A program made the translations under genes and the position numbers. Shown here in pieces: positions 1-54,913 of a stretch of DNA of 54,913 bases. Source of the stretch: a virus. Lineage: Duplodnaviria; Caudoviricetes. The stretch is taken from positions 1-54,913 of IMG/VR virus record IMGVR_UViG_3300049489_000585; one strand, given 5' to 3'. The notes under the pieces are model-generated. The model searched no databases, was not told the DNA's origin, and saw only the letters and a program-made list of their open reading frames with translations. How positions within the stretch are numbered: the stretch's first letter is position 1; the number at the start of each line of letters is the position of its first letter.

Positions 1-127
1 ATGTCAGTCCTTTCGCGTCGGCGCATTGAGGCCGAACCCTTCGTTCCACCGGACAAGCCCCGGCGGGTGGCATTGGCGCAATGACCTACTTGGTCAGCGC
101 CGGGTCTTGCCGGTGAACTCCGACGTT
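1..127 (+). repeat. Exact duplicate of 53924-54050 (end of cassette 7 with attC7), here joined directly to cassette 9
   Basis: Identical up to CGACGTT, then diverges (GTGCCG at 128 versus AGGCGT at 54051). Confidence 0.95.
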
Positions 128-784
128 GTGCCGCACTGAACACCGCCGCGCCAGTTCCACCAGCCAAGCGCGGAACTCCGGCGGCGTGTGCTCTCGCTCG
201 GCCTTGCTCATGATCTCGACCGTCGTGCATTCGGGCATCCGCACCACGACGGCGGTGTGCTGGCGCGGGGGCGGTATCGTCGGCAGGTCGTCGGGGCCAG
301 CGCCTACGATGTACAGCCAAGTGCGCTTCTCTGCGCGGTGGCCCCAGTCCACTTGCCGAACCTCGGCTGTCCAGCCGCCGAACTGGTCGGGCGTGCGCCC
401 GCGCTGCGGCAGGCCGTAGTGCCGCCATGCGCGGCTGCCTGCCGGGTGCTCCAGCACGCCGCCGCAGCGACGCACCGTGTCCAGCGCGAACTTGAACGTG
501 CCGCCGTCGTTGCCCCAAGCGAATTCCGCGGCCTTGTGCGGGTAGCGAGACAGCACCACGCCATTGATCATCGACCAGCGCGTGCAAGGTGGATGCGCCA
601 CAACCGGCAGCGTGCCTCGGTACGTCGTGGCATCGCGCACCTTGTCCCACACGTCCACGCCTGGCATGGCCTTGTAGCCGCTGTCCTCGCGCGCAAAGAG
701 CACGGCCACGCCTGCGCGGTGCGGCACAACACGCCCATCGAGCCGAGGCCCAACAGCGGCAACGGTAGTGGCTTCGTCCAGCAT
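86..784 (-). CDS. Cassette 9: DNA cytosine methyltransferase-like protein
   Basis: VAVLF SAM-binding start, HPPC (motif IV PC), VLEHP (ENV-like), WGH..KRTWLY. Starts inside attC9 and stops inside the preceding attC. Confidence 0.65.
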   Translation of the reverse strand: MLDEATTVAAVGPRLDGRVVPHRAGVAVLFAREDSGYKAMPGVDVWDKVRDATTYRGTLPVVAHPPCTRWSMINGVVLSRYPHKAAEFAWGNDGGTFKFALDTVRRCGGVLEHPAGSRAWRHYGLPQRGRTPDQFGGWTAEVRQVDWGHRAEKRTWLYIVGAGPDDLPTIPPPRQHTAVVVRMPECTTVEIMSKAEREHTPPEFRAWLVELARRCSVRHNVGVHRQDPALTK

Positions 785-823
785 GCTCAGCGCTGTTGGT
801 CCCGGCTCATGGGCACGTTGTGC
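724..823 (+). other. attC: attC9 (100 bp)
   Basis: GCACAAC...imperfect palindrome...GTTGTGC. GTGCGGCACAAC pairs with GTTGTGCCGCAC at 125. Confidence 0.9.
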
Positions 824-824
824 G

Positions 825-1142
825 TCAGTAGCAGATCACGCGCGCCAGGTGCGCCACCGTCGTGACCTTGATCGTCTTCCCGCTGGTGCTGGTCACTTCC
901 AGGCCCTTGGCGCCCATGTCGTTTTCCCAGCAGTACCATTCCAGCCACTCGGCGTCATCGCCCAGCTCGCGGGCCAAGCACGATGTGTAGGCATCCCACA
1001 TGCGGCCCATGGCAAGCGCTATCGGCGCCTCGGGGCCGCACTTGGTTAGCGCCTGCAGTGCCGTGTATTGGGCCTGCCAGTCGTCATACATGCGCTGCCA
1101 CTCAAGCAAGCGCGGCGCAATGTCTCGGGGCTTCTTCTTCAT
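825..1142 (-). CDS. Cassette 10: hypothetical protein
   Basis: ORF fills the cassette and has a GGAG RBS upstream. Confidence 0.75.
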   Translation of the reverse strand: MKKKPRDIAPRLLEWQRMYDDWQAQYTALQALTKCGPEAPIALAMGRMWDAYTSCLARELGDDAEWLEWYCWENDMGAKGLEVTSTSGKTIKVTTVAHLARVICY

Positions 1143-1169
1143 GCCAATGCACTCCTACTTCCACCAGCC

Positions 1170-1258
1170 GCACAACTGGTCGTTGCAACGGACGGCCCTA
1201 CGGCCGTCCTGTGGTCCGCGAAGGCCCGGCAGGGCCGCCGCTGAACTGGTCGTTACAC
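1170..1258 (+). other. attC: attC10 (89 bp)
   Basis: GCACAAC...GTTACAC. CGCACAAC pairs with GTTGTGCG at 817. Confidence 0.88.
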
Positions 1259-1885
1259 AGCAAAGTCGCGGCACTTGATCTTGGCGATCAACCGATGCCC
1301 ACTGCGGGTGTTCAACTCGATCTGAGGCCTGGCAACGATGCCCTCAGCCTGGAAGTCACCCCACGTCGATTGAATGCCGCGCTTTGCCCAAGCGACTGCA
1401 TCGTGCAACGTGCCAGCCCCAATCACCGGCGCAACATCAAGGCCCAACTTCTGCGCCACGTCATGCACATCATCGCGCTGCAGCCACCACTGCCCAACGC
1501 GCACATCGAACAGCGCGAAGCCTTGGTCTGGCCGGTAGTTGCCGCCGCCCTTCTGGATCTTGGCGCCGTAGCCCTCGCCATACAGCACCGCCTGGCCGTC
1601 TGCAAACACCTCGCCCAGCTTTGCGGCCAGTGGCAAGAAGCGTTCATTCAGGCGGCCCACCAGTTGCGCCGGGATCTGCGCGTCCTCGGTGCGCCCACCG
1701 AACGTGATGCCGCCGTCCTTGAAGATCACGCGGATGTTCGTGCCGTCCACCTTCTCGGTGAAGGTCCACACGTTGCCTGCAAGGTACTCAAACTCAGGCA
1801 GGGTCCATTGGCCTTCAAGCAGCGTCTTGTGCTTGCTGGTCATGTCGCGCTTGAAGAGGGTCTGAATCTTGTGGTACTCGCTCAC
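1253..1885 (-). CDS. Cassette 11: RNA ligase (Rnl2-like nucleotidyltransferase domain)
   Basis: Motifs EKVDGTN, YGEGYG, FALFDV, EGIVARP, KIK. The TAA stop lies in the recombination core. Confidence 0.88.
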   Translation of the reverse strand: MSEYHKIQTLFKRDMTSKHKTLLEGQWTLPEFEYLAGNVWTFTEKVDGTNIRVIFKDGGITFGGRTEDAQIPAQLVGRLNERFLPLAAKLGEVFADGQAVLYGEGYGAKIQKGGGNYRPDQGFALFDVRVGQWWLQRDDVHDVAQKLGLDVAPVIGAGTLHDAVAWAKRGIQSTWGDFQAEGIVARPQIELNTRSGHRLIAKIKCRDFAV

Positions 1886-1904
1886 GGGTCATTTCCTGGT
1901 TGCT

Positions 1905-1994
1905 GTGTAACCCTGCGCTCAACCGGAGCGCCTCGGGCAGCATCACGCTGCGGGTGAATTCGGCTCGTGGCTCCCGGTTATCTCCACGTTATGG
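1905..1994 (+). other. attC: attC11 (90 bp)
   Basis: GTGTAAC...GTTATGG. TTGCTGTGTAAC pairs with GTTACACAGCAA at 1252. Confidence 0.9.
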
Positions 1995-2168
1995 CGCCAC
2001 TCGCTTCGCCACCCGAAGCCGCCTGCGAGCGATCTTCGCGGCGGCTTCCTTCACTTCGGCGTGGTCGTCCGGGTGCGCGAAGATGCCGCGCACTTCGGTT
2101 GCTGTCGTCTCAGCCTTGCGCTGGCGAAACTCTCGCTGGCGCTCGGCGTTGGTCTTGGCGGGGCTCAT
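1989..2168 (-). CDS. Cassette 12: small basic putative DNA-binding protein (59 aa, MSPAKTNAERQREFRQRK...)
   Basis: Hand-translated, below the ORF-track cutoff. ATGA overlap with the upstream ORF and TAA stop in the core site. Confidence 0.7.
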   Translation of the reverse strand: MSPAKTNAERQREFRQRKAETTATEVRGIFAHPDDHAEVKEAAAKIARRRLRVAKRVAP

Positions 2169-2578
2169 CGCGCAACATCAGACGCCGCGTCCTCAAGCGA
2201 GGTAGCCTTGCTAGGCAGCAACCCGGCGGCGATGCGCGTCAGTTCAACCACGCGCTGCGCGACGACTTCGGTGCTTGCCGCGTTCTTGGCGGCCGCACGC
2301 ACAACACCATCAAACGCGCCCCTGTACTGACTCGCAAGCGAATTGGCAATCTCTTTCTCGATGCTCTTCATGAGGGACGGTGAAACGCATGCCTGCGCGA
2401 TGCCAACCTTGAGGGCCGCGAGAATTTGCGCCTCGGACTCGGAGACAGCCTTGTCCATCGCCTTCTTGAGCTGATTCCCGGTTCCGTACTGGTCGCGCAT
2501 CATCGATTCGATGGCCTGCTGAAGGCCGCGCTGAATCCAGCTCTGAATGGTTTCTTCGGTGATAGTTACTGCGGGCAT
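2165..2578 (-). CDS. Cassette 12: hypothetical alpha-helical protein
   Basis: ORF with AAGGA RBS, in an operon with its neighbours. Confidence 0.75.
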   Translation of the reverse strand: MPAVTITEETIQSWIQRGLQQAIESMMRDQYGTGNQLKKAMDKAVSESEAQILAALKVGIAQACVSPSLMKSIEKEIANSLASQYRGAFDGVVRAAAKNAASTEVVAQRVVELTRIAAGLLPSKATSLEDAASDVAR

Positions 2579-2600
2579 GGTTTAGTCCTTTGTGTGTGGT

Positions 2601-2846
2601 TCACAGGTCTCTCCAGTTCGTCTGCTTTTCGTCGGCGTAGTCCAGACCGAAGCAGCACTTGATTCGCATGCACAGGGTTTCGTCTGCGCCGTTGATGATG
2701 ATGCGGCCTTTGCCAAGGAAGCGGCCGAACAATGCGCGTTGCTCAGTGGCTGACATGCGGCCCATCCACTCGCCGAACACGGTGCCAGTCTTCTCCACCA
2801 AGAACAGGGCCATCTGTGCGGCGTAGTCGGTGCGGGTGGCTTGCAT
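2601..2846 (-). CDS. Cassette 12: hypothetical protein
   Basis: GGAG RBS before ATG 2846. Confidence 0.7.
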   Translation of the reverse strand: MQATRTDYAAQMALFLVEKTGTVFGEWMGRMSATEQRALFGRFLGKGRIIINGADETLCMRIKCCFGLDYADEKQTNWRDL

Positions 2847-2871
2847 GTCGTTCTCCGGTTGCTGTGCGTTC

Positions 2872-2900
2872 ATTGTGCGCCACCGTTACGCGTAACACAA
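2872..2900 (-). promoter_or_regulatory. Cassette-internal sigma70 promoter with palindromic operator
   Basis: TTGTGT-17-CACAAT on the minus strand. Perfect palindrome GTTACGCGTAAC (2885-2896) lies over the spacer. Confidence 0.6.
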
Positions 2901-2936
2901 GCTGCATTTGCATCTTTACATTCGCGTGCCTACGCG

Positions 2937-2990
2937 CCATAACCCTGCGCTCAACCGGACCGAGTACGGCCGGTTAGCTCCACGTTGGGC
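2937..2990 (+). other. attC: attC12 (54 bp)
   Basis: CCATAAC...GTTGGGC. GCGCCATAAC pairs with GTTATGGCGC at 1988. Near copy of attC3. Confidence 0.9.
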
Positions 2991-3574
2991 TTCATGAACA
3001 CCAGCCAGTGCGTGCCGGCCTTCTTGCCGCTCGTGTTGCCGAACAGCGGTTGATGCGGCGTCAGCGCCAGCACTTCCGACAGCTTCACCTGCGTCTCGTT
3101 CCACTTGAACACCAGCACGCCATCGGGGTGCAGCACGCGGAAGCACTCGCTGAAGCCGGCGCGCAGGTCTTCGCGCCAGTCCTGGCCCAGCTTGCCGTAC
3201 TTCGCGGCCAGCCAAGAGCGCGGGCCTGCGCGCACCAGGTGCGGCGGGTCGAACGCCACCAGCCGGAACGTGCCGTCATCGAAGGGCAGTGCGCGGAAGT
3301 CCATCAGCAAGTCGGGGCATACCGTCAGCGTGCGCGTGCCATCCTGGCGGCCGTGGCTGCGGTCGGTCACTGTCAGCGTCTCGCTGCGGCGGTCGCCGAA
3401 CACCGCGTCCGGGTGTCCACGGTCGAACCACATCATGCGGCTGCCGCTGCACGGGTCCAACACGCGGGGCGAGGAATCGGCGTTGAAGCCCAACCCTTCG
3501 TGCGAGCCGACATGCCCCGGCGGGGCTTCGGTGGTCATCGAATCATCGTTGCGGGGCATGCGGCTCCACTCCAT
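2951..3574 (-). CDS. Cassette 13: SAM-dependent (probable DNA amino-) methyltransferase
   Basis: VLDPCSGSRM motif I, FDPPH motif IV, FKWNE. Candidate starts lie inside attC13 and the stop lies inside attC12. Confidence 0.85.
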   Translation of the reverse strand: MEWSRMPRNDDSMTTEAPPGHVGSHEGLGFNADSSPRVLDPCSGSRMMWFDRGHPDAVFGDRRSETLTVTDRSHGRQDGTRTLTVCPDLLMDFRALPFDDGTFRLVAFDPPHLVRAGPRSWLAAKYGKLGQDWREDLRAGFSECFRVLHPDGVLVFKWNETQVKLSEVLALTPHQPLFGNTSGKKAGTHWLVFMKPNVELTGRTRSG

Positions 3575-3582
3575 CGTTGAGC
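3488..3582 (+). other. attC: attC13 (95 bp), last site of array
   Basis: GCCCAAC...GTTGAGC. TGAAGCCCAAC pairs with GTTGGGCTTCA at 2984. Confidence 0.9.
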
Positions 3583-3583
3583 C

Positions 3584-4426
3584 TCACTCGACATCGGCGG
3601 CCTTGCGCGAGCGGCGGCCGCGAGGCTTCGGCGGCTCAGGATCGGCGCCCGTCGTCTCGCCGGCGCCAGCATCCGGCCCGCCTGCCGCACCTTCCGTCCC
3701 GTCGCGCGGGAAGGGCCAGTCCTTGCCCAGCTGCTCGTCTGACGACCCAGCGCCGGGCGCCCCGTCAGTGTCCGGGTGGCCGCTACCGTCGTCGTCGGTG
3801 TGCTCTTCGTCGGGGCCGCCGTGCTCGGCCGAGAAGGCATCGCCGGCCTCGGTGTCCAGCAGGTCGGCCTGGCCATCCGCAGCGCCCGGGTGGTCCTTCT
3901 TGAAGGCCTCGGTGCTGCCGTCGATGGCCTTCGGCGGCGCCTCGGGCGGCGTGACGGTCACGAAGACCTTGCGCTTCTGCCGGCCCCAGAGCATGCCAGC
4001 GCCAGCCTCGTCCACGTCGGCGGTGCTGACGCGGAAGTCGACGTCCATGTGCCCGCCTTCGAAGAAGTCGAAGCGGAAGTCGTCGATCTTGCAGCTGCCC
4101 ATCTGCAGCGCCGAGTCCTCGGTGATGCCGCGGGCCACCACCACGGTCCAGCCTTCAAGGCAGGTCTCGGGCGCCCAGTGCTTCAGGTCCTTGGAGCGCA
4201 GGATGGGCGTGGTGACCTCCACGCCGGGCAGCTGCTCCTGGCCCTCGACCGGCGCGTAGACCGTCAGGCGCATGGTGGGCGAGAACAGGTCCAGCAGCTC
4301 GTTGCGCACGCTGGCGAGCTTGAGGCGGAAGCTGACAGCGGGCACGTCGTCCTTGCCGCTCTTCTGCGTGCGGCCGACGAAGGTGGTCAGCTCGCACTCG
4401 GTGTCGTGGTTCAGGTGGAAAAGCAT
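3584..4426 (-). CDS. Phage early hypothetical protein with acidic low-complexity tail
   Basis: 280-aa ORF with AGGAG RBS, in the leftward operon. Confidence 0.8.
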   Translation of the reverse strand: MLFHLNHDTECELTTFVGRTQKSGKDDVPAVSFRLKLASVRNELLDLFSPTMRLTVYAPVEGQEQLPGVEVTTPILRSKDLKHWAPETCLEGWTVVVARGITEDSALQMGSCKIDDFRFDFFEGGHMDVDFRVSTADVDEAGAGMLWGRQKRKVFVTVTPPEAPPKAIDGSTEAFKKDHPGAADGQADLLDTEAGDAFSAEHGGPDEEHTDDDGSGHPDTDGAPGAGSSDEQLGKDWPFPRDGTEGAAGGPDAGAGETTGADPEPPKPRGRRSRKAADVE

Positions 4427-4453
4427 GGGGCTCCTTGGTGGTGGTGGGCTTGG

Positions 4454-4789
4454 TCAGAACTGGCTGTCGGGGCCTTCGTCGACGCCGCTGTGGGCCAGCT
4501 GGCGCGAGGGCTCGACCGGGCGCAGCTCATACGCCGACACCGGCCGCGCCTGCAGCGTCCCGGCCAGGCGGCGCGCCACGTCCTCGGTGGTGACCGTCAT
4601 GCCGTAGATCGCGCCCTGGGTGAAGAAGCTCGTGTAGGGCGGCACGTCGCCGACGGCGGGCACGTCGATGCGCAGGAAGTGCACGCCGCCGATGGTCTGG
4701 TCGCTGAGCTTGCCGGCCAGGCGCTGGTGGCCGAACAGCTCGAGCAGGCCCCAGGCCTCGAACTTCTCGGTGGTCTTGTCGTCGTTCAT
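4454..4789 (-). CDS. Phage hypothetical protein
   Basis: AAAGGA RBS. WGLLELFGHQRLAG N-terminus resembles prophage early proteins. Confidence 0.8.
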   Translation of the reverse strand: MNDDKTTEKFEAWGLLELFGHQRLAGKLSDQTIGGVHFLRIDVPAVGDVPPYTSFFTQGAIYGMTVTTEDVARRLAGTLQARPVSAYELRPVEPSRQLAHSGVDEGPDSQF

Positions 4790-4908
4790 CGGGTCCTTTC
4801 GGTGGTGGTCAGAAGAAAGGCGGGCGGCCGTTGCCGGCGCGTGGTGGGAATCGAGGGAGGGAGGAGACAGGAGGTGCCCACCGCGCAGGATTCGCCCGTG
4901 GAAATGGG

Positions 4909-5088
4909 TCAGTCGCAGCGCGTGCAGCGATTGAGCTCGGACACGCCGTGCGGACAGCGGGAGGCCCGCGCAGCGTTGCCGGCGGCCAGCGCGAGTTGGC
5001 GCTGCAGGCGTTCGATGGCGTCGGCCGCCTCTCGCTGCAGAAGCACGTTGGGCGGGCTCTCGCGAAGCCGCTGGATGAGAGCGTCCAT
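4909..5088 (-). CDS. Small hypothetical protein (CPHG...C..C)
   Basis: TGATG coupling with the upstream ATPase. Confidence 0.65.
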   Translation of the reverse strand: MDALIQRLRESPPNVLLQREAADAIERLQRQLALAAGNAARASRCPHGVSELNRCTRCD

Positions 5089-6884
5089 CAGGCTGCCTCC
5101 CTCAGTGCTTGGCGCCCAACGACGCCGGCCTCGATCCACTCGACCTGGACGCGCTCGCCCAGGCCGGCGGGTGGTTGCTTGAGCGTCGCGAACAGCAACG
5201 CGCTGTCGATCTCGCCGGTCTCGGCCAGCACGTCGAGCCACGCGAACAGGTCGCTGCGGCCCGGCAGGTCCAGCACGTCGACGCGGTCCAGCACCAGCAT
5301 GCGGGCGCTGGACACGTGCGCGATGGCCTCGGCCAGCATCGCGTCGGCACGCCAGCGCTCGGACTCGCTGCAAAGCGCGTAGGGCCTGCCGGCGCCGTAG
5401 GTGATCGCCATGTCGCTGTCGATCGACACCACCGGCCAGGCGGCATCGGCCGATGACTGCGCCAGGCGGGCGTTCACCGGGCCCAGGGCTTCGGACAGCA
5501 GATCGGCCGGGATGCCGTCGGGCGACAGTGCCTGCGCAATCGCGTCCCAGGCGGTCACGTCGGCGGCGTGCTGGCCGGCCTGCTTGGTCTTGGCCTCGGC
5601 GGCGTCGGCCAGCGCCTTGATCGACTTCAGCTTGTCGCCCTCGGCCACCGCGGCGGCGCGCTCGGCCTTCAGCTTCTCGACCTGGTCGCGGGCGTCCTGC
5701 AGGGCCGCGGCGTCGAAGGTCTCGTTCAGCTCGTCGGCGATGGCCTTGGCCTGGGCGTGCGCATCCTGGGCCGCAGCCAGATCGCGCTTGGCGTTGGCCA
5801 CGGCGCGCTGCATCAGCTCGAGCGCGCCGCACAACTCCGGCAGCCGGCTGCGGGCACCGTGGTCGCCGACGGCCAGAGCATCGATCGGGCCGTGCTCGGT
5901 TTCGTAGGCAGCCAGTGGGGCTGCCCAGGCTGCACGGAACTGGTGGTCGGCACCGACGAAGAACAGCGTGTCCCGCAGCGCGTGCGCCAGGTCATGCACC
6001 AGCCCAACACGCGGCCCTGCGCCGGCCTTCGCGGTGGCTTGCGCAAGCGCGGCCTCAGACTCGCTCAGGCCTCGCTGGTCGGCCTGCAGCTTGGCCTCGA
6101 GGCGGGGCACCTTGGCCGCATGCTCCTGCAGCGCCGGCAGCTTCGCCCGCAGCCCGGCACGGCGCTGCTCCTCGGCCTGCAGCCGTCCAATGGTCTGCTG
6201 CCAGGATGCGATGGCCACGTCAGCGTGCTTCGCGGCGGTGGCGTGCTTCGCGGCGGCCTCGGCGTCGTACGGCGGCACCGCGGCCTTCCAGCCCTTGGCC
6301 TTCTCGCTGCCGTAGGTCTCGCCGGTGACGGTGCGCCAACTACCTTTGCTTTCGGTCGCCTTGGTCTTGGCCTCGGTGCACGCGGCGTCGAAGCCAGAGC
6401 GCAGCAGCGGCAGCACGCGCTGCACCTTGGCGTCGTCGCAGCCCTTGGCCTTCAGGCGGGCAGCGATGTCGGCCTGCGCCATCTTCACGCCCATCAGGCC
6501 GAAGAGGAAGGCGCGGCGCTCGGTCAGTGGCAGCCGGGCGAACCGCTGGGCGTCCAGCACGTAGGCCAGCACCGGGTCGGTGTCGCGGCCCTTCTGGCTG
6601 TCGTGGATCTTGCCGCTGCGGTTGATGGTGACGCGCCACTCGTCGCCGTCGGCGTTCTTGACCTCGCACACGGCCAGGTCGGCGCCCTCGCGGATCAGGG
6701 CCGGCGCGTCCTTCTTCAGCGACACGCGGCCCAGGTCGGCGGTGATGGCCAGGGCCACGGCGTCCCTGAGACTCGACTTGCCGGCAGCGTTTTGACCGGC
6801 GAACAACGCCACCGGTGCGCGCAGCTGGATCTCGGCATGCTGGATGCCGAGGAAGTTTGTGACGTAGAGCGAACTGATGCGCAT
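5088..6884 (-). CDS. SMC/SbcC/Rad50-like coiled-coil ATPase
   Basis: NFLGI, Walker A GQNAAGKSS, long coiled coil, signature-like LCSESE, Walker B LVLDRVD. Confidence 0.85.
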   Translation of the reverse strand: MRISSLYVTNFLGIQHAEIQLRAPVALFAGQNAAGKSSLRDAVALAITADLGRVSLKKDAPALIREGADLAVCEVKNADGDEWRVTINRSGKIHDSQKGRDTDPVLAYVLDAQRFARLPLTERRAFLFGLMGVKMAQADIAARLKAKGCDDAKVQRVLPLLRSGFDAACTEAKTKATESKGSWRTVTGETYGSEKAKGWKAAVPPYDAEAAAKHATAAKHADVAIASWQQTIGRLQAEEQRRAGLRAKLPALQEHAAKVPRLEAKLQADQRGLSESEAALAQATAKAGAGPRVGLVHDLAHALRDTLFFVGADHQFRAAWAAPLAAYETEHGPIDALAVGDHGARSRLPELCGALELMQRAVANAKRDLAAAQDAHAQAKAIADELNETFDAAALQDARDQVEKLKAERAAAVAEGDKLKSIKALADAAEAKTKQAGQHAADVTAWDAIAQALSPDGIPADLLSEALGPVNARLAQSSADAAWPVVSIDSDMAITYGAGRPYALCSESERWRADAMLAEAIAHVSSARMLVLDRVDVLDLPGRSDLFAWLDVLAETGEIDSALLFATLKQPPAGLGERVQVEWIEAGVVGRQALREAA

Positions 6885-6888
6885 GGCG

Positions 6889-7989
6889 TCACTCCACGGC
6901 AGGGCCAGCGGCGCGGGCGCGGCGGGCGGTGGGGGCTGCCGTCGCAGCGGCAGGCGCCTGGCCGGCGGCCTCGGCCTGTTCGCGCGCGCGGATCGCGGCT
7001 TCCTCGGCGGCGCTGGGTGCCCAGTCGTCGCCGGGGCCTTGGTCCGGCGGCGGGGCCGGGGCAGGCGGCGCAACGGCGGTGACGGCCGGCGGTTTCGGTG
7101 GCTTCGGCGGATCGACCTCGCCGGTCGGATCATCGCCACCACCGGCGCCGTCAGCCTCGGCATCCGGCAGGAATCCGAAGTCGCCGTCGATCACGTCCAT
7201 GCGCTGGTCCTGGCCACGCGAGGCAGCTTCATCAAGCCCAGCCGCGGTCTGGAACTCGATCGACAGCGGCAGGTACTTGGCCAGCCGACGGATCACCGTC
7301 TTGCGGCCCATCTCGACGAAGTGAGCGACCCACGGATGAGCGGCTTCCTTCTTGTACTTCTGGGCCTGTTGGAACCCCTGCGACGCGGCGCGGATGGCCT
7401 CGATCTGGTGGGTGCTCATGAACTCGAAGCAGTGGCCGCCGTCCTTCAGCTTGGCCACTGCGTAGAAGCCGACCACGCCGCCGCGGTCGCCCATCGCAGG
7501 CGTGTGGTTCAGCTTCTCGTCTAGGCCGTAGACCAGCTCGAATCGATCGTTCTCGCAGACCTCGTGCGCGGCGATGCTCACGATCTGCCCACTGCGCCGG
7601 GCCAGGTCGATCAGCCCCTTGTAGCCGATGATCACCTGCACGCTGTTGACCCAGCGCTCGTTGCCGTCGGCGTCCTTGCGCTTGGTGTTGAAGGGCACGA
7701 GGTAGGCGTGGCCGAGCACGGTGTTCGGCTCCAGGCCCATCTGCGCGCACTGGCCGATGGCGCCGACCAGAGACGCCACATCGCACTTGGCCAGGGCCGG
7801 CGTGGTGGTGGCCGCGATCTGCGCAACCTTCAGCAGCCGATCGATGCTCAGCGTCTTCGGCAGCATCTTGGCCAGGTCGCCCTTCTTCTTCTCAAGCAGG
7901 TAGGCGATCTGCTCCTTCGGCTTCATGTCGGCCAGCGGCCGGGTGGCGACCGCGCTGGCGGACTTCAGTTCTGCGATGTTGGTGGACAT
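6889..7989 (-). CDS. recT: RecT-family ssDNA annealing recombinase
   Basis: GLEPN..LGHAYLVPF, IIGYKGLIDLARRSG, EMGRKTVIRRLAKYLPLSIE. Confidence 0.93.
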   Translation of the reverse strand: MSTNIAELKSASAVATRPLADMKPKEQIAYLLEKKKGDLAKMLPKTLSIDRLLKVAQIAATTTPALAKCDVASLVGAIGQCAQMGLEPNTVLGHAYLVPFNTKRKDADGNERWVNSVQVIIGYKGLIDLARRSGQIVSIAAHEVCENDRFELVYGLDEKLNHTPAMGDRGGVVGFYAVAKLKDGGHCFEFMSTHQIEAIRAASQGFQQAQKYKKEAAHPWVAHFVEMGRKTVIRRLAKYLPLSIEFQTAAGLDEAASRGQDQRMDVIDGDFGFLPDAEADGAGGGDDPTGEVDPPKPPKPPAVTAVAPPAPAPPPDQGPGDDWAPSAAEEAAIRAREQAEAAGQAPAAATAAPTARRARAAGPAVE

Positions 7990-7996
7990 GGTGTTC

Positions 7997-8839
7997 TCAC
8001 TCGTGGAAGTTGCAGGTAGACCAGCGCGCGCAATACTTCTCAGCGCACAGCATGGACTGGGGGTTAGGCGGGAACAGTCCCGTCCGAAACATCTCGGCCG
8101 CGAACTCGATCAGCCCGCGCTGGCCGTCGGCGCCGACCATCACGCGCTTGGCATCGAAGACCTTCGACGCCATGACCTGCGGCTTGCTGCTGGTCTGCAG
8201 TGCCAGCACCTGGCCGCCTAGGGTCTCCACCTGTTCGGTGTGCTCGTACATCAGTTGGTAGGTGCCGACCTGGGCGCTGCGGCCCTTGACCTTGGCCTCG
8301 CCCTTCTCGATGACGCGCGAGCCAGACTTGAGGTCCGGGATCACGATGCCGTCATCGGTGGCGGCCACGCGAGCGCGATCCATGGTGCCGGTCAGCCGGA
8401 TGACGATGCCACTGCCGCAGTCGATGTCGAGCGGGTCGAGCTTCTGCTCCACGCTCTTGAACGTGAACCGGGGCGACAGGTCCAGGCAGTACATCGTGTG
8501 CAGCTGCAGGCCGATCTTCTCGGCGTCGCTGACGGTCAGGTCATCCTTGCTGTAGTCCACGTCACGATCGGGCTTGTGCAGCGCGTCGACAAAGGCGCCC
8601 GCGGCGTCGTTGACCGACATGCGGCTGCCGCCCGGCAGGCGCCCGCTGTCGAAGGCCGCGGTGCTGGCGTGGAGTGCGGTGCCCAGCTGCGCGCGCAGGC
8701 CCGAGGCGTTGCGCATGCCCAGCAGGTGCTCGCCTTCCCACCGATGGGCGCAGTCGAACAGGCCACCCCAACTGGATGCGCGCACGGCGGTGACGCTGCG
8801 CTCAGCGACGACGGGGATGATGCGTTCAGGCGCGTTCAC
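7997..8839 (-). CDS. PD-(D/E)XK RecB/Cas4-like exonuclease (RecT partner)
   Basis: GTALH, LTGTMD, PDLKSG, QVGTYQL, C-terminal Cys cluster. Confidence 0.85.
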   Translation of the reverse strand: MNAPERIIPVVAERSVTAVRASSWGGLFDCAHRWEGEHLLGMRNASGLRAQLGTALHASTAAFDSGRLPGGSRMSVNDAAGAFVDALHKPDRDVDYSKDDLTVSDAEKIGLQLHTMYCLDLSPRFTFKSVEQKLDPLDIDCGSGIVIRLTGTMDRARVAATDDGIVIPDLKSGSRVIEKGEAKVKGRSAQVGTYQLMYEHTEQVETLGGQVLALQTSSKPQVMASKVFDAKRVMVGADGQRGLIEFAAEMFRTGLFPPNPQSMLCAEKYCARWSTCNFHE

Positions 8840-9374
8840 AGCGGATTCCCCCAGAACTCAAACACCTTCGCCCAGGCCTTGGCCGCAGCGTTGCGGCGCG
8901 TCATGCCACTGCGGCGGTAGAAGCGATACAGCCGGATGAGCGTCACAGCAGCACCACCGCGGCGGCAGCGCCCAGGATCGCGGCAATGGCGGCCCACTGC
9001 ACCCAGGGCAGCCACCGCGACGTGCTGCGGGCCTCGGCGTCGACCAATGCGGCGAGCTCGCTGCTGTACTCCAGGCCGTCCCGGATGTCGGAGTCGTGCG
9101 TCATGCCGGCCTCACGCTCAGGCGCTGCAGGTCGTCGTCCAGCGCATCGATGGCAGCGATCACGGCATCGCAACTGCTGCGCGCGATCAGGGTCAGCGTG
9201 CCACTGGCGCCGCTGCGGAGAACGTAGCGGGCGAGGAAGGTGCGCATCACGGCTTCACCTCATCAACAACGGTGCCGCCGACCAGCGCCCCGGCTGCCCA
9301 CATGGCCAGCATCGACAGCGCGATGCCGGACAGCAGGCCCAGCAGGAACGCGAACGCAAGAAGGTCGGGGCGCA

Positions 9375-9764
9375 TCACGTGTTCCTCGGCATCTTGTCCA
9401 GCGCGCGCTGCAGTTCAGTGGCGAGGTGCTCCATCCAGTCGGACGAGATCCACACCTCGTTCAGCTTGACCGCGAACACCGTGTACCCGTCGTGCGGGTG
9501 CCGCTCGTCCGCCGGCTCGACCTCGCACGCGACATCCCACACCGCGCCGCGGTACGGCACGCCGACGATCGCGTCACCGGGGCGGATCTGGATCTGGTGC
9601 TGCGGGCCGCGGCGGGCGGGGATCAGCGCTGCCTCAGCGGCAAGCGCGGTGTAGTGCTCGACGGCGCGGGCCTTGTCGACCGGCCGCTCAAGCACCGCCT
9701 GCGCGGCCTCGAATTCACCGAACGAGCTGTCCGACACGTCGGGCGTGGGGATGCGGGCGTTCAT
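9375..9764 (-). CDS. Hypothetical protein
   Basis: GGAGG RBS and ATGA coupling. Confidence 0.7.
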   Translation of the reverse strand: MNARIPTPDVSDSSFGEFEAAQAVLERPVDKARAVEHYTALAAEAALIPARRGPQHQIQIRPGDAIVGVPYRGAVWDVACEVEPADERHPHDGYTVFAVKLNEVWISSDWMEHLATELQRALDKMPRNT

Positions 9765-10018
9765 GCTGCCTCCGCGACGAGCCCGGCCGGCAACGCTTCA
9801 CGCCGCCCCGCCTTGGCGGCCTTGACGGCCTGCCGGCGGCCCAGCGCCTTCACGTTGGCGCGGCGCAGCTTCTTCTCCGCGCTGGCCGTGTGCTGACCCA
9901 GCCAGTCGCCACCCTTGGCCGGCTTCGGTGCGGCCGGGTGCTTCACGCCCTGGCCATGTCGGCGCCCCGAGCCCTTCTTGGTCGGGTGCTCCGTTCGTTG
10001 GTCGGTGATCTGCGGCAT
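9761..10018 (-). CDS. Basic hypothetical protein, first gene of leftward operon
   Basis: GGGAG RBS just downstream of the PL-like promoter. Confidence 0.65.
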   Translation of the reverse strand: MPQITDQRTEHPTKKGSGRRHGQGVKHPAAPKPAKGGDWLGQHTASAEKKLRRANVKALGRRQAVKAAKAGRREALPAGLVAEAA

Positions 10019-10051
10019 CTGCGGCTCCCGGTGCGTGTTGCGATGGGATGA

Positions 10052-10080
10052 AATCTACACGCACCGTTTATGCATGTCAA
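10052..10080 (-). promoter_or_regulatory. Leftward early promoter (PL-like)
   Basis: TTGACA-17-TAGATT on the minus strand. Confidence 0.8.
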
Positions 10081-10114
10081 CGGGTTGTGAAGAAAATTCT
10101 TTTCTCACGGGCCG

Positions 10115-10143
10115 TTGACTGTCTCAAACGAAGCGTTTAGCAT
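10115..10143 (+). promoter_or_regulatory. Rightward early promoter (PR-like), probably leaderless cro mRNA
   Basis: TTGACT-17-TAGCAT with the ATG 7 nt after the -10. Palindrome AAACGAAGCGTTT in the spacer. Confidence 0.8.
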
Positions 10144-10150
10144 CGGCGCT

Positions 10151-10387
10151 ATGGACGAAATCATCGACAAGGCTTGCGAGGCCGCAGGCGGGCTGACAAA
10201 GCTCGCAGAGGCCATCGGTCAGAGTACGCAGACTGTCTCGAACTGGCGATCTCGCGGCGTCCCCGTCGTGCACTGCGCAGCCATCGAACAGGCCACCGGC
10301 GGCAAAGTCACGCGCCGCGATCTGCGACCCGACGACTGGGCTCGCATCTGGCCCGAGCTGGCCGAGCCCACCAAGGCCGCAGCGTGA
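10151..10387 (+). CDS. cro: Cro/YdaS-like HTH regulator
   Basis: GGLTKLAEAIGQSTQTVSNW HTH and IEQATGGKVTRRDLRPDDW..IWPEL. Confidence 0.88.
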   Translation: MDEIIDKACEAAGGLTKLAEAIGQSTQTVSNWRSRGVPVVHCAAIEQATGGKVTRRDLRPDDWARIWPELAEPTKAAA

Positions 10388-10582
10388 CCGGAGCCGCTGC
10401 ATGACCATGCTCTCCCAACGCACCGCGCTCGCGGTCATCGGCCGGCTGTCGGCCAATCCGATCCCACTGCGCCCGCTGTGCGCGTGCTTCCCCGGCACCT
10501 GCCGCGGTGGCCAGGTCATCGACGGGCGGCTGGCCACCGGACAGTGGTGCAGGGCGCAGGTGCAGGCGGGGAGGGCGGGATC

Positions 10583-11434
10583 ATGACCGCCCCCCGCCCA
10601 GGCTCCTCGATCGACCGCGCCATGCGCGCGCTGCAGGCGTCCGGCCCGCTGCCGCGCGCTGAGCTGGCCCGCCTGATCGAGCGCGAGGACGACGAGCTCG
10701 ACGGCCTGCTTCGCTACGGCTTGCGCATGGGCCTGCTGGTGCGCAGCAACGGCGGCGATGACGTGTCCTATGCGCTGGGGGATGGGGTGCCGGTGGAGAT
10801 CGAGGCTCGGCCATCGGAGCCCCCAGCGAACGAATACACCGCGCGGCGGGGATCGCAACACGTTTTGAAGGCAGAGGCCGCCAGGCCCGACGCTACGGAC
10901 CGCGACACCCCCGCCATCATCAGCCCGGTCGGCGGACCCATGGGCATAGGGCAAGCTGCCGCCGCAGCCCCACGACAGAGCCTTGGCCAGCCGACTGCCG
11001 TGCTGGCCGAGCTGCGGCCCGGCCCCTACCAACCTCAGTCCGGCAGTCAGGCCGCGATCCTGCTGGCCTACCTGCAGCAGCACGCGCCGCACGGCGGGGA
11101 AGCGTGGCTGTCGCCTGCCGATCTCGCCGCGTCCGGGGCCAAGCAGTTCACCGTGCGCGCGAGCCTGGACACCGCGATGAAGTGCGGCGCCGTGTTGTCC
11201 AGGGGTAAGCCTCAACGCTATCAGTGCGGGCCGAACGCGCCCGTGGTGGCGGGCGTGGCGCCGACGGCAGAGCCTGCTGCTGCGCCTGCGCCTGACACCG
11301 CCGCAGCTGTCGAGCTCGCGGCCTTTCTGCTGAAGCAGATGGACGGCGAGATCGAGCGCCTGCAGAACAACCTGCGGGTGGTGCGCCGGCGGCGCGAGGA
11401 CTTCGCTGCGGCGATGAAGGGGAGGCGCGCTTGA
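10583..11434 (+). CDS. Hypothetical protein with possible winged-helix segments
   Basis: Coupled ORF in the rightward operon. Confidence 0.65.
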   Translation: MTAPRPGSSIDRAMRALQASGPLPRAELARLIEREDDELDGLLRYGLRMGLLVRSNGGDDVSYALGDGVPVEIEARPSEPPANEYTARRGSQHVLKAEAARPDATDRDTPAIISPVGGPMGIGQAAAAAPRQSLGQPTAVLAELRPGPYQPQSGSQAAILLAYLQQHAPHGGEAWLSPADLAASGAKQFTVRASLDTAMKCGAVLSRGKPQRYQCGPNAPVVAGVAPTAEPAAAPAPDTAAAVELAAFLLKQMDGEIERLQNNLRVVRRRREDFAAAMKGRRA

Positions 11435-11649
11435 GCGACCAACTGCCTGCCCCGCTGGTGCCGGCCGAAGTCGACCTGCGCACCGCCGCCGCAACGCGCG
11501 GACAGGCTCGCTACAGCGACGGCCGGCCGTGCATCCATGGGCACGTCGGAGACCGGTACACGCGCAACGCGTCATGCGTCGAGTGCCAACGCATTCGATG
11601 CCGAGCGGACAAGGCTCGGATTCGCACCCTCCTGGGCTCGCCACGTTGA
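11431..11649 (+). CDS. Small Cys/His-rich protein
   Basis: GRPCIHGH...CVEC motif, overlaps both neighbours. Confidence 0.6.
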   Translation: MSDQLPAPLVPAEVDLRTAAATRGQARYSDGRPCIHGHVGDRYTRNASCVECQRIRCRADKARIRTLLGSPR

Positions 11650-12464
11650 ACTACTACGAACACCACCTCGGCGACTACGACGGCGCCACCGCGCACTTGA
11701 CGTGGCTGGAGGACTGCGCCTACCGGCGGATGCTGTGCCTGTACTACCGCACGGAGTCACCGCTGCCGGCCGATTTGAAGCAGGTCTGTCGCCTCGTGCG
11801 CGCTACCTCCAAGCCCGAGCGCGATGCGGTGCAGCAGGTGCTGGGGGAGTTCTTCGTTCTGGCCGACGACGGCTGGCGCAACACCAGGTGCGACGAGGAC
11901 ATCGCGGCGTATCACGAGCTAGAGCCCGAGCGCGAGGCCAAGCGCGAGAACGCGAAGGAGCGCCAGCGCCGGGCCCGTCAGCGGCGTGCGGAGCTGTTCG
12001 AGTCGCTACGCGGTCACAACATCGTGCCGCCGTACGACACCACGACGAAGGCACTTGAAGCGCTGCTGTCACGCGTGACAGATGCTCCACAAGTCACGGC
12101 ACCTGTCACACCTGTCACGTGTGACAACACGGCTACCCATACCCACCTCCCACCTCCCACCTCCCAGATTGAAGAGAAGAAGCCTTCGGCTTCTGGGCGC
12201 GGTTCGCGCCTTCCCGCCGACTGGGACCCCGGTCAGCCTGGCTTCGCGTTTGCCACGACGCTGGGGCTGGCGAACGGCGTCGTGACCGCCGAGCTCGACA
12301 AGTTCCGCGACCACTGGGCCGCCAAGACTGGCAAGGACGCCACCAAGGCCGACTGGCAGGCGGCGTGGCGCAACTGGTGCCGCAGGTCCGTCGAGATGCG
12401 TCCGCCGGCCCACGGCGGCCAGCACGGCGGCGGTGCGCCGTTCGACGCGTCGGAGGTGCGGTAA
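11646..12464 (+). CDS. YdaU/DUF1376-family replication initiator
   Basis: NYYEHHLGDY..ATAHL..LED.AYRRML..YY N-terminus, C-terminal FRDHW...DWQAAWRNW. TTG start. Confidence 0.85.
   Translation: MNYYEHHLGDYDGATAHLTWLEDCAYRRMLCLYYRTESPLPADLKQVCRLVRATSKPERDAVQQVLGEFFVLADDGWRNTRCDEDIAAYHELEPEREAKRENAKERQRRARQRRAELFESLRGHNIVPPYDTTTKALEALLSRVTDAPQVTAPVTPVTCDNTATHTHLPPPTSQIEEKKPSASGRGSRLPADWDPGQPGFAFATTLGLANGVVTAELDKFRDHWAAKTGKDATKADWQAAWRNWCRRSVEMRPPAHGGQHGGGAPFDASEVR
12066..12126. repeat. TGTCAC/GTGACA iteron-like cluster, candidate replication origin
   Basis: TGTCACGCGTGACA, AGTCAC, CTGTCACACCTGTCACGTGTGACA inside the initiator gene, as in lambdoid origins. Confidence 0.6.
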
Positions 12465-12823
12465 TGCGCGGCCACGAACCCCTCATCGCTCTGCGTCGCC
12501 GCGGCCTGAAGCCAGGGCTCGTGAACATCGACCTGGAGCCTAGCCTATGGCGCGATTGGGCAGACTGGCCGGAGTGGACCGCCGTGCCGCAGATCGAGGT
12601 GCTGCCGTCCGACAGCATCCGGCTGCTGGACCTGCGGTTCCTGGTCGGCCTGCACGTGATGCTGGGTGGCTTCGATGACCGCCGAGTGTGGGCGCTCTTC
12701 GACGCCTGCAAGGCGGCCGGCGCAGCCCGCGTGCTTGGCTTCGTGCAGGTGTCGACGAACGGCGGCGACACGGTGCGCACGATCGAGGCGCGCGACAGCC
12801 TGGCCGAAGCGGTGGAGGCCTGA
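12464..12823 (+). CDS. Hypothetical protein
   Basis: TAATG coupling and GGAGG RBS. Confidence 0.7.
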   Translation: MRGHEPLIALRRRGLKPGLVNIDLEPSLWRDWADWPEWTAVPQIEVLPSDSIRLLDLRFLVGLHVMLGGFDDRRVWALFDACKAAGAARVLGFVQVSTNGGDTVRTIEARDSLAEAVEA

Positions 12824-12826
12824 CCC

Positions 12827-13789
12827 GTGGCGCAATTCATCCCCGACGACATCGACTTCGCGGCCTACGAACGCGAGACCGAGTGCAAGGCCAAGGTGCG
12901 CCGGGCCAGCGACTTCAGCGACGAGCTCGACACCGAGTTCGCCCCGCGCACCGGGCCGCGCAAGGCGTCGATGTTTTCGACCAAGCTGCGCGACGTGATC
13001 GAGTTCCGTCCGGGCGAGGTGACCTGCTGGGCCGGCTTCAACGGGCATCGCAAGTCGATGTTCACCGGGCAGGTGGCGCTGGACCTGTGCGTGCAGCGCG
13101 AGCGCACGCTGATCGTCAGCCTGGAGATGAAGCCGCGCAAGACGCTGGCCCGCATGTGCCGGCAGGCCACGGCGCGCGCAATTCCAACGCCGGATGAACG
13201 CCGCCGATTCATGTCCTGGTCCGACGGCCTGCTGTGGCTGTTCGATCACGAAGGCCGGCTGCTGCCGGACCGAGCGATCGCGGTGTGCCGCTACTTCGCC
13301 AAGGAGCTGCAGGGCCGGCACGTGGTGATCGACAGCCTGATGAAGGTCGTGCAGTCCGAGGAAAGTCTCGACGAGCAGAAGCGCATGGTCGGCGACCTGT
13401 GCGACATCGCCAAAGAGACGGACCTGCATGTGCACCTGGTGGCGCACTGCAAGAAGCCCGCTGGAATGGGTGAGGACAAGCCGCCGACGAAGTACGACAT
13501 CCGCGGAAGCGCGGCCATCAGCGACCAGTGCTCGAACGTCATCCTCGTGTGGCAGGACAAGGCCAAGCGCGCGAAGCAGACAGCCGCGCAACTGACAGGC
13601 CAGCCGACCGGCGAGGACCTCCTCAACCGCTGGGACGCGATCCTGGCCATCGACAAGCAGCGAAACGGTGAGGTCGAAGGGAAGTTCGGCCTGTTCTTCG
13701 ACGACGCCACGCTGCGCTTCACCGACAACCCACTGACGGCCGTCGAACCGTATGCATTCATGCACGAGAGGACCGACGATGTCTTCTGA
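12827..13789 (+). CDS. DnaB/SF4-like replicative helicase (C-terminal domain only)
   Basis: AGFNGHRKS, SLEM, VVIDSL, HLVAH, DIRGS..I, DKQRNGE. Confidence 0.85.
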   Translation: MAQFIPDDIDFAAYERETECKAKVRRASDFSDELDTEFAPRTGPRKASMFSTKLRDVIEFRPGEVTCWAGFNGHRKSMFTGQVALDLCVQRERTLIVSLEMKPRKTLARMCRQATARAIPTPDERRRFMSWSDGLLWLFDHEGRLLPDRAIAVCRYFAKELQGRHVVIDSLMKVVQSEESLDEQKRMVGDLCDIAKETDLHVHLVAHCKKPAGMGEDKPPTKYDIRGSAAISDQCSNVILVWQDKAKRAKQTAAQLTGQPTGEDLLNRWDAILAIDKQRNGEVEGKFGLFFDDATLRFTDNPLTAVEPYAFMHERTDDVF

Positions 13790-14027
13790 CCCGCAAGCCG
13801 GCCGCGCTCCGGCGCTCACCCCGGAACAGCAGGAGCTTTTTCGCCGCTGCGGCGAGCGGATCCTGGAGAACCACCGCCTGGGCCGCAAGGTGACGCCCGA
13901 GGCGCTGGCCGATGGCAAGCGGTGGGCTGCCCTGCCGAAGCTGCCGCACGCATTGAGCAGCGGCGAGCCCGTCCCCGACAACCAACTGCCGCCCGCGCTA
14001 CGCGGCGGTGCACTGGAGGTGTTCTGA
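13779..14027 (+). CDS. Hypothetical protein
   Basis: GAGG RBS, overlaps the helicase stop. Confidence 0.6.
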   Translation: MSSDPQAGRAPALTPEQQELFRRCGERILENHRLGRKVTPEALADGKRWAALPKLPHALSSGEPVPDNQLPPALRGGALEVF

Positions 14028-14172
14028 TGTCCTGGCTCATCGTGAAACTCATCAACGGCCTGCCAGTTCCCATCGACATGCGGCAGATGCCAGAAGCAGA
14101 TGCGAAGGCCGAACTGGCCCGGCTGCGCGCTGCCGAGCCGTCCGAACAGTTCATCGCGCTGGCGGTGCTCTG

Positions 14173-14730
14173 ATGCCCGTCAAACACGGCGCGTACCTCG
14201 GCAGCGTGCGCTGCATCGACAGTCTGCGCGACAGCTGCGTGATCGGCCTGGGTGGATGCTGGCACCTACGCTCTCCACGCGGCAAGCCGATGACGATTGC
14301 AGCCGCATGCCATCAGGTGTGGGTGCACGGCATCGGGAAGATCAGCGCGACCAAGGCGGCATGGCTCCTCAAACACGGCAAGTCGCCGGCTGCCGGCCTG
14401 ATCGTGTTCCGGGCTTGCGAAAGCTACGACTGCGTCAACCCTTCGCACCTGCGCTGCGGCACGCGTCAGGAGTGTGGTGAGCACCTGACGGCTACCGGCC
14501 GACTCAAGGGCAAGTCGCGGTCACTCGCGGCAAACCGCCAGGGCGCCAGATCCAGGCGCAAGCTGACCGACGAGCAGGCGAGCCTGATCCGCAGCAGCGA
14601 CGAGTCTGCTCGCGTGATGGCGGCCAGATTTGGGCTGTCGATGACGACGATCAACGACATCCGACGAGGGCGGAGATACCGGGATCTCGTGAGTGGCGCA
14701 AGCGTTTTCGCGCTTGGCGGTCAGTCATGA
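14173..14730 (+). CDS. HNH-endonuclease-like protein with C-terminal HTH (possibly degenerate)
   Basis: CW..., CESYDCVNPSHL, KLTDEQ..IR. The His and Asn of the HNH motif appear substituted. Confidence 0.7.
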   Translation: MPVKHGAYLGSVRCIDSLRDSCVIGLGGCWHLRSPRGKPMTIAAACHQVWVHGIGKISATKAAWLLKHGKSPAAGLIVFRACESYDCVNPSHLRCGTRQECGEHLTATGRLKGKSRSLAANRQGARSRRKLTDEQASLIRSSDESARVMAARFGLSMTTINDIRRGRRYRDLVSGASVFALGGQS

Positions 14731-14838
14731 CCACCGACCCCGCCGAAGTCAAGCCCGCCCGCATTGGCCTGGTGCTCGTGCTGCTGCCGCTTGCGGTCGT
14801 TGCGATCGTGGCCCTCATTGCGCGGTGGCTGGCATGAC

Positions 14839-15042
14839 ATGGATTCCTCGGAACAGCACCGCCACCGAACTGAGGTCCGACAGGTCCTCGCCTGGCGCGT
14901 CGAGCGCGGCCTCGACTGGGTCAAGGAGTGGCTCGCGGGCGTCCCCAAGTACCGCGGCCAGGCCGCAGCGGATCGACTGCGCAACGATGCGCGAGAGCAG
15001 TGGCAACGTGGAAACCGTGGGGCTCGCGATGACTGGCGCTGA
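14839..15042 (+). CDS. Small phage hypothetical protein
   Basis: SEQHRHRTEVR...QWQRGNRG...W. Confidence 0.6.
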   Translation: MDSSEQHRHRTEVRQVLAWRVERGLDWVKEWLAGVPKYRGQAAADRLRNDAREQWQRGNRGARDDWR

Positions 15043-15484
15043 GGTTGTGCTCACGCTGCCCTACCCGGTGAGCGCGAACCGCTACTGGAACGCGATCACG
15101 ATCCCGGGCCGCACGATGATGGCGCCGAGCAAGGATGCCAAGGCCTACCGCAAGGAGGTCGCGCGCATCGCCAACGCCAGCGGCATCGCCAGTCCGTTCC
15201 CGTGGCGCGTGGCCGTCGAGCTCGACCTCTACCCGCACCGGCCCCAGGACTGGGCCAGGCGCACTCGCCTTGACCCGATCGGCTGGGACGACGACGTCAG
15301 GTGCATCGACCTGGGCAACGCCGAGAAGGTGCTCAGCGACGCGCTGCAGGGCATCGTGTTCGAGGACGACCGCTGGATCTGGGACCTGCACAAGCGCCGG
15401 AAGGAACCCGACGGCGAGGGCAGGGTCGTATTGCGTATTCGTCCACTGCCGCGCGTCGCACCGCAGCTGGCGCTGATCTCGTGA
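15029..15484 (+). CDS. rusA: RusA-family Holliday junction resolvase
   Basis: [32 protein letters not shown]. Confidence 0.88.
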
Positions 15485-15536
15485 AAACGGGGTCAGTCAG
15501 CGCCCCATCACTGCTGACGCAACGAAAGGCAACACC

Positions 15537-16007
15537 ATGAACCGCAAACACTCAGGCTTCACGCTCATCGAGTTGATGATCGTCGTGGCCATCATCGGCA
15601 TTCTGGCCGCGGTCGCACTGCCGGCCTACAAGGACTACACCATCAAGGCGAAGATGTCCGAGGTGATCCTGGGCGCCAGCCAGTGCAGAACCACGATCTC
15701 CGAGACCTACCAGACGGCCCCAGAGGGCACGGCTATCGCTGCTGACGGGTGGGGATGCGGGGAGGGGGTGGCCAACGCCACCAAGTACGTCGCATTGGTC
15801 GCCACCGACCCGAACGGCGAGATCACGGTCACCGCGCAGAACATCGACGCGGACGTGAACGGCAAGGCGATCACGCTGACCCCGCAGGACAAGGACAACA
15901 ACCCGCTGACGACAGCGGCCATCCCTTCCCAGGTGTACCAGTTCAAGTGCAAGTCGGCTGCTTCGAACGGCGTGCCGCTCAAGTACCTGCCGGGGTCGTG
16001 CAAGTGA
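15537..16007 (+). CDS. pilA: Type IVa major pilin
   Basis: Class III signal G|[27 protein letters not shown]-terminal Cys pair, GAAAGG RBS. Confidence 0.93.
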
Positions 16008-16353
16008 ACACCAAGACGGAGGTGGCCGCGGCGACGGAGACCCCGAGGCAGCGGCTCTGGAGACGCGCGGAGACGATCTGCTGCGCGCTGGTGGCGGCAT
16101 TGGTGGCGACGCTGACGGTGCTGGGGGCCCTCGACCCCATGCTCCGCCCATGAACCGCAAGGAATGACCCTCCAGTGACAGCCCGCCAGCGCCTCATCCC
16201 CTGCAGCGTCGTCGGTGGTCGCAGCCCGAAGACCGGCCGCCGCGTTGGATCGCGCCATCGGTGGAGCGGGGAGGGCGGTCGCAAGGGGTGGGGGATCGGT
16301 CAATGCCTGTTCTGCTTCTCCACCATCGACCAGGTGCGAAAGGCTGGCCCGTG

Positions 16354-16761
16354 ATGCCCAACCCACCGCCAGAGTCCACCGACAAGGTCACCAGGATGCA
16401 GGTGGCCATCGCGGAGCTGACATCGGTGCTGACCTTCGCCGAAGCCCTGGAGATCGTGCGCCGCTGGGGCAATCGCCGCTTCCGAGTGCCGATGAAGGTC
16501 GGCGTCGAGGACCCGCTGGCCCTGACCCTGGGCCTGGAGTGCGCGCAGCGGCTGGTGACTGCTTACGGCGGCCAGGTGCTCGAGCTGCCGGTCGAGAAAC
16601 ACGCCCTGCGCCAAATGCGAAACGAGGCAATCTGGCGGGCCTGCGTCGTCAACGGCAGGTCACCGGCTGAGGTGGCGCTTGAGTTCGGGCTGACGCGGCA
16701 GAGCGTGGCCTGGCTGATTGAGCGGATGCGGGCAAGGCGACAGGAGGCGGCGACATGTTGA
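16354..16761 (+). CDS. Mor/C-family late transcription activator
   Basis: LV.AYGG..LELP, RNEAI..., EVALEFGLTRQSV HTH. Precedes the terminase genes. Confidence 0.8.
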   Translation: MPNPPPESTDKVTRMQVAIAELTSVLTFAEALEIVRRWGNRRFRVPMKVGVEDPLALTLGLECAQRLVTAYGGQVLELPVEKHALRQMRNEAIWRACVVNGRSPAEVALEFGLTRQSVAWLIERMRARRQEAATC

Positions 16762-16810
16762 GCCTCGCGCACCGAATCAGGAACGCATCAGAGGTGGGAA
16801 GAACCGCGCC

Positions 16811-17251
16811 ATGAGGACAAACCGCACCAGCCCGGCAAAGGCGCGGCGGCTTGAGCTGCAGGCCCAGGCGCTCGAGCTGCGCCGTGCTGGCAACGGCTAC
16901 GAGGACATCGCGGAGAAACTGGGCATCGGCAAGTCGTCGGCGCACCGGATGGTCGAAGCCGCGATGGCTGGCGCCAGGGCGCAGATCGAGGCATCGGTCG
17001 ACGAGCTGCGCGCCGATGAACTCTCGCGCCTGGACGGCATGCTGGCCAAGCTGTGGCCGAAGGTGACCGACGACCCGGACGTGGCGGTGATCGACCGCAT
17101 CATCAAGATCGGCGAGCGCCGCGCCAAGCTGCTGGGACTGGATGCCCCCGTGCGCACATCGATCCAGGGCGGCGGCGACGATGCGCCACCGATCTCGACG
17201 GTGACAGAGACCAAGGTCACGTTCTACATGCCGGACAACGGCCGTGGCTGA
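16811..17251 (+). CDS. terS: Terminase small subunit (HTH)
   Basis: ALELRRAG.GYEDIAEKLG HTH, ERRAKLLGLDAP, overlaps terL. Confidence 0.75.
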   Translation: MRTNRTSPAKARRLELQAQALELRRAGNGYEDIAEKLGIGKSSAHRMVEAAMAGARAQIEASVDELRADELSRLDGMLAKLWPKVTDDPDVAVIDRIIKIGERRAKLLGLDAPVRTSIQGGGDDAPPISTVTETKVTFYMPDNGRG

Positions 17252-18734
17252 GACCCTGGCCATTCGCCCCCAGGCTGGCCCGCAGGAGCAGTTCCTCTCG
17301 TCGCCTGCCGACATCGTGATCTACGGCGGCGCGGCTGGCGGCGGCAAGTCGTGGGGCCTGCTGATGGAGCCGCTGCGCCACGTCACCACGAACCACCAGT
17401 TCGCGGCCGTCTTCTTCCGCCGCAACACCACACAGATCCGCAACCCGGGCGGCCTGTGGGACGAGAGCCGGACGCTGTACCCGCTGCTTGGCGCCAGGCC
17501 GGCCAAGGCGGTGCTCGAGTGGCGCTGGCCCTTTGGCGGGCTGGTGAAGTTCGGCCACCTCGAACACGAAAGCACCGTGTACGACTGGCAGGGCGCGCAG
17601 ATCCCGCTGATCTGCTTCGACGAGTTGACGCACTTCTCGAAGGGGCAGTTCTTCTACATGCTCAGCCGCAACCGCAGCACGTGCGGCGTGCGGCCCTACA
17701 TCCGGGCCACGACCAACCCGGACGCCGATTCCTGGGTGCGCGAGTTCATCGCATGGTGGATCGACCAGGAGACAGGCCTCGCCATCCCGGAGCGGTCTGG
17801 CGTGATCCGGTGGTTCCTGCGGTTGAATGACGCAATCATCTGGGCCGACTCGCTCGATGAGTTGGTCACGCGCTACGGGCGCGCGGACCTGCCGCATGAC
17901 CACGAGGACCAGCCGCGACCGAAGTCGGTGACCTTCATCACCGCGAAGCTGTCGGACAACAAAATCCTGTTGGCCAAGGACCCGGGCTACAAGGCAAACC
18001 TGGAGGCACAGAACGCCGTCGAACGCGCTCGGCTGCTGGGCGGCAACTGGAAGATCCGGCCAGCCGCCGGGCTGTACTTCCGCCGCGAGTGGTGCAAGGT
18101 CGTCGACGCAGCACCGGCCGACATTGAGGTGGTGCGCTACTGGGACCTGGCGGCCACCGAAAAGACCGAGAGCAACGATCCCGACTGGACCGTGGGCATC
18201 AAGCTCGGCCGGTCGCGGTCGACGCGCCGGTTCATCGTGCTGGACGCGCGCCGGATGCGGGCGGGGCCGCACAAGGTGCGCGAGGCCATCCTGAACACGG
18301 CCGAGGCCGACGGCCGGCGCGTGAAGATCCGGCTGCCGCAGGACCCTGGCCAGGCCGGCAAGGACCAGGCGCAGGAGTACGTGGCCGCGCTGTCGATGTT
18401 CGAGGCGAGGGCCCGCCGCGAGACGGGCGACAAGGTCACGCGCTTTGGGCCCTTCAGCGCGCAGTGCGAGGCCGGCAACGTCGACTTCCTGCGCGGGGGC
18501 TGGAACAGCGTCGTGTGGGACGCCCTGGAGGCCTTCCCGGAGGCGACGCACGACGACGATGCAGACGCCTGCAGCGGCGCCTACGCATCGCTGATCGGCA
18601 CGGCCGGTGACATCGATTCCGCCGGCTCAGGCGTCGCGCGCGTCAGCGCCGGCAACCAGGCCCCGCTGACCGAGAGCCACGACGGCTACGGCAGCCTGCG
18701 GCGCGAAGAGGAATCGACGGAAGGCTTCGCGTGA
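17244..18734 (+). CDS. terL: Terminase large subunit
   Basis: YGGAAGGGKS, FDELTHF, ATTNP, RYWDLA, HDDDADA. Confidence 0.95.
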   Translation: MAETLAIRPQAGPQEQFLSSPADIVIYGGAAGGGKSWGLLMEPLRHVTTNHQFAAVFFRRNTTQIRNPGGLWDESRTLYPLLGARPAKAVLEWRWPFGGLVKFGHLEHESTVYDWQGAQIPLICFDELTHFSKGQFFYMLSRNRSTCGVRPYIRATTNPDADSWVREFIAWWIDQETGLAIPERSGVIRWFLRLNDAIIWADSLDELVTRYGRADLPHDHEDQPRPKSVTFITAKLSDNKILLAKDPGYKANLEAQNAVERARLLGGNWKIRPAAGLYFRREWCKVVDAAPADIEVVRYWDLAATEKTESNDPDWTVGIKLGRSRSTRRFIVLDARRMRAGPHKVREAILNTAEADGRRVKIRLPQDPGQAGKDQAQEYVAALSMFEARARRETGDKVTRFGPFSAQCEAGNVDFLRGGWNSVVWDALEAFPEATHDDDADACSGAYASLIGTAGDIDSAGSGVARVSAGNQAPLTESHDGYGSLRREEESTEGFA

Positions 18735-18809
18735 GCACCGTTCGTGCAACTGCTGGCGGACAATTCGCGCATCGCAGCGACAACCAACCCACGGAAAGGC
18801 GGGACTGAC

Positions 18810-20375
18810 ATGGCAACCGAACAGGACACCACCCCGCCGGCGCCGCCGCTGGGCGAGATCGCGCCGATCGACGACGGCCTGTCGCCGCTGCGGCTGGACT
18901 CGCTGAAGGCCAGCGACCCGTTCATCGCGCTTCTGGAACCCACCGACTCGGTGCTGCAGAGCAAGGGCGGCATCGCGAACTTGAAGATCTACACCGAGCT
19001 GCTGCGCGACGACCAGGTGGCGTCGACCTGGGCACAGCGCCGGCTTGCGCTCACGAGCTGCGAGACCGTGGTCGAGGCCGGAGCCAAGGACGCGGCGTCA
19101 AAGCAGGCCGCGGTCGAGCTGCAGGCCGAGCTCGACGCCATCAACTGGGACGACATCACCGACAAGGCGCTGTACGCCGCCTTCTTCGGCTGGGGAGTGG
19201 CCGAAGTGATGTGGCGCCCCGAAGGCGATCGGGTGCGGTTCGATCGCATCCTGGTGCGCGACCGGGCCCGCTTCCGGTTCGACCGCGAGCGCGCGCTGCA
19301 CCTGTGGACCACCGGCAGCAGCTGGCGCCAGATGCCCGAGCGCAAGTTCTGGCCCGTGGTGTCCGGCGGCGACAACCACGACCAGCTCTACGGCCTGGGC
19401 ATCGCCAATGCGCTGTTCTGGCCGGTGTTCTTCAAGCGCAACGACATCAAGTTCTGGCTGATCTTCCTCGAGAAGTTCGGCATGCCCACGGCCATCGGCA
19501 AGATGACCGCCGGCCAGCTCGACGACCCCGAGCAGCGCAAGAAGGGCCTGGCCATGCTGCGCCAGATCGCCACCGACGCCGGCGTGCTGGTGCCGGTCAA
19601 CGACAAGGGCGAGGCCATCGTCGAGCTGCTGGAGGCCGCGCGCAGCGGCGCCGCCGACTATGAGTCGCTGCAGCGCGTGATGAACGAGGCGATCTCCAAG
19701 GTGGTCATGGGCCAGACCATGACGACCGACAACGGCGCCAGCCTGTCGCAGGCCAAGGTGCACGCAGGCGTGGCGCAGAAGATCGTGTCGGCGGACGCTG
19801 ACCTGCTGTGCGGCAGCTTCAACCAGGGCCCCGTGAAGTGGTGGACGGAGTGGAACTTCCCCGGCGCGATGCCGCCGCGGGTCTACCGCCACACCGATCC
19901 GCAGGAAGACCTGAACGCGCGGGCCGAGCGGGACGGGAAGATCAAGGCGCTGGGGTACGAGCCGACCGAGGAGTACGTGCGCGAGACCTACGGCGACGGC
20001 TGGGTCAAGTCGAAGGCGCCGGTCCAGGCGCCCGGCATGCCACCGATGGGCGCGCCAGGCGGCGATCCGAATGCCCAGTTCGCCGAGGGCGAGGTCGCAG
20101 CGCTGCAGGCCATGCGAGCGGCCAGGCGCGGCGACCAGAAGGCTCTGGCCGATGCTGCGGTGATGTTCGCCGAGCAGTACCAGACGATCATGGGCCGCCA
20201 GGTGGGGGCCATTCTTCAGGCGGCCGAGGACAGCGGCGACCCGGAGGTGTTTCGCCGCCGGCTCGACGAGCTGCTCGAGCAGCAGCCGGCGCCCGAGCTG
20301 ATCGACAAGGTCAACAGGGCCGGCATCTTCGCCCGCATGCTCGGCGCACTGCGGCAGCAGCGCCGCGCGGCCTGA
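18810..20375 (+). CDS. Portal protein (Mu gp29/DUF935-like)
   Basis: FLEKFGMP, ISKVVMGQTMTT, position after terL. Confidence 0.9.
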   Translation: MATEQDTTPPAPPLGEIAPIDDGLSPLRLDSLKASDPFIALLEPTDSVLQSKGGIANLKIYTELLRDDQVASTWAQRRLALTSCETVVEAGAKDAASKQAAVELQAELDAINWDDITDKALYAAFFGWGVAEVMWRPEGDRVRFDRILVRDRARFRFDRERALHLWTTGSSWRQMPERKFWPVVSGGDNHDQLYGLGIANALFWPVFFKRNDIKFWLIFLEKFGMPTAIGKMTAGQLDDPEQRKKGLAMLRQIATDAGVLVPVNDKGEAIVELLEAARSGAADYESLQRVMNEAISKVVMGQTMTTDNGASLSQAKVHAGVAQKIVSADADLLCGSFNQGPVKWWTEWNFPGAMPPRVYRHTDPQEDLNARAERDGKIKALGYEPTEEYVRETYGDGWVKSKAPVQAPGMPPMGAPGGDPNAQFAEGEVAALQAMRAARRGDQKALADAAVMFAEQYQTIMGRQVGAILQAAEDSGDPEVFRRRLDELLEQQPAPELIDKVNRAGIFARMLGALRQQRRAA

Positions 20376-20392
20376 GCGAGCCGGGGCCCGAC

Positions 20393-23300
20393 ATGGGAGC
20401 CCGGCACGAGCGCGTCGACTTCGTGCGCCTGGTGGAGCAGGCGCAGGACATGGCCGAGCTCGAGCAGGCGCTGGCCGAGGCGGTTCAGGCCGTGGCCACG
20501 CCGGCCGACGTGGCATCGATCCTCGACTTCCTCGAGATCCCGGCCAGCGGCGCCTTCGACGTGCCGCCCGAGCAGGCCATCGGCTACTTCAAGGCCAAGG
20601 GGCTGAAGGCCACCTTCTCCTATGCCGACATGCTGGACTACCAGCACGACCAGGCCTTCACCGTCGCCAAGATGATGGACATCGACATGCTGGGGCAGGT
20701 GCGCGCCAGCCTCGACGCGGCGATGGCCAACGGGACGGCGTTCAAGGAGTGGACCAAGGAGATCACGCCGGTGCTGCAGTCCGGCGGCTGGTGGGGCAGC
20801 AAGCAGGTGATCGACCCGCTCACGGGGCAGGAGATCGTCGCCCAGCTCGGCAGCCCGTGGCGCCTGGAGACCATCTTCCGCACCAACATGCAGACCGCCT
20901 ACGCGGCCGGCGCCTGGCAGGAGATCGTCGACCAGAAGGACCTGGCGCCACTGCTGATGTACGACGCCGTCGACGACTTCCGCACGCGGCCGCTGCACGC
21001 CTCCTGGGACCGCAAGGTGGTCGCAGTCGACTCTGTCTGGTGGCAGACCCACTACCCGCCGAACGGATACAACTGCCGCTGCGGGGTGATCCAGCTGTCG
21101 CACGACGAGGCCCGGGCCATGGGCCTGAAGGAGTCGGTGGACCCGCCGGAGGACGGCACCTACACCTGGAACAACCCGCGCACCGGCGAGAAGATGGAGA
21201 TCCCGCGCGGCCTAGACCCGGGCTTCGCGCACAACAGCGGCAAGCTGCTGCAGATGAAGAGCCAGCTGGCCAAGCTGGCGCAAGAGAAGGCGCAGGCCCT
21301 GGCCCCGGACATGGCGGCCGCGGCGAAGAAGGCGCTGGCCGATGCCGAGACGAAGAAGGTCCTTGATGGCCTGACATCCGACGCGGCCCGGGCGCAGCAG
21401 AAGGCCGCGGCCGCCGCCGGCAAGGCAGCCCTCGAGCGCGCAAAGGCACTGGCCGAAGAGAAGGCCGCGCAGTGGGCGGCCCAGCAACAGATCGACGCGA
21501 TCGCCAAGGGCAAGGAGACCGCCGGCGCTGGCGCGGCCTACAAGGTCAAGGCCCTGGCCGAGGCGAAGAAGATCACGGGCTGGGACGACCTGAAGCCGAC
21601 CGAGCAACTGAACCAGGTGCTCGACACCGCGGCCGGGTTGAAGGTCAAGGCGGACCTGTCGAAGGGCCTGTCGGCCTACAAGAACGCCATCCTGAAGGGC
21701 AAGAACCCGCCGCCGTCCGCGGTGAAGGCCTTCAAGTCGCTGGAGCCGGCCGAGGCCGATGCGTTCATCTCCAAGGTCGACGCCGAGAAGGCCGCGATCG
21801 AGAATGCCGCAGCCGACGCCGCGGCCAAGGCAGCGGCCGAAGCCGCAGCGCAGGCCCAGGCGGCAGCGCCGGTCAAGCCGGCATTCGTCGACACGCCGGA
21901 GCCGGACCCGGACACCATGGTCGTCATCGGCCGCAAGCCCAAGGGTGGCACGCCCGGCGCGCTGTACCAGGACACCGCCACCGGGCAGAAGTGGCTGGTC
22001 AAGTTCAACGGCAGCGTCGACGCGGTGAACAACGAGGTGCTGTCCTCGAAGCTGTACAACCTGGCCGGCGTCGAGGCGCCTGACCTGCACGCGATCACGA
22101 TCGACGGCAAGCCGGCCCTGGCCTCGCGCATCGTCGACGGCATCACCGAGGTGCCGGCGAAGGTGCTGGCGTCCACCCAGAGCGTCACCGAGGGCTTCGC
22201 AGTCGACGCCTGGATGGCGAACTGGGACGTCGCCGGCCTGAACTTCGACAACGTGGTGCTGGTGCAGGGCAGGGCGCTGCGCATCGACGTCGGCGGCAGC
22301 CTGCGGTATCGCGCCGTCGGCGGCCTGAAGGGGCAGGCCTTCGGCTCCAAGGTCAACGAGATCGAGAGCCTGCGCGACGGCACCAATGCCCAGGCGCGCC
22401 AGGTGTTCGGCGGCATGTCAGCGGCCGACGTCGAGCGCAGCGTCGAGAAGGTGCTGGCGGTGGCCGACGAGGACATCCGGGCCGTGGTGCTGCGCTACGG
22501 GCCGCCGGACGCTGCCGACCGTGAGGCGCTGGCCGACCTGATGATCGCCCGCAAGCGCGACCTCGAGCTGCGATTCCCGGCGGCCGCCGAGCGGGTGCGC
22601 GTGCGCCTGGGCACGGCCGAGCAGGCGCCCAGCCAGGCGGCCAAGCGGGTGACGGCTGCCGAGCAGGAGGCGGTCGATGCCTCGCGGGTCAACGGCTATG
22701 GTTTCAGCACCGACAGCGATCAGGTCGAGGACCACCAGGTCATCGTGCACGCCTTCAAGCGCGCGAACGGCGACGACGCGACTCGGGGATTCTTCAAACT
22801 CCTGCCGGGCGCATCGAATGACCTGCAGCAGGCGATCGCAGCCACCTCGCAGGACACCGCGCCGAGCGTGAACGTGGCCACCGCGCGCGACGCTGTGCTG
22901 TCGGCGGTGAAGTCGATCAACTACCGCGCCGACAAGGGCCAGAAGTTCGACGAGACCTGCATCGCCAAGGTGAAGGCGGCCCTGACCCAGGTCGACAAGC
23001 TGCTGGCCGACGTGGGCAAGATGAAGACCGGCGCCATGAAGCCGGAGACCTTGGCGTTCGTCGAGGCCGAGTTCAAGGCCTGGCGCGAAGCGCTGGCCCA
23101 GTCGCTGCCGGAGATCCAGAAGCTGGGGCCGGCCAAGAAGGTGACGAAGCTGTTCCCGGCTGGCCAGCTGCCCGACCAGGTCGACTTCCACGCGTCGGCT
23201 CGCGCCGAGAAGGTCGCAGGCCCGGCCTGGCGCCGCGTGACCGGCGAATACGCCTTCACCACCTCGAAGTTCGAGCGCAGCTTCGCAACCGAGACCGGCG

Positions 23301-24346
23301 GCCGCGCGACGGTGGCCGGCACATCGGTGCGATACGAGACCACGCTGCCCGACGGCACCACGGTGACCTACTTCCCGCATGACAGCGGCGTGGCCTGGGC
23401 GATGCAGGGCGTGGTCAAGATCGACGTGCCCGGCCGCGGCGTGGACTCGACCACAAGGGTGTTCGGGGCGATGGACGAGATCGGCCTGAAGTCGGTGCGC
23501 GCCACCGAGGTCGACCGGCAGCACCTGTACCTGAACGCCTTCGCGCGCATCGCGCTGCTGCGCAAGGGGAGCGCGCTGAAGTCCTTCGAGGCGATCACCG
23601 ACCGCACCGAGGCAGGCGTGCAGGCGAAGCTGGGCATGCTGAAGGCGGCCACCGGCCTGGATGTCGATGCCACCGAGGGCTGGCGGCAGATCGACGGCGT
23701 GCGGCAGGCCTTCGGTCACGGGCGCTCGTACCAGCTGCGGCCGGACCTGGATGCCGCCGAGATGGCCCGGCTGGACACGACGCACGTGCTCTTTCACAAC
23801 CCGCAGGGCCTGGGCACGAATGCCGGCGCCGGCGTGTTCGAGCGGCTGAAGGTCGTGATCGACGGCGGCGGCGTGTTCGCCAGCCTGACCGACCGGGTGC
23901 GCCGTGGCGTGGCCCTCTCCGGCTCATCGGTGTCGTCGGACCTGGCCAGCGGCGGGGGCGACTATCACTTCACCCGGATCAGGTCGCGCGCGCACCAGGC
24001 CGGCAGCACGGGCGTCTACTGGAAGACCTCGACCCTGCGGCGGATGGACGCGATCACCTACGAAGGCGATATGTTCGGGCGCACCACCGGGGCCAGCGTC
24101 GAAACCTATCGCCGAGGCCAGGACGTGGACAGCTTCCGGACCGTGGCCGGCACTACGTCGAACGAGACCATCTTCAAGGGCGGCATGTCGATCTTCGACG
24201 AGCTCGACCGCATCGTCCTGTCCTCGAAGGCTGAGGTCGACGAGGCGATCAAATGGATGCAGGCCAAGGGCTACAAGGCCTGGCCGGATGGCCGCCCGCT
24301 GGCAGAAGTCATCATCACGAAGGACAAGCACCGTGCAAAGCCTTGA
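20393..24346 (+). CDS. MuF/SPP1-gp7 head morphogenesis protein with long C-terminal extension (kinase-like and putative toxin domains)
   Basis: AFTVAK, RLETIFRTN, DFRTRPLH, YPPNGYNCRC in the N-terminal ~280 aa, followed by ~1000 extra aa. Confidence 0.88.
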   Translation: MGARHERVDFVRLVEQAQDMAELEQALAEAVQAVATPADVASILDFLEIPASGAFDVPPEQAIGYFKAKGLKATFSYADMLDYQHDQAFTVAKMMDIDMLGQVRASLDAAMANGTAFKEWTKEITPVLQSGGWWGSKQVIDPLTGQEIVAQLGSPWRLETIFRTNMQTAYAAGAWQEIVDQKDLAPLLMYDAVDDFRTRPLHASWDRKVVAVDSVWWQTHYPPNGYNCRCGVIQLSHDEARAMGLKESVDPPEDGTYTWNNPRTGEKMEIPRGLDPGFAHNSGKLLQMKSQLAKLAQEKAQALAPDMAAAAKKALADAETKKVLDGLTSDAARAQQKAAAAAGKAALERAKALAEEKAAQWAAQQQIDAIAKGKETAGAGAAYKVKALAEAKKITGWDDLKPTEQLNQVLDTAAGLKVKADLSKGLSAYKNAILKGKNPPPSAVKAFKSLEPAEADAFISKVDAEKAAIENAAADAAAKAAAEAAAQAQAAAPVKPAFVDTPEPDPDTMVVIGRKPKGGTPGALYQDTATGQKWLVKFNGSVDAVNNEVLSSKLYNLAGVEAPDLHAITIDGKPALASRIVDGITEVPAKVLASTQSVTEGFAVDAWMANWDVAGLNFDNVVLVQGRALRIDVGGSLRYRAVGGLKGQAFGSKVNEIESLRDGTNAQARQVFGGMSAADVERSVEKVLAVADEDIRAVVLRYGPPDAADREALADLMIARKRDLELRFPAAAERVRVRLGTAEQAPSQAAKRVTAAEQEAVDASRVNGYGFSTDSDQVEDHQVIVHAFKRANGDDATRGFFKLLPGASNDLQQAIAATSQDTAPSVNVATARDAVLSAVKSINYRADKGQKFDETCIAKVKAALTQVDKLLADVGKMKTGAMKPETLAFVEAEFKAWREALAQSLPEIQKLGPAKKVTKLFPAGQLPDQVDFHASARAEKVAGPAWRRVTGEYAFTTSKFERSFATETGGRATVAGTSVRYETTLPDGTTVTYFPHDSGVAWAMQGVVKIDVPGRGVDSTTRVFGAMDEIGLKSVRATEVDRQHLYLNAFARIALLRKGSALKSFEAITDRTEAGVQAKLGMLKAATGLDVDATEGWRQIDGVRQAFGHGRSYQLRPDLDAAEMARLDTTHVLFHNPQGLGTNAGAGVFERLKVVIDGGGVFASLTDRVRRGVALSGSSVSSDLASGGGDYHFTRIRSRAHQAGSTGVYWKTSTLRRMDAITYEGDMFGRTTGASVETYRRGQDVDSFRTVAGTTSNETIFKGGMSIFDELDRIVLSSKAEVDEAIKWMQAKGYKAWPDGRPLAEVIITKDKHRAKP

Positions 24347-24710
24347 AGAAGGCACCCGCGACTGGCCCGGCGCCACGATCGCGATCACGGAGGGCGACGA
24401 CACCATGTTCCGCCCGGCCGCGTTCGTGTTCGACGTGCCCGGCGGCGTGGCCTGGGTCGAGCCGAACTACGCGGACCCGGCCGGCGCCTCTTCGCCAGGC
24501 TTCCACGTGTGGAGAGGCGATCGCAAGGAGTGGAGCGTGTTCACCAGGCCGAACGGCAGCAGGCTGTCGGTGCTGCGCTACGACCAAGACCACCGCGACC
24601 TGATCGGCGACGCTCTCGACTGGTTCGCCGACTGGCTTAAGGCCGAGGGCCGCACCTGGGCCGAAGAACGCGAGCGAGTGCGGGCGCTGGTGGCCGACGA
24701 GCTGGTCTGA
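24333..24710 (+). CDS. Small protein overlapping MuF stop; candidate immunity protein
   Basis: GTG start with AAGGA RBS. Immunity role is inferred from position only. Confidence 0.55.
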   Translation: MQSLEEGTRDWPGATIAITEGDDTMFRPAAFVFDVPGGVAWVEPNYADPAGASSPGFHVWRGDRKEWSVFTRPNGSRLSVLRYDQDHRDLIGDALDWFADWLKAEGRTWAEERERVRALVADELV

Positions 24711-24714
24711 CGGG

Positions 24715-25056
24715 TCAGCGCAGCAGCGCGCGCTCCTGCTGCTCCCGGTTGAAGATGGACCATACCCGCATGGCGATCGACTTGCGCCACTTCGCGATGA
24801 TCGAGTCCTTGAAGTTCGGGTACTTGATCTTCGAGACCGCGCGCAGCATCGCGTGCGCGACCTCTTCACGTGGAACAACCGCGCGGAAGCGATAGTCGGC
24901 CGATGGCGTGACCTCCTCGACCACGCGCATGCCATTGGCCAGCGGGTTGAGGAAGCGCTCGACATCGCCCTTGAAGCGGCCGCGCACGATCAGCTTGCTG
25001 GCGTCGTCGCGGTGCTCGACGATGGAGACGAAGGCGGTGTTGGTGATGATCCACAT
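24715..25056 (-). CDS. Hypothetical phage protein
   Basis: MWIITNTAFVSIVEHRDD...YPNFK. Last gene of the inverted operon. Confidence 0.7.
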   Translation of the reverse strand: MWIITNTAFVSIVEHRDDASKLIVRGRFKGDVERFLNPLANGMRVVEEVTPSADYRFRAVVPREEVAHAMLRAVSKIKYPNFKDSIIAKWRKSIAMRVWSIFNREQQERALLR

Positions 25057-25058
25057 GA

Positions 25059-25283
25059 TCAGGCCTCGATGATGGTGATGGTGCCCGGCTGCAACTTGCG
25101 CAGGGCTGGGTTCTGGTGCTGGCGCGCGCACTCGATGTGCAGGTCGACCATCTGGCCGACGCGGCCGCTCTTGTCGCGCACGTGAAAGTGCGTCGTGCTG
25201 TCGAACGAGTTCGGGCCGATGAGCTCGCCGCACGCCGCGCAGGTCGGCAGGTACTTCAGAAAAGTGTCGTCGCCCACGGTCAC
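25059..25283 (-). CDS. Small zinc-finger-like protein
   Basis: CAACG...HIEC, GTGA coupling. Confidence 0.6.
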   Translation of the reverse strand: MTVGDDTFLKYLPTCAACGELIGPNSFDSTTHFHVRDKSGRVGQMVDLHIECARQHQNPALRKLQPGTITIIEA

Positions 25284-25498
25284 GCCTTCCTGCGGCGCCT
25301 GGCCGCGAGGTACTTCGGCAGCAGGGCCCGGATGGTGGTGAGGTAGCGCGGCGCCATCGCGCGGTGCGATGCGGCCGAAGGGTCGGCAAGCCAGCCTTCG
25401 ACCGCCTTGATCGACACGCCGGCGACCTCCGCGACATCGCGCTGGGTGAGGCCGCGATCGGCCATCAGCTGGCGGAGATGGTCGGCGGGCGTCGTCAC
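25280..25498 (-). CDS. XRE-family HTH regulator
   Basis: LRQLMADRGLTQRDVAEVAGVSIKAVEGWL. Confidence 0.8.
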   Translation of the reverse strand: MTTPADHLRQLMADRGLTQRDVAEVAGVSIKAVEGWLADPSAASHRAMAPRYLTTIRALLPKYLAARRRRKA

Positions 25499-26352
25499 TT
25501 CGGGGCGGGCAGCGCGCCCGGGTAATGCTTGGCGATGATCAGGTTCATCTTGTCGACCAGGTCCGGCCGCTTGAACGTGACGTGCCCGTTGCAGTTCTTG
25601 AAGGTGCGGATCGACAGATACTCGGTTTCCAGCACACCGGTCTTGCGCCCGGTCCACGTGTTGAAGCTCGCTGCCTGCAGCTGCGAGTTCACGCCCTGCC
25701 TGTGATCCGGCTCCGGCTTGCCGTCCAGCACGCACAGCACCCGCACCAGGTCGTCCAGCGAATCGCAGCGGCTGTAGCTGCCTGATCCCGTCAGGTAGGT
25801 GATCACGATCCGCTTGCCGAACTTCTGCGGCAGGTTCGTTTTGTAGTCCCAGGCCAGCGACTTGAAGCAGGCGATCACGCCACGCTCGAACATCTCGCCG
25901 CGGCTGTCGTGCAGCATCTTGAAGGTCGACCGGACGTTGGGCGCGTTCAGTTCGGGGATGTCGCCGGATCTGATCGCCTTGTCCCACTTCTCGCGGGCCG
26001 CCGCGTCCATCAGCGTGCGCAGGCCAGACTCGTGCATCAGGTACTGCCACGCGGCCGCGTCGACACCCAGGCGCACCAGCTTGTCGACCTCCGATCGGTC
26101 GGCCGCAGCATGTTCCCAGGCTGTGCCGTCGCGGCGCGCCCCTATGCGGCTGTCGCACACGCTTCGCTGGTTGCTGCCGCTGTTGTAGTCGGTGCCGATT
26201 GAGATCCGAGGCACGCCCAGGTGGGCGGTCGACGCAATCTTTGAGGCCTCGCGGATCAGGTCGATGGCGGCATTGATCCGCTCGACGACGGCCGCGCGCT
26301 GGTTCACCAGGTTCTCGATGCTGACGGATGGGACGAGGTCTGTTGTTGTCAT
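25495..26352 (-). CDS. DUF4942-family protein
   Basis: FERGVI..FKSLAWDYKTN.PQKFGKRIVI, LDDL.R..CVLDGKP, FKNCNGHVTFKRPDLV. AAGGAG RBS. Confidence 0.8.
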   Translation of the reverse strand: MTTTDLVPSVSIENLVNQRAAVVERINAAIDLIREASKIASTAHLGVPRISIGTDYNSGSNQRSVCDSRIGARRDGTAWEHAAADRSEVDKLVRLGVDAAAWQYLMHESGLRTLMDAAAREKWDKAIRSGDIPELNAPNVRSTFKMLHDSRGEMFERGVIACFKSLAWDYKTNLPQKFGKRIVITYLTGSGSYSRCDSLDDLVRVLCVLDGKPEPDHRQGVNSQLQAASFNTWTGRKTGVLETEYLSIRTFKNCNGHVTFKRPDLVDKMNLIIAKHYPGALPAPK

Positions 26353-26374
26353 TGTTGGAGTCTCCTTGCTGCGA

Positions 26375-26403
26375 ATAGTACCCCTGCAATGCAGGGTGCA
26401 CAA
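26375..26403 (-). promoter_or_regulatory. Promoter of inverted operon with palindromic operator
   Basis: TTGTGC-17-TACTAT with CCCTGCAATGCAGGG palindrome in the spacer. Confidence 0.7.
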
Positions 26404-26479
26404 GTAGACGACAAGCTGGCCGACTCGTCAAGTATTTGCACCTAGGCGCGGCGGGAAGCCCCTCCTACATTCCCGCCCC

Positions 26480-27592
26480 ATGAAGCCCTTCGAGCTTTTC
26501 AAGGCAGGCAGGCACACGGCATCGGGCGGGGCCTCGCTGTCGTTCAGTGCCGAGGATCTGCAGGCGGCCGTCGCTGCCTACGATCCTGCCGTCCACGAAG
26601 CTCCGATCGTCGTCGGCCACCCGAAGGACAACGCGCCGGCCTACGGCTGGATCAAGTCGCTGTCGTTCGCTGACGGCTCGATCACCGCCGAGCCCGCGCA
26701 GGTCGACGCCGACTTCGCCGAGATGGTCAAGGCCGGCCGCTTCAAGAAGCGCTCGGCCAGCTTCTACACTGCGGACGCGCCGAACAACCCGAAGCCCGGG
26801 TCGTACTACCTGCGCCACGTCGGCTTCCTCGGCGCGCAGCCGCCGGCCGTCAAGGGCCTGAAGGAGGTCGCCTTCTCCGATGCCGAGGAAGGCGTCGTCG
26901 AGTTCAGCGACTACGAGGCCTACGGCTTCAGCACGATCGCCGGCCTGTTCCGAGGCCTGCGCGAGTGGTTGATCGCCGAGAAGGGCGTGGACGCTGCCGA
27001 CAAGGCGATCCCGAACTACCTTATCGGATCGGTCGACGATGCAGCCAAACAGGCGGCGGACTCGGCCAAGCAAGACGCAATGGCCGGCGGCGCGATGCCG
27101 GCTTTCTCTGAAGGCGACGACATGAACATCCAGCAACTGCAGGCCGAGGTGACCCGCCTGACCGCGGAGAACACCGCCCTCAAGGCGAGCCAGCTGCCGG
27201 CCGACTTCGCCGAGCGCCAGACGAACCTGGCCGCGCGTGAAGCTGCCGTCGCCGCCGCCCAGGCGAAGGCCGACCGCGCCACCGTCGAGGCCCGGGTCGA
27301 CGCCGCCGTCAAGGCCGGCCGCCTGCTGCCTGCGCAGAAGAAGCACGCGGTCGACTTCGCGATGGCCCTGACCGATGGCGACGCCGTCATCGAGTTCGGC
27401 GAGGGCGACAAGGCCAAGAAGGTCAGCCAGCGCGAGGCCTACCTGCTGGACATCGAGTCGCGCGGCAAGGTCATCGAGTTCGGCGAGCTGTCCAGCCACA
27501 CCGACACTGGCGACGGCCGCCCACCCATCCATGCCGTGCAGCAGACCCTGGCTGATCAGGTCTTCAGCGGCGGCAAGAAGGCCGCTGCCTGA
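26480..27592 (+). CDS. Mu gpI-like prohead protease/scaffold
   Basis: APIVVGHP, PAYGW, KKRSASFY, HVGFLGAQPPAVKGL, coiled-coil C-terminus. Confidence 0.88.
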   Translation: MKPFELFKAGRHTASGGASLSFSAEDLQAAVAAYDPAVHEAPIVVGHPKDNAPAYGWIKSLSFADGSITAEPAQVDADFAEMVKAGRFKKRSASFYTADAPNNPKPGSYYLRHVGFLGAQPPAVKGLKEVAFSDAEEGVVEFSDYEAYGFSTIAGLFRGLREWLIAEKGVDAADKAIPNYLIGSVDDAAKQAADSAKQDAMAGGAMPAFSEGDDMNIQQLQAEVTRLTAENTALKASQLPADFAERQTNLAAREAAVAAAQAKADRATVEARVDAAVKAGRLLPAQKKHAVDFAMALTDGDAVIEFGEGDKAKKVSQREAYLLDIESRGKVIEFGELSSHTDTGDGRPPIHAVQQTLADQVFSGGKKAAA

Positions 27593-27625
27593 CCAGCGCA
27601 CCCCAACTGACGAGGTACACCGACC

Positions 27626-28003
27626 ATGACCACCTACACCGAAGCAGCCCGCGGCCTGGAGTTCCTGCTGTGGGAGCAGGAAGAGGGCTACAGCCGAGAG
27701 CAGGTCACGTTGACCGCGTCCCAGGGCGCACTGTTGGCCGGCACCGTCATGGCCAAGGTCACCGGTACCGGCAACTACGTCCCGTATGACGACGACGCGA
27801 ACGGCACCACCGCCGGCACCGGCATCGCCGCCGGCATCCTCTGCTATGACGTTGCCAACAGCGGTTCGACGCAGCCGGTCGTGATCATCGCCCGCCAGGC
27901 CATCGTCAAGTCGGCGCTGCTGGTGTGGGAGGCGTCGAACGACAGCACCGAGAAGGCCGCGGCCGTCGTCGAGCTGACGGCGCTGGGCATCCTGGTGCGC
28001 TGA
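27626..28003 (+). CDS. Head decoration protein
   Basis: SREQVT, GTVMAK, AAGIL, LGILVR. Precedes the capsid gene. Confidence 0.85.
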   Translation: MTTYTEAARGLEFLLWEQEEGYSREQVTLTASQGALLAGTVMAKVTGTGNYVPYDDDANGTTAGTGIAAGILCYDVANSGSTQPVVIIARQAIVKSALLVWEASNDSTEKAAAVVELTALGILVR

Positions 28004-28041
28004 AGCGCCGGCACTGAGACCACGAACGGAGCATCGACATC

Positions 28042-29028
28042 ATGGACATCTACACCGACTTCTTCAACCGCTCGGAGCTGCTGCGCGTCCTCTCGCTGCA
28101 GCCCTACACCCCGGGCCAGCTGGGCGCGCTGGGCATCTTTCAGTCGGTCCCGCTGTCGAGCACGATCTTCGCGGTCGAAGAACAGCCCAAGGATGCCGGC
28201 CGGCTGTTGACGGCGATGCAGCGCGGCGCGCCTCGGCAAGTCAACACCCAGGACAAGCGCAAGGTGCACACCTTCGCGGTCACCGATCAGTACGGCGACC
28301 AGGCTTCGGTGATGGCTGACGAGGTGCTGAACGCCCGCAGCGGCATCACCGGCGCGAAGGATGTGGTCGAGAACCGCCGCGCCGTCCAGATGGCCAAGCT
28401 GCGCCGCACCATGGACCGCACGCACGAGGTGCTGCGCATGACCCGCCTGCTGAGCCCGGCTTCCACAGAGTTCGGCTCGGCCGGCTCGTCGGCGATCCTG
28501 GCGGTGCAGACCGATGCCACGAAGACCCGCAAGGAGATTTTCGACAAGATCATCGTGCCGATGGAGTCCGCGCTGGACGGCCGCACCTACACCAGCATCC
28601 TGGTGCTGTGCAGCGACGGCTACTGGTCGGACCTCATGGACAACAAGCAGATCCGCGACACCTACGTGAACTGGGAACAGGCCCAGCTGGCGCGCAGCGG
28701 CCTGCAGGGCGAGAACGGCTCGATCGCGCCGCCGTTCCCCTGGGGCGACGTGGTGTGGCAACGCTACCGCGGCACCAGCGACTGCAAGATCCCCGACAAC
28801 GAGGCCCGCGCAATCCCGCTGGGCGTCGATGACCTGGCCTGGCAGGCGTTCGCGCCGAACACCACGGTCGAGTCGGTCGGGTCCGGCGCCATGGGCCAGC
28901 CGTACTACGTCGGCAGCAAGCCCATCACCGACAGCCAGGGCACCCTGGGCTGGGAGATGTCGATCCAGTCGCATGTGCGCATGGTCTGGGGCCGCCCGGG
29001 CTGCGTCCTGCCGCTGACCAAGTCCTGA
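28042..29028 (+). CDS. Major capsid protein (lambda E-like family)
   Basis: PG.LGALGIF, RGAP, THE..R, FAP motifs and gene position. Confidence 0.88.
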   Translation: MDIYTDFFNRSELLRVLSLQPYTPGQLGALGIFQSVPLSSTIFAVEEQPKDAGRLLTAMQRGAPRQVNTQDKRKVHTFAVTDQYGDQASVMADEVLNARSGITGAKDVVENRRAVQMAKLRRTMDRTHEVLRMTRLLSPASTEFGSAGSSAILAVQTDATKTRKEIFDKIIVPMESALDGRTYTSILVLCSDGYWSDLMDNKQIRDTYVNWEQAQLARSGLQGENGSIAPPFPWGDVVWQRYRGTSDCKIPDNEARAIPLGVDDLAWQAFAPNTTVESVGSGAMGQPYYVGSKPITDSQGTLGWEMSIQSHVRMVWGRPGCVLPLTKS

Positions 29029-29059
29029 CCCGAGGACGGCGAGAGCCAGCCGCAACCAG

Positions 29060-29084
29060 CAGGGGCGCGCGGCGCCCCTGTTTC
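29060..29084 (+). terminator. Hairpin/terminator after capsid gene
   Basis: CAGGGGCGC-GCG-GCGCCCCTG-TTTC. Confidence 0.6.
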
Positions 29085-29103
29085 ACTTCCGGAGCACTGA
29101 CGC

Positions 29104-29520
29104 ATGGCCTCACTCATTTTCAATCGAGCGCTGGAGCTCTGGGCCCGGGGCTCAATCGACTTCGACACCGACCCGTTCAAGGTGCTGCTGACGACCTCGG
29201 CGTACACCGAGAACAAGGACACGCACGACTTCCGCGACGATGTGACCAACGAGGTCACGGGCACCGGCTACACGGCCGGCGGCAACACCGTGACGGTCAG
29301 CGTGACGCTCGACACCGCGAACGACCGGGTCGACATCAGCCTGGGCGGCACGACCTGGCCCACGTCGACGATCACCGCGCGCAAGGGCGTGTACTACAAG
29401 GCCCGCGGCGGTGCCTCGTCGGCTGATGAGCTGTTGGCGGTCAACGACTTCGGCTCGGACGTGGTGACCAGCGCAGGCACGTTCACGCTGAACGCCAGCA
29501 CGCTGCGCATCCAGAACTGA
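29104..29520 (+). CDS. Virion structural protein
   Basis: IDFDTD.FKVLL, EVTGTGYTAGG, DFGSD. Confidence 0.75.
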   Translation: MASLIFNRALELWARGSIDFDTDPFKVLLTTSAYTENKDTHDFRDDVTNEVTGTGYTAGGNTVTVSVTLDTANDRVDISLGGTTWPTSTITARKGVYYKARGGASSADELLAVNDFGSDVVTSAGTFTLNASTLRIQN

Positions 29521-29528
29521 GGCGAACC

Positions 29529-29804
29529 ATGACCGATCCCAACACCACCACCGTGTCGATCAACCTGTCCGAGCTGAGCCTCGAGCAGCTGGTGCAGCTG
29601 TCCCAGGGCCTGGGCAGGAAGATCGACGCCCTGCGCGACCAGCGCGCCTACCTGTCCATCAAGATCGCCGAGCGCGTGGCCAAGGGCGAGCGCACTTGCA
29701 CCGACCCCGCAATCGTCGGCGAGGTCGAGACGATCACCGCCGCCGACGTGGGCGTGCTCGATGCCAGCGCGCCTGGCGCCGACATCGACGTCTCTGCCGG
29801 CTGA
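29529..29804 (+). CDS. Hypothetical protein
   Basis: Coupled ORF with GAGG RBS. Confidence 0.6.
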   Translation: MTDPNTTTVSINLSELSLEQLVQLSQGLGRKIDALRDQRAYLSIKIAERVAKGERTCTDPAIVGEVETITAADVGVLDASAPGADIDVSAG

Positions 29805-29823
29805 AGACATGCCGAGGAATGGC

Positions 29824-30165
29824 ATGTCGCAGATCCCAACTCCCAGCGACTTCGCTGCGCTTGTTGATCTGCAGCAACGCCAGGAGGCGCAGATCCGAGT
29901 GATCGCTGCGGGCCATGTCCAGCTCGTGGACCAGATCAGCGAGATCACGGTAACGCTCCGACACCAGGATGAGCGAATCGCGGTCAACGACATGCAGCTG
30001 AGGCGGATTGAAACCGCCGTCGGCGAGAACACCGAACTGACTCGCGACATCAGGGACGCGATCACGGCCGGACGGGTCGCCGGCAGTCTGGTGCGATGGA
30101 TGGCGGCCACCGTCGTCACGCTGTCGGCCGCCTGGCTGGCACTGAAGGGATTCTGGAAACCATGA
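29824..30165 (+). CDS. Coiled-coil protein with C-terminal TM (lysis-associated?)
   Basis: ENTELTRDIRD followed by a hydrophobic tail. Confidence 0.6.
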   Translation: MSQIPTPSDFAALVDLQQRQEAQIRVIAAGHVQLVDQISEITVTLRHQDERIAVNDMQLRRIETAVGENTELTRDIRDAITAGRVAGSLVRWMAATVVTLSAAWLALKGFWKP

Positions 30166-30386
30166 CCAAGCAACAAAATCCGACCGAGCCCGGCGTCGTG
30201 TTCGTGCGCATCAAGGGCAAGCGCAACGAGCAGGCGCACTGGTTCGACGGCCGCAACTTCTCGCGGGCCGGGTACGACTCGACGGCCGACGCGCACGCGG
30301 CCAGCCAAGGCGGCAAGCGCGTGCTTGTCGGGGGCGCGATCCTGCCCAAGGCCACCGAGCTGACCTGGCGGCCTGTCAAGGGCTGA
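30162..30386 (+). CDS. Hypothetical protein
   Basis: ATGA coupling. Confidence 0.55.
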   Translation: MTKQQNPTEPGVVFVRIKGKRNEQAHWFDGRNFSRAGYDSTADAHAASQGGKRVLVGGAILPKATELTWRPVKG

Positions 30387-30396
30387 GGGAGGACAC

Positions 30397-30615
30397 ATGC
30401 TGATCGAAGGCGGATTCCAATGGTGGTGGCGCAAGTACAGCGCCGCTGCGTTGGCGGCGATCATCTCGATCCAGGCCGCCTGGAAGATGAGCGCCGACCT
30501 GCAGGCGCTGCTGCCCAAGGACTGGCTCGACACGGCCACGCTGATCCTGGCCGTGCTGGGCTTCATCGGCCGCTTCATCGCACAGACGCAGACCACCAAG
30601 GACGACCCGCGGTGA
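30397..30615 (+). CDS. Holin (2 TM)
   Basis: WWRKYS + two hydrophobic helices + GRFIAQ. Overlaps the endolysin start. Confidence 0.75.
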   Translation: MLIEGGFQWWWRKYSAAALAAIISIQAAWKMSADLQALLPKDWLDTATLILAVLGFIGRFIAQTQTTKDDPR

Positions 30616-31037
30616 TCACCCTGGCCCACTACTTCCGCGACTTCGAGCGCACGCATGGGCTGCTGCTGAGCGTAGATCTGCGGGCCAATGCTGCACGCAC
30701 GGTCGACCTGGCCAATCGCCTGATGGTGATGGCCAAGGGCGCGGGCGTGACGCTGGTTCAGATCCCCGGCACCGACAGCATCGTCCCCAGCGGCTGGCGG
30801 CCGGCCGACTACAACGCCACGCTGCCGAACGCCAAGCCGCGCAGCCTGCACATCACCTGCGAGGCGATAGACGTGAACGACCCGGACGGCGACCTCGACG
30901 AGTGGCTGATCACGCCGGATGGCCAGCGTGTGCTGACCGACCTGGTGCTGTGGCACGAGCACCCGGCCGCCACCAAGGGCTGGGCACACCTGCAGACCAA
31001 GCCGCCACGCTCAGGCCGGCGGACCTTCTACCCGTGA
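30612..31037 (+). CDS. Endolysin, peptidase M15 family
   Basis: SGWRP..YN, S.H....AID, WAHLQ zinc-peptidase motifs. Confidence 0.82.
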   Translation: MITLAHYFRDFERTHGLLLSVDLRANAARTVDLANRLMVMAKGAGVTLVQIPGTDSIVPSGWRPADYNATLPNAKPRSLHITCEAIDVNDPDGDLDEWLITPDGQRVLTDLVLWHEHPAATKGWAHLQTKPPRSGRRTFYP

Positions 31038-31047
31038 GGCCACCGCC

Positions 31048-31269
31048 ATGACTCGCTTCCTCATCATCGCCATGGCCACCATCGTGCTGAGCGGCTGCAG
31101 CGCGTTCAAGGGCACCTTCGAGAACCGCCTCGCGTGCTCCATGGACGGCATCGAGGCCTACTTCGTCAGCAAGTACGGCTGGCTTGGAATCAGCGCCGAG
31201 GTGGCCCAGAAGGACGCCTCGCTGGTGTGCGCACCGAGGGTGATCATCATGAAGGCAGCGGGGGCGTGA
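31048..31269 (+). CDS. Lipoprotein (candidate o-spanin)
   Basis: Signal peptide with LSGC lipobox right after the endolysin. Confidence 0.65.
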   Translation: MTRFLIIAMATIVLSGCSAFKGTFENRLACSMDGIEAYFVSKYGWLGISAEVAQKDASLVCAPRVIIMKAAGA

Positions 31270-31271
31270 GC

Positions 31272-31667
31272 ATGCTCGCAAACGACGCGCTCAGCGATGT
31301 GGCCGCGGCGGATGCTGCGGTCCGTTGGCTGGTGCTGCTGGCGGTGGTGCTGGCCATGGTCGCCATCGGGCTGGGCGCCGCGCTGTACGCCACGCGCCAG
31401 GAGCTGAAGCGCTCCCACAGGCTGTGCATGCACGCGTGGGTGAGCCTGGGCGCAGAACAGAGGACCGTGAAGCGCGGCCAGCAGGAACGAGATCAGCTGG
31501 TGCTGCAGATCGACCGGATGCTGACCCGAATCACTGAACTGCAAGAGGCCGCCAGGATCCTAGGCGGTCTGGCCGGCGAGCAACTCGACCGCATGAGCGC
31601 GGAGGCTTCTGGTCTGAGCCAGGTGCGGCGAGACTGGTCAGGCGCTTCAGTTGCGCAGGACACATGA
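31272..31667 (+). CDS. N-terminal TM + coiled coil (candidate i-spanin)
   Basis: Hydrophobic helix followed by a heptad-rich region. Confidence 0.55.
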   Translation: MLANDALSDVAAADAAVRWLVLLAVVLAMVAIGLGAALYATRQELKRSHRLCMHAWVSLGAEQRTVKRGQQERDQLVLQIDRMLTRITELQEAARILGGLAGEQLDRMSAEASGLSQVRRDWSGASVAQDT

Positions 31668-31705
31668 TGCATTCGAAGGCCCGCATGACCGCAATGGAGT
31701 AGACC

Positions 31706-32215
31706 ATGGCCCAATTTCTGATTTTCAACGGCCCAGCGCCGACCACGGCCGCTCTTGCCAGCGTGACAACCGGCACTGCGATCAAGACGCTGTTGCAGTT
31801 CAAGCCCAGCGCAACGCTCCCTGGCAAGATCATCGCCTGGGGCATCTCGTTCGATGGCGCGGCAGACGCAGCAAAGATCAAGTGCGAGTTGATCGAAGTC
31901 GACGTGGCTGCAACTGTCACCGCGTCCGTGGCTGCGGACTTGACGAAGCTCGACGCTGCCGCGCTGGCCTGCGGCGATCCGACGACCAATTTGATCCAGG
32001 TCGGCACCACATCTACTGGCTACACCGCGACGGCAGAGGGAAGCATCACCGCGACGCGCTTGCTTGACGCTCAACTGGTGTCGCCAGCCGGTGGCTACGG
32101 CATCCAGTTCCCGTTAGGACAAGAGCCGCTGATTCAAGTCGCCAAGTTCGCGCGCATCCGCGTCCTGGCGGCTGCCGCAGTCAATGCCTACTGCTGGATG
32201 CGCGTCGAGATCTGA
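31706..32215 (+). CDS. Virion structural protein
   Basis: GGAG RBS, Thr/Ala-rich beta protein. Confidence 0.7.
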   Translation: MAQFLIFNGPAPTTAALASVTTGTAIKTLLQFKPSATLPGKIIAWGISFDGAADAAKIKCELIEVDVAATVTASVAADLTKLDAAALACGDPTTNLIQVGTTSTGYTATAEGSITATRLLDAQLVSPAGGYGIQFPLGQEPLIQVAKFARIRVLAAAAVNAYCWMRVEI

Positions 32216-32217
32216 TC

Positions 32218-32628
32218 GTGGCCGAATTGCTCATCAAGGCGCGCGACGCCAGCCACGACGATCCGGAGACGGACCGCCGCGGCTGCTACAAGCGCGGCGA
32301 CGTGGTGACGGTGCAGGACGACGGGCACCCGTGGGGCCGCAAAGAAGGGTTGCCTAACTTCATCATCCTGCGCATCCCCGGTGCCGCGCGAGCGCTGGCC
32401 GAACGGCTGGCCGATGAGCAGGACGACGACGACAGCGGCACCCTGCTGCAGGATGCGGACGGCATGCGAGGCAGGCACCGCCGCCGCCGCTGGCGCATCG
32501 ACATCGACGACCTGCCGGCAGCCGTGCGGACCGCGCTGATGACCACCGGCGCGGCACCCATCACCCGGGTGCAGATCCGCACCCGGCTCAAGCGCAAGCG
32601 CGACGGCGCTCTATTCACTGACCTGTGA
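32218..32628 (+). CDS. Hypothetical protein (paralog of next gene)
   Basis: RGDVVTVQDDGHPWG.KE motif. Confidence 0.7.
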   Translation: MAELLIKARDASHDDPETDRRGCYKRGDVVTVQDDGHPWGRKEGLPNFIILRIPGAARALAERLADEQDDDDSGTLLQDADGMRGRHRRRRWRIDIDDLPAAVRTALMTTGAAPITRVQIRTRLKRKRDGALFTDL

Positions 32629-32635
32629 GGACACC

Positions 32636-32980
32636 ATGCACCTGATGCTCTATGTAGGCGACGAGGGGTTTACCGACATCGACCTGCGCGATGGCGACAT
32701 CTTCGCCGTGCAGCCCGACGACTGGACCCCCGGCTCGAAGGAAAAGCAGCGCTACTTGATCGTCAAAACGCCGGACTTCACTGGCCCGTGGGACGAGCTG
32801 GTCAAGTCCGAGTACATGCAGGGCCCGGGCGAGGCGCCGGTGATCCGGCGCATGCGCTCGTACCGCGTCGACTACGTGCCGCTGCTGGACGCGGAGGAGC
32901 TGGCCGCAACGCGCGACCGCGCAGTTGCCGTCGAGCCCATCGTTGGCCGCTTCACCCTCGGTCACATCGCCCGAAAGTGA
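32636..32980 (+). CDS. Hypothetical protein (paralog of previous gene)
   Basis: DGDIFAVQPDDWTPG.KE motif. Confidence 0.7.
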   Translation: MHLMLYVGDEGFTDIDLRDGDIFAVQPDDWTPGSKEKQRYLIVKTPDFTGPWDELVKSEYMQGPGEAPVIRRMRSYRVDYVPLLDAEELAATRDRAVAVEPIVGRFTLGHIARK

Positions 32981-33078
32981 CGTGGGAGGGGCGCGAGCAG
33001 CCGCTGCATCGCTGCTCTCACCCCGGGTGCCCGACGAACAAAAGACCCAAGCCGAAACAACCACCGAAGCGCTGACCC

Positions 33079-34041
33079 GTGGCCACTGAAGTCATCAGCA
33101 CGATCCGCTCATCAGGGGGCGACTACACGACCCTGTCCGCGTGGGAGGCTGGCGAGCAGGGCAATCTGGTCACGGCTGACGAGATCCGCACGGCCGAGTG
33201 TTACGACGACTGGCCGAGTGGGCTGGCGGACAACGTGTCTATCGTTGGCAGCACGGTGGACTCCACGCGCTACATGCGGATTACCGTGGCGGCTGGGCAT
33301 CGCCACAACGGGACGCCGCAGACCGGGTTTTTCCTCAAAAAGTCAACCGGGTTCAGCGGTCTGATCTACAACGATCAGAGCTACACGCGGATGTCGTGGC
33401 TGGACGCGGAGAACACGCACACCACCACGAATTTGGTCTACCGGATCGGAAACGTCACCGCACCGAAGATGGAGAACTGCCTGGGCAAGAGCGCAGGCAG
33501 TGGCGGGGTAGTGTTTGCGGACATCGCCAACACAGCGAAGCTGATTTGCTGTCTGGCCTATGGGTCCGCGACCGGGTTCGCGGTCACGTCCGGGGTCACG
33601 ACGACCACGCTGCTGAACTGCGTCGCTGCAGGATGCACCACTGGATTCTTGCGCTCGATCGGCACGACCAAGAATTGCGTCGCTTACAACAACACCACCA
33701 ACTGGGGTGCTGGTACGCCCGAGGCAGCCAGCACCAACAATGCCACCAGCAGCGGCAGCGACGATGCGCCGGGTGGCAGCAGTGTGATCAGCGTTGCCAG
33801 CGGTGATTTCGTCAACGCTGCGGCGAATGACTTCCACCTGTCCAGCGGGTCTGTGCTGATCGGCGCTGGCGCGAATCTCACCAGCGATTTCACGATCGAC
33901 ATCGACGGCGACACGTGGCCCAGCAGCGGCGCGTGGGACATCGGGTTTGATCGCTATGTGTCTGCCGGTGGGGGCGCGGTCGTGCCCGGCGCCAACTACC
34001 GCAGGTACGGTCAGGCCGTGAACCGCGCCAGCACTTACTGA
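33079..34041 (+). CDS. Beta-helix (pectin-lyase-like) virion protein
   Basis: DYTTLSAWE, repeated NC strands, DFHL..GS.LI.AG...DIDG...WDIG. Confidence 0.75.
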   Translation: MATEVISTIRSSGGDYTTLSAWEAGEQGNLVTADEIRTAECYDDWPSGLADNVSIVGSTVDSTRYMRITVAAGHRHNGTPQTGFFLKKSTGFSGLIYNDQSYTRMSWLDAENTHTTTNLVYRIGNVTAPKMENCLGKSAGSGGVVFADIANTAKLICCLAYGSATGFAVTSGVTTTTLLNCVAAGCTTGFLRSIGTTKNCVAYNNTTNWGAGTPEAASTNNATSSGSDDAPGGSSVISVASGDFVNAAANDFHLSSGSVLIGAGANLTSDFTIDIDGDTWPSSGAWDIGFDRYVSAGGGAVVPGANYRRYGQAVNRASTY

Positions 34042-34042
34042 C

Positions 34043-34807
34043 ATGGCCCGCGCAGGTCGCTCATTCCCGATCCAGGCTTGGCGCCGGTACCCGGCGCCGG
34101 CTGGCGGTGGTGGCGCGACAGCCACAGGCCAGACGATCACTGCCACGGCAAGCCTGATTGCTGGATCTGCGAGCGGCGAGGTCAACGCTACCTCTAGCGG
34201 CGTGACGCTGACAGCGACTGCCAGCCTCGTACTGGGCTCGGCCAGCGGCAGCGCGACCGCGGCCGGCCAGACGCTCACGGCAACCGCAAGCCTGCTGGCC
34301 GGCAGCGCCACCGGCGAGGTCAACTCTACGGCCACGGGCCAGACGCTCACGGCCACCACCAGCCTTGTCGCCGGCTCAGCGTCGGGCGGCAACGCTGGCA
34401 CGGCCGCAGGCGCAACGGTCACCGCCACCGCCTCGCTCATCGCTGGCGTGGCCACCGGCGAGGTCAACGCGACGGCGGCTGGCACCACGCTGAGCGCAGG
34501 CGTCAGCCTGATCGCCGGCTCTGCATCCGCGGCCAACGACGCCACGGCATCCGGCGTGGTGATCGAGGCCTCGGCCTTGTTCATCGCCGGCTCGGCAACT
34601 GGCAACGCCGGCGCCACCGCGCCTGGCGTCGTGATCAGCCTGCAGGCCTTGCTGGTAGCGGGCAGCGCCTACGGGCCGAACATGTCGGCCTCGCCAGGGT
34701 TCATTGCCGCAGGCACCCCGCGCCGCTACAGCGCCACGCGGTCAAAGCCGATCTTCGAGGCCGCCATCGGCGCGGACGGCCGCAACCTACCGAGGCGCAG
34801 GGCATGA
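34043..34807 (+). CDS. Ala/Thr/Gly repeat virion protein
   Basis: About 9 tandem ~20-aa repeats of the type ATATGQTLTATASLIAGSASG. Confidence 0.75.
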   Translation: MARAGRSFPIQAWRRYPAPAGGGGATATGQTITATASLIAGSASGEVNATSSGVTLTATASLVLGSASGSATAAGQTLTATASLLAGSATGEVNSTATGQTLTATTSLVAGSASGGNAGTAAGATVTATASLIAGVATGEVNATAAGTTLSAGVSLIAGSASAANDATASGVVIEASALFIAGSATGNAGATAPGVVISLQALLVAGSAYGPNMSASPGFIAAGTPRRYSATRSKPIFEAAIGADGRNLPRRRA

Positions 34808-35103
34808 CAACGCGATTCGACAGCAAGGACCCAAGCGAGAGCGTGAGGGTCGGTTTCGACTACACGCGCCTGGGCGTTCCCGGCAATCCTGATGTGCAGG
34901 TCACAACGCGCGTTGGTGAAGACGCCAGCCCTGGCTCGATCAAGTCGGGCAGTGCGATCGTCAACGGGTACTGGGTGTACCAGGCAGTGATCGGCGGGCT
35001 GGACGGCGTCGACTACGACTTCAAGTGCTTCGCCGACGTGGGCTCAGAGCGGCTGCTGATCGACGGAATCTTGCCGGTGCGCGCGAAGCCGCCACGGCCC
35101 TGA
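34804..35103 (+). CDS. Fibre-tail adaptor-like protein
   Basis: KDPSE....FDY, GGLDGVDY. Confidence 0.65.
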   Translation: MTTRFDSKDPSESVRVGFDYTRLGVPGNPDVQVTTRVGEDASPGSIKSGSAIVNGYWVYQAVIGGLDGVDYDFKCFADVGSERLLIDGILPVRAKPPRP

Positions 35104-35117
35104 ACGGAGGCACATCG

Positions 35118-35516
35118 ATGGCCTACATCACAGACCAAGAGTTCGAGCAGGCGTTCGGCGATGAAGAGCTGGCCGACCTGACCGGTGACGGTTCGGAGTT
35201 CGCAAAGGTCGCAGAGGCTGCGTCCAGCCTGATCAACGGCTACATCGCTTCGAAGTACACGCTACCCCTGCTGACCGTTCCCGACGTGGTCAAGGGCTGG
35301 GCCCTGGACATCACGCGTTACCGGCTTTGGGACGAAGCCGCACCAGCGGAGGTGCGCCGTCGGTACGAGGACGCGCTGCAGCAGCTGCGCGACCTGGCCG
35401 CCGGCCGCCTGGCGCTGCCGCCCGGTGTCGACGGAACGCCTTCGACTGGGGGCTTCGAGTCCGAGGGCTTCGCTGACGAGCGGGTCTTCACGGCCACCAC
35501 CCTCGAGGACTTCTGA
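35118..35516 (+). CDS. Head-tail adaptor (Mu gp36/DUF1320-like)
   Basis: INGYIASKYTLPL, DITRYRL, RYEDALQQLRD.A.G. Confidence 0.85.
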   Translation: MAYITDQEFEQAFGDEELADLTGDGSEFAKVAEAASSLINGYIASKYTLPLLTVPDVVKGWALDITRYRLWDEAAPAEVRRRYEDALQQLRDLAAGRLALPPGVDGTPSTGGFESEGFADERVFTATTLEDF

Positions 35517-35518
35517 CC

Positions 35519-36037
35519 GTGGGCAAGATCGTCTTCCGCATCGACGACAGCAAGGCCACCGCCAAGCTGAAGCTGCTGCAGTCGGCGATCGACAACCCGC
35601 AGCCGGTGTACGCCACGGTCGGCCGGGTGCTGGTCAACCGCATCCGCCTGTGCTTCAAGCTCGGCATCGACCCGTGGGGCAACCCATGGCAGGCGCTGAA
35701 GTTCCGCAAGGGCCAGCCGCTGCGCGACACCGGGCGGCTGAACCGCTCCATCGTGTCGAAGGTCGACGCCACCGGCGTGACGGTGGGCACGAACCTGATC
35801 TATGCGCCGGTCCACCAGTTCGGGGCCACCATCGTGCCGAAGAACAAGCCGCGCCTGGTGTTCCCTGGCCCGAACGGCAAGCTGATCTTCGCCAAGAAGG
35901 TGACCATCCCGGAGCGCCCATACATGCCGCTGCGGCGCGGCGCAACGGAGGTGGCCCTGCCGCCCGATTGGGCACTGCTGGTGATCCGCTCGATCAAGAG
36001 CTACCTGCAGCACGCGCCCGACAAAGCGAAGGCCTGA
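35519..36037 (+). CDS. Virion morphogenesis/tail completion protein (Mu gpG-like)
   Basis: DPWGNPW, LRDTGRLNRSI, VGTNLIYAPVHQFG, IPERPY. Confidence 0.88.
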   Translation: MGKIVFRIDDSKATAKLKLLQSAIDNPQPVYATVGRVLVNRIRLCFKLGIDPWGNPWQALKFRKGQPLRDTGRLNRSIVSKVDATGVTVGTNLIYAPVHQFGATIVPKNKPRLVFPGPNGKLIFAKKVTIPERPYMPLRRGATEVALPPDWALLVIRSIKSYLQHAPDKAKA

Positions 36038-36041
36038 CCCC

Positions 36042-36470
36042 ATGTTCCACGACACCGAACAGAAGATCGTCGACCGCCTGAAAGCTGTGCTTGGGACGGA
36101 GGTGTACGTCGACACCCTGCACGCGATCGAGAGCGTGCCTGAGCTGCGCCAGAAGGCGCCGGCCGTGTGGGTGATCTATGACGGCTTCAGCGTCGGGTCG
36201 ATGGTCGGGTCCGGCTCGGTGCAGCAGATCACGCAAGAGTGGTTCGTTGTCATCGCCGCGAAGTCGGCGAAGGGCCGCGGCGACAGCAGCGCAGCGCGCG
36301 ACGAGGCCGGCGAGATCGCCCTGCAGGTGCTGCAGGCCCTGCTGGGCTTCCACCTGGGCGGCGGCAAGTATTTGCACCTGTCAGATGCGCCGGGTCCTGA
36401 ATACAGTGCCGGCTACGCTCATTTGCCCCTGGCCTTCACCAACGCGGCCACCTTCAAGGGCCAGACCTGA
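36042..36470 (+). CDS. Tail terminator (Mu gp37-like)
   Basis: PAVWVIYDG, QEWFVVIA, ALLGF, and gene position. Confidence 0.75.
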   Translation: MFHDTEQKIVDRLKAVLGTEVYVDTLHAIESVPELRQKAPAVWVIYDGFSVGSMVGSGSVQQITQEWFVVIAAKSAKGRGDSSAARDEAGEIALQVLQALLGFHLGGGKYLHLSDAPGPEYSAGYAHLPLAFTNAATFKGQT

Positions 36471-36485
36471 TCACTGGAGAAACCC

Positions 36486-37406
36486 ATGGCCACTGACTAC
36501 AGCTACATCGGCATCGGCAAGATCTACCTCCGCGAGATCGGTGCGTCGCTCGGCTTCCTCGAAGTGGGCAACTGCTCGGCCCTCGGCTTCGGCGTCACCG
36601 AGGAAGAGAAGAAGCTCAAGGACTTCACCGAGCCAGGCGGCGGCACGCGCAACAGCGTCAAGCGCATCGACGCGGTGACCGCCAGCTTCACGATGCACGA
36701 CATCAACGCGAACAACCTGGCGCGCGCCCTGTATGGCACGGTCTCCGCGGTGGCATCGGCCGGCGTGGTCGATGAGGCTCACACGGTCTACGAAGACACG
36801 TTCGTGCCCCTCACCTTCATGCCTGCCGCGTCACCGGTGCCGACCGTTGTCGGGGCGCCTGACGCCGCGACCAGGGCGAACTCGACGGCCTACGCGCTGG
36901 GCGACTTCATCAAGCCGGCCACGCCGAACACCTTCTTCTACGTCGTGACGGTGGCAGGCACTTCGGCCGGCTCGCCGCCGACCTTCCCGACCACGATCGG
37001 CGGCAGTGTTGCCGACGGCACGGCCACCATCGTCTGCGCCGGCCTGCTGGCGCCGGCGTCCGGTACCGACTACGAGGTCCGTGCTGGCGGCCTCTTTGTC
37101 CTGGCTGACCGGGTCTTCGGCGGCGTGCCTTGGGAGATCAGCTACACCAAGGCAGCCGCCGACGTGATGAACGCGCTGACCAGCTCGGGCAAGGAATACG
37201 AGATGGTCTTCGACGGCCTGAACGAGGCCCGCAGCGGCAAGCGCACGCGCGTCACCGCCTACCGCGTGAAGCCCGGTGCGCTGCAGAACCTGGGGCTGAT
37301 CGGCGAGGACTACGCCGCGCTCGAGGTGTCCGGTGAGGTGCTGCAGGACACCACCAAGGTCGGCGCCGGGATCTCGAAGTACCTCAAGGTCGAGATGGAA
37401 GCCTGA
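36486..37406 (+). CDS. Major tail tube protein with inserted carbohydrate-binding-like module
   Basis: YIG.GKIYL, VGNCS, FDGLNEA.SGK. Insert STAYALGD...YVVTVAGTS...DGT. Confidence 0.82.
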   Translation: MATDYSYIGIGKIYLREIGASLGFLEVGNCSALGFGVTEEEKKLKDFTEPGGGTRNSVKRIDAVTASFTMHDINANNLARALYGTVSAVASAGVVDEAHTVYEDTFVPLTFMPAASPVPTVVGAPDAATRANSTAYALGDFIKPATPNTFFYVVTVAGTSAGSPPTFPTTIGGSVADGTATIVCAGLLAPASGTDYEVRAGGLFVLADRVFGGVPWEISYTKAAADVMNALTSSGKEYEMVFDGLNEARSGKRTRVTAYRVKPGALQNLGLIGEDYAALEVSGEVLQDTTKVGAGISKYLKVEMEA

Positions 37407-37408
37407 CC

Positions 37409-38031
37409 GTGACCGGCATGACGCGCGACGAGTTCAGCGCCATCGAGCCGGCAGCACTGGGCGCCGTCGACATCGGCGACGAGGCGAACGGCACCGCCCA
37501 GCGCGTCGTCGTCAGGGCGCTGAAGGTTGGCCAGCTTCCAGCCTTCGCGCGCGCTGTGCGGCCGCTGACGGCGCAGGTCGAGGCGCTGATCGCCGGCGGC
37601 CTGTCGGTGAACGCCGTGCTGGCGCTGCTGGAGCAGCACACCGACAAGGTCGTCGAGGCCCTGGCGGTGGCCACCGGTGCGTCGTCTGCCGCGCTGAACG
37701 ACAGCAGCGTCGAGCAGATCGGCGAGCTGCTGCTGGCCGTGCTGGCGGCGAACAAGGATTTTTTGCGCGGCCGGCTGACGGCAGCCCTTCGGACGGCCGC
37801 GACGTTGAACCCTGGGGCTGGGCAGACACCGTCGCAGCCCTGAAGGCGTCCGGGTCGTGGTCGCTCGACGAGATCAAGGGGCTGACGCTTGAGCAGGTTC
37901 GCGACTTCCTGACGGCAGCCGACAGGCAGCAGCGCGACCGCCGGCTCGGCGACGCGATCGCCGCACGGATGGCCCAGGCCGAAGGCAAGCACTGGAAGGC
38001 CTACGTGAAGGGGATCAAGGGTGGCCGCTGA
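37409..38031 (+). CDS. Tail assembly chaperone G (37409-37843) and -1 frameshift G-T extension
   Basis: Slippery GGATTTTTTG at 37756-37765. The -1 frame is open up to the tape-measure start. Confidence 0.8.
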
Positions 38032-40765
38032 CCTTACCTTCCGCATTGGTGCGGAACTCACCGAGATCAAGGGCGCTCTGGCGGGCCTGAAGAAGGACAT
38101 CGCCAGCGTCGGCCAGGCCGCCAATGCATCCGGCGGCCAGCAGACCTTCAAGGGCGTCGAGGGAGGCGCACGCGCGGCGCTGGGCGGCGTGGCTCGCTTG
38201 GTGGCCGGCTTGGTGACGCTGGCCGGCGTGATCAAGCTGATCGGCGCGGCCGACGAGTTGAACACGCTGAACGCGCGCATCAAGCTCGTCACCAACAGCA
38301 CCGAGGAATACAACCGGGCGCAGGTCGCCCTGTTCGACCTGGCGCAGCGCACGCGCAGCAGCCTAGGCTCGACGATCGACCTCTACGCCAAGATCGCCCA
38401 ATCGACCAAGGACGCCAATGTCGGCCAGGAGGTGCTGCTCTCGGTCGTCGAGACCATCAACCAAGCCGTGCAGCTCTCCGGCGCCAGTGCGCAGGCCGCC
38501 GAGGCAGCGCTGGTGCAGTTGGGCCAGGGTCTGGGCAGCGGCACGCTCCGCGGCGAGGAACTGAACAGCGTGCTCGAGCAGACGCCGGCTCTGGCCGACG
38601 CGATCGCCAAGGGCATGGGCATCACCCGGGCCGAGCTGCGAAAGTACGGCGAGGAAGGCAAGATCACCAGCGAGCAGGTGATCAAGGCCCTGCTGGCGCA
38701 GCGCGACGTGGTGGCCGAGCAGTTCGCCTCGCTGCCGCTGACCGTGGGCCAGTCGGTCACGCTGCTGAAGAACGCCGGCCTGCAGCTGCTGGGCGCCTTC
38801 GACGACAGCAGCAAGGCCACCTCCGGCCTGGCCAGCGTGATCAAGGACCTGGCCGACTACCTGGCCAGCGATGAGGCGGCCGGCGCCGCGGTCGAGTTCG
38901 CCGCCACCTGGTCGAACGCCTTCCGCCTGTTCGTCGACGACGTCAAGGATGCGGTGCGCATCGTGCGCGAGGCGACCGGCGACATCGTCGGCAGCAGCGA
39001 GGATCTGGTCAGCATCGTCGCGCGCGCCTTCCGCGAGCTGCCGGTCAACGTGCGCACCGGGATCCAGATCGTGACCGTACAGGCGGCCGCGATGTTCGAC
39101 CGCCTGGTGTCATACGCCACCTTCGTGAAGGACAACTTCAAGGCGATCTTCACCAACGACACGCAGGACGCGGCCTTCGCGCGGTTCCAGCGGCGCAATG
39201 CGGCAATCGCGGAGGCCGCCAGTTCAACCGTCGACGACGCCTTGGCCGAGCGCGACAAGGCCCTGGCAGACGCGAAGGCAGCCGGCACCGAGGCGCAGCG
39301 CCGGCGTCAGCAGGCGCGCAACACGCGCGGCAGCACCAGCCTGGGCACCTTCAAGCCGCAGACATCCGACAAAGACAAGGCCAAGGCCGACGCCCTGCGC
39401 AAGGCCGAGATCGACAGCCAGGAACGGCTGCTGAAGGACTCGTCGCAGCGGCAGATCAGCATCCTCCAGGAGCTCTACGAAGACGCCAAGATCGCGGCGG
39501 CCGACTACTTCAGCCGGCGCCAGGCGCTGGAGATCGAGGGGCTGGATCGCGCGATAGCCATCGAGCGGCAGCGCGCGGCAGCCGGCGGCGCCGAGAGGGT
39601 CAAGGCGCTGGCCGACATCGAACTGCTGGAGCGCCAGAAGGGCGACGTACAGCGCCGCATCCAGCGCGAGCAGGCGGCCGATGCACGCAAGCTCGACGCC
39701 GAGCTGGCCCAGGCCCGGGCGCAGGAGGCCGAAAACGAAGGCCGCACCGCCGACGCGGCGCGCATCCGCCTTGAGGCCCAGTACCGCGACCTGCTGGCCC
39801 GGATGGAAGCCGATGGCAACGCGGCCGGCGCGCGGCTGATCCGCGGCCTGATCAACACCGGCGTGGCAAAGGCGCAGTTTGACGAGATCAGGCGGCAGGC
39901 CGAGGCCGTGTTCGCGGACCTGGAGCGCCAGCGCGGTCGCATTGCTGGCCTTGTGGACACCGGCGCGATCACGCCGGAGCAGGGCCGGACCCAGGGCCAG
40001 GCCGCGCAGGTGGACGCCGCCGCGCGCCTAGCGCCCATCAATGCGCAGCTGCAGGAGCTGGCTGGCACCCTGAAGGACCCCGGGCTGGTGCAGGCAGCGA
40101 ATGACCTGGGCGACGCGATCGGCCGGATCGGGCAGGGGCCTCTCACCGGCCTGGATGCGGCTATCGTCAACCTGCGCAAGAGCCTGGACGACATGAGCCA
40201 ACAGTTCGCGCAGACGGCCACGAACGCAGGCGTCGACGCGGTGACGCAGCTGTTCACCGACCTGGCCAGCGGCAGCAAGTCGGCCGGGGAGGCGCTGCGC
40301 GACTTCGTGCGCAACTTCGCCACTTCGATGGTGCAGATCGCCGCGCGCGCGTTGGCCACCTACGCGGTGCTGACGCTGCTGGATGCGGCCTATCCTGGCC
40401 TCGGAAAGATCGTCGCCGCCGGCGCATCGGTCGGTGCCAACGTCAAGCACGGCGGCGGCATGGCCGGCACCGGCGCGACCCGTCAGGTGCCGGCCTGGGC
40501 CTTCGCCGGCGCCCCGCGCTTTCACGGCGGCAGCGGTGTGCTGGGCCTGAAGCCCGACGAGATCCCGGCGATCCTGCAGACCGGTGAACGGGTGCAGTCC
40601 CGCGCCGAGGTGGCGTCGATGCAGGGCGGCGGCGGTGGCACCCGGATCATCAATGTGATCGACCCGAACCTGGTGCAGGACTACCTGACCAGCGCGGCCG
40701 GCGAGCGCACGATCGTCAACGTGATGCAGCGCAACGCCGGCGCGGTGAAGCAGGCCCTGGCGTGA
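38021..40765 (+). CDS. Tape measure protein
   Basis: QLGQGLGSGTLRGEELNSVLEQ, long helical body, APRFHGG...DEIPAILQ.GE.V. Confidence 0.95.
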   Translation: MAADLTFRIGAELTEIKGALAGLKKDIASVGQAANASGGQQTFKGVEGGARAALGGVARLVAGLVTLAGVIKLIGAADELNTLNARIKLVTNSTEEYNRAQVALFDLAQRTRSSLGSTIDLYAKIAQSTKDANVGQEVLLSVVETINQAVQLSGASAQAAEAALVQLGQGLGSGTLRGEELNSVLEQTPALADAIAKGMGITRAELRKYGEEGKITSEQVIKALLAQRDVVAEQFASLPLTVGQSVTLLKNAGLQLLGAFDDSSKATSGLASVIKDLADYLASDEAAGAAVEFAATWSNAFRLFVDDVKDAVRIVREATGDIVGSSEDLVSIVARAFRELPVNVRTGIQIVTVQAAAMFDRLVSYATFVKDNFKAIFTNDTQDAAFARFQRRNAAIAEAASSTVDDALAERDKALADAKAAGTEAQRRRQQARNTRGSTSLGTFKPQTSDKDKAKADALRKAEIDSQERLLKDSSQRQISILQELYEDAKIAAADYFSRRQALEIEGLDRAIAIERQRAAAGGAERVKALADIELLERQKGDVQRRIQREQAADARKLDAELAQARAQEAENEGRTADAARIRLEAQYRDLLARMEADGNAAGARLIRGLINTGVAKAQFDEIRRQAEAVFADLERQRGRIAGLVDTGAITPEQGRTQGQAAQVDAAARLAPINAQLQELAGTLKDPGLVQAANDLGDAIGRIGQGPLTGLDAAIVNLRKSLDDMSQQFAQTATNAGVDAVTQLFTDLASGSKSAGEALRDFVRNFATSMVQIAARALATYAVLTLLDAAYPGLGKIVAAGASVGANVKHGGGMAGTGATRQVPAWAFAGAPRFHGGSGVLGLKPDEIPAILQTGERVQSRAEVASMQGGGGGTRIINVIDPNLVQDYLTSAAGERTIVNVMQRNAGAVKQALA

Positions 40766-40774
40766 GGTCCCGGC

Positions 40775-41977
40775 ATGCCCGCTGATGTCGTCGTCGATGG
40801 CCTGACCTGCGTCCCGTGGGTGTACCGGCCGGGAGACCAGGTGCTTGAGCGCCTGGAGTGGCTGACCGACGTGATCCCGGCCTACGATGGCTCGGAGCAG
40901 CGCATCCGGCTGCGCGGATCGCCCCGGCGCGCGTTCGAGGGCGAGTTCCTGCTGAGCGGCCGCGACCGGCGCACGGCCGAGAACCTGCTGCACGGCTCTC
41001 AGGCGCGAGATTGGGCTGTGCCGGTGTGGATGGACGCCCAGACCCTCTCGGCGCCCGTTTCTGGTGGCAGCACCGTGCTTTCGGTGGACACCACCACCCG
41101 GGACTTCCACGCCGGCGGCGCGGTGTACGTCGGCACCGGGCCGGACGCCTTCGAGGTTAAGTCGATCGCGAGCCTGACGTCGTCGAGCATCACGCTTTCC
41201 GTGGCGCTGGGGGCTGGCTGGCCGGCCGGCACCGAGGTGCTGCCGCTGCGCGCGGCGCGCATGCCGGCCGACTTCCGGCTGTCGCGCTTCGACTTCGACA
41301 CGATCTACGGGCGGGTGCGCTTCGAGTGCATCGGCGGCGACGACGGCGTGACGGGCGCCGACCCGGGGCCCACCTACCGCAGCGCGCCGGTGCTCACGCT
41401 GCGGCCGAACTGGACCGAGGACGTCGACGCCCGGCTGCTGCGCAAGCTGGCGGCGCTGGACGCCGGCACCGGGCCGCTGTTCTATGACGACGAGTCGGAC
41501 GGGCCCGTGCGCCAGCAGTCGCACCGGTGGCTGCTGTCCGGGCGCGCCGAGATCCACGCCTTCCGGCAGTGGCTGTACGCCCGCCAGGGCCGCTTGGTGG
41601 ACTTCTGGCTGCCATCCTGGGCCGCCGACCTCGTGCTGGTGGCCTCGGCCGGCTCTGGCGCCACGCAGATCGACGTGGAGGCCTGCGGCTACACCGACCG
41701 CGTGGCGCAGGACATCGGCCGGCGCGACATCCGCATCGAGCTGGCCAGCGGCTCGTCGATCACCCGGCGCATCACCGCCAGCACCGTCGTCAGCGCCAGC
41801 GTCGAGCGGCTGACCATCGATTCCGCGCTGGGCACGGCCATCGCGCCGGCCGACGTGGTGCGCATCACCTTCCTCGACCGGGTGCGCCTGGACGCCGACG
41901 CCGCGGAAATCGCCTGGTGGACATGGGACACGGCCGAGTCGCGGCTGCTGACAAGGGGCTCACGCAATGATCTGTAG
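40775..41977 (+). CDS. Distal tail/baseplate protein
   Basis: ERLEWLTDV, EQR..LR..PRR, GR...FWLPSW. Confidence 0.8.
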   Translation: MPADVVVDGLTCVPWVYRPGDQVLERLEWLTDVIPAYDGSEQRIRLRGSPRRAFEGEFLLSGRDRRTAENLLHGSQARDWAVPVWMDAQTLSAPVSGGSTVLSVDTTTRDFHAGGAVYVGTGPDAFEVKSIASLTSSSITLSVALGAGWPAGTEVLPLRAARMPADFRLSRFDFDTIYGRVRFECIGGDDGVTGADPGPTYRSAPVLTLRPNWTEDVDARLLRKLAALDAGTGPLFYDDESDGPVRQQSHRWLLSGRAEIHAFRQWLYARQGRLVDFWLPSWAADLVLVASAGSGATQIDVEACGYTDRVAQDIGRRDIRIELASGSSITRRITASTVVSASVERLTIDSALGTAIAPADVVRITFLDRVRLDADAAEIAWWTWDTAESRLLTRGSRNDL

Positions 41978-41983
41978 CACGCC

Positions 41984-42802
41984 ATGACGTACAACGCCCG
42001 AGAGATCAGCACCGCCGACGGCGCGCCAGTCGAGCTGTACACCTTCGTCACCGGCGCCATCACCCGGCGCTACACCTCGGCCGATGCCGACATCGTGGTC
42101 GACGGCAACACCTACACCGCGGCGGTGCTGCAGCGCTCGGCCATCACCACCACCGCCGAGCGCGCGCGCAACGCGCTGCAGATCACATGCGCGCGCGACT
42201 TCCCCATCGCCGAGCTGTTCCGGGTGGCGCCGCCGTCGGAGATCATCGCGCTGACCGTGCGTCGGGTGCACCGCGGCGACACCGACGTGGCCGTCGGGTG
42301 GATGGGCCGGGTGGTCAACTGCGAATGGCAGTCGGGCAGCACCGCGCGCCTGAACTGCGAGCCGGTGTCGGCATCGCTGCGGCGCATGGGCCTGCGGCGC
42401 AAGTACCAGCGGCAGTGCCCGCACGTGCTCTACCTGCAGGGCCCTGGGCAGTGCAACGTGGTCCGGGCAAGCCACAGCACCACCACCACGATCACCAGCG
42501 TCACCGGCCTGCTGATCGGCGTAGCCTCGCTGCCGTCCAAGCCCTGGCCTGGGGGCTTCGCCGAGTGGACGCTGCCCGACGGCAGCATCGAGCGCCGCTT
42601 CATCGAGGCCCAGCCCTCGGCCGGTGTGCTGAAGATCACCCAGGCCTTCCAGGGCATCACCATCGGCCAGACCGTGACCATCAGCCCGGGCTGCGACCAC
42701 ACCCAGGCCACCTGCATCGCCACCTACTCCAACGGCGACAACTACGGCGGATTCCCCTTCATCCCGTTGAAGAACCCCTTCAACGGCACGCCGGTCTACT
42801 GA
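41984..42802 (+). CDS. Baseplate hub protein (BR0599/GTA-like)
   Basis: PVELYTF, C.H.LY...C, PGCDHT..TC...N..NYGGFPFIP. Confidence 0.85.
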   Translation: MTYNAREISTADGAPVELYTFVTGAITRRYTSADADIVVDGNTYTAAVLQRSAITTTAERARNALQITCARDFPIAELFRVAPPSEIIALTVRRVHRGDTDVAVGWMGRVVNCEWQSGSTARLNCEPVSASLRRMGLRRKYQRQCPHVLYLQGPGQCNVVRASHSTTTTITSVTGLLIGVASLPSKPWPGGFAEWTLPDGSIERRFIEAQPSAGVLKITQAFQGITIGQTVTISPGCDHTQATCIATYSNGDNYGGFPFIPLKNPFNGTPVY

Positions 42803-42821
42803 CCCACCGACGAGGCACGCC

Positions 42822-43058
42822 ATGGATCCATGGACCGCTTTCTACCTTCTCATCGTCGCGGCGCTGATCTCCTATGCGCTGGCCCCGAAGCCGCCGTCGC
42901 CGAAGCCCGCCAGCATCGAGGACTTCGACATCCCGACGGCCGAGCAAGGGCGCGAGATCCCGGTGGCCTTCGGTACCGTCACCGTGACCGGGCCGAACGT
43001 CATCTGGTACGGCAAGCTCGGCACCGAAGAGATCGTGGCGTCAGGCGGCAAGAAGTGA
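42822..43058 (+). CDS. Small tail assembly protein
   Basis: PTAEQGREIPVAFGT....PNVIWYG. Confidence 0.75.
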   Translation: MDPWTAFYLLIVAALISYALAPKPPSPKPASIEDFDIPTAEQGREIPVAFGTVTVTGPNVIWYGKLGTEEIVASGGKK

Positions 43059-43288
43059 ACGCAGAAGACCCGCTCGTCATGGTGCGCCACTGCACGGCCG
43101 GCGGCGCTCGGTACTGCGCGCCAGGCTTGCGCGCCTTCTGCCGCCGGCACGGCCTGGACTTCCGCGCCTTCCTGCGCGGTGGCCTGCCGGCCAGCGTGAT
43201 CGAGCGGACAGGGGACGCGATGGCCCAGTGCGCCGTGGCCAACGCCCGGGCGGAAGTGGCAGAGAGGGCTGACCATGGGCAGCAGTAG
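43055..43288 (+). CDS. Small tail assembly protein
   Basis: YC.PG.R.F..RHGLDF..FL..G. Confidence 0.7.
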   Translation: MNAEDPLVMVRHCTAGGARYCAPGLRAFCRRHGLDFRAFLRGGLPASVIERTGDAMAQCAVANARAEVAERADHGQQ

Positions 43289-46200
43289 CAGCAGCCGGGT
43301 CGCTGGCTACCGGTACAAGATGGGCCTGCACTTCGGCATCTGCCAAGGCCCCATCGACCGCCTGCGCAGCATCATCGTCGGCGAGCGCATCGCCTGGCAG
43401 GGTGGCAAGACCGACAACGCGAGCTTCCGCGTCCAGGCCCAGCAGCTGTTCGGCGGCGACGAGCGCGAGGGCGGGATCGCGGGCGACGCGGTGGCCATGT
43501 TCGGTGCCAACACCCAGACGCTGCCGGGCGCCGTGGCTGCGCTGCTGCCGTCCCCATCGCCAGCCTTCCGGGGCGTGTTCACGCTGGCCTACGATGGCCT
43601 GATCGGGTCGAACAACCCGTATATCAAGCCCTTCGCCTTCAAGGTGCAGCGCACCCTGGCCGGCTGGAACGCCGGGCCCTGGCTGCCGGACAAGTGCGAG
43701 ATTGGCGCGCTGGGCGCCGAGACCTTCTCTTTCACGGTGCTGCAGTCGCGGTTTGCCGGCGGCGATGCGTCCGACGAGAGCGGCTTCCTGCACGGCGCAC
43801 CGACGCAGTCTGGCGGCTCGGTCACCTCGAGCGGCTTCCGCGTCGACAGCGACAACGCGGCGACCCCTTCGACCCCTTCGACCCTCACCTATGACTGGCC
43901 CGGGTTCGGTGACGCAGGGGTCGGGCCGCTGACGCTGGAGTTCTTCATCGAGTGGGAGGCCACGCCGAACATCGCATACACGCCCTGCGTGCGCCTGATC
44001 ACCGACACCACCAACGTGTCGGGCACGACCCAGGACTTCGGCTTCACCGGCAGCGGTGGCGCGATGGTGTACAACGATGCGGGCTTCGGCGTCGAGTACA
44101 GCGGCAGCGTTGCGCCAGTGTTCCCGGTGCACTGCGCGGTGGTGCTGGACGACGACGAGAAGTCGGTCTACATCGGCGGCACGCGGGTGCACAACGCGAC
44201 CGGTGCGATTCCGCCCAGCGCGAACCCGATGCGCCTGATCCTGGGCGACCCGGCAGGCTACACGTCGGGCCTCACGCGCTTCAGCATCAGCGGCTTCCGC
44301 GTGCGCCGCGAGGCCCTGTACTCCGGCGCCACGATCACGCCGCCGACATCGATCCCTGACCCTGACGTGGCGGCCGCGCAGACCGGCAACGTCGCGATGA
44401 ACCCGGCGCACATCATCTACCAGTGCCTGACCGATCCGGTGTGGGGCATGGGCTACCCGACGGCCACCATCGGGTCGACCTTCGAGGATGCCGCGAATGC
44501 GCTGTACGACGAGGGCTTCGGCCTGTGCCTGCTGTGGAACAAGCAGGAGGAGCTGGGCGCCTTCATCCGCATCGTGCTGGACCACATCGGGGGCGTTCTC
44601 TACGCCGATCCGAAGACCGGGCTGTTCGAGCTGAAGCTGTTGCGCGCGGACTATGACCCAGGCACCCTGCCGGTGTTCGGGCCGACCGAGATCCGCGAGG
44701 TCGAGAGCTTCCAGCGGGTGGGCTACGGCGAGACCATCAACGAGATCACGGTGGTGTTCCGCGATGTCGAGACCAACAAGGACACGCCAGTCACGGTGCA
44801 GAACCTGGCCAACGTGCAGGCCCAGGGCGCCGTCGTCAGCACAACCCGGCAGTACCCTGGCCTGCCCAGCGCCGACCTGGCCCTGCGGGTGGCGCAGCGC
44901 GACCTGATCGCAGCATCGACTCCGCTGGCTAAGGGGCGGGTGACCATGAACCGCGAGGCTTGGTCGCTGGTGCCCGGCGGGGTGTTCAAGCTGAGCTTCC
45001 CTAAGCTGGGCCTGGACAGCGTCGTGGTGCGGGTGCTGGACATCGACTACGGCGAGCTGGCCGACGGGACTGTGTCGGCCCAGGTCGCCGAGGACGTGTT
45101 CGGCTTGCCGGACAGCAGCTACGCGGCGCAAGAGCCGATCGGCTGGGAAGAGCAGGACAACGAACCGGCCGCCATCGTGCATCAGGAGATCATCGAGGCG
45201 CCCTACCGCGGCCTGGTGGGCGCGATGACGGTGGCCGAGCTGGCGGCCGTCGACGAGGATTCTTCCTACCTGTGTGCCCTCGCGGCCCGGCCGTCGGACA
45301 CCGCGACCGGCTTCTCGATCTACAGCCGGGTCGGCGCCGCGGAGTTCCTGCGGCGCGGCGCGGGCAGCTTCGTTCCATGGGGCGAGCTCGACGCCGACAT
45401 CGGACACACCGACACCGCCCTGGTGCTGGCGGCCGGCGCCCTCGACCTCGAGGCCGTGGTGCTGGGCGGCCTGGCGATCATCGGCACCGGCGCGGCGGCC
45501 GAGTGGGTGCGGGTGGACGCGATCAACATCGGCACGCGCACGCTGACCGTCGCGCGCGGCATGCTCGACACCGTGCCAGCGGCGCACGCGGCCGCCGCGC
45601 CTGTGTGGCTGGGCGACGGGTCGCTCGGCATCGAGGGCATCGAGCGGGTGACGGCAGAGGATGTCGACTTCCAGCTGCTGACCCGCGACGGCCTTGGCAG
45701 CCTGCCGCTGGGCGAGGCGACGACGATCAGCCTGGCCGGCGACCAGCGCCAGGCGCGGCCGTACCCGCCGGGCAAGCTGCAGATCAACGGCACCAGCTAT
45801 CCGTCCAGCGCCAGCGACGCGCTCACGATCACCTGGGCGCACCGCGACCGCCTGCAGCAGACCGCCGACTTCATCGCCCAGACCGCCAGCAGCATCGGCC
45901 CGGAGGCCGGCACGACCTACAGCGCTGAGCTGCGCAACGCGGCCGACGTCGTGATCGCTTCCGCCTCGGGCCTGACCGGCACCATCTGGGTGCCGACGAT
46001 CACCCAGGGCGGCACCTACGACGCCACCGTGCGCCTGTGGTCGGTGCGTGGCGGCCTGGAGAGCTGGCAGGTGCACGACCACACCTTCAGCTACACCAGC
46101 GCGGGCGTGAGCATCGGTGCACCGGGCCAGACCGGCGTCGTCACCGCCAGCCTTGTGTTCCCGGCGGCAGGTGCGGCGATCGCTTTGGCGTTGACTCAGA

Positions 46201-47570
46201 CGGCACAGGCTGCGCGCGCGGCATCCGGCTGGAGGTCCACCATCACCCTGCAGAACATCGGCGGCGGATCGTCGGTGGGCGTTGGGTCGGTGCTGACCGC
46301 GCAGTTCACGCGCTACTACACGGTCGGCCCCGACCTGTTCGGCGATGTCACGCAAGCCGGCATCACGTTTTCGACCACCAGGACGCGGGCGCAGGCCCTT
46401 GGAGACTGGGCGACCATCGCGAACCTGAACAGCGTGCTTCGGGCGCGCGGCTGGAACATCTACCTGGACGGCAGCGACGCCAATCCGTCGGTGCAGCTGT
46501 TCGGACCGATCGGCGAGGAATGGGATGTCTACCCGACGCCTGCGGGCACGCCGCCGAACTCGATCTTCTTCGGCCTGGAGCAGAGCATCGCGACGCGAGG
46601 CGGCCCGGCCATCCTGACAGACCGGCCGCAGATCGTCACGGCGACGCTGACCGGCACGCCGAACCCGGGCGACCTGTACACGGTGACCCTGAATGGCGTG
46701 GACTACACCTACACCGCGCTGACGACCGACGACCTCGCTGGCGTGGCCTACGGGCTGGCCACGGTGATCAACGCAGCATCTACCTTCAACGCCACGTCGG
46801 CCGCTAGCGTGATAACGATTGACGGCATCCTGGCGTCCAACGTCTACACCTACTCCGGGTCCGCCTCCGGTGCGCACGCCTACGGCCAGGTCGGCGCCGA
46901 CGCCTTCTGGACCAGCACCACCTTCCTGCTGAACACGCTGGGCGCCGACAACTCGACGACCTTCACCGACGCCAGCACGCTCGGCCACACGGTCACCACG
47001 AACGGCGGCGCAAAGGTCACCAGCAGCCAGCTGGACGCCGACGGCAACGGGGACTTCCTGTCAGTGCCGGGCCATACCGGCTTCGACTTCGGCTCCGGCG
47101 AATTCTGCGTCGAGGCCATCGCAGCGGTGCGCAACAACCCAGGGACAGGCCCGCGCCCGATCATCGCCAGATGGAAGAACGGGCTCAACCAGCTGGCGTT
47201 CTTCCTCGGCGTCGACAACTCGAACAAGCTGGTCTTCTACTACTCGACGGACGGAACCAACGGGGTGTTTACGCCGGTCACCTCGAGCTCGATCGCCGTT
47301 GGCACGACGCCGCAGCACTTCATGGCGAACAGGATCAGCGGCACGCTGCGCCTGTTCATTGCTGGGATCAAGCTGTACGAGGCGACGCACTCCGGGGCGA
47401 TCTTCGTGCCCACCAGCACCCCGCTGACGATCGCCGGCGTCGACTACTCGTCGTCGAGCTCGCACACCGACCTGCTGGGCAAGCACCGGACGTTCCGCAT
47501 CACCAAGGGGTCCGGCCGCGGCTACACGGCGAACTTCACGCCGCCGACGGGGCCGTTCGCGAACTACTGA
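43275..47570 (+). CDS. Tail tip/central fibre protein with LamG-like domains
   Basis: GYRYKMGLH, MNPAHIIY.CLT...WGMG, RPYPPG, C-terminal DFGSGEFCVE...FRITKG..RGYTANFTPPT. Confidence 0.9.
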   Translation: MGSSSSSRVAGYRYKMGLHFGICQGPIDRLRSIIVGERIAWQGGKTDNASFRVQAQQLFGGDEREGGIAGDAVAMFGANTQTLPGAVAALLPSPSPAFRGVFTLAYDGLIGSNNPYIKPFAFKVQRTLAGWNAGPWLPDKCEIGALGAETFSFTVLQSRFAGGDASDESGFLHGAPTQSGGSVTSSGFRVDSDNAATPSTPSTLTYDWPGFGDAGVGPLTLEFFIEWEATPNIAYTPCVRLITDTTNVSGTTQDFGFTGSGGAMVYNDAGFGVEYSGSVAPVFPVHCAVVLDDDEKSVYIGGTRVHNATGAIPPSANPMRLILGDPAGYTSGLTRFSISGFRVRREALYSGATITPPTSIPDPDVAAAQTGNVAMNPAHIIYQCLTDPVWGMGYPTATIGSTFEDAANALYDEGFGLCLLWNKQEELGAFIRIVLDHIGGVLYADPKTGLFELKLLRADYDPGTLPVFGPTEIREVESFQRVGYGETINEITVVFRDVETNKDTPVTVQNLANVQAQGAVVSTTRQYPGLPSADLALRVAQRDLIAASTPLAKGRVTMNREAWSLVPGGVFKLSFPKLGLDSVVVRVLDIDYGELADGTVSAQVAEDVFGLPDSSYAAQEPIGWEEQDNEPAAIVHQEIIEAPYRGLVGAMTVAELAAVDEDSSYLCALAARPSDTATGFSIYSRVGAAEFLRRGAGSFVPWGELDADIGHTDTALVLAAGALDLEAVVLGGLAIIGTGAAAEWVRVDAINIGTRTLTVARGMLDTVPAAHAAAAPVWLGDGSLGIEGIERVTAEDVDFQLLTRDGLGSLPLGEATTISLAGDQRQARPYPPGKLQINGTSYPSSASDALTITWAHRDRLQQTADFIAQTASSIGPEAGTTYSAELRNAADVVIASASGLTGTIWVPTITQGGTYDATVRLWSVRGGLESWQVHDHTFSYTSAGVSIGAPGQTGVVTASLVFPAAGAAIALALTQTAQAARAASGWRSTITLQNIGGGSSVGVGSVLTAQFTRYYTVGPDLFGDVTQAGITFSTTRTRAQALGDWATIANLNSVLRARGWNIYLDGSDANPSVQLFGPIGEEWDVYPTPAGTPPNSIFFGLEQSIATRGGPAILTDRPQIVTATLTGTPNPGDLYTVTLNGVDYTYTALTTDDLAGVAYGLATVINAASTFNATSAASVITIDGILASNVYTYSGSASGAHAYGQVGADAFWTSTTFLLNTLGADNSTTFTDASTLGHTVTTNGGAKVTSSQLDADGNGDFLSVPGHTGFDFGSGEFCVEAIAAVRNNPGTGPRPIIARWKNGLNQLAFFLGVDNSNKLVFYYSTDGTNGVFTPVTSSSIAVGTTPQHFMANRISGTLRLFIAGIKLYEATHSGAIFVPTSTPLTIAGVDYSSSSSHTDLLGKHRTFRITKGSGRGYTANFTPPTGPFANY

Positions 47571-47644
47571 TGGCCGGCGGTTGACGGGCGTCTGTCGCGC
47601 GCCTGTTTCCGCCCGAGCCGACTTGTCCCGCCGTTGTCCCGCGA

Positions 47645-48928
47645 TCAGCCGACTTTGCGGTCTTTCGACTTGCGCAAGTCATTGATTTTCAACACGTGCG
47701 CACCGCGGGAACGGGTTGTGATTCTGGTCGTCGTGGGTTCGAGTCCCATCAGCCACCCCACCCTATGAGAATCGGCCACTTCGGGGGCCTTTTTCTTGGC
47801 CGGCTCGGACGGCACTTGTCGCGCCGTTGTCGCAGGCCCGATGTTCCCGGCCCATGCCGCGACGTGGCTCGGCGCCAAGTGGGCGTAGCGCTGCAGCATG
47901 TCGGCCGAAGCCCAGCCGCCGAGTTCCTGCAGGGCGCTGTCAGGCGTTCCGGCCATGCGGTGCCAGCTGGCCCAGGTGTGCCGCAGGTCGTGCCAGCGCA
48001 GCGTGGGTAGCCCGGCCCGAATGCAGGCCTTGCGCCAGGCCGCGCTGCTGGCCTTGCCGGTGGGCATCTCCCAGGTCAGCCGCGGCTTGTCCTCCGGCCG
48101 GCGCTTCTTGGTCCACCGCGGGGCCGGGAACACCCAGCGCTTGTGCATGCCCTGCTGGCCGCGCAGCACGTCCATGGCGTCGGGGTTCAGCGGCACCGAG
48201 AGCGCCTTGCCGGCCTTGGCCTCGTCGGCGTGCACCCAGGCGGCCGCCCGCGGCAGGTCGACCTCTGACCACTGCAGCAGCCGGACGTTGCTCTCGCGCA
48301 GGCCGGTGGCCAGCGCGAAGCGGGCCATGGCGCGCAGGTGGTCCGGCAACTCGGCCAGCAGCGCCAGCGCTTGCTCGTGCGTGATCCAGTTCGTGCGGCC
48401 CTCGGGCTCGTGCAGCTTGGGCACCGGGGGCGGCGCCGGCAGCCAGCCGCGCAGTTGGGCGTGCTTCAGGATGCGCGACAGGTCGCTCAGGTAGCGGTTG
48501 ACGGTGGCCGGCGACAGCATGCGCGGCGCCGGTGGCCTCTCTCCGGCAGCCTTGGCGGCCTCGATGTCGGCGGCGTTCGCCGGCTCGGCCTGGCGCTCGC
48601 TGCTGATCTTGCGCACCATGTCGGCGGTGATGCCGGCCAGCGGCTTGCCGATCAGGCGGGCGGACAGCCAGCGGAGGTTCCGCTTGGCCTCCTCGAGGCT
48701 GCGCAGGTGCTGGTGCTCATCCAGCCACGACAGGACCGCTTCGTCCCAGGTGTGGGACGGCGCCTCACCTAGACGGTGCTGCCGCCACTGATCGCGGTAA
48801 GCCGTGGCGGCCCACTCCTTCGCCGCGGCTTCGTCCGTGGTGCCAGTGCTGCGGACAAAGCGCCGGCCGTCCTGGGCGGTGAAATCGACCCACCAGGTGC
48901 CGCGCTTGCCTCGTCGGTAGACCCGCAT
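47645..48928 (-). CDS. int: Phage tyrosine integrase
   Basis: STGT, ATVNRYL, TGLRESN, HDLRHTWASW, LGGW, RYAH. Confidence 0.95.
   Translation of the reverse strand: MRVYRRGKRGTWWVDFTAQDGRRFVRSTGTTDEAAAKEWAATAYRDQWRQHRLGEAPSHTWDEAVLSWLDEHQHLRSLEEAKRNLRWLSARLIGKPLAGITADMVRKISSERQAEPANAADIEAAKAAGERPPAPRMLSPATVNRYLSDLSRILKHAQLRGWLPAPPPVPKLHEPEGRTNWITHEQALALLAELPDHLRAMARFALATGLRESNVRLLQWSEVDLPRAAAWVHADEAKAGKALSVPLNPDAMDVLRGQQGMHKRWVFPAPRWTKKRRPEDKPRLTWEMPTGKASSAAWRKACIRAGLPTLRWHDLRHTWASWHRMAGTPDSALQELGGWASADMLQRYAHLAPSHVAAWAGNIGPATTARQVPSEPAKKKAPEVADSHRVGWLMGLEPTTTRITTRSRGAHVLKINDLRKSKDRKVG
47716..47760 (+). other. attP: attP core = 3' half of tRNA-His(GTG)
   Basis: TTGTGATTCTGGTCGTCGTGGGTTCGAGTCCCATCAGCCACCCCA gives the anticodon loop, T-arm, acceptor strand and CCA. 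The 5' half is absent. Confidence 0.9.
47774..47797 (+). terminator. Terminator for reconstituted tRNA
   Basis: GGCCACTTCGGGGGCC followed by TTTTTCTT just after the CCA. Confidence 0.6.
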
Positions 48929-49122
48929 TCGTCCTTGCTCCCTGCCGCTGGCGGCCGATGGTACTGGGTGCGCACCCACTCGATCAGATCCTCGTCGATG
49001 AACAGCCACGCCCGCCCGACCTTGGTCGCCGGCAGCCCGCGGCGCTCGATGGCCTCGGTGACGGTGTCCGGGTGCGCCTTCAGCATCTTGGCGGCGCGGG
49101 TGAGGGTGAGGATGCGGGCCAT
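48769..49122 (-). CDS. xis: Excisionase-like HTH protein
   Basis: LTLTRAAKMLKAHPDTV...GLPATKVGRAWLF. Overlaps the int start. Confidence 0.8.
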   Translation of the reverse strand: MARILTLTRAAKMLKAHPDTVTEAIERRGLPATKVGRAWLFIDEDLIEWVRTQYHRPPAAGSKDECGSTDEASAAPGGSISPPRTAGALSAALAPRTKPRRRSGPPRLTAISGGSTV

Positions 49123-49124
49123 GG

Positions 49125-50222
49125 TCAGACCAGCGAGTCCAGCGGGCTGCGCACGCACATGCCGCCCTGCTTGGCCGGCAGGACGTGGGTATAGATCATC
49201 GTGGTCTCCAGATCGGCGTGGCCGAGTAGGGCCTGAATCGTGCGGATGTCGTACCCGTCCTGCAGCAGGTGGGTGGCAAAGGAGTGCCGCAATGTGTGCG
49301 GGGTGGCGCGCTTCATGATCCCGGCGCCGGCCACGGCCCGGGCCATCAGGCGCTGGATGCCGTCCTCGTGAAGGTGGTGGCGCCTGACAAGGCCAGTCCG
49401 CGGGCACGTGACGTAGGTGTCGGTGGCGAAGATCCACTGCCAGCGGATGTCCTGCCCGGCCCGCGGGTACTTCAGGTGCAGCGCGTGCGGAAGCTCGACG
49501 TCGGCCCGGCCGGCAGTGAGGTCGACCTGGTGCAGCGCCTTGCGCGCTTCCATCACCTCGCGCAGCTGGCCGGCCAGCGATCGCGGCAGCATGACGGTTC
49601 GATCCTTGGCGCCCTTGCCGTCGCGGACGGTGATGCTGCTCGACTCGATGTCCGCGTCCTGCATGCGCAGGCGCAGACCTTCCGTCAGCCGCAGGCCAGC
49701 GCCGTACAGCAGGCGCAACACCAGGCCGCGGATGTTGGCCTGCGGGATCTGCAGCCACAGGCGCGCCACCTCGTCCCGAGTGAGCACGACCGGCAACTTC
49801 TGCGGCTGCTTGGCGCGCACGATTCCCTCGACCCATGGCAGCTCGACCTGCAGGGCTTGCTGGTACAGGAAAAGCAGCGCGGCCAGGGCCTGGCGCTGGG
49901 TGCTGGCCGACACGTCGCGCACCTGGGCAAGATGCGTGAGGAACTGCGACACCTCCGGCGCGCCCATCTCGAGCGGGTGGCGCTTGCCGGACCACAGCAC
50001 GAACTGGCGCGTCCAGTGCCAGTAGGCCTGCTCCGTACGGCGCGAATAGTGTTTGGCCCTGATCGCGCCGACCACCAGGTGGCGCAGGTGGCCAGGCTCA
50101 CCCGGCTGCGGCTCACTCGCGGATGCAGGAACGCTGCTGCGGGCCAGCCCATCTCCGCGAGCCAGCGCGACAGCGCGGCGCGTAACGGGCTGGCAGGTCG
50201 GCGGTGCTTGGAGGATGGCCAT
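49125..50222 (-). CDS. intI: Integron integrase
   Basis: HYSRRTEQAY, STQRQALAALLFLY, LPVVLT, LLYGAGLR, GKGAKDR, IntI-specific insertion LPHAL..KYPRAG...WQWIF...RRHH, HTLRHSFATHLL, LLGH.D..TTMIYTHV, RSPLD. Confidence 0.97.
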   Translation of the reverse strand: MAILQAPPTCQPVTRRAVALARGDGLARSSVPASASEPQPGEPGHLRHLVVGAIRAKHYSRRTEQAYWHWTRQFVLWSGKRHPLEMGAPEVSQFLTHLAQVRDVSASTQRQALAALLFLYQQALQVELPWVEGIVRAKQPQKLPVVLTRDEVARLWLQIPQANIRGLVLRLLYGAGLRLTEGLRLRMQDADIESSSITVRDGKGAKDRTVMLPRSLAGQLREVMEARKALHQVDLTAGRADVELPHALHLKYPRAGQDIRWQWIFATDTYVTCPRTGLVRRHHLHEDGIQRLMARAVAGAGIMKRATPHTLRHSFATHLLQDGYDIRTIQALLGHADLETTMIYTHVLPAKQGGMCVRSPLDSLV

Positions 50223-50229
50223 GGCGTCG

Positions 50230-50270
50230 GGTGTTACACCGCAGATCCTGCGGTCGAATTGAAGTTAGGC
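50230..50270 (+). other. attI: attI site
   Basis: Core G|TTAGGC at 50264 is not part of an attC hairpin. Upstream TGTTACACCGCAG resembles the attI1 accessory repeat at similar spacing. Confidence 0.8.
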
Positions 50271-50518
50271 GTCTCAACGCGCTCCCACCAGCCGCCCCAC
50301 TCAGCAGGCGTCAGTCTGTCGGCGTGCAAGTGTTCGTGCGGCTGGCAGCACTTCAGCTTGCGCGGCATGTAGTCGTTCGGCCTATCGCCTTGCAAGCGCG
50401 GCGCGCTGGCGTTGGTGTAGCCAACGAACAGCACTTGTTCGCGCATGCGTCCGAGCACGTCGCTATAGCGGTTCCGGTAGGTGCCAACCTCGGTCGGCAA
50501 GGTCTTTGTGTACGCCAT
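50234..50518 (-). CDS. Cassette 1: hypothetical protein
   Basis: AAGGAG RBS. Reads through attI and stops 11 nt before the intI ATG. Confidence 0.7.
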   Translation of the reverse strand: MAYTKTLPTEVGTYRNRYSDVLGRMREQVLFVGYTNASAPRLQGDRPNDYMPRKLKCCQPHEHLHADRLTPAEWGGWWERVETPNFNSTAGSAV

Positions 50519-50564
50519 CGCTTTCTCCTTTGTTCGCTGGCCTGGGTCACGCGCCGGTGGCAAC

Positions 50565-50630
50565 GCCTAACCCGTCGTCCGACCTGACAGCCCCGGCAAG
50601 CCGGGTCTGCAGGTCAACTTTGCGTTAGGG
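50565..50630 (+). other. attC: attC1 (66 bp)
   Basis: GCCTAAC...GTTAGGG. ACGCCTAAC pairs with GTTAGGCGT at attI. Confidence 0.92.
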
Positions 50631-50631
50631 C

Positions 50632-51381
50632 TCAAAACCCCATGCCCTGCTGCTCCGGCACGGGCTGCGCCAAATCGAGCAGGGAACCTTGCGCGTAAGC
50701 GGCTTCTATCCGCTGGCACGCCAAATCGAAGGCAGCGCGGTCAACCTCGCAGCCTATGAACTTCCGCCCAGCGCGGGCACATGAAACGCCAGTCGTTCCT
50801 GCGCCCATGTGCGTGTCCAGCACCGTGTATCCGGGCCGCGAGTAGTCCGCCACCAGCGCATCCATCAGCAGGGTCGGCTTGCCACCCATGCGGGCCTTGT
50901 CGTTCCAGCCAGGCCCGGCCACGTAGCCGCCCGGCAGCGTGCCCCACTTCATCTGCGCCTTGGTGCGCGCCACCACAATCCAGTCCGTCCACGAGCTGGG
51001 GCCGTCACCACTCAGGCGCACAGCGCGCCCCGGCTGGTAAAAGGGCAGCGGTGCAAACGCATAGCGCCCGGCCTTCTCCAGCGCGGTGCGCACAGCCAGC
51101 GCCAAGTCGCTGTCGGTCATCCACACCACCCAGCCGCTGCACACCCGCGTGTACTGCTCGGCAAAGTACGCCACGTCTTCAAGCGTCAGCGCGCGGTAGC
51201 CCAGGGCCTGCCGTTCGGCGCTGTCGCGTGCTTTCGAGGCACCGGCATCGTGGCCCGCGTGGCACCGTTCGCTGTAGGGCGGGTCGGTTATCACCGCGTC
51301 CACGCTGGCAAGCGTGGGCAGCACTTCGCGGCAATCACCGCGGTGCAGTGTGGCTTGCCCAATGGTCACGGTCTCCAGCAT
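50632..51381 (-). CDS. Cassette 2: N6/N4 DNA methyltransferase (beta class)
   Basis: GDC.EVL, ITDPPY, KP, VLDTHMGAGTTG, FIGCE. Confidence 0.92.
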   Translation of the reverse strand: MLETVTIGQATLHRGDCREVLPTLASVDAVITDPPYSERCHAGHDAGASKARDSAERQALGYRALTLEDVAYFAEQYTRVCSGWVVWMTDSDLALAVRTALEKAGRYAFAPLPFYQPGRAVRLSGDGPSSWTDWIVVARTKAQMKWGTLPGGYVAGPGWNDKARMGGKPTLLMDALVADYSRPGYTVLDTHMGAGTTGVSCARAGRKFIGCEVDRAAFDLACQRIEAAYAQGSLLDLAQPVPEQQGMGF

Positions 51382-51405
51382 TCGTTGTCCTCGTAGCAAA
51401 TACAG

Positions 51406-51464
51406 CCCTAACAGGTCGCTCAAACGGACGGGCCTACGGCCCGCCGTTTAGCTTTGCGTTAGCC
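51406..51464 (+). other. attC: attC2 (59 bp)
   Basis: CCCTAAC...GTTAGCC. AGCCCTAAC pairs with GTTAGGGCT. Confidence 0.92.
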
Positions 51465-51922
51465 CGCTCAAGCGGATCCAGCACAAATTCCGCGATGTGA
51501 CGGCCGGTGCCCTTTCCTGCGGATCCGTCCTCGGTCGCAAGCCAGCGCACGTCGCCCAGGTTGCGTACCTTCGCGCCCTCGGCCAGCAGCATCAGCACCC
51601 ACTTGTCTATCGGGTACACCAGCACCACGCGCTTGCCCTTCTTGGCTTCGGCAATCGCCTTCCGGGCCCAGGCCGTCGGCCCCTTCTTCTTCCCCTGGTG
51701 CATCACGGATCCAAAGGGCGGGTTGACGTAGTTACTTTCGCCCCACTCGCACGTAAGGCCGTCGAACTCGGGCGGCTTCGGGTAAGGGCACGGGTCGAAG
51801 GTGAAGCTGTAGCGCGCGTGCAGGTCTGCGAACAAATCCGGCGGCGTCAGCCAGTAGTGCTTGCCATCGTCGCCGTTGCCAGCGTGGAACTTGTTTGCGT
51901 CAGGTGCTAGGTTGTTTGCCAT
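51434..51922 (-). CDS. Cassette 3: phage Dam-like N6-adenine methyltransferase
   Basis: WLTPP, FDPCP, DGL..EW, YVNPPF. Stop lies inside attC2. Confidence 0.85.
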   Translation of the reverse strand: MANNLAPDANKFHAGNGDDGKHYWLTPPDLFADLHARYSFTFDPCPYPKPPEFDGLTCEWGESNYVNPPFGSVMHQGKKKGPTAWARKAIAEAKKGKRVVLVYPIDKWVLMLLAEGAKVRNLGDVRWLATEDGSAGKGTGRHIAEFVLDPLERANAKLNGGP

Positions 51923-51947
51923 CGTTCTCTCATTTGTTGTTGCAGCG

Positions 51948-52001
51948 GGCTAACCCGCCGCTGAACCGGACTGAGTACAGCCGGTTAGCTGCACGTTCGG
52001 C
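51948..52001 (+). other. attC: attC3 (54 bp)
   Basis: GGCTAAC...GTTCGGC. AGCGGGCTAAC pairs with GTTAGCCCGCT. Confidence 0.92.
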
Positions 52002-52009
52002 TTCATGCC

Positions 52010-52354
52010 TCAGTTCGCCATGTCGGCGGCAGCCAGCACAATCGCGCGCCTCGTGGCGGCCCGCGGGTCCGTTCCCCACAGCACATCGTGCGCCACAGCC
52101 TCGCCGTCAAAGGCAACGCCGGCCACCGTCACCGCGCCCTCGGTCAGAGTCTGCGCAATGTCTAGTTCCAGCGTCACGGCAAGGTCCAGCGCCTGGCCGC
52201 TGTCGGTCAGAGGGTTCCACCACGTCGCGTGCGTCAGCCACAGTGAGGGCTCGTTCGGCATCTCGGCCTCACGCTCGCTCTGCTTGCGTGCGTTCAGTCC
52301 GTAGCCGGCGGCTTGCGCGGCCTTCAGCAGCAGTTCTTTGTCCGTCAGCATCAT
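52010..52354 (-). CDS. Cassette 4: phage hypothetical protein (possibly NinX/ABA-sandwich-like)
   Basis: WNPLTDSGQALDLAV...ATRRAIV.AAA. AGGAG RBS. Confidence 0.75.
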   Translation of the reverse strand: MMLTDKELLLKAAQAAGYGLNARKQSEREAEMPNEPSLWLTHATWWNPLTDSGQALDLAVTLELDIAQTLTEGAVTVAGVAFDGEAVAHDVLWGTDPRAATRRAIVLAAADMAN

Positions 52355-52387
52355 CTCGCTCCTTTGAATTCACGCGCTCCGGCCGCA

Positions 52388-52439
52388 GCCGAACTACTCG
52401 CTCAAGCCGACCTTCGGCGGCTTAGCTCGAACGTTATGC
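52388..52439 (+). other. attC: attC4 (52 bp)
   Basis: GCCGAACTACTCGCTCAAGCCGACCTTCGGCGGCTTAGCTCGAACGTTATGC, a typical top-strand attC pattern. Confidence 0.92.
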
Positions 52440-52440
52440 A

Positions 52441-52851
52441 TCAGTAACCCGGGTAGTTGCGCTCGGCCTGCGCATCGTTGTGCTTGCTCCAATACTCTGC
52501 CTTCGCCGTGGTGTAGCTCCACTCGTTGCGCCCGTCTTCAGGCCCAGCCACCGTGTACGGTCCGAACTCACTTTGCACATTCCTTGCCCGCAGCGCCGAC
52601 AGAATGCAAGCCGGGCAATCGTTCGCAGCCTCACACATCGCCTTGAACCCACTCGCATCCAGCAGGCGCAGCAGTTCATCGCGCGGCGGCGCTGGCTCTG
52701 GCCCGCCATCGTCGTGCAGATTGGCGCACATGCCGCACACACGCTGCGGGTTCAGCGTGCAGCCGCGCTCGTGGCGCTTCATTGCGCTCGGGCTTCCGTT
52801 GCCCTTGTTGCAGTGGTCGCAGTAGTAGCGCGGCCTCATTGCGGTTCTCAT
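52441..52851 (-). CDS. Cassette 5: zinc-finger protein
   Basis: CDHC...H...C...C..C, CPAC. GAGGA RBS. Confidence 0.78.
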   Translation of the reverse strand: MRTAMRPRYYCDHCNKGNGSPSAMKRHERGCTLNPQRVCGMCANLHDDGGPEPAPPRDELLRLLDASGFKAMCEAANDCPACILSALRARNVQSEFGPYTVAGPEDGRNEWSYTTAKAEYWSKHNDAQAERNYPGY

Positions 52852-52878
52852 GCTTGTCCTCTCCGTTCACCAACTGAT

Positions 52879-52936
52879 GCATAACCCTTCGCTCGAACGG
52901 ACGGCCTACGGCCGCCGTTCAGCTCCCACGTTAGCC
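52879..52936 (+). other. attC: attC5 (58 bp)
   Basis: GCATAAC...GTTAGCC. ACTGATGCATAAC pairs with GTTATGCATCAGT. Confidence 0.92.
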
Positions 52937-52946
52937 AGACACATGC

Positions 52947-53294
52947 TCACTTCAGTATCTGGCGAAGAGCCCAGTACTCGGGGTTGACGATGGCGGTCAT
53001 GGCATCGCTGAACACCAGGCCGCCAATCAGCGCGGTAAGCCCGCAAACGATGCCGACGCCAATCCAAGCAAGGCCGCGGTCAAACTCATCGTTCCATTCG
53101 GGCCTATCACCAGATGTTTTCCTGCCCACAAAGCGCGCGACCCACACGCACGCAGCAGCCCACGCGGTCAACACCACCAAGTCAAGCGCGCCAGAGAGCG
53201 GAGCCTGCTTCACCAGCACGCCCCACAGATACTCCGCCGTTGTGCCGAGTTTGTTTGCCAGCGCCGTCACGGCCTGCAAGGTCTTGTCGTCCAT
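52947..53294 (-). CDS. Cassette 6: two-TM membrane protein
   Basis: LA.KLGTTAEYLW.VL.KQA, two hydrophobic helices, NPEYWAL. Confidence 0.78.
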   Translation of the reverse strand: MDDKTLQAVTALANKLGTTAEYLWGVLVKQAPLSGALDLVVLTAWAAACVWVARFVGRKTSGDRPEWNDEFDRGLAWIGVGIVCGLTALIGGLVFSDAMTAIVNPEYWALRQILK

Positions 53295-53331
53295 GTCATT
53301 CCTATTCGCATGCCAGCATTTCACCAGTGCT

Positions 53332-53394
53332 GGCTAACTGGCGCATGCAGCGGACTCGCCCTAGCGGGCTCGCGCGCTGATGCTGTCGTTCGGC
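53332..53394 (+). other. attC: attC6 (63 bp)
   Basis: GGCTAAC...GTTCGGC. CTGGCTAAC pairs with GTTAGCCAG. Confidence 0.9.
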
Positions 53395-53395
53395 C

Positions 53396-53713
53396 TCAAG
53401 TTCCAACCTTGTCGGCCGTCCCCTTCCAGGTGAATTCGCCATCGGCGCCCACCGGGAAGTGCGCGCGGCAGATGGCGCAGAACGTGCCGCTGTAGAAGGC
53501 GGGCTCGCGGGCATAGGTCTCGGCCAGCGCCAGGCCCATCGTCGTCACGCCGCCGCACTTTTCGTGCACGTAGGACTGGCGCACGGGCCGCACAAAGCCC
53601 TTCGCGCGCTCTTCGGCGCTCAGCACCACGTAGCCCTTCTGCTGCCCCGTGGCCGGGTCAATCTCGCGGTGGTCGGGCGTGACGGGCGAACCGTCTGTCA
53701 GCGTGGTGTTCAT
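53396..53713 (-). CDS. Cassette 7: zinc-ribbon hypothetical protein
   Basis: KGFVRPVR.SY.H.KCG, TFC..C..HFPV. Confidence 0.78.
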   Translation of the reverse strand: MNTTLTDGSPVTPDHREIDPATGQQKGYVVLSAEERAKGFVRPVRQSYVHEKCGGVTTMGLALAETYAREPAFYSGTFCAICRAHFPVGADGEFTWKGTADKVGT

Positions 53714-53926
53714 TGCTTCTCCGCAAGCTCGAAATTGAAGGCGCCGCCTTCGATGTTGAAAGAACAGACGAAACGCCCGGTCTCGTCCACCTCTTGCGCC
53801 GGAATCGACACCTTGCTGCCCAGCCTGCGCAGCAGCGCAATCAGAAGCTGGTCCTTGAAGTCGTCGATCACGTCCGCGTGCAGCCCAGCGCCAGCGGCGC
53901 GAGCGGCATCAGTTCCCTTGCCCATG
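53710..53926 (-). CDS. Cassette 7: hypothetical protein
   Basis: AAAGGA RBS before ATG 53926, ATGA coupling. Confidence 0.7.
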
Positions 53927-53953
53927 TCAGTCCTTTCGCGTCGGCGCATTGAG

Positions 53954-54054
53954 GCCGAACCCTTCGTTCCACCGGACAAGCCCCGGCGGGTGGCATTGGC
54001 GCAATGACCTACTTGGTCAGCGCCGGGTCTTGCCGGTGAACTCCGACGTTAGGC
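53954..54054 (+). other. attC: attC7 (101 bp)
   Basis: GCCGAAC...GTTAGGC. TTGAGGCCGAAC pairs with GTTCGGCCTCAA. Confidence 0.9.
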
Positions 54055-54269
54055 GTCTTGCTGTCATCGAAGCCGTGCTCCACGGCTCGCCAGTCGCCGC
54101 GCCTGGCTTCGCGCATGTCCAGCGCGCGGAATTCGGCCGTGATCTGCCTGCGGAACTTGCGCGCCGCGTTCACATCGGCAGTCACGGTCATGTTCACCTG
54201 ACAGGCCATGTAGAGCCCGGTGGACTTCCCGTCCTTGGTGAAGTTCTCCACCAGCCACGAGTACGTCAT
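54009..54269 (-). CDS. Cassette 8: hypothetical protein
   Basis: GAGGA RBS. Stop lies inside attC7. Confidence 0.7.
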   Translation of the reverse strand: MTYSWLVENFTKDGKSTGLYMACQVNMTVTADVNAARKFRRQITAEFRALDMREARRGDWRAVEHGFDDSKTPNVGVHRQDPALTK

Positions 54270-54484
54270 GAGTAGTCCTCGTCAAAGTTGCACGGCACCG
54301 TCCACTGCTTGCCGCAGCGGCTGCACTCGATGATGTCGTGATCGTCTATTACGCCGCAGCAGTCCACAGTGCGCGGCGCCGGGCATCTTTGCAGGTGCTT
54401 CTGGCAAAGCTCGGGCTTCTCGGCATCGTGCAGGCTGCACCCGCCTTTGATACGGCCACCTTCGTAGCGCTTAGGCGTCGTCAT
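54266..54484 (-). CDS. Cassette 8: small Cys-rich protein
   Basis: Multiple Cys, ECSRCGKQW..PCNFDEDYS, overlaps neighbours. Confidence 0.6.
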   Translation of the reverse strand: MTTPKRYEGGRIKGGCSLHDAEKPELCQKHLQRCPAPRTVDCCGVIDDHDIIECSRCGKQWTVPCNFDEDYS

Positions 54485-54746
54485 ACAGGTCGTATCGCTG
54501 GCAAAGCGCGTCCATGTCAAGCCGGGCGCGCTGCGTCACCAGTTCGCGTCCGTCACGAAATACCACGCAGCGGTAGCGCTGGCCCGGACGAATCTTCCAC
54601 TTGTCGGCCTCAACGCCTTCAAGCACCAGCCGCTCGTCAGCAGTTACGGCATCGCGCGGCTGGCCGTAACTGCGCCACATTTCGCTGGCGTCGCAGTCGT
54701 AGAACTTGCGCGCGGTTCTCACTTCGTCTTTCAGTACCAATACCAT
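54471..54746 (-). CDS. Cassette 8: hypothetical protein
   Basis: GAGGAG RBS. RTARK.Y.CDA...I.PGQRY. Confidence 0.72.
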   Translation of the reverse strand: MVLVLKDEVRTARKFYDCDASEMWRSYGQPRDAVTADERLVLEGVEADKWKIRPGQRYRCVVFRDGRELVTQRARLDMDALCQRYDLYDDA

Positions 54747-54769
54747 CGTTTGCTCCTCTGCGCCACGAC

Positions 54770-54823
54770 GCCTAACCCGTCATTCGAGCCGACCGTTCCG
54801 GCGGCTCAATTCCCACGTTGTGC
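54770..54823 (+). other. attC: attC8 (54 bp)
   Basis: GCCTAACCCGTCATTCGAGCCGAC...CGGCTCAATTCCCACGTTGTGC. GACGCCTAAC pairs with GTTAGGCGTC. Confidence 0.93.
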
Positions 54824-54913
54824 CGCACTGAACACCGCCGCGCCAGTTCCACCAGCCAAGCGCGGAACTCCGGCGGCGTGTGCTCTCGCTCGGCCTTGCT
54901 CATGATCTCGACC
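54815..54913 (+). repeat. Exact duplicate of 123-221 (start of cassette 9); circular overlap
   Basis: ACGTTGTGCCGCACTGAAC...GATCTCGACC is identical at both places. Confidence 0.95.

What the first reader, a model, noticed from the sequence alone, without database searches (positions are those of the whole stretch)
86..3574. Cassette cargo looks like a shuffleable counter-defence kit: four methyltransferases and an RNA ligase
Seen: methyltransferase-like ORFs of four different types in cassettes 2 (DPPY), 3 (NPPF), 9 (HPPC) and 13 (DPPH), with no cognate restriction nuclease. There is also an Rnl2-type ligase (cassette 11) and several small Zn-finger and membrane proteins. Known: orphan phage MTases protect against restriction, and T4 RNA ligase repairs tRNA cut by PrrC. 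Bacterial integron cassettes often carry anti-phage defences. Inference: this is the mirror image, an integron of anti-defence genes, so the unknown ORFs are candidates for new defence inhibitors.
Basis: inference. Interest (0 to 1): 0.82.

Follow-up and report, generated by a model that had tools for sequence, protein, structure and literature searches.

The report
Phage integron carrying methyltransferase and ligase cassettes
A temperate freshwater phage carries its own working integron whose swappable cassettes include several orphan DNA methyltransferases and an RNA ligase, so part of the cargo probably helps the phage evade host restriction, though most cassette genes remain of unknown function.

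Summary
The observation largely holds. The window is a complete circular phage genome. It carries a true integron: IntI (TIGR02249, 412.7 bits), an attI site and 13 attC-bounded cassettes that wrap the window ends (50266-54913, then 126-3577). The stated span 86-3574 covers only cassettes 9-13.

Cassettes 2, 3 and 13 encode DNA methyltransferases of three families. Cassette 9 is only a distant C5-methyltransferase-like fold. Cassette 11 is a 210-aa RNA ligase catalytic domain without the Rnl2 C-terminal domain.

All 18 cargo ORFs lie on the strand opposite to bacterial cassettes. They run with the phage early-left operon, intI and int.

Cassette 8 is present or absent in one metagenome, cut exactly at the G|TT points. 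It also sits in other contexts elsewhere.

The counter-defence reading is plausible for the methyltransferases but unproven. The ligase has no healing partner. Ten unknown ORFs match no defence family.

Qi et al. 2023 (PMC9892861) already suggested that phage cassette methyltransferases counter restriction. This scan had noted reversed phage cassette arrays on other DNA.

The parts
49125..50222 (-). intI, integron integrase (365 aa from the ATG; profile match to residues 52-364)
   Evidence: TIGR02249 412.7 bits against a cut-off of 265; PF00589 plus PF13495
47645..49009 (-). Phage tyrosine integrase directly downstream of intI
   Evidence: PF00589 87.8 bits. The IntI-then-Int order is kept in 7 related loci at 57-61% identity
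50225..50271 (+). attI, with the crossover at G50265|TTAGGC
   Evidence: Homology to related loci stops at 50270-50288. A contig in run X4 joins a near-copy of 50234-50264 directly to cassette 8
50234..50518 (-). c1 ORF, 94 aa, unknown; its last residues are encoded by attI
   Evidence: no Pfam, PHROG or PADLOC hit
50565..50630 (+). attC1
   Evidence: CM 55.0 bits
50632..51381 (-). c2 DNA methyltransferase (DPPY, N6/N4 type)
   Evidence: PF01555 50.2 bits; phrog_67 119 bits
51406..51464 (+). attC2
   Evidence: CM 65 bits
51434..51922 (-). c3 small Dam-like DNA methyltransferase (NPPF); its stop lies inside attC2
   Evidence: phrog_111 58.9 bits; Pfam Dam 20.9 bits, below cut-off
51948..52001 (+). 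attC3
   Evidence: CM 57 bits
52010..52354 (-). c4, phage protein of unknown function
   Evidence: phrog_5086 76 bits. Model pLDDT 93.7. Best fold matches are uncharacterised phage proteins, TM 0.70
52388..52439 (+). attC4
   Evidence: CM 57.9 bits
52441..52851 (-). c5 Cys/His-rich protein, unknown
   Evidence: zf-C2H2_jaz 19.9 bits, below cut-off; ESM Atlas gives viral hypothetical clusters
52879..52936 (+). attC5
   Evidence: CM 69.7 bits
52947..53294 (-). c6 membrane protein
   Evidence: phrog_1486 51.8 bits
53332..53394 (+). attC6
   Evidence: CM 30.8 bits
53396..53925 (-). c7a (53396-53713) and c7b (53710-53925), unknown
   Evidence: no family hit
53954..54054 (+). attC7 (long, 101 nt); a second copy lies at 31-131
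   Evidence: CM 50.2 and 48.4 bits; exact repeat 1-127 = 53924-54050
54049..54817 (-). Cassette 8 (769 nt) with three overlapping ORFs: c8a 54009-54269, c8b 54266-54484, c8c 54471-54746. It is polymorphic and widely shared
   Evidence: A joint from 54045 to 54815 skips 769 nt in run X1. It recurs in L014, L003 and L026 with homology starting at 54047/8. c8c matches phrog_13613
54770..54823 (+). attC8
   Evidence: CM 62.8 bits
1..129 (+). Variant junction: attC7 joined directly to cassette 9 (the genome form without cassette 8)
   Evidence: Repeats D4 and D5; joint at depth 48.9 against 9.46 for cassette 8
86..709 (-). c9, HPPC protein with a distant C5-methyltransferase-like fold; function open
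   Evidence: phrog_12600 213 bits; 6804 relatives, all unnamed; Foldseek weak; conserved PPC and EHP motifs
724..823 (+). attC9
   Evidence: CM 24.3 to 34.6 bits
825..1142 (-). c10, unknown
1170..1256 (+). attC10
   Evidence: CM 27.2 bits
1253..1885 (-). c11 RNA ligase, nucleotidyltransferase domain only
   Evidence: PF09414 74.6 bits; phrog_548 79 bits; TIGR02307 31.6 bits, below cut-off
1905..1994 (+). attC11
   Evidence: CM 26.9 bits
1989..2873 (-). Cassette 12 with three ORFs: c12a 1989-2168, c12b 2165-2578, c12c 2601-2873; all unknown
2937..2990 (+). attC12
   Evidence: CM 58.1 bits
2951..3574 (-). c13 DNA methyltransferase (DPPH); its first ~29 residues are encoded within attC13 and its stop lies inside attC12
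   Evidence: phrog_954 234 bits; L041 homologue at 49% identity with the same attC overlap
3488..3582 (+). attC13, the last site; the backbone gene 3584-4426(-) follows
   Evidence: CM 47.2 bits
10052..10080 (-). Promoter-like site heading the leftward early operon (exonuclease, RecT, SbcC-like, cassettes, intI, int)
   Evidence: 10 of 12 consensus match, one of a divergent pair; gene functions. This is inference only

Best explanation
The region is the far end of a 13-cassette integron that belongs natively to a temperate siphovirus of freshwater Burkholderiales.

Shown:
- A full-length IntI, an attI site and 13 structured attC sites.
- Cassettes that are gained and lost exactly at the G|TT crossover in natural populations.

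Also shown: unlike bacterial integrons, every cargo gene lies on the attC bottom strand. The genes therefore run with the phage leftward early operon (exonuclease, RecT, SbcC-like, then cassettes, then intI, then int).

Inferred: the cassettes are read from the early-left promoter near 10.05 kb rather than from a Pc promoter, and IntI is made in the same transcript on infection or induction.

The recognisable third of the cargo acts on nucleic acids: three orphan DNA methyltransferases of different families, one C5-methyltransferase-like protein and one minimal RNA ligase.

Most likely mechanism (inferred): the methyltransferases are made early and methylate the replicating phage DNA at several motifs, protecting it from host restriction systems. 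The integron lets the phage lineage swap such genes, one cassette at a time, as hosts change. The small unknown proteins are early accessory genes drawn from the phage gene pool. Some may be counter-defence genes, but nothing shows this.
For: Integron and phage identity:
- IntI scores 412.7 bits against a cut-off of 265.
- There are 14 attC hits, all on one strand and only in the array.
- The L-box stem is 95.3% paired, with compensatory changes at 10 of 11 pairs; 200 double-sided changes against 60 in shuffles; slid controls 23-45% paired.
- The extra bases are C and A on the same arm as AAC, six pairs apart. This is the top-strand signature described in PMC5027507 (passages read; sequence).
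- The genome encodes terminase, portal, protease, major head, tape measure, tail, RecT and exonuclease and is 100% complete by CheckV.

Mobility:
- In run X1 a 769-nt skip runs from R' to R'. Depth is 48.9 without cassette 8 and 9.46 with it.
- Cassette 8 sits in other flanks in X2 and X3, and at an attI-like site in X4.
- Cassette 8 shows 78-93% nucleotide identity to L026, L003 and L014, whose IntI is only 56-77% identical. Homology starts at 54047/8.

Orientation:
- All 18 of 18 window cargo ORFs are on the minus strand, 9 of them with PHROG hits.
- Related phage arrays have 51 ORFs running with IntI against 12 opposite.
- Seven bacterial arrays show 6 against 23 the other way round.

Cargo:
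- c2, c3, c13 and c11 are placed by profiles.
- The only PF01555 match in the genome is c2, and there is no PF00145 or PF02086 match. Of those three families, the only match in the genome is therefore c2, in the array; c3 and c13 were placed by PHROG profiles run on cassette ORFs only.
- No nuclease family appears among the cargo.
- There are 0 PADLOC hits for the 10 unknown ORFs tested of 18.
- Atlas neighbours of c5 and c8c are 69-100% viral.

Expression:
- The only two promoter-like sites in 1-12000 are the divergent pair at 10052-10143.
- None was found in 47000-54913.
Against: - No activity, methylome or expression data exist.
- c3 and c13 miss Pfam cut-offs, and c9 is not a recognised methyltransferase.
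- The ligase lacks the Rnl2 C-terminal domain, and no Pnkp-type domain is in the genome. A T4-style tRNA repair role is therefore not supported.
- Nine of the 18 ORFs have no family at all.
- In related arrays methyltransferases are a minority: 4 of 78 ORFs by Pfam.
- Promoter evidence is a consensus scan only. Three weak terminator-like sites lie on the minus strand inside the array, no more than shuffles give.
- X1 may be the sample the contig came from, and its depths are contig-level figures, not reads.
- ORF strand counts in relatives come from my own codon-bias caller, which is noisy in high-GC DNA.
Confidence: 0.6

Rival explanations
1. The array is a general store of phage accessory ('moron' or early) genes with no counter-defence theme. 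Methyltransferases are there simply because they are common phage genes. The integron is a diversity generator whose cargo serves many unrelated purposes such as replication, recombination and host takeover.
For: - Related arrays carry a helicase, exonucleases, DUF5131 and DUF4326 as well as methyltransferases.
- Nine of the 18 window ORFs have no family.
- c4 folds like widespread uncharacterised phage proteins.
- No known anti-defence fold or family was found.
Against: Three or four DNA-modification genes among 18 ORFs, and all the methyltransferases I could detect in this phage, sit in the array. Early-operon placement fits genes needed at entry.
Confidence: 0.25
2. The cargo serves the lysogen rather than the infecting phage. 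It would provide superinfection exclusion, prophage-encoded defence or epigenetic control of the host, as in defence hotspots of other temperate phages.
For: - The phage is temperate (an integrase lies next to intI).
- c6 falls in a PHROG membrane-protein family classed under 'moron, auxiliary metabolic gene and host takeover'.
- The three-gene cassettes 8 and 12 could be small systems.
Against: - There are 0 PADLOC matches for the 10 unknown ORFs tested.
- No promoter-like sites lie inside the array, so expression under repression is unlikely.
- The genes sit in the early lytic operon.
Confidence: 0.1
3. The integron is a piece of a bacterial chromosomal integron picked up by accident, as in the published Vibrio and Shewanella prophage cases. 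Its cargo would then be bacterial and irrelevant to the phage.
For: Published complete phage integrons are mostly of this kind (PMC9892861; Results read). IntI is 47-55% identical to many bacterial IntI proteins.
Against: - The same IntI-next-to-phage-Int layout recurs in 7 related viral loci.
- 25 of 47 IntI-bearing viral loci have attC sites in the same geometry.
- The cargo runs with the phage operon, opposite to bacterial arrays.
- The cargo families are viral.
Confidence: 0.03

Closest known systems
Integrons and attC clusters in phage genomes (Qi, Rajabal, Ghaly, Tetu, Gillings 2023, PMC9892861; Results and passages read)
   Same: IntI, attI and attC in phage genomes. Orphan DNA methyltransferases in phage cassettes (five in their set). 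They suggest such cassettes help overcome host restriction.
   Different: - They found 3 complete integrons in 10,705 phages, described as pieces of Vibrio chromosomal integrons, class 1 integrons on a P1 phage-plasmid and a cryptic Shewanella prophage.
- Here the integron has 13 cassettes and recurs across a phage lineage next to the phage integrase.
- Here the cargo is viral, and every gene is reversed relative to attC.
- Here there is a natural presence/absence polymorphism of one cassette.
- Their supplementary tables were not available to me.
Sedentary chromosomal integrons as stores of anti-phage defence (bioRxiv 10.1101/2024.07.02.601686; listing and abstract seen)
   Same: An integron platform stockpiling small conflict-related genes as single cassettes.
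   Different: That platform is on the bacterial side, with defence systems in canonical cassette orientation read from Pc. This one is on the phage side, has no PADLOC matches, and carries reversed cargo inside a phage operon.
Class 1 integron (IntI1, attI1, attC such as attC-aadA7)
   Same: - IntI is 56% identical to IntI1.
- The attC sites have the same R/L boxes and a 5-6 nt unpaired spacer.
- They have two extra bases six pairs apart and a G|TT crossover.
   Different: - No Pc-driven expression.
- The genes are antisense to the attC top strand.
- intI lies downstream of the cargo in the same transcription direction.
- No resistance genes.
T4 RNA ligase 2 (PDB 1s68, N-terminal domain)
   Same: A nucleotidyltransferase domain with the lysine motif; it is the only PDB sequence hit (E 0.078). 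PF09414 scores 74.6 bits.
   Different: c11 has 210 aa and no C-terminal domain. From recalled knowledge, repair of PrrC-cut tRNA in T4 uses Rnl1 with Pnkp, not Rnl2. No Pnkp-type domain is found here.
Reversed phage cassette arrays noted earlier in this scan (e1-5971010, e1-6083154, e1-5738564)
   Same: Integron-type sites in phages, genes facing backwards relative to bacterial integrons, and DNA-modification cargo.
   Different: The first two had no integron integrase on the contig and the third a Xer-type recombinase lacking the IntI insert. This window has a full IntI, an attI site and population evidence of cassette movement.

Membership tests
Integron (complete) | Tyrosine recombinase carrying the IntI-specific insert | tested here: met
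   TIGR02249 412.7 bits against a cut-off of 265, covering profile positions 7-315 of 315
Integron (complete) | Two or more attC sites with R''-L''...L'-R' boxes that fold as hairpins with extrahelical bases | tested here: met
   13 sites plus one duplicate. 90.1% of cells are paired against 73.3% in shuffles, and the L box is 95.3% paired with 10 of 11 pairs covarying. The alignment was fitted to the model, which favours pairing
Integron (complete) | attI next to intI, serving as the insertion point | tested here: met
   Homology breakpoints fall at 50270-50288. Cassette 8 is joined to an attI-like sequence in X4 and lies next to IntI in L014 and L026
Integron (complete) | Cassette excision and insertion at G|TT of R' | tested here: met
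   A 769-nt skip from 54045 to 54815 equals the distance from G54048 to G54817, with both forms in one metagenome. This rests on contigs, not reads
Integron (complete) | Promoterless cargo on the attC top strand, expressed from Pc near intI | tested here: not met
   All 18 of 18 ORFs are on the bottom strand. No promoter-like site lies in 47000-54913
Orphan phage DNA methyltransferase (anti-restriction) | SAM-dependent DNA methyltransferase domain | tested here: met
   c2 passes the Pfam cut-off. c3 and c13 are placed by PHROG DNA-methyltransferase families only (58.9 and 234 bits) and fall below Pfam cut-offs
Orphan phage DNA methyltransferase (anti-restriction) | No cognate restriction endonuclease beside it | tested here: met
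   No nuclease family appears among the 18 cargo ORFs in Pfam, and the unknown neighbours are at most 137 aa. A novel small nuclease cannot be excluded
Orphan phage DNA methyltransferase (anti-restriction) | Methylates phage DNA and protects it from host restriction | not testable with these tools
   Needs a methylome and plating assays
C5-cytosine DNA methyltransferase (for c9) | PF00145 domain with motif I (glycine-rich SAM loop), motif IV (PC) and motif VI (ENV) | tested here: not met
   There is no PF00145 match in the genome. PPC and EHP are invariant, but the N-terminal motif has no glycine loop. Fold matches to DNMT and M.HaeIII are weak (E 3e-3, TM 0.3-0.43). The motif names are recalled
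Rnl2-family RNA ligase (for c11) | Nucleotidyltransferase domain with the KxDGxN motif | tested here: met
   PF09414 74.6 bits against a cut-off of 27; KVDGTN is in the translation
Rnl2-family RNA ligase (for c11) | Rnl2-specific C-terminal domain and equivalog score | tested here: not met
   TIGR02307 31.6 bits against a cut-off of 197, covering profile positions 22-220 of 326; the protein ends at 210 aa
T4-type tRNA repair pathway | An end-healing kinase/phosphatase (Pnkp) alongside the ligase | tested here: not met
   PF13671 and PF08645 have 0 matches in the six-frame genome. Other healing enzymes were not searched

The most novel reading that the evidence does not exclude
Temperate phages of freshwater Burkholderiales run a dedicated phage-side integron. 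IntI is co-transcribed with the early genes, and the cassette pool is built in reverse, so it is expressed only in phage operons. The platform's purpose would be rapid swapping of counter-defence genes. The many small unknown cassettes (c1, c4, c5, c7, c8, c10, c12 and their relatives) would then be a catalogue of new defence inhibitors. The highly mobile three-gene cassette 8 would be the first to test.
Probability: 0.3. Interest if true: 0.85.

Novelty: new variant of a known kind. Interest (0 to 1): 0.66.

Why it matters
Integrons are known as bacterial devices for stockpiling resistance and, more recently, anti-phage defence genes. Here a phage lineage owns a complete one, and a cassette can be seen entering and leaving in nature.

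The cargo is wired into the phage early operon in the opposite sense to bacterial cassettes. Phages would then have a cassette pool of their own. Exchange with bacterial integrons would be possible mechanically but silent in expression.

If the cargo is counter-defence, these arrays are a compact, self-delimiting source of candidate defence inhibitors. They would also be a natural system in which the arms race could be followed cassette by cassette in metagenomes.

Tried and rejected
- Megablast of window 1-6000 against 50,697 phage records gave one 78-nt match only, so there is no close cultured relative.
- phmmer against PDB for c9, c13 and c3 found nothing significant.
- PADLOC on 10 unknown ORFs gave 0 families. 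This does not test anti-defence function.
- The c4 structure (pLDDT 93.7) matched only uncharacterised phage proteins. An Acb4 match at E 1.0 is not significant.
- ESM Atlas for c8c and c5 returned only viral hypothetical clusters, and no structure search was possible.
- The backbone gene 3584-4426 has no relatives in viral contigs.
- The RecT neighbour search found only 5 of 80 related loci with attC hits (8 hits). The platform is therefore sporadic, though many of those loci are short fragments.
- My first placement of the attI crossover at 50233 (GTTACAC) was dropped in favour of 50265.
- A seemingly lone R' at 817 turned out to be a full 100-nt attC at 724-823.
- My hand-written hairpin scan was too noisy at one mismatch, so I replaced it with a covariance model.
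- Self-trained ORF calling failed on short or lower-GC loci: L036 and L073 gave 0 ORFs and L083 gave 1.
- A joint from 52917 to 54808 in X3 (side 20, three letters between) is too weak to read as a rearrangement.
Their word shares say nothing firm about habitat.
- No dedicated anti-defence profile library was available.

Full report
**What the window is**

The record is a viral contig of 54,913 bases, rated 100% complete, at about 68% G+C. It encodes terminase, portal, head protease, major head protein, tape measure and tail protein on the plus strand. On the minus strand it has a leftward block with an exonuclease, a RecT-like annealing protein and an SbcC-like protein.

The two ends overlap in an unusual way. 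Bases 1-127 equal 53924-54050, and about 125-221 equal 54817-54913. The genome is therefore a circle of 53,923 or 54,692 bases, depending on whether one 769-nt unit is present.

**The integron**

ORF 49125-50222(-) is an integron integrase: TIGR02249 412.7 bits against a cut-off of 265, full profile length. A phage-type integrase follows it at 47645-49009(-).

Reading the sequence shows repeated sites with a fixed layout:
- RYYYAAC, a 5-nt spacer, then a 3+6-bp stem interrupted by an extra C and an extra A on the 5' arm;
- a variable loop, the complementary arm and a 5-6-nt spacer;
- then GTTRRRY.

I built a covariance model from 8 short window sites and 10 sites from related loci. It finds 14 hits in the window at E <= 5e-4. 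All are on the plus strand and all are in the array. Six of the 14 hits were not in the training set. The best hit in the opposite orientation scores 15.5 bits.

On 70 sites from the window and 21 related loci, 90.1% of cells pair against 73.3% in shuffles. The L-box helix is 95.3% paired with compensatory changes at 10 of 11 pairs. Slid controls give 23-45%. That alignment was fitted to the model, which favours pairing.

Nivina et al. 2016 (PMC5027507; passages read) state three things:
- They are G and T on the bottom strand.
- They are separated by a 6-bp stem.

This matches these sites with the window plus strand as the top strand. The geometry of intI, attI and attC is therefore canonical.

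**Cassettes and cargo**

Thirteen cassettes run from attI (crossover at G50265|TT) through the window end and on to attC13 at 3488-3582. They hold 18 ORFs, all on the minus strand.

| ORF | Finding |
|---|---|
| c2 | N6/N4 DNA methyltransferase, PF01555 50.2 bits |
| c3 | Small Dam-like methyltransferase: phrog_111 58.9 bits; Pfam Dam below cut-off |
| c13 | phrog_954 'DNA methyltransferase', 234 bits |
| c9 | See below |
| c11 | RNA-ligase nucleotidyltransferase domain, PF09414 74.6 bits, 210 aa |

c9 belongs to a large unnamed family: 6804 relatives and phrog_12600. PPC and EHP motifs are invariant in it. Its confident model (pLDDT 87.6) matches C5-cytosine methyltransferases only weakly (E 3e-3, TM 0.3-0.43). 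PF00145 finds nothing in the genome. I leave its function open.

c11 stops at 210 aa and lacks the Rnl2 C-terminal domain (TIGR02307 31.6 against a cut-off of 197). No Pnkp-type kinase or phosphatase domain is in the genome.

The other ORFs are small:
- c4, c6 and c8c fall in PHROG families without known function, or in a membrane-protein family.
- c5 and c8c have only viral hypothetical neighbours in the ESM Atlas.
- c4 folds like uncharacterised phage proteins.
- Ten unknown ORFs gave no PADLOC match.

**Reversed cargo**

In bacterial integrons the genes lie on the attC top strand and are read from Pc. Here 18 of 18 lie on the bottom strand, in the same direction as intI, int and the upstream early genes.

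The same holds in relatives. In 47 viral loci with an IntI relative, all 68 attC hits, found in 25 loci, lie upstream of IntI on the opposite strand. Every tblastn match of window cargo runs in the IntI direction.

My codon-bias caller gives 51 ORFs running with IntI and 12 against in 21 non-redundant arrays. As a control, seven bacterial arrays with IntI 47-53% identical gave 6 with and 23 against. The caller is noisy, so these counts show a trend, not a census.

The only two promoter-like sites in 1-12000 are a divergent pair at 10052-10143. None is in 47000-54913.

I infer that the cassettes and intI are read from the early-left promoter. A side effect is that ORFs run across cassette borders:
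- c8a and c9 (in the form without cassette 8) end in the same 13 residues, encoded by attC7.
- c13 begins inside attC13.

**Mobility**

I laid the Logan contigs of four metagenome runs on 52800-54913.

In X1, which may be the source sample, depth is about 51.5 up to 54050. It falls to 9.46 over cassette 8 and is 48.9 beyond. A 9,955-nt contig joins 54045 to 54815. This skips 769 nt, the exact distance between the two R' crossovers. The common form therefore lacks cassette 8 and a minority carries it. This explains the odd window ends.

In X2 and X3, cassette 8 (4 and 6 differences) sits between unrelated flanks that begin at 54047/8 and 54819. In X4 it follows a near-copy of the window's attI.

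In related loci, cassette 8 or its c8b-c8a core recurs at 78-93% nucleotide identity, with homology starting at 54047/8. Their IntI proteins are only 56-77% identical. Otherwise the arrays share almost nothing, which indicates fast turnover.

Twenty runs from 16 studies hold part of the stretch. Only four were laid.

**Interpretation**

The counter-defence reading is the best one for the methyltransferases:
- They are orphan enzymes of three families.
- They are the only methyltransferases I could detect in the phage.
- They sit in the early operon.

The reading is weak for the ligase and untested for the rest. In related arrays methyltransferases are 4 of 78 ORFs by Pfam. At least 3 of the 78 match phrog_67, and single members match phrog_954, phrog_363 and phrog_56. 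These sit beside a helicase, exonucleases and DUFs.

The host is probably a Burkholderiales bacterium. The closest genomic IntI, at 68% identity, is in a Rubrivivax MAG.

**Novelty**

The library searches found one paper on phage integrons, Qi et al. 2023. It reports 3 complete integrons in 10,705 phages and five cassette methyltransferases, and it suggests these counter restriction. I could not see its supplements.

I found nothing in print on three points:
- a lineage-wide native phage integron;
- reversed cargo;
- natural cassette polymorphism in a phage.

Earlier notes of this scan describe reversed phage arrays on other DNA, either with no integrase on the contig or with a Xer-type recombinase that lacks the IntI insert.

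Noticed in passing
window 54009-54050 and 86-129: c8a and c9 (in the form lacking cassette 8) end in the same 13-residue tail. Both read across the G|TT junction into attC7, so the neighbouring site supplies the C-terminus and the stop codon.
   Followed up: partly
window 3488-3574; L041 9003-9118: The first ~29 residues of methyltransferase c13 are encoded on the bottom strand of its own attC. The 49%-identical homologue in L041 overlaps its attC in the same way, and conservation starts right after the site.
   Followed up: partly
L043 5369-5509; L044 10001-10141: These look like decayed integrons. Only the last ~47 residues of IntI remain (81% identity) next to an intact phage integrase, with one attC and a c2-like methyltransferase (30% identity).
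   Followed up: no
L014 2-118 and 993-1214: Two copies of the c8a gene occur in one short array, suggesting cassette duplication.
   Followed up: no
H4, KX853513.1 4725-5642: A 41-kb virus record from an enrichment culture encodes an IntI relative (47% identity over 84% of the query) annotated as xerD. It is not among the four temperate phages of Table 1 in Qi et al. 2023.
   Followed up: no
window 34113-34636: Tandem 72-nt repeats (4-5 copies, 61-82% identical) lie inside ORF 34043-34807(+), in the tail region. They may encode a repeated domain in a fibre or decoration protein.
   Followed up: no
window 37419-37507: ARAGORN calls an 89-nt tRNA-Asp on the minus strand inside a plus-strand coding region (37409-37843). 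It may be a false call.
   Followed up: no
window 10052-10143: A divergent pair of promoter-like sites lies between the leftward and rightward gene blocks, as at a lambda-type immunity switch.
   Followed up: partly
window 20393-24346: A very large (1317-1512 aa) protein whose first 400 residues match 'minor head protein and DNA pilot' (phrog_220). The rest is unassigned.
   Followed up: no
L087 11730-11825; L116 11915-12511: In two Planctomycetota MAG loci the attC hits lie downstream of IntI on the same strand. This is the 'inverted integrase' layout, unlike both the phage arrays and the other bacterial arrays.
   Followed up: no

What the first reader, a model, noticed from the sequence alone, without database searches (positions are those of the whole stretch)
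49125..54913. A complete integron (intI + attI + 13 attC cassettes) built into a temperate phage genome
Seen: an intact IntI with the integron-specific insertion, an attI core 41 nt from its start, and 13 attC hairpins continuing across the circular junction to 3582. For every cassette, the bases flanking R'' are the reverse complement (8-13 bp) of the bases at the cassette's start, the signature of circular cassettes inserted at G|TT. The integron sits between the phage early genes and xis/int, and its cargo is phage-type rather than host-type. Known: integrons are described from chromosomes, plasmids and transposons, and to my knowledge are not an established component of phage genomes. Inference: the phage has domesticated an integron to capture and shuffle its own accessory early genes.
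Basis: partly seen in the sequence, partly recalled or inferred. Interest (0 to 1): 0.97.

Follow-up and report, generated by a model that had tools for sequence, protein, structure and literature searches.

The report
Integron built into a temperate phage
A lambda-like temperate phage carries a complete gene-capture system (an integron with 13 cassettes) next to its own integrase, with the cassette genes facing backwards compared with bacterial integrons, and related phages carry the same module.

Summary
The ORF at 49125-50222(-) is an integron integrase (TIGR02249, 412.7 bits against a cut-off of 265). An attI core lies 41 nt from its ATG. Thirteen distinct attC sites run to 3582. A covariance model built from them also finds the three annotated class 1 attC sites of a control record, and nothing else in the window.

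The window is a complete lambda-like phage: tail genes, attP in a tRNA, int, xis, intI, attI, 13 cassettes, then the recombination genes.

The window does not close 54913 to 1. Bases 1-222 are a second version of the array junction without cassette 8. An independent assembly of the probable source run shows two clean cassette-sized variants (769 and 935 bp) that break at G|TT.

- All cassette genes lie antisense to the attC top strand. They run the same way as intI, xis, int and the phage's leftward early genes.
- This IntI falls in a 24-sequence clade (SH-aLRT 99) made only of viral contigs, usually next to a phage integrase.
- One cassette sits at attI, or behind other attC sites, in related phages.

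The novelty claim is overstated. Qi et al. 2023 already reported integrons in phages. I rate this a new variant of a known kind.

The parts
49125..50222 (-). intI, integron integrase, 365 aa
   Evidence: TIGR02249 412.7 bits against cut-off 265. 2a3v E 2.6e-72. IntI-specific segment present in A3.
50233..50270 (+). attI: L-like box GTTACAC 50233-50239, an inverted repeat, and core GTTAGGC 50264-50270 with crossover G50264|T50265
   Evidence: Conserved in window, L003, L005, L006, L022 and L029. Similarity stops on the cassette side of the core. Same two-box layout as attI1 read from L049. L013 and L014 share it but differ in the first cassette.
50265..50624 (+). cassette 1 (360 bp); ORF on the - strand, start 50518, reads across attI and stops at 50234; attC 50565-50630
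   Evidence: R1 59.0 bits. Sense-like codon composition on the - strand. ORF start.
50625..51458 (+). cassette 2 (834 bp); DNA methyltransferase ORF 50632-51423(-); attC 51406-51464
   Evidence: PF01555 and phrog_67. R1 57.5 bits.
51459..51995 (+). cassette 3 (537 bp); methyltransferase-like ORF 51434-51922(-); attC 51948-52001
   Evidence: phrog_111 1.3e-15. R1 57.3 bits.
51996..52433 (+). cassette 4 (438 bp); ORF 52010-52354(-); attC 52388-52439
   Evidence: phrog_5086. R1 51.8 bits. Depth 22.3 in X1 against about 48 for the backbone.
52434..52930 (+). cassette 5 (497 bp); zinc-finger-like ORF 52441-52851(-); attC 52879-52936
   Evidence: R1 67.7 bits. A joint in X1 skips cassettes 4+5 (935 bp).
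52931..53388 (+). cassette 6 (458 bp); membrane protein ORF 52947-53324(-); attC 53332-53394
   Evidence: phrog_1486. R1 41.5 bits.
53389..54048 (+). cassette 7 (660 bp); two ORFs, 53396-53713(-) and 53710-53979(-); attC 53954-54054
   Evidence: R1 70.1 bits. No family hit for either ORF.
54049..54817 (+). cassette 8 (769 bp); three ORFs on the - strand (54009-54269, 54266-54520, 54471-54746); attC 54770-54823; present in a minority of the population
   Evidence: The X1 joint 54045 to 54815 skips 769 bp. Cassette depth is about 8-9.5 against about 48. Its left part recurs in L014 and L003. X12 holds an 844-nt contig matching 54047-54826.
54818..54913 (+). cassette 9, first part (continues at 223)
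   Evidence: Bases 128-222 repeat 54820-54913.
223..817 (+). cassette 9, second part (691 bp in all); ORF 86-784(-), phrog_12600 and methyltransferase-like; attC 724-823
   Evidence: phrog_12600 4.6e-63. R1 42.5 bits on a site not used in training.
818..1252 (+). cassette 10 (435 bp); ORF 825-1142(-); attC 1170-1258
   Evidence: R1 50.0 bits. Sense-like composition on the - strand.
1253..1988 (+). cassette 11 (736 bp); RNA ligase ORF 1253-1885(-); attC 1905-1994
   Evidence: PF09414 1.4e-20 and phrog_548. R1 57.8 bits.
1989..2984 (+). cassette 12 (996 bp); three ORFs on the - strand (1989-2168, 2165-2578, 2601-2873); attC 2937-2990
   Evidence: R1 57.5 bits. No family hits.
2985..3576 (+). cassette 13 (592 bp); DNA methyltransferase ORF 2951-3574(-); attC 3488-3582 lies inside its 5' coding part
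   Evidence: phrog_954 2.3e-69. R1 65.0 bits.
1..222 (+). redundant contig start: the cassette 7 attC joined directly to cassette 9 (the form without cassette 8)
   Evidence: 1-127 equals 53924-54050 and 128-221 equals 54820-54913. The same joint appears in X1.
48769..49122 (-). xis (excisionase); its ATG lies 2 nt after the intI stop codon
   Evidence: phrog_2907 2e-9. Coordinates.
47645..49009 (-). phage tyrosine integrase (probable start 48928)
   Evidence: PF00589 9.1e-25. Lacks the IntI-specific segment.
47716..47760 (+). attP core, identical to the 3' end of a host tRNA gene
   Evidence: Sequence read. Contigs in X1, X2, X3 and X12 branch here into tRNA-like and other flanks (tables 7 and 8).
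3584..10018 (-). leftward early genes that precede the array: exonuclease 7997-8839, RecT 6889-7989, SbcC-like 5088-7163, and small ORFs
   Evidence: phrog_69, phrog_148 and phrog_77. A divergent regulator gene lies at 10115-10387(+).

Best explanation
This is a working integron native to a lambda-like temperate phage.

Shown:
- The circular genome is about 54.7 kb with cassette 8 and about 53.9 kb without it.
- Gene order is tail genes, attP in a tRNA, int, xis, intI, attI, 13 cassettes (8.0 kb), orf280, orf111, SbcC-like, RecT, exonuclease, then the divergent regulatory region.
- intI, attI and attC have the canonical geometry. The attC top strand points away from the 5' end of intI.
- Every cassette gene lies on the other strand, so the whole array, intI, xis and int read the same way as the leftward early genes.
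- Each gene has its own ribosome-binding region next to its attC and often ends beyond the cassette border.
- intI, xis and int are packed 2 nt apart or overlapping.

Inferred:
- The array and intI are transcribed from the phage's leftward early promoter, as the accessory genes, xis and int are from pL in lambda (recalled). No Pc would be needed. IntI would be made together with Xis and Int on infection or induction.
- IntI then excises cassettes (attC x attC) and inserts them at attI. The phage lineage thereby swaps accessory early genes with co-resident phages.
- The identifiable cargo (four DNA methyltransferases, an RNA ligase) suggests protection against host restriction and RNA-targeting defences.
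For: Identity of the parts:
- IntI is identified.
- R1 hits are confined to the array, all on one strand. R1 also finds all three class 1 attC sites of L049 on the sense strand of dfrA12, the next cassette and aadA2.
- Across 71 attC sites from the window and 18 related loci, 90.9% of cells pair. Eight of 10 L-helix pairs show compensatory changes. Slid controls pair at 22-44%.
- Each R'' is complementary to its own cassette start.

Phage context:
- Terminase, portal, protease, capsid, tape measure and tail J are present. So are the regulator, replication genes, RusA and exonuclease.
- CheckV completeness is 100.

Gene polarity:
- Nine of 13 cassettes have a sense-like frame only on the - strand.
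- Nine of 19 - strand ORFs hit PHROGs, against 0 of 10 + strand ORFs.

Activity:
- In X1, which is Logan's own assembly, a joint skips exactly cassette 8 (769 bp). Another skips exactly cassettes 4+5 (935 bp, depth 21.5 against 22.3 for cassette 4). Both joints are ambiguous over only 5-6 nt at ACGTT.
- The left part of cassette 8 sits at attI in L014. L013 has the same attI and intI but a different first cassette.

Lineage:
- Twenty-four IntI rows form a clade (SH-aLRT 99) with no separate genome row.
- The gene after intI is a phage tyrosine or serine integrase in 9 of 10 loci tested.
- Tail genes lie beyond it.
Against: - No RNA data exist, so transcription from an early promoter is an inference from gene order.
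- The promoter scan is a strict sigma-70 consensus. It found none on either strand in 47500-54913, so it neither shows nor excludes a Pc or internal promoters.
- No early-left promoter or repressor was identified. Three small ORFs next to the divergent region had no PHROG hit.
- The variants in X1 could be co-existing strains that differ by old events rather than current IntI activity. X1 is probably the source sample and is held only as contigs.
- Depths do not add up for cassette 5: 47.2, although a joint that skips it has 21.5.
- R1 was trained on this window's own sites, and its E-values are rough.
- The coding-strand predictor used on relatives is crude. It called 11 of 42 viral intervals on the canonical strand.
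- No counter-defence role was tested. Ten of 19 array ORFs have no family, and PADLOC gave 0 of 10.
Confidence: 0.78

Rival explanations
1. The phage recently picked up a fragment of a host chromosomal integron by aberrant excision or recombination. This is what Qi et al. 2023 proposed for the Vibrio anguillarum phages. On this view the integron is a passenger, not a phage module.
For: Published precedent (PMC9892861). The IntI clade sits among Betaproteobacteria-type and class 1 integrases in the tree, so it ultimately came from bacteria.
Against: - In the tree all 24 rows of the clade are IMG/VR rows. The one matching genome row, L051, is the same sequence as L010.
- intI is 2 nt from xis.
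- The position next to the phage integrase is kept across tyrosine and serine integrases and across different tail modules.
- The cargo hits phage families, and its gene polarity is the opposite of what my predictor finds in bacterial arrays: 56 same, 15 opposite and 2 uncalled of 73 intervals.
Confidence: 0.07
2. The integron is a fossil. IntI no longer acts, and the cassette differences are old differences between co-existing phage strains.
For: No experiment has been done. X1 holds contigs only, so rates cannot be read.
Against: - IntI is full length, and the aligned conserved HxxR, H and Y positions are intact.
- The backbone contigs in X1 show no other letters while the array varies by whole cassettes (tables 3 and 8).
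- L013 and L014 have zero-length IntI branches but different first cassettes.
Confidence: 0.1
3. The join is an assembly chimera between a phage and a host integron, or a prophage mis-bounded next to a chromosomal integron.
For: The contig's ends lie inside the array, and IMG/VR calls the record linear.
Against: - Logan's independent contigs link attP, int, xis, intI, attI and cassettes 1-3 in one 4267-nt piece at depth 48.4.
- A 9955-nt contig at depth 48.9 carries the joint from the cassette 7 attC into cassette 9 and runs on beyond the window's end. That it continues into the early genes is inferred from its length.
- Phage genes flank the array on both sides.
- Five further loci show intI-xis-int, with tail genes beyond.
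Confidence: 0.03

Closest known systems
Integrons reported in phage genomes (Qi, Rajabal, Ghaly, Tetu, Gillings 2023, PMC9892861)
   Same: A complete integron (intI, attI, attC cassettes) inside a temperate phage record, with methyltransferase cassettes among the cargo.
   Different: - Those cases are read as captured pieces of host integrons (Vibrio anguillarum), a class 1 integron on a P1 phage-plasmid, and an inactive Shewanella prophage.
- In the Shewanella record the annotated cassette genes lie on the same strand as the R1 attC hits and diverge from intI.
- Here the genes are inverted, intI is fused into the xis-int unit, and the IntI belongs to a clade seen only on viral contigs.
Class 1 and chromosomal integrons of Betaproteobacteria type
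   Same: - IntI is 53% identical to IntI1.
- The attI layout has two boxes.
- attC architecture: a 7-bp R box, a 5-6 nt unpaired spacer, an L helix with two bulged bases on the R''-L'' arm, and crossover at G|TT.
   Different: - Cassette genes are antisense to the attC top strand.
- Only 41 nt separate attI from the intI ATG, against about 137 nt in L049.
- No LexA box lies near intI.
- No Pc-like consensus was found.
- intI is co-directional with the cassette genes.
Inverted-integrase integrons (Treponema type; recalled, not read here)
   Same: intI and the cassette genes are transcribed in the same direction.
   Different: - As I recall, in that group intI itself is flipped, so the array follows its 3' end.
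- The bacterial loci L084, L090 and L118 show that layout with R1.
- Here the array is at the 5' end of intI with canonical attI and attC geometry, and it is the genes within the cassettes that are flipped.
Accessory early-left region of lambdoid phages (recalled)
   Same: Small non-essential genes lie between the recombination genes and xis-int, read in the same direction.
   Different: Here each gene or small gene group is a discrete attC-bounded cassette, served by a dedicated recombinase.

Membership tests
Integron (complete) | intI: a tyrosine recombinase with the IntI-specific additional segment | tested here: met
   TIGR02249 412.7 bits against cut-off 265. The segment aligns with IntI1 and with VchIntIA, and is absent from the phage Int.
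Integron (complete) | attI next to the 5' end of intI, with a GTTRRRY core | tested here: met
   GTTAGGC at 50264-50270. Conserved in 6 of 8 aligned upstream regions, with similarity ending at the core. Identical attI with different first cassettes in L013 and L014. Function was not assayed.
Integron (complete) | attC sites: imperfect R''-L''/L'-R' hairpins with extrahelical bases, structure conserved more than sequence | tested here: met
   Folds. R1 cross-detects three class 1 attC sites. Covariation is shown.
Integron (complete) | Cassettes are discrete units: R'' pairs with the cassette's own first bases | tested here: met
   8-13 bp for the own start against 3-7 bp for the neighbour's start. 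Own start is the unique best in 12 of 13.
Integron (complete) | Promoterless cassette genes oriented with the attC top strand and expressed from Pc near attI | tested here: not met
   All supported ORFs are on the opposite strand. No sigma-70-like site was found in 47500-54913. This concerns the expression platform, not the recombination system.
Integron (complete) | IntI-mediated excision and insertion | tested here: inconclusive
   Cassette-precise variants in X1 and one cassette in three contexts fit this. No experiment was done, and rates cannot be read from contigs.
Integron (complete) | SOS (LexA) control of intI (common, not defining) | tested here: not met
   CTGT-N8-ACAG with up to 1 mismatch gives 7 sites, none between 48518 and 54913. 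The motif was recalled from memory.
Temperate tailed phage, lambda-like layout | Packaging, head and tail genes, a divergent early region, xis-int, and attP in a tRNA | tested here: met
   CheckV completeness 100.

The most novel reading that the evidence does not exclude
Temperate phages of freshwater and wastewater Burkholderiales-like hosts carry their own class of integron.
- It has a phage-restricted IntI clade wired into the xis-int operon.
- Its cassettes have mirror-image gene polarity.
- This would make a cassette pool separate from the bacterial one. A bacterial cassette inserted here would be antisense to the early transcript, and a phage cassette inserted in a bacterial integron would be antisense to Pc.
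- The platform would be switched on with induction or infection and would shuffle counter-defence genes (orphan methyltransferases, RNA repair).
- It would be the phage-side counterpart of chromosomal integrons that store defence genes.
Probability: 0.4. Interest if true: 0.9.

Novelty: new variant of a known kind. Interest (0 to 1): 0.8.

Why it matters
Integrons are studied as bacterial devices for capturing genes, above all resistance genes. Here the same machinery is a standing part of a phage lineage. It sits beside the phage's own integrase, and its cassettes point the other way so that a phage transcript, not Pc, would express them.

- It gives a concrete mechanism for the well-known mosaicism of phage accessory early regions.
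- It predicts a second cassette pool that standard screens may mis-orient, because they assume gene and attC share a strand.
- It offers a natural case where cassette gain and loss can be followed within one population.
- It would be a direct route for moving cassettes between cells inside virions.

Tried and rejected
- A naive scan for AAC...GTT pairs with complementary flanks was not specific. It gave 16 candidates in and near the array and 25 elsewhere, so I dropped it for the covariance model.
- Rfam has no matching family: 0 matches at gathering score.
- A LexA-box search found nothing near intI.
- The promoter and terminator scan found 0 promoters. It found 4 terminator-like sites against 5.4 expected, so it says nothing about transcription units.
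- PADLOC gave 0 of 10 cassette ORFs with a defence family.
- The protein atlas for the third ORF of cassette 8 found only unnamed, mostly viral clusters.
- blastn of the array against all 129 fetched loci at 80% identity or more over 150 nt or more found only the left part of cassette 8, in L014 and L003. The other cassettes are not shared at that level.
- Runs X2 to X24 hold only 7-10% of the sampled words. I laid only X2, X3 and X12. X2 covers mainly the tRNA/attP end. I draw no habitat conclusion from the runs I did not lay.
- Parts of the stretch without cover in X2, X3 and X12 are not evidence of absence.
- I considered a cassette boundary at 54472 inside cassette 8. R1 finds no attC there, so I kept it as one cassette and treat it as a probable fusion (see Noticed in passing).
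- Literature searches for phage integrons beyond Qi et al. 2023 were. Nothing describing a phage-specific IntI clade or inverted cassette polarity was listed. The library lacks most subscription journals, so this is not proof that it is unpublished.
No structure or complex prediction was run.

Full report
**What is there.** The ORF at 49125-50222(-) is an integron integrase.
- It scores 412.7 bits on TIGR02249 against a curated cut-off of 265, over model positions 7-315 of 315.
- Its closest solved relative is the Vibrio cholerae integron integrase 2a3v (E 2.6e-72).
- In alignment A3 it shares with IntI1 (53% identity) and the Shewanella phage IntI the extra segment that the phage's own integrase lacks.
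- Exactly 41 nt upstream of its ATG lies GTTAGGC (50264-50270).

**The attC sites.**
- Reading the sequence and folding 12 candidate sites gave one architecture. There is a 7-bp R pairing, a 5-6 nt unpaired spacer, then an L helix of 3 bp, a bulged C, 6 bp and a second bulge. Both bulges are on the 5' arm of the + strand.
- I aligned the 12 sites (A1) and built covariance model R1 with that structure.
- R1 finds 14 sites in the window at E<=1, all on the + strand and none outside the array. One (724-823, 42.5 bits) was not in the training set. One (31-131) is a copy of the cassette 7 site.
- R1 also finds the three attC sites of an annotated class 1 integron (L049, from AB571791) at 48.3, 33.6 and 22.2 bits. 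Each lies just downstream of its cassette gene and on that gene's sense strand. So the model recognises genuine attC sites and its orientation is the canonical top strand.
- Across 71 sites from the window and 18 related loci, 90.9% of cells pair, against 22-44% when partners are slid. Eight of 10 L-helix pairs show compensatory changes. That alignment is fitted to the model, which favours the structure somewhat.

**Cassettes are units.** With the crossover at G|TT of each R', the array is 13 cassettes of 360-996 bp, 8003 bp in all. Each R'' with its flank is complementary to its own cassette's first bases over 8-13 bp. It matches the adjoining cassette's start over only 3-7 bp. The own start is the unique best of 14 candidates in 12 of 13 cases.

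**The window is a phage, and the array is inside it.**
- The record is an IMG/VR virus record with CheckV completeness 100.
- On the + strand it encodes a regulator, replication proteins, RusA, large terminase, portal, head protease, major head protein, tape measure and a 1431-aa tail protein.
- On the - strand, from the divergent region near 10050, it encodes small ORFs, an exonuclease, RecT, an SbcC-like ATPase and two unknown genes. The array follows, then intI, xis (its ATG 2 nt after the intI stop) and int.
- The attP core at 47716-47760 is the 3' end of a tRNA gene. Contigs of four runs branch there into tRNA-like flanks.

**The ends of the window.** Bases 1-127 equal 53924-54050, and bases 128-222 repeat 54820-54913. 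The circle therefore closes 54913 to 223. The first 222 bases are a second version of the array in which the cassette 7 attC is joined at ...ACG|TT directly to cassette 9.

**Independent read-level support.**
- One run (X1, probably the source sample, held as Logan contigs) holds 99% of the sampled words of 45000-54913.
- Laid on 47500-54913, it gives one 4267-nt contig at depth 48.4 covering attP, int, xis, intI, attI and cassettes 1-3.
- A 1124-nt contig at depth 51.5 covers cassettes 6-7.
- A 9955-nt contig at depth 48.9 begins with the joint 54045 to 54815, which skips 769 bp, exactly cassette 8. Cassette 8 itself has depth 9.46 and 7.92. So about one genome in five carries cassette 8.
- A second joint, 51991 to 52927, skips 935 bp, exactly cassettes 4+5, at depth 21.5. 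Cassette 4 has depth 22.3.
- Both joints are ambiguous over only 5-6 nt, which is the shared ACGTT.
- Cassette 5 has depth 47.2, which does not fit a simple two-form picture. Other arrangements probably exist. Loose ends behind 51462 and 54819 show other sequences following the attC sites of cassettes 2 and 8.

**Gene polarity.**
- All supported genes in the array are on the - strand, opposite to the attC top strand.
- A sense-like codon pattern (high GC3, GC1>GC2) is found on the - strand in 9 of 13 cassettes and on the + strand in none.
- Nine of 19 - strand ORFs hit PHROG families at E<=0.001, and two of them also pass a Pfam gathering score. They are methyltransferases in cassettes 2, 3, 9 and 13, an RNA ligase in 11, a membrane protein in 6, and unknown phage families in 4, 8 and 10.
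- None of the 10 longest + strand ORFs hits anything.
- Cassettes 7 and 12 rest on ORF layout only.
- In the class 1 control and in the Shewanella phage record, genes and attC hits share a strand.
- So the recombination geometry here is canonical (intI 5' end, attI, top strand pointing away), but the cargo is inverted. The array, intI, xis and int all read in the direction of the leftward early genes.
- Genes often run over the cassette border. The cassette 9 ORF ends differently in the two population forms, and the cassette 1 ORF stops 11 nt before the intI ATG.

**Relatives.**
- A scan of IMG/VR found 47 loci with IntI relatives. R1 gives 80 hits in 29 of them, all upstream of intI and all on the strand expected for canonical geometry.
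- Five loci (L002, L003, L005, L006, L022; L002 and L003 have identical IntI) have intI-xis-int with Int 57-62% identical. Tail fibre, distal tail and tape-measure genes lie beyond int.
- In 9 of 10 further loci the gene after intI is a phage integrase. It is tyrosine type in L007, L008, L014, L016, L023 and L028, and large serine type in L004, L010 and L017. L025 had no hit.
- Tail or virion families follow in 6 of 10 loci tested.
- In a 105-row tree (quick IQ-TREE, LG+G4), 24 rows form a clade with SH-aLRT 99. The window is among them, and all are viral contigs.
- The 72 rows from the genome collection all fall outside that clade. The one genome contig inside the clade, a Rubrivivax MAG (L051), is the same sequence as viral locus L010.
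- With a crude strand predictor, 31 of 42 inter-attC intervals in viral loci have the gene opposite to attC. In bacterial loci 56 were the same, 15 opposite and 2 uncalled of 73. Related loci are not independent, so these figures are indicative only.

**Cassette mobility between phages.**
- Proteins of cassette 8 recur at 68-97% identity in L003, L014 and L026, whose IntI are only 56-77% identical.
- At the DNA level the left part (54047-54483) is 88-93% identical in L003 and L014.
- Alignment A5 shows that similarity stops at the ...AAC border in each case. In the window it abuts the cassette 7 attC, in L003 another attC, and in L014 attI itself.
- L013 has the same attI and an IntI at zero distance from L014, but a different first cassette.
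- An 844-nt contig of run X12 matches 54047-54826 with 6 differences and no more.

**attI.** The region between the core and the intI ATG is conserved in the window and five relatives, and similarity is lost beyond the core. It holds GTTACAC (50233-50239) 31 nt before GTTAGGC. attI1 read from L049 has GTTACGC 32 nt before GTTAGCC. The 41-nt gap leaves little room for an intI promoter. No LexA box and no sigma-70 consensus is seen.

**How it most likely works.**
- Shown: the anatomy, the canonical site geometry, the inverted cargo, the tight intI-xis-int packing, the cassette-precise population variants, the same cassette at attI elsewhere, and the viral IntI clade.
- Inferred: the leftward early transcript runs through the array into intI, xis and int. 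The cassettes would therefore be expressed without Pc, and IntI would be made on infection or induction.
- Inferred: IntI then excises and inserts cassettes, exchanging them between phages present in the same cell.
- The four methyltransferases and the RNA ligase suggest counter-defence cargo. That is a hypothesis only.

**Comparison with what is known.** Qi et al. 2023 (PMC9892861) screened 10,705 NCBI phage genomes and reported 3 complete integrons, one In0 and 17 CALINs. I read the abstract and results parts 1-2, not the supplements. The bare claim of an integron in a phage is therefore not new. What I did not find in print is a phage-restricted IntI clade fixed beside the phage integrase, or inverted cassette polarity. 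I rate this a new variant of a known kind, with interest 0.8.

Noticed in passing
window 54049-54817 (around 54472-54484): Cassette 8 looks like a fusion of two older cassettes. Homology to L014 and L003 stops at 54476-54483. L014 has an attC right there (685-778). X3 contigs continue from 54476 into an attC-like sequence. The window has only GCTTAGGC at 54470-54477 and no R1 hit.
   Followed up: partly
window 52434-52930 (run X1): Cassette 5 has depth 47.2, although a joint that skips cassettes 4+5 has depth 21.5 and cassette 4 has 22.3. Loose ends behind 51462 and 54819 show other cassettes after those attC sites. More arrangements exist than I could resolve from contigs.
   Followed up: partly
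L013:9919-10009 and L014:1190-1280: The two viral contigs have identical attI, and their IntI rows are at zero distance in the tree, but they carry different first cassettes. This is a natural attI insertion or loss pair.
   Followed up: partly
L084, L090, L118 (and L125): In these bacterial loci the R1 hits are on the same strand as intI. In L084, L090 and L118 they lie downstream of it, which is the inverted-integrase layout. In L125 they lie upstream of it, which is a different geometry.
   Followed up: no
window 37419-37507 (-): ARAGORN calls an 89-nt tRNA-Asp between tail genes on the opposite strand. Rfam finds no tRNA at gathering score. It is probably a false call.
   Followed up: partly
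window 19808-24346 (+): A 1512-aa ORF whose residues 195-595 match the PHROG 'minor head protein and DNA pilot' family (phrog_220). The remaining ~900 residues are unassigned, and the ORF overlaps the portal ORF's end.
   Followed up: no
window 12066-12081 and 12112-12127: Two near-identical 16-nt palindromes (CTGTCACGCGTGACAG and a one-mismatch copy) lie 46 nt apart inside the primosomal/replication gene. They may be origin repeats or an operator. They also match the LexA-box pattern.
   Followed up: no
window 45000-54913: Twenty-three further runs from 17 other studies (freshwater, sediment, wastewater, activated sludge) each hold 7-10% of the sampled words. In the two informative runs I laid (X3, X12) this is mostly cassettes 2, 8 and 9, not the phage backbone.
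   Followed up: partly
L003:5235-6272, L005:5893-7431, L022:4336-6336: Large DNA methyltransferase genes lie at the far end of the arrays in three related phages. Methyltransferases recur around these integrons.
   Followed up: no

Follow-up and report, generated by a model that had tools for sequence, protein, structure and literature searches.

How can an integron integrase gene be expressed when almost no DNA separates its start codon from the attI crossover? This question is raised by the DNA analyzed here, a stretch of 54,913 nt hereafter called the window, which closes into a circle and makes up the whole genome of a temperate, siphovirus-like phage. The phage, with a host of the Burkholderiales type, carries an integron of its own. 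How intI is controlled without a LexA site is presented as an open question in the accessible part of Cambray et al. (2011; PMC3108266), and in this phage intI sits within the integration/excision module. The evidence set out below suggests that intI is probably turned on as part of the phage life cycle, instead of through the bacterial DNA-damage alarm that governs the best-studied integrons, because the gene is jammed against attI and stands in a row with the phage excision and integration genes.

The intI gene occupies positions 49125..50222 on the minus strand, from the A of its ATG at 50222 to a TGA at 49127-49125, and encodes a protein of 365 aa with an N-terminal extension of ~45 aa. 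A profile search matched the product to the integron integrase family TIGR02249 with 412.7 bits (cut-off 265). Residues 54-362 align to VchIntIA (2a3v_A, E 2.6e-72), the integron-specific insert included, and the alignment spans the extra domain (KYP..A...rW.wiF) and the catalytic HxxR and tyrosine motifs. By these signatures, intI is a true integron integrase gene and is intact. The annotated ATG is its real start, because it is the first start codon past the upstream in-frame stop, the TAA of the attI R box located 42 nt 5' of the ATG, and because the extension (M..QAPPT..VTRR) is retained in relatives with synonymous changes and in-frame indels. The sole other in-frame start, a GTG at codon 50, was rejected since it would remove part of the first conserved core helix and the N-terminus is conserved.

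Packing is also tight at the other end of the gene. The ATG of xis, at 49122, lies 2 nt past the intI stop, as initially annotated. The xis gene (48769..49122, minus strand) encodes an excisionase-family HTH protein (HTH_17, 1e-9; TIGR01764, 36.6 bits, cut-off 28.8; phrog_2907 excisionase) and its 3' end is overlapped by ~160 nt, in relatives too, by int (47645..48928, minus strand, likely ATG at 48928), which encodes the phage tyrosine integrase (PF00589, 9.1e-25; phrog_1, 7.4e-65). Between intI and xis, the spacing ranges from a 4-nt overlap to a 2-nt gap in the window and five relatives, and in L015, L016 and L028 the stop of intI is overlapped by a small ORF with an HTH_17 or DUF4224 match. 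A phage recombinase of the tyrosine or large serine type adjoins intI in each of the 20 related loci whose sequence continues downstream, on the same strand in 15 and on the opposite strand in 5. On the upstream side, a co-oriented ORF ends 11-70 nt 5' of intI in 18 of 22 sequences; the ORFs upstream of intI number 14 on the same strand vs 0 on the opposite one in the window, and 111 vs 33 over 20 sequences.

The space between intI and the first cassette is taken up by a compact attI (50223..50270), delimited by boxes that are invariant in 17 aligned sequences (AAC, AATTCG and TAACA) and by the divergence of the DNA beyond AAC. It comprises the R box GTTAGGC at 50264-50270, with the crossover G|TT at 50264|50265, a CGAATT box at 50255-50260, the palindrome CCGCAG-ATC-CTGCGG at 50239-50253 and a TGTTA box at 50232-50236, read as TAACA in the sense of intI. 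This places attI at the 5' end of intI with its crossover in a GTTRRRY motif, as in integrons generally, and leaves 41 nt (50223-50263) between R box and ATG, the figure first reported. Among 26 sequences, namely the window and 25 viral loci, 24 have a corresponding gap of 41-65 nt. Also in 24 of the 26, conservation extends from AAC up to the ATG, with unrelated DNA past AAC; in the pairs L013/L014, L005/L022 and L008/L009, identical or near-identical integrases are accompanied by different DNA directly past the R box. The crossover position is therefore supported by comparison across loci, beyond the motif alone. A distance of 31 nt separates the end of the TAAC box from the R box; in a class 1 control, the first TAAC box of attI1 ends at 32 nt. 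The phage box is doubled in L023 and displaced by ~10 nt in L017, L018 and L028, and the final T of a -10 element is absent in 17/17 aligned sequences; in its sequence pattern, this box behaves as a recombinase site, unlike a -10 element. Taken together, the alignments show attI filling the 41 nt of a compacted integron platform. They support the view that no conserved DNA could house a dedicated intI promoter, the only DNA conserved across the clade being these 41-65 nt occupied by attI boxes, and that everything farther upstream is exchangeable cassette DNA. We infer that intI would have no dedicated conserved promoter. The initial proposal that intI lacks a promoter of its own and is wired into the phage operon thus gains from the compact conserved DNA, the packing with xis and int and the co-oriented block; its first half is tempered by a weak promoter-like match inside attI (TCGACC-15-TAACAC).

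The first cassette itself reaches into this platform. Its ORF (50234..50528, minus strand; 98 aa from an ATG at 50528 preceded by AAGGAG) extends past the crossover and ends with the TAA contained in the TAACA box (50236-50234), 11 nt from the intI ATG as the initial annotation had it; its product had no family match in profile searches. The array starts at 50265 and runs to 54913 with cassettes 1-8 and the start of cassette 9, all ORFs being on the minus strand and the attC folds lying at 50565-50630, 51406-51464, 51948-52001, 52388-52439, 52879-52936, 53332-53394, 53954-54054 and 54770-54823. In this part, family searches matched a DNA methyltransferase (N6_N4_Mtase) and, weakly and below the Pfam cut-off, a Dam-like protein. 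After closure of the circle, where 54913 continues at 222, the rest of cassette 9 to cassette 13 follow on the minus strand (222..3582), with attC sites at 724-823, 1170-1258, 1905-1994, 2937-2990 and 3488-3582, an RNA ligase (1253-1885) and a methyltransferase (phrog_954, 2951-3574). The last phage backbone gene (3584..4426, minus strand) stops 1 nt from the R' box of attC13; backbone and array therefore abut.

The 13 attC sites measure 52-101 nt and bound the cassettes with the R''-L''...L'-R' arrangement; they were picked by eye and then folded, a search of the whole window with Rfam at gathering thresholds giving no match. Counted crudely on the intI-sense strand, 8 of the 13 have their extra bases on the 3' arm, two are ties and three have them on the opposite arm; both attC sites of the class 1 control (2/2) have them on the 3' arm. 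In all 13 cassettes, the genes lie on the bottom strand of attC, hence pointing toward intI, instead of on the top strand and read from a Pc promoter away from intI. The ORFs with family matches and high GC3 are all on the bottom strand, and no plus-strand promoter-like site was found near attI.

This array seems to be recombining. Positions 1-127 of the window repeat 53924-54050, joining that sequence to 54820 onward, and cassette 8 (54049..54817, 769 nt) is present in a minority of the genomes of the likely source sample. Among assembled contigs (not raw reads) of that sample (X1), the joint 54045->54815 had a depth of 48.9 vs 9.5 for 54021-54670: attC7 is joined to cassette 9 across a shared ACGTT, skipping 769 nt. 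A second joint, seen in one contig with a 24-nt side and a depth of 21.5, connects attC3 to cassette 6 across a shared CACGTT and skips 935 nt. Both deletions are cassette-exact and located at the G|TT of R', which suggests that the integron is active. The same joints, at plus-strand GTT, contradict an opposite attC polarity in which canonical cassettes would have intI at the far end of the array; this arrangement was rejected because conservation ends at the intI-side R box and the bulged arm matches the class 1 control as well. In RNA or possibly-RNA libraries (X8, X23), the assembled contigs contained only single cassettes from other contexts.

The classical alternative to phage control is the SOS response. 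The initial annotation had seen no CTGT-N8-ACAG LexA box at intI, and this holds with up to one mismatch: the window contains 7 such matches, below the 17.9 expected by chance, and the nearest, at 48502, is inside xis/int. From -300 to +100 of intI, the box (up to one mismatch) is absent in 22 of 26 sequences, the window included, and the four exceptions are not conserved; the host motif was assumed from the Burkholderiales affiliation of the nearest relative, the closest genome match being a Rubrivivax MAG. There is thus no box in the intI promoter region, -100 to +50, that defines LexA control in the accessible part of Cambray et al. (2011; PMC3108266). In light of the same source, the initial annotation overstates matters for this habitat in holding that most intI genes are under LexA control, so that the missing box alone is unsurprising. 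A LexA role was also considered for the CTGT-N8-ACAG-like palindromes at 12066 and 12112, and rejected; these two iteron-like repeats are 46 nt apart in the replication initiator gene, far from intI, and are likelier origin repeats. A search of the phage for Peptidase_S24, the LexA/CI-type repressor family, found none, which leaves an SOS link through an autocleaving repressor unsupported.

An early operon of the lambda type runs from a leftward promoter through exonuclease, annealing protein and accessory genes to xis and int, and then to attP. The phage displays the same order near the end of its tail genes, with its promoter beside a cro-like gene, but an integron integrase and 8 kb of attC-bounded cassettes replace the accessory genes. 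The sigma-70-like promoter TTGACA-17-TAGATT (10052..10080, minus strand), opposite the cro-like gene (10115-10387; YdaS/Cro HTH family match), heads a wholly co-oriented minus-strand block of 17 kb. The block includes the exonuclease (7997-8839, minus strand; phrog_69, 7.6e-17) and the RecT-like annealing protein (6889-7989, minus strand; phrog_148, 8.9e-78). Its first gene (9761..10018, minus strand) encodes a protein of 85 aa, 19 of them Lys or Arg, which resembles an N-type antiterminator of lambdoid phages in position and composition and gave no family match; it may be an N-like antiterminator. No equivalents of N, cI or sib were identified in the phage, and an 89-nt 'tRNA-Asp' predicted by ARAGORN within a tail chaperone gene was taken as a false call. 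The promoter scan covered the sigma-70 consensus only, which is weak in 68% G+C DNA and misses internal, cassette-borne and phage-specific promoters; within this scope, 10080-10052, ~17 kb upstream of intI, is the sole minus-strand match of at least 9/12 in the window. No match of at least 9/12 exists on either strand in 47400-54913 and no minus-strand match of at least 8/12 in 50223-54913; the rest of the array has two weak minus-strand matches of 8/12, at 1496 and 3459. Two scans for terminator-like sites against shuffled sequence gave 4 vs 4.3 expected and 1 vs 5.5 expected, with none at attC. The shared orientation of the genes, their close packing, the one strong promoter-like site and the lack of a terminator excess would fit a single transcription unit of the lambda type, running with antitermination from an early promoter through int.

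The class 1 control (AB571791, locus L129; intI1, attI1 and Pint) resembles the phage by its extra-domain integrase, its GTTRRRY R box at the crossover, the same attC polarity relative to intI and a TAAC repeat 31-32 nt from the R box; the attI1 repeats are named DR1 and DR2. In class 1, however, 135 nt separate the R box from the intI1 ATG and a LexA box, CTGTACAAAAAAACAG, lies 12 nt before that ATG, whereas the phage has 41 nt and no box. Class 1 cassette genes face away from intI1, those of the phage face intI. In 'inverted integrase' integrons such as that of Treponema denticola, intI itself is turned and presents its 3' end to attI. There, intI and the cassette genes face the same way as they do in the phage, but in the phage it is the 5' end of intI that faces attI and the genes that are turned inside the cassettes relative to attC. 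The Vibrio cholerae integron, whose integrase is the closest solved structure, also has attI at the 5' end of intI. According to the accessible part of Krin et al. (2014; PMC3948777), transcription of its cassettes begins 65 bp from the attI point, intIA transcription begins 132 bp beyond that start, and its Pint carries LexA and CRP sites. V. cholerae has both Pint and Pc, whereas the attI region of the phage is too small for either and its cassette genes are reversed.

Integrons have been found in phages before. In its accessible part, Qi et al. (2023; PMC9892861) describes four cases in Vibrio anguillarum phages, a P1 isolate and a Shewanella prophage, of which at least the Vibrio and P1 cases are presented as host-type integrons or fragments. 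These resemble our phage by a complete integron in a temperate phage and by methyltransferase cassettes, and their integrases share 43-56% identity with this IntI; LexA, excisionase and Pint do not occur in the main text of that article. A search of openly accessible article texts found no description of an intI-xis-int arrangement, a compact attI or reversed phage-integron cassettes. In the element SXT, the SOS response works through SetR, a repressor of the phage type (Cambray et al. 2011; PMC3108266, accessible part). SXT and the phage share a LexA-site-free integron integrase in a mobile element whose switch could relay stress, but SXT is an integrative and conjugative element with a known SetR, whereas in the phage, where no repressor was identified, such a relay is putative.

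The reading that best accounts for these data, and which we hold with modest confidence, is that intI is read through from the early-left operon of the phage; it is favored because of the compact gap, the reversed cassettes, the sole strong leftward promoter at 10080-10052 and an integron that looks active. Under read-through, intI would be at the far end of a long leftward early operon extending from this promoter through the exonuclease and RecT genes and the array to intI, xis and int. IntI would then be made with Xis and Int during leftward early transcription, hence once a cell has been infected or a prophage induced. Its translation might partly depend on ribosomes finishing the cassette-1 ORF at one of two conserved TAA codons in attI, and the phage switch would take over the controlling role that a LexA box has in classical integrons. 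As initially suggested, shuffling may be timed to early lytic growth or induction, with single-stranded DNA supplied by phage replication and the exonuclease/RecT system. Several points nevertheless count against read-through. A 17-kb transcript would cross the 13 attC sites, strong hairpins as RNA (-18 to -59 kcal/mol), and need antitermination, for which the basic 85-aa protein is the sole hint. The phage integrase is on the opposite strand in the 5 of 20 loci mentioned above. In L043 and L044, attI, a deleted intI, xis and int sit behind a divergent gene, so that xis and int must there have a promoter near attI; the intergenic DNA of these loci gave matches of 7/12 only.

These retained genes agree with a rather unlikely alternative in which a weak or unconventional promoter inside attI would itself drive intI, xis and int, producing a nearly leaderless mRNA that attI-bound IntI could repress by autoregulation. 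The candidate, TCGACC-15-TAACAC, matches the consensus at 7/12 and ends 8 nt ahead of the intI ATG; both elements are among the most conserved columns, the TAACA-to-ATG distance is steady at 8-12 nt across relatives and close clade members have no Shine-Dalgarno sequence before intI, an absence that would fit a leaderless mRNA. The missing final T of the -10 candidate and a spacer of merely 15 nt argue against it, as do the boxes lying 25 nt apart in L017, L018 and L028 and the TAAC doubling in L023, a recombinase-site pattern, and the coincidence of the box with the first TAAC repeat of attI1; moreover, more distant members carry GGAG before the ATG and are therefore not leaderless. It is less probable still that cassette-borne promoters drive intI at a level set by the cassettes that happen to be upstream. 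Frequent exchange, with near-identical platforms bearing different first cassettes, deletions inside one sample and the cassettes with their own promoters described for phage and chromosomal integrons in the accessible part of Qi et al. (2023; PMC9892861) would suit such a mechanism, but the sigma-70 scan found no minus-strand match of at least 8/12 upstream of intI in the first part of the array and only the two weak matches in its remainder, little DNA lies between attC1 and the cassette-1 ATG and it holds a ribosome-binding site, and a variable promoter would not account for a conserved layout. Finally, the tight packing could be the accident of a recently captured or decaying integron whose intI is not meaningfully expressed, in line with the host-integron fragments seen in cultured phages (PMC9892861, accessible part) and with the intI decay of L043 and L044. 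This is very improbable in view of the intact integrase, the layout kept in 24 of 26 sequences within a virus-only group, the cassette-exact deletions at G|TT and the first cassettes differing between near-identical platforms.

Read-through from the early operon invites a further and decidedly tentative idea, that the reversed layout is a device by which the shuffling of cassettes is coupled to the expression of phage genes. The phage would then own a generator of diversity that obeys the lysis-lysogeny decision instead of LexA. Since the cassette genes lie on the attC bottom strand, the top strand is the template for leftward transcription, and early transcription would leave the recombining bottom strand unpaired as the non-template. 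If the repeats at 12066 and 12112 are an origin, a leftward fork would in addition put the bottom strand on the lagging-strand template. With IntI translated from the end of that same leftward transcript, each infection or induction could yield a burst of folded attC sites together with integrase, and the phage brood would vary in its methyltransferase and other probable counter-defense cassettes and in their order.

In the tree, the integrases of this layout group together as 23 rows, all viral (SH-aLRT 81), with inner clades of 12 and 7 rows (SH-aLRT 99). These virus-only integrases, along with the compact attI, the reversed genes, the methyltransferase-rich cargo and the cassette turnover within one sample, show an integron that evolved inside phages rather than being acquired by chance. 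It is the phage-side counterpart of the anti-phage defense systems described in bacterial integron cassettes in the accessible parts of recent reports.

The integron integrase gene intI (49125-50222, minus strand) passes the integron integrase model TIGR02249 with 412.7 bits against a cut-off of 265, and residues 54-362 of its product align to the Vibrio integrase structure 2a3v; the aligned region spans the catalytic motifs as well as the integron-specific insert. The initial annotation proposed that this gene has no room for a promoter of its own and is wired into the phage operon with xis and int. The geometry behind that proposal was confirmed by measurement: 41 nt lie between the intI ATG (50222) and the R box GTTAGGC (50264-50270) of the attachment site attI, the cassette 1 ORF stops (TAA, 50236-50234) 11 nt ahead of this ATG, the intI TGA (49127-49125) ends 2 nt before the xis ATG at 49122, and no CTGT-N8-ACAG LexA box, with up to one mismatch allowed, occurs close to intI. 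By family match, xis encodes an excisionase-family HTH protein and int, which ends at 47645, a phage tyrosine integrase; both are on the minus strand and their frames overlap by about 160 nt (48769-48928).

This arrangement recurs in relatives. A scan of viral contigs identified 47 loci encoding relatives of the window integrase, at most 77% identical to it. Homologues of the window xis and int follow intI in five of these loci (L002, L003, L005, L006 and L022); in these and the window the intI-xis junction ranges from a 4-nt overlap to a 2-nt gap, and the five loci repeat the xis/int overlap (about 145 nt). Elsewhere the recombinase differs in type: same-strand large serine recombinases are found in L004, L010, L017 and L018, and same-strand tyrosine integrases in L007, L008, L016, L023, L024 and L025, the last being a weak match of 21 bits. 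In two further loci, L015 and L028, the intI stop is overlapped by an HTH_17 gene and a tyrosine integrase is encoded on the opposite strand, as is the phage integrase of L009 and L014; L029 is laid out like L009. A phage recombinase therefore stands behind intI, irrespective of its type, in all 20 loci with downstream sequence, and the link between intI and phage recombination genes is, as judged from these neighbourhoods, a rule of the lineage. Past the recombinase, 5 of 12 ORFs tested were opposite-strand genes for an endolysin or a tail fibre. A tree was built from 56 integrases: that of the window, 29 drawn from the 47 viral loci and 26 from the 80 genome loci, with another four genome loci left out for in-frame stops. 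In it, 23 viral rows group together to the exclusion of every genome row (SH-aLRT 81); inside this group, clades of 12 and 7 rows are supported at 99.

The compact attI (50223-50270) is likewise conserved. The window was compared with 25 of the 47 viral loci, and 24 of these 26 sequences carry an R box followed by AATTC 41-65 nt upstream of the intI ATG (41 nt in seven, 42 in four, 43 in one, 45 in eight, 54 in three and 65 in one), the motif being absent from L016 and L019. A 17-sequence alignment shows no variation in AATTCG, TAACA or the R-box AAC, and the DNA left of AAC is dissimilar between loci. Three pairs of loci (L013/L014, L005/L022 and L008/L009) encode identical or nearly identical integrases and have different DNA immediately past the R box, as insertion at attI predicts. 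The intI ATG and first residues (M..QAPPT..VTRR) are conserved among relatives with synonymous changes and in-frame indels, which establishes 50222 as the true start. A compact attI was seen in none of the 34 chromosomal relatives examined, with the sole exception of a MAG contig, L049, apparently one and the same contig as viral locus L011. Within the 5' coding region of intI, GCGTAAC (50180-50186, plus strand) reads GTTACGC in the intI sense (VTR codons), opposite in orientation to the R box and the TGTTA box, and is kept in relatives; with it, attI may reach into the coding region. Two loci from related phages, L043 and L044 (at 5857-6147 in L044), retain attI, xis and int, whereas intI has lost its interior by an in-frame deletion, leaving an 80-aa ORF in which about 30 N-terminal residues are joined to the final 47. 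Both have a divergent gene upstream of attI, no co-oriented cassette and a second GTAACAC box immediately past the R box.

Upstream of intI, 13 attC sites of 52-101 nt delimit an array of about 8 kb (50265-54913 and 222-3582). Its plus strand is the attC top strand, as judged from the conservation boundary beside intI, the deletion joints at plus-strand GTT and the placement of the bulged arm, so the attC sites have the usual polarity with respect to intI. By a crude count, extra attC bases lie on the 3' arm (intI-sense strand) in 8 of 13 sites and on the opposite arm in three, with two ties; the class 1 control integron AB571791 has them on the 3' arm in both of its sites. All array genes with a family match or high GC3 are on the minus strand, namely an N6/N4 methyltransferase, a weak Dam-like match, phrog_12600, an RNA ligase and a phrog_954 methyltransferase. 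With two DNA methyltransferases, two weaker methyltransferase-like matches and the RNA ligase, this cargo looks like counter-defence; the remainder consists of small proteins without assigned function. On the ORF map, 14 ORFs upstream of intI share its strand and none opposes it; across 20 sequences the figures are 111 and 33. A same-strand ORF ends 11-70 nt ahead of intI in 18 of 22 sequences, often at a TAA supplied by the R box or the TAACA box. The array has a G+C of 0.60-0.67, below most of the backbone (0.69-0.72 in the adjoining blocks), and the last backbone gene ends 1 nt from attC13.

The window is an entire IMG/VR record of 54,913 bases, rated complete, and PHROG and Pfam scans identify it as a temperate siphovirus-like phage. 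Since positions 123-221 are identical to 54815-54913, the record is circular and 54913 runs on at 222. The plus strand carries a cro-like gene (10115-10387) as well as a replication module (11.5-15.5 kb); its late genes include those for terminase (17244), portal, capsid, tape measure (38021) and a tail protein (43275-47570). Through the circular closure, an unbroken minus-strand block extends over about 17 kb from 10018 to position 1 and from 54913 down to int at 47645, and includes an exonuclease (7997-8839), a RecT-like protein (6889-7989) and, beyond it, an SbcC-like protein. Lambda-like phages have the same vegetative order, with int abutting the end of the tail genes. Overlapping the int ORF at its 3' end is a tRNA-like 3' piece (47713-47760), probably the attP core, which over 48 nt shares 93.8% identity with unannotated DNA of the Burkholderia phages Magia and BgManors32. 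Contigs assembled from the sequencing run X1 continue into dissimilar DNA on either side of this piece, a pattern that would be expected of coexisting integrated and free forms. Inside the replication initiator gene (11529-12464), CTGTCACGCGTGACAG (12066-12081) and CTGTCACGTGTGACAA (12112-12127), 46 nt apart, fit the LexA consensus by letters, yet look more like origin repeats. An 89-nt tRNA-Asp called by ARAGORN inside the tail assembly chaperone gene (37419-37507, minus strand) is probably false.

A consensus scan found no sigma-70-like site on either strand of 47400-54913 and two in 1-11000, both in the switch region: TTGACA-17-TAGATT (10080-10052, minus strand, 10 of 12) and one at 10115-10143 on the plus strand. 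Terminator-like sites are no commoner than in shuffled sequence (4 against 4.3; 1 against 5.5) and none coincides with an attC. The first leftward gene (9761-10018) encodes a very basic 85-aa protein (19 Lys/Arg) without a family match, whose location and composition give only a hint of an N-type antiterminator. The sequence shows that attI is compact, that intI is closely packed with xis and int, that the cassettes are co-oriented and that the integrase is intact; with moderate confidence, we infer that intI is the far end of a leftward early operon. Read through to this end, the operon would transcribe intI, and IntI would appear alongside Xis and Int after infection or induction.

The main rival, which we consider rather unlikely, is a weak promoter within attI giving a nearly leaderless intI mRNA. 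TCGACC-15-TAACAC ends 8 nt ahead of the intI ATG, the close clade has no Shine-Dalgarno sequence, and L043 and L044 keep attI, the deleted intI, xis and int behind a divergent gene. Against this, the TAACA box looks more like a recombinase site than a -10 element. The short phage spacing stands out against the class 1 control, whose annotated intI1 ATG lies 135 nt away from the R box. Between the two are TAAC boxes with ends at 32, 51 and 76 nt, counted from the R box, and CTGTACAAAAAAACAG lies 12 nt ahead of the ATG. The phage has a single box, ending at 31 nt and 11 nt from its ATG. The phage box thus lies at the place of the first attI1 repeat, the integrase-binding site DR2. Moreover, the box is duplicated in L023, displaced by about one helical turn in L017, L018 and L028, and never has a final T. 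For V. cholerae, PMC3948777 places the cassette start 65 bp from the attI point and the intIA transcription start a further 132 bp past that cassette start.

Promoters carried by cassettes could also drive intI, an explanation that fits less well than the early operon and is less probable again than the attI promoter. Minus-strand matches at a looser 8 of 12 number nine in the whole window and none between 50223 and 54913. A classical Pc firing away from intI would yield antisense RNA of the minus-strand cassette genes, and the consensus scan found no such promoter near attI. That the integron is decaying and silent fits less well too and is very improbable; the integrase is intact and the array apparently active. 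X1, a freshwater sediment run and probably the source, contains 98% of the window's sampled words. In its contigs, depth is 48-52 over the backbone and 9.5 over 54021-54670, and 54045 runs directly into 54815 in a contig of depth 48.9 that leaves out 769 nt, with ACGTT shared. Cassette 8 (54049-54817) is therefore missing from most genomes, which explains why the record, a circle opened within the array, begins with a copy of 53924-54050 (positions 1-127): its start is the majority junction without cassette 8 and its end the minority form. A second joint, also cassette-exact, leaves out cassettes 4 and 5 (935 nt, 51996-52930; CACGTT shared, depth 21.5) and is weaker evidence, coming from a single contig with a 24-nt side and inconsistent surrounding depths. 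X1 contigs also pass into dissimilar sequence after the GTT of attC2 (51462) and attC8 (54819). Single cassettes (50528-51015, 51260-51503, 52724-52967 and 53944-54913) recur at 90-100% identity with other flanks in wastewater and freshwater metagenome runs, and the contigs of a wastewater metatranscriptome include cassette 8 with no mismatch, which points to a cassette pool common to far more than this phage.

Four phage-genome integrons are described in the text of Qi et al. 2023, in cultured or predicted phages (Vibrio, P1, Shewanella); LexA, excisionase and Pint are not mentioned in that text (PMC9892861). Our search, whose reach stopped short of supplements and subscription journals, found no published description of the present layout. 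According to the text of Cambray et al. 2011, a missing LexA box is unremarkable in a freshwater lineage and loss of LexA control correlates with dead integrases (PMC3108266); in contrast, the window integrase is intact and apparently active despite lacking this box.

What the first reader, a model, noticed from the sequence alone, without database searches (positions are those of the whole stretch)
50265..54823. Every cassette ORF is inverted relative to its attC, so the array is read backwards by the phage early operon
Seen: attC polarity is + (TAAC..TCAAGCCGAC...CGGCTTAGCTC..CGTT top-strand pattern, with crossover at the right-hand GTT), yet all ~18 cassette ORFs are on the minus strand. 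That is the same strand as recT, intI, xis and int. Known: classical cassettes carry the ORF on the top strand, are driven by Pc near attI, and inverted ORFs are a minority. Inference: expression comes from the PL-like promoter at 10052-10080 entering from the distal end. The usual gradient would be reversed, with the newest cassette farthest from the promoter. These would form a separate phage-specific cassette pool that is silent or antisense in host integrons.
Basis: partly seen in the sequence, partly recalled or inferred. Interest (0 to 1): 0.92.

Follow-up and report, generated by a model that had tools for sequence, protein, structure and literature searches.

The report
Phage integron with backward-facing cassettes
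A temperate phage carries a complete, apparently active integron whose 18 cargo genes all point the opposite way to normal, in line with the phage's own early genes, and related viral contigs show the same layout.

Summary
The window is one circular 54.9-kb phage contig. It holds an integron integrase (49125-50222, minus), a compact attI (crossover G at 50264) and 13 attC-bounded cassettes. The array runs 50265-54817, crosses the contig junction and ends at 3576.

Four lines of evidence put the attC top strand on plus: the bulged bases, the side on which attI and intI lie, a class 1 control, and two cassette deletions in the probable source metagenome that break exactly at the right-hand G|TT. 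All 18 supported ORFs are on minus. Nine of them have PHROG hits; none of the 10 longest plus-strand ORFs does.

The inversion is shared. In a 29-member IntI clade that is almost entirely viral contigs, 43 cassette intervals were called inverted and 4 canonical. Twelve further viral loci found through two cassette proteins also show it.

Array, intI and int form one 17-kb co-directional block with recT and exo. Read-through transcription from an upstream phage promoter is therefore the most likely way the cassettes are expressed. This is inferred, not shown: the promoter is a single consensus match and no strand-specific RNA data were available. I found no publication describing this layout.

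The parts
49125..50222 (-). intI, integron integrase, 365 aa
   Evidence: TIGR02249 412.7 bits against a cutoff of 265. Pfam Phage_integrase plus Phage_int_SAM_4. All six catalytic positions of IntI1 are conserved and the IntI-specific insert is present.
50223..50270 (+). attI. The conserved ~43 nt lie between the intI ATG and the crossover G at 50264 (core GTTAGGC).
   Evidence: Alignment of 8 loci is conserved up to the AAC/GTT and diverges beyond it.
50265..50624 (-). Cassette 1. attC 50565-50630 (top strand +). ORF 50234-50518 (-), whose stop codon lies in attI, 11 nt before the intI ATG.
50625..51458 (-). Cassette 2. attC 51406-51464 (+). ORF 50632-51381 (-), DNA methyltransferase.
   Evidence: Pfam N6_N4_Mtase and phrog_67; attC.
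51459..51995 (-). Cassette 3. attC 51948-52001 (+). ORF 51434-51922 (-), Dam-like; its stop lies inside attC2.
   Evidence: phrog_111.
51996..52433 (-). Cassette 4. attC 52388-52439 (+). ORF 52010-52354 (-). At about half depth in X1.
   Evidence: phrog_5086; depth 22.3 against about 48.
52434..52930 (-). Cassette 5. attC 52879-52936 (+). ORF 52441-52851 (-).
52931..53388 (-). Cassette 6. attC 53332-53394 (+). ORF 52947-53294 (-), membrane protein family.
   Evidence: phrog_1486.
53389..54048 (-). Cassette 7. attC 53954-54054 (+). ORFs 53396-53713 and 53710-53925 (-).
54049..54817 (-). Cassette 8. attC 54770-54823 (+). ORFs 54009-54269, 54266-54484 and 54471-54746 (-). Minor variant in X1.
   Evidence: Depth about 9.5, against 48.9 for the junction that skips it. 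phrog_13613.
1..221 (.). Contig-end redundancy. 127-221 equals 54819-54913 (circle closure). 1-126 equals 53924-54049, that is attC7 joined directly to cassette 9 (the form lacking cassette 8).
126..817 (-). Cassette 9 (begins at 54818). attC 724-823 (+). ORF 128-784 (-); its stop falls in the neighbouring attC, so the C-terminus depends on context.
   Evidence: phrog_12600.
818..1252 (-). Cassette 10. attC 1170-1259 (+). ORF 825-1142 (-).
1253..1988 (-). Cassette 11. attC 1905-1995 (+). ORF 1253-1885 (-), RNA ligase; its stop codon TAA is formed by the R' box.
   Evidence: Pfam RNA_ligase; phrog_548.
1989..2984 (-). Cassette 12. attC 2937-2990 (+). ORFs 1989-2168, 2165-2578 and 2601-2846 (-).
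2985..3576 (-). Cassette 13, the distal end of the array. attC 3488-3582 (+). ORF 2951-3574 (-), DNA methyltransferase.
   Evidence: phrog_954, E 2e-69; attC.
3584..10018 (-). Phage genes upstream of the array on the same strand: gp3584, gp4454, an SbcC-like ATPase, RecT (6889-7989), an exonuclease (7997-8839) and small ORFs.
10052..10080 (-). Sigma-70-like promoter candidate (TTGACA-17-TAGATT), divergent from a plus-strand candidate at 10115-10143.
   Evidence: a consensus match only
47645..49009 (-). Phage integrase (int), directly downstream of intI.
   Evidence: phrog_1, E 7e-65. Same order in L001, L002, L004, L005 and L021.

Best explanation
This is a functional integron built into the leftward early (recombination and lysogeny) gene block of a temperate phage. 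Recombination is canonical. IntI acts on the folded bottom strand of attC, which here is the minus strand, and crosses over at G|TT, with attI next to intI. The cassette genes, however, are encoded on the attC bottom strand. They therefore read toward attI and intI, not away from them.

I infer that expression comes from read-through of phage transcription entering at the distal end of the array, not from a Pc promoter. The candidate promoter is at 10080-10052; another upstream promoter is possible. Transcription would pass through all cassettes, then intI, then int.

The cargo includes four or five orphan DNA methyltransferases, an RNA ligase and a membrane protein. It looks like a swappable set of phage accessory or counter-defence genes. 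Shown: anatomy, polarity, gene strand, conservation among relatives, and natural cassette gain and loss. Inferred: the transcription route, the reversed position effect, and the function of the cargo.
For: IntI membership and catalytic residues. attC polarity by bulges, 10 of 12 sites. Scanner 9 plus, 0 minus, 0 in shuffles. The class 1 control agrees. attI boundary. Deletion joints of 935 and 769 nt exactly at the right-hand G|TT in X1. 18 of 18 ORFs on minus. PHROG hits for 9 of 18 minus ORFs against 0 of 10 plus ORFs. One 17.1-kb minus-strand block, largest gaps 298 and 201 nt. No promoter-like site in 47000-54913, and weak minus-strand terminator-like hits no more numerous than in shuffles (3 in 47000-54913, none in 1-10600). 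Only 43 nt separate the crossover from the intI ATG, with no Shine-Dalgarno motif (my reading of the alignment). The cassette 1 ORF stops 11 nt before intI. The phage-clade relatives show the same layout: 43 inverted, 4 canonical and 9 uncalled of 56 intervals, against 19 inverted and 37 canonical in bacterial loci (Fisher p = 1e-9). int follows intI in 5 relatives, and a repressor homologue lies divergently 8-9 kb upstream in 2. Homologues of two cassette proteins are flanked by opposite-strand attC in 12 of 12 viral loci, from 11 contigs. Phage identity rests on TerL, the major capsid protein, Int and RecT.
Against: No transcript data. The one RNA library laid is held as contigs, which cannot show strand and may contain DNA. 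The promoter is a single consensus match: 2 sites found against 0.5 expected. Scans of relatives found no match on the operon strand in L002 or L015. A 6.5 to 14.5 kb read-through across 13 hairpins would probably need antitermination, and no antiterminator was identified. Four intervals in the clade were called canonical. My strand classifier is home-made; it left 9 of 56 clade intervals uncalled, and it called 19 of 56 bacterial intervals inverted, which may partly be noise. Several relatives are near-duplicates. With identical IntI rows removed the count is 34 to 4. The conserved attI segment could still hide a weak intI promoter.
Confidence: 0.6

Rival explanations
1. The cassettes are inverted but expressed individually, from promoters inside each cassette or attC, as toxin-antitoxin cassettes are in chromosomal integrons. 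On this view co-orientation with the phage operon only avoids head-on transcription.
For: Each ORF sits 20-110 nt downstream of its own attC, and most have their own Shine-Dalgarno-like motif (my reading of the upstream bases), so there is room for a small promoter. Host promoters at 68% GC may not match the E. coli consensus used in the scans. Cassette-borne promoters are described for TA cassettes (PMC13108822, passages read).
Against: No promoter-like site on either strand in 47000-54913, and none in the array part of 1-10600. Several ORFs start inside their attC or overlap one another by 4 nt, in operon style. The cargo consists of ordinary phage genes, not TA pairs.
Confidence: 0.2
2. Polarity is misassigned. 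The minus strand is really the top strand, so the cassettes are ordinary.
For: attC sites are near-palindromes, and both strands read RYYYAAC...GTTRRRY. The complementarity between the R' of one site and the R'' of the next does not discriminate between the two readings (my own check).
Against: The bulged bases sit on the 5' arm of plus in 10 of 12 sites. attI and intI lie at the left end. Both natural deletions keep the whole left attC and break at the right-hand GTT. The class 1 control validates the convention.
Confidence: 0.02
3. The array is host chromosomal DNA joined to a phage by misassembly or by imprecise prophage prediction, so it is not a phage integron.
For: The contig closes inside the repetitive array, and cassettes are shared with other genomes in the same sample.
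Against: Contigs of the source run (X1) link intI and int through cassette 3 (4,267 nt), and link the attC7/cassette 9 junction into a 9,955-nt contig running on beyond the laid stretch. Their depths are similar, about 48-52. The same order, early genes then array then intI then int, recurs in independent viral contigs.
Confidence: 0.03
4. The cassettes are mostly silent stored cargo, and their orientation is set by replication, not by transcription. Placing the attC bottom strand on the lagging-strand template would raise the recombination rate.
For: Orientation relative to replication controls cassette dynamics in Vibrio (PMC13108822, passage read). If replication starts in the plus-strand early region, a leftward fork would put the minus strand on the lagging template; this is inference.
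Against: The origin of replication was not located. Intact ORFs with coding composition, most with ribosome-binding motifs by my reading, and conserved homologues argue that the genes are used.
Confidence: 0.15

Closest known systems
Classical integrons (class 1 and chromosomal integrons of Proteobacteria)
   Same: IntI with the integron-specific domain. attI next to a divergently placed array. attC sites of canonical geometry with bulged bases. Crossover at G|TT. IntI is 55.9% identical to IntI1, and in a FastTree the clade is sister to the IntI1 group with support 86.
   Different: All ORFs lie on the attC bottom strand. No Pc-like promoter was found. attI is only about 43 nt. intI lies downstream of, and co-directional with, the cargo. 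The element sits inside a phage operon, and the cargo is phage genes.
Integrons and CALINs reported in phages (Qi et al. 2023, PMC9892861; abstract, outline and passages read)
   Same: An integron integrase, attI and attC cassettes carried by a phage genome.
   Different: The complete integrons reported there are a class 1 integron in a P1 phage, fragments of Vibrio chromosomal integrons, and Shewanella phage M16-3. In M16-3 the annotated cassette genes diverge from intI in the canonical way. The passages I read contain no statement about all-inverted ORFs or an operon-embedded clade. The supplementary tables could not be opened.
Inverted-integrase integrons (Treponema type; described in PMC4889954 and PMC13323075, passages read)
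   Same: intI and cargo genes end up co-directional.
   Different: In that type intI is flipped and lies upstream of an array whose ORFs match the attC top strand. Here intI has the regular orientation and the ORFs are flipped. Virus Rctr41k (KX853513) looks like the inverted-integrase type in a phage: its attC sites are downstream of intI, on the strand of intI and of the annotated genes.
Inverted cassettes in sedentary chromosomal integrons (for example toxin-antitoxin cassettes)
   Same: The ORF is opposite to the attC top strand and is independent of Pc.
   Different: Those are a minority with their own promoters. That they are a minority is recalled; the own-promoter point is from a passage in PMC13108822. 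Here the whole array is inverted, and so is a whole clade.
Lambda-type leftward early operon (exo-bet ... xis-int) with accessory genes
   Same: The block begins at a divergent regulatory region next to a repressor-like gene. It carries recT and exo, then accessory genes, then int.
   Different: The accessory-gene segment is replaced by a site-specific cassette platform. No N-like antiterminator or xis was identified.

Membership tests
Integron | IntI: a tyrosine recombinase with the integron-specific additional domain | tested here: met
   TIGR02249 412.7 bits against a cutoff of 265, covering model positions 7-315 of 315. Residues R, K, H, R, H, Y align with the IntI1 catalytic positions, and the insert is present (the IntI1 residue numbers are recalled).
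Integron | attI with a GTTRRRY core adjacent to intI | tested here: met
   GTTAGGC at 50264. Conservation across 8 loci stops at this triplet.
Integron | Array of attC sites with R''/L''/L'/R' arms and extrahelical bases | tested here: met
   13 sites. 10 of the 12 folded show the two bulges. Scanner 9 plus, 0 minus, 0 in shuffles. The R' of each site is complementary to the R'' of the next.
Integron | Cassette mobility by crossover at G|TT | tested here: met
   Two deletion joints at G|TT in run X1. Cassette homologues in X2, X3 and X23 start or stop at 50264, 50626 and 54819. Microhomology-mediated deletion is not formally excluded.
Integron | Cassette ORFs on the attC top strand, transcribed from Pc at the intI/attI end | tested here: not met
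   0 of 18 ORFs on the top strand. No promoter-like site in 47000-54913 (consensus scan only).
Inverted-integrase integron group | intI on the same strand as the attC top strand | tested here: not met
   intI is on minus and the attC top strand is plus.
Class 1 integron | The IntI1 integrase itself | tested here: not met
   55.9% identity to intI1. A sister clade, not a member.
CALIN (attC cluster lacking an integrase) | No intI nearby | tested here: not met
   An intact intI lies 43 nt from the array.
Lambda-like PL operon | Early promoter under repressor control, antitermination, and a single transcript reaching int | not testable with these tools
   Only a consensus promoter match, gene order and co-orientation are available. 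No RNA data.

The most novel reading that the evidence does not exclude
A phage-specific integron lineage, the nearest sister of class 1 IntI, has cassettes built on the recombinogenic bottom strand. The array would then serve as the exchangeable tail of the phage early operon: a counter-defence library that mirrors the defence libraries of bacterial integrons. The attC bottom strand is the non-template strand of that transcription, and probably also the lagging-strand template. Early transcription and replication after induction or infection would therefore expose it, coupling cassette shuffling to the phage life cycle. intI translation may be coupled to the ORF of the first cassette, which stops 11 nt upstream of it.
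Probability: 0.3. Interest if true: 0.9.

Novelty: new variant of a known kind. Interest (0 to 1): 0.8.

Why it matters
Integrons are understood as bacterial devices in which promoterless cassettes are read from Pc, so the newest cassette is expressed best. This array has regular intI, attI and attC geometry, but every gene faces the integrase, inside a phage operon. A clade of viral-contig relatives shares the layout, and cassettes are being gained and lost in nature.

If read-through is confirmed, the position rule is reversed, with the newest cassette expressed last. intI expression would be tied to the phage programme rather than to an SOS-controlled promoter of its own.

It would also show that phages use integrons to swap accessory genes, here mostly DNA methyltransferases, among themselves. 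That bears on three open questions: how cassettes are made (why the attC is added in this orientation), where cassettes circulate, and where the relatives of class 1 integrases live.

Tried and rejected
R'/R'' complementarity as a polarity test. Each R' pairs with the next R'', but both polarities predict this, so I dropped it as evidence.

MAFFT alignments of the attC sites (A1 and A2). They misaligned the 3' arms because the loops differ in length, so I built no covariance model and used my own scanner instead.

First ORF-strand classifier (fixed GC thresholds). It left many intervals uncalled and was replaced by the intI-trained model. That model also gives only 1 canonical and 3 uncalled on the class 1 control, whose cassettes differ in composition from intI1. 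For that control I rely on the record's annotation.

RNA evidence. Run X23 is an RNA library whose contigs match cassette 8 at 54202-54689 without differences. Contigs show no strand and DNA may be present, so this is not evidence of expression. Parts of the stretch without cover in X2, X3 and X23 are not interpreted. Depths in X1 do not add up simply: cassette 5 is at 47, while a joint skipping cassettes 4 and 5 is at 21.5. Other genomes in the sample probably share cassettes, so I claim only presence/absence variants.

Host comparison. The second IntI of MAG G001 (contig C79) sits about 950 nt from the contig end, so no host array could be read. The cassette 4 protein found only 3 weak matches in 401 genomes of the order of G001. 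That is 'not found in those searched', not absence.

Other negatives. Rfam gave 0 matches. The ARAGORN tRNA-Asp at 37419-37507 is unsupported by Rfam.

Literature. Searches found no description of all-inverted phage integron arrays.

Full report
WHAT THE WINDOW IS. The window is the whole record, one contig of 54,913 bases at 67.7% GC. Its ends overlap: 127-221 equals 54819-54913, so it closes into a circle. Bases 1-126 equal 53924-54049. It is a tailed temperate phage, with a large terminase (phrog_979, E 3e-163), a major head protein, a phage integrase, RecT, an exonuclease and an SbcC-like ATPase.

THE INTEGRON. ORF 49125-50222 (minus) scores 412.7 bits on TIGR02249, 'integron integrase', against a cutoff of 265. 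It keeps the residues that align with the IntI1 catalytic R, K, H, R, H, Y and carries the IntI-specific insert (the IntI1 numbering is recalled). An alignment of the intI upstream region from the window and 7 related loci is conserved for about 43 nt and then diverges, exactly at the triplet that reads GTT at 50264 on the window's plus strand. This is attI.

To its right lie attC sites at 50565-50630, 51406-51464, 51948-52001, 52388-52439, 52879-52936, 53332-53394, 53954-54054 and 54770-54823. Across the circular junction lie five more, at 724-823, 1170-1259, 1905-1995, 2937-2990 and 3488-3582. That makes 13 cassettes, about 8.0 kb. The array ends at 3576, 7 nt from the stop codon of gene 3584-4426.

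POLARITY. Folding with DNA parameters gives two single-base bulges, 6 bp apart, in 10 of 12 sites. They lie on the 5' arm of the plus strand (C or G, then A), which is the 3' arm of the minus strand (G or C, then T). The sites at 1170 and 1905 did not fold canonically.

I wrote a scanner that requires this asymmetry. At strict score it finds 9 sites on plus, none on minus, and none in 10 shuffles. On an annotated class 1 integron it puts the top strand on the strand of dfrA12 and aadA2, so the convention is right.

I first thought that complementarity between the R' of one site and the R'' of the next proved polarity. Both polarities predict it, so it does not.

Independent proof comes from natural variants. 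In run X1, probably the source sample, one contig joins 54045 to 54815 (769 nt skipped, 5 ambiguous letters) at depth 48.9, while cassette 8 has depth about 9.5. Another joins 51991 to 52927 (935 nt skipped, 6 ambiguous letters) at depth 21.5, while cassette 4 has depth 22.3 against about 48 on its flanks. With the crossover positions, these are deletions of 54049-54817 and 51996-52930. Each runs from a right-hand G|TT to a right-hand G|TT and keeps the whole left attC. Only plus-strand polarity predicts that. The contig's own first 126 bases carry the first junction.

Runs from other studies (X2, X3, X23) hold cassette 8 without differences, and hold homologues of cassettes 1 and 2. These start or stop at 50264, 50626 and 54819 and have other neighbours.

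GENE STRAND. Eighteen minus-strand ORFs in the array show the coding pattern GC3>GC1>GC2, and most are preceded by a purine-rich Shine-Dalgarno-like motif by my reading of the printed upstream bases. A position-specific nucleotide model trained on intI of 10 intervals inverted. Nine of the 18 have PHROG hits, mostly to DNA methyltransferases, plus an RNA ligase, a membrane protein family and three families of unknown function. None of the 10 longest plus-strand ORFs has a hit.

IS IT GENERAL? The IntI protein found 47 viral-contig loci and 80 bacterial-genome loci. Upstream of intI, the scanner's attC hits lie on the strand opposite intI 70 times and on the same strand 5 times. The platform geometry is therefore regular.

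In a FastTree of 118 IntI rows, the window falls in a clade of 29 (support 97): 27 viral contigs, the window, and one MAG contig identical to two of the viral ones. The IntI1 group is its sister, with support 86 at the joint node.

Within this clade, 56 cassette intervals gave 43 inverted, 4 canonical and 9 uncalled. Bacterial loci gave 19 inverted and 37 canonical (Fisher p = 1.2e-9). With identical IntI rows removed the clade count is 34 to 4, p = 5e-8. The classifier is my own, and the bacterial 'inverted' calls may include noise.

As a second route, homologues of two cassette proteins were sought in viral contigs. In all 12 loci, from 11 contigs, the gene is flanked by attC sites on the opposite strand. 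One locus shows cassette, attC, IntI (52% identical), Int. Another shows a gp3584 homologue followed by an array holding the cassette 2 methyltransferase at 99% identity.

Synteny is conserved. int follows intI in 5 relatives, and a repressor-like gene lies divergently 8-9 kb upstream in 2. Cassette content is almost never shared between relatives.

Two other phage records behave differently. Shewanella phage M16-3 has canonical divergent cassettes. Virus Rctr41k has attC sites downstream of intI, on the strand of intI and of its genes, which is the inverted-integrase solution.

HOW IT PROBABLY WORKS. From 10018 leftward, across the junction, to the stop codon of int at 47645, every supported gene is on minus. 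This block is 17.1 kb, and its largest gaps are 298 and 201 nt.

Consensus scans find one minus-strand promoter-like site, at 10080-10052. It is divergent from a plus-strand site beside a repressor-like gene. No promoter-like site was found in the array or near intI, and the weak minus-strand terminator-like hits are no more numerous than in shuffles.

attI leaves only about 43 nt before the intI ATG, with no Shine-Dalgarno motif that I can see. The cassette 1 ORF stops at a conserved attI TAA, 11 nt before that ATG.

The simplest reading is that phage transcription enters the distal end of the array and reads through the cassettes into intI and int. A newly inserted cassette at attI would then be the last one before intI.

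This is inference, and several points weigh against it. No strand-specific RNA was available. The promoter is a single match. Scans of relatives L002 and L015 found none on the operon strand. No antiterminator was recognised.

LITERATURE. Qi et al. 2023 (PMC9892861; abstract, outline and passages read) report integrons and attC clusters in phages. In the passages I saw they do not describe this clade or an all-inverted array. Passages read in PMC4889954, PMC13323075, PMC8876359, PMC11551772, PMC13108822 and PMC9024848 describe only the regular and inverted-integrase layouts, divergent Pc and Pint promoters, and cassette-borne promoters. Six searches found nothing closer.

VERDICT. This is a new variant of the integron, of high interest to the field.

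Noticed in passing
window 47600-47843: Much higher depth in three metagenomes (228, 92 and 380, against about 49 or below 2 next door). Loose ends lie at 47712-47763, between the tail gene and int. This looks like an attP core shared with a host gene, possibly a tRNA 3' end.
   Followed up: no
window 50223-50236: intI has no visible Shine-Dalgarno motif. A conserved TAA in attI lies 11-12 nt before its ATG and serves as the stop codon of the first-cassette ORF here. By my reading, the same holds in L001, L002, L013 and L021. This suggests translational coupling of intI to the first cassette.
   Followed up: partly
window 86-128 and 54772-54819: The ORF of cassette 9 has its stop codon outside its own cassette. 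Its last 14-16 residues therefore differ between the variants with and without cassette 8. The ORFs of cassettes 3, 8 and 13 also end inside the neighbouring attC.
   Followed up: partly
L129 (KX853513) 4680-10101: Virus Rctr41k carries an unannotated integron. Its 'xerD' gene is an IntI homologue (47% identical) followed by at least six chained attC sites on the same strand, an inverted-integrase layout in a phage.
   Followed up: partly
IntI tree: The viral IntI clade is the sister group of class 1 IntI1 (support 86, FastTree only). Only one of the 80 best bacterial-genome hits belongs to the clade.
   Followed up: partly
window 49125-50222, N-terminus: IntI has an extension of about 32 residues relative to IntI1, with a conserved APPT..VTRR motif and an in-frame 12-codon indel between relatives. 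It overlaps DNA that may also be part of attI.
   Followed up: partly
window 37419-37507: ARAGORN calls a tRNA-Asp on the minus strand. Rfam finds no tRNA there, so it is probably a false call.
   Followed up: partly
window 50632-51381, 51434-51922, 128-784, 2951-3574: Four or five separate cassettes encode orphan DNA methyltransferase-like proteins. This suggests selection for escape from restriction.
   Followed up: no
G001:C79:15370-16476: The MAG that holds a clade member also has a second IntI (52% identical) on another contig. This may be the host's own integron, but the contig ends before any array.
   Followed up: partly
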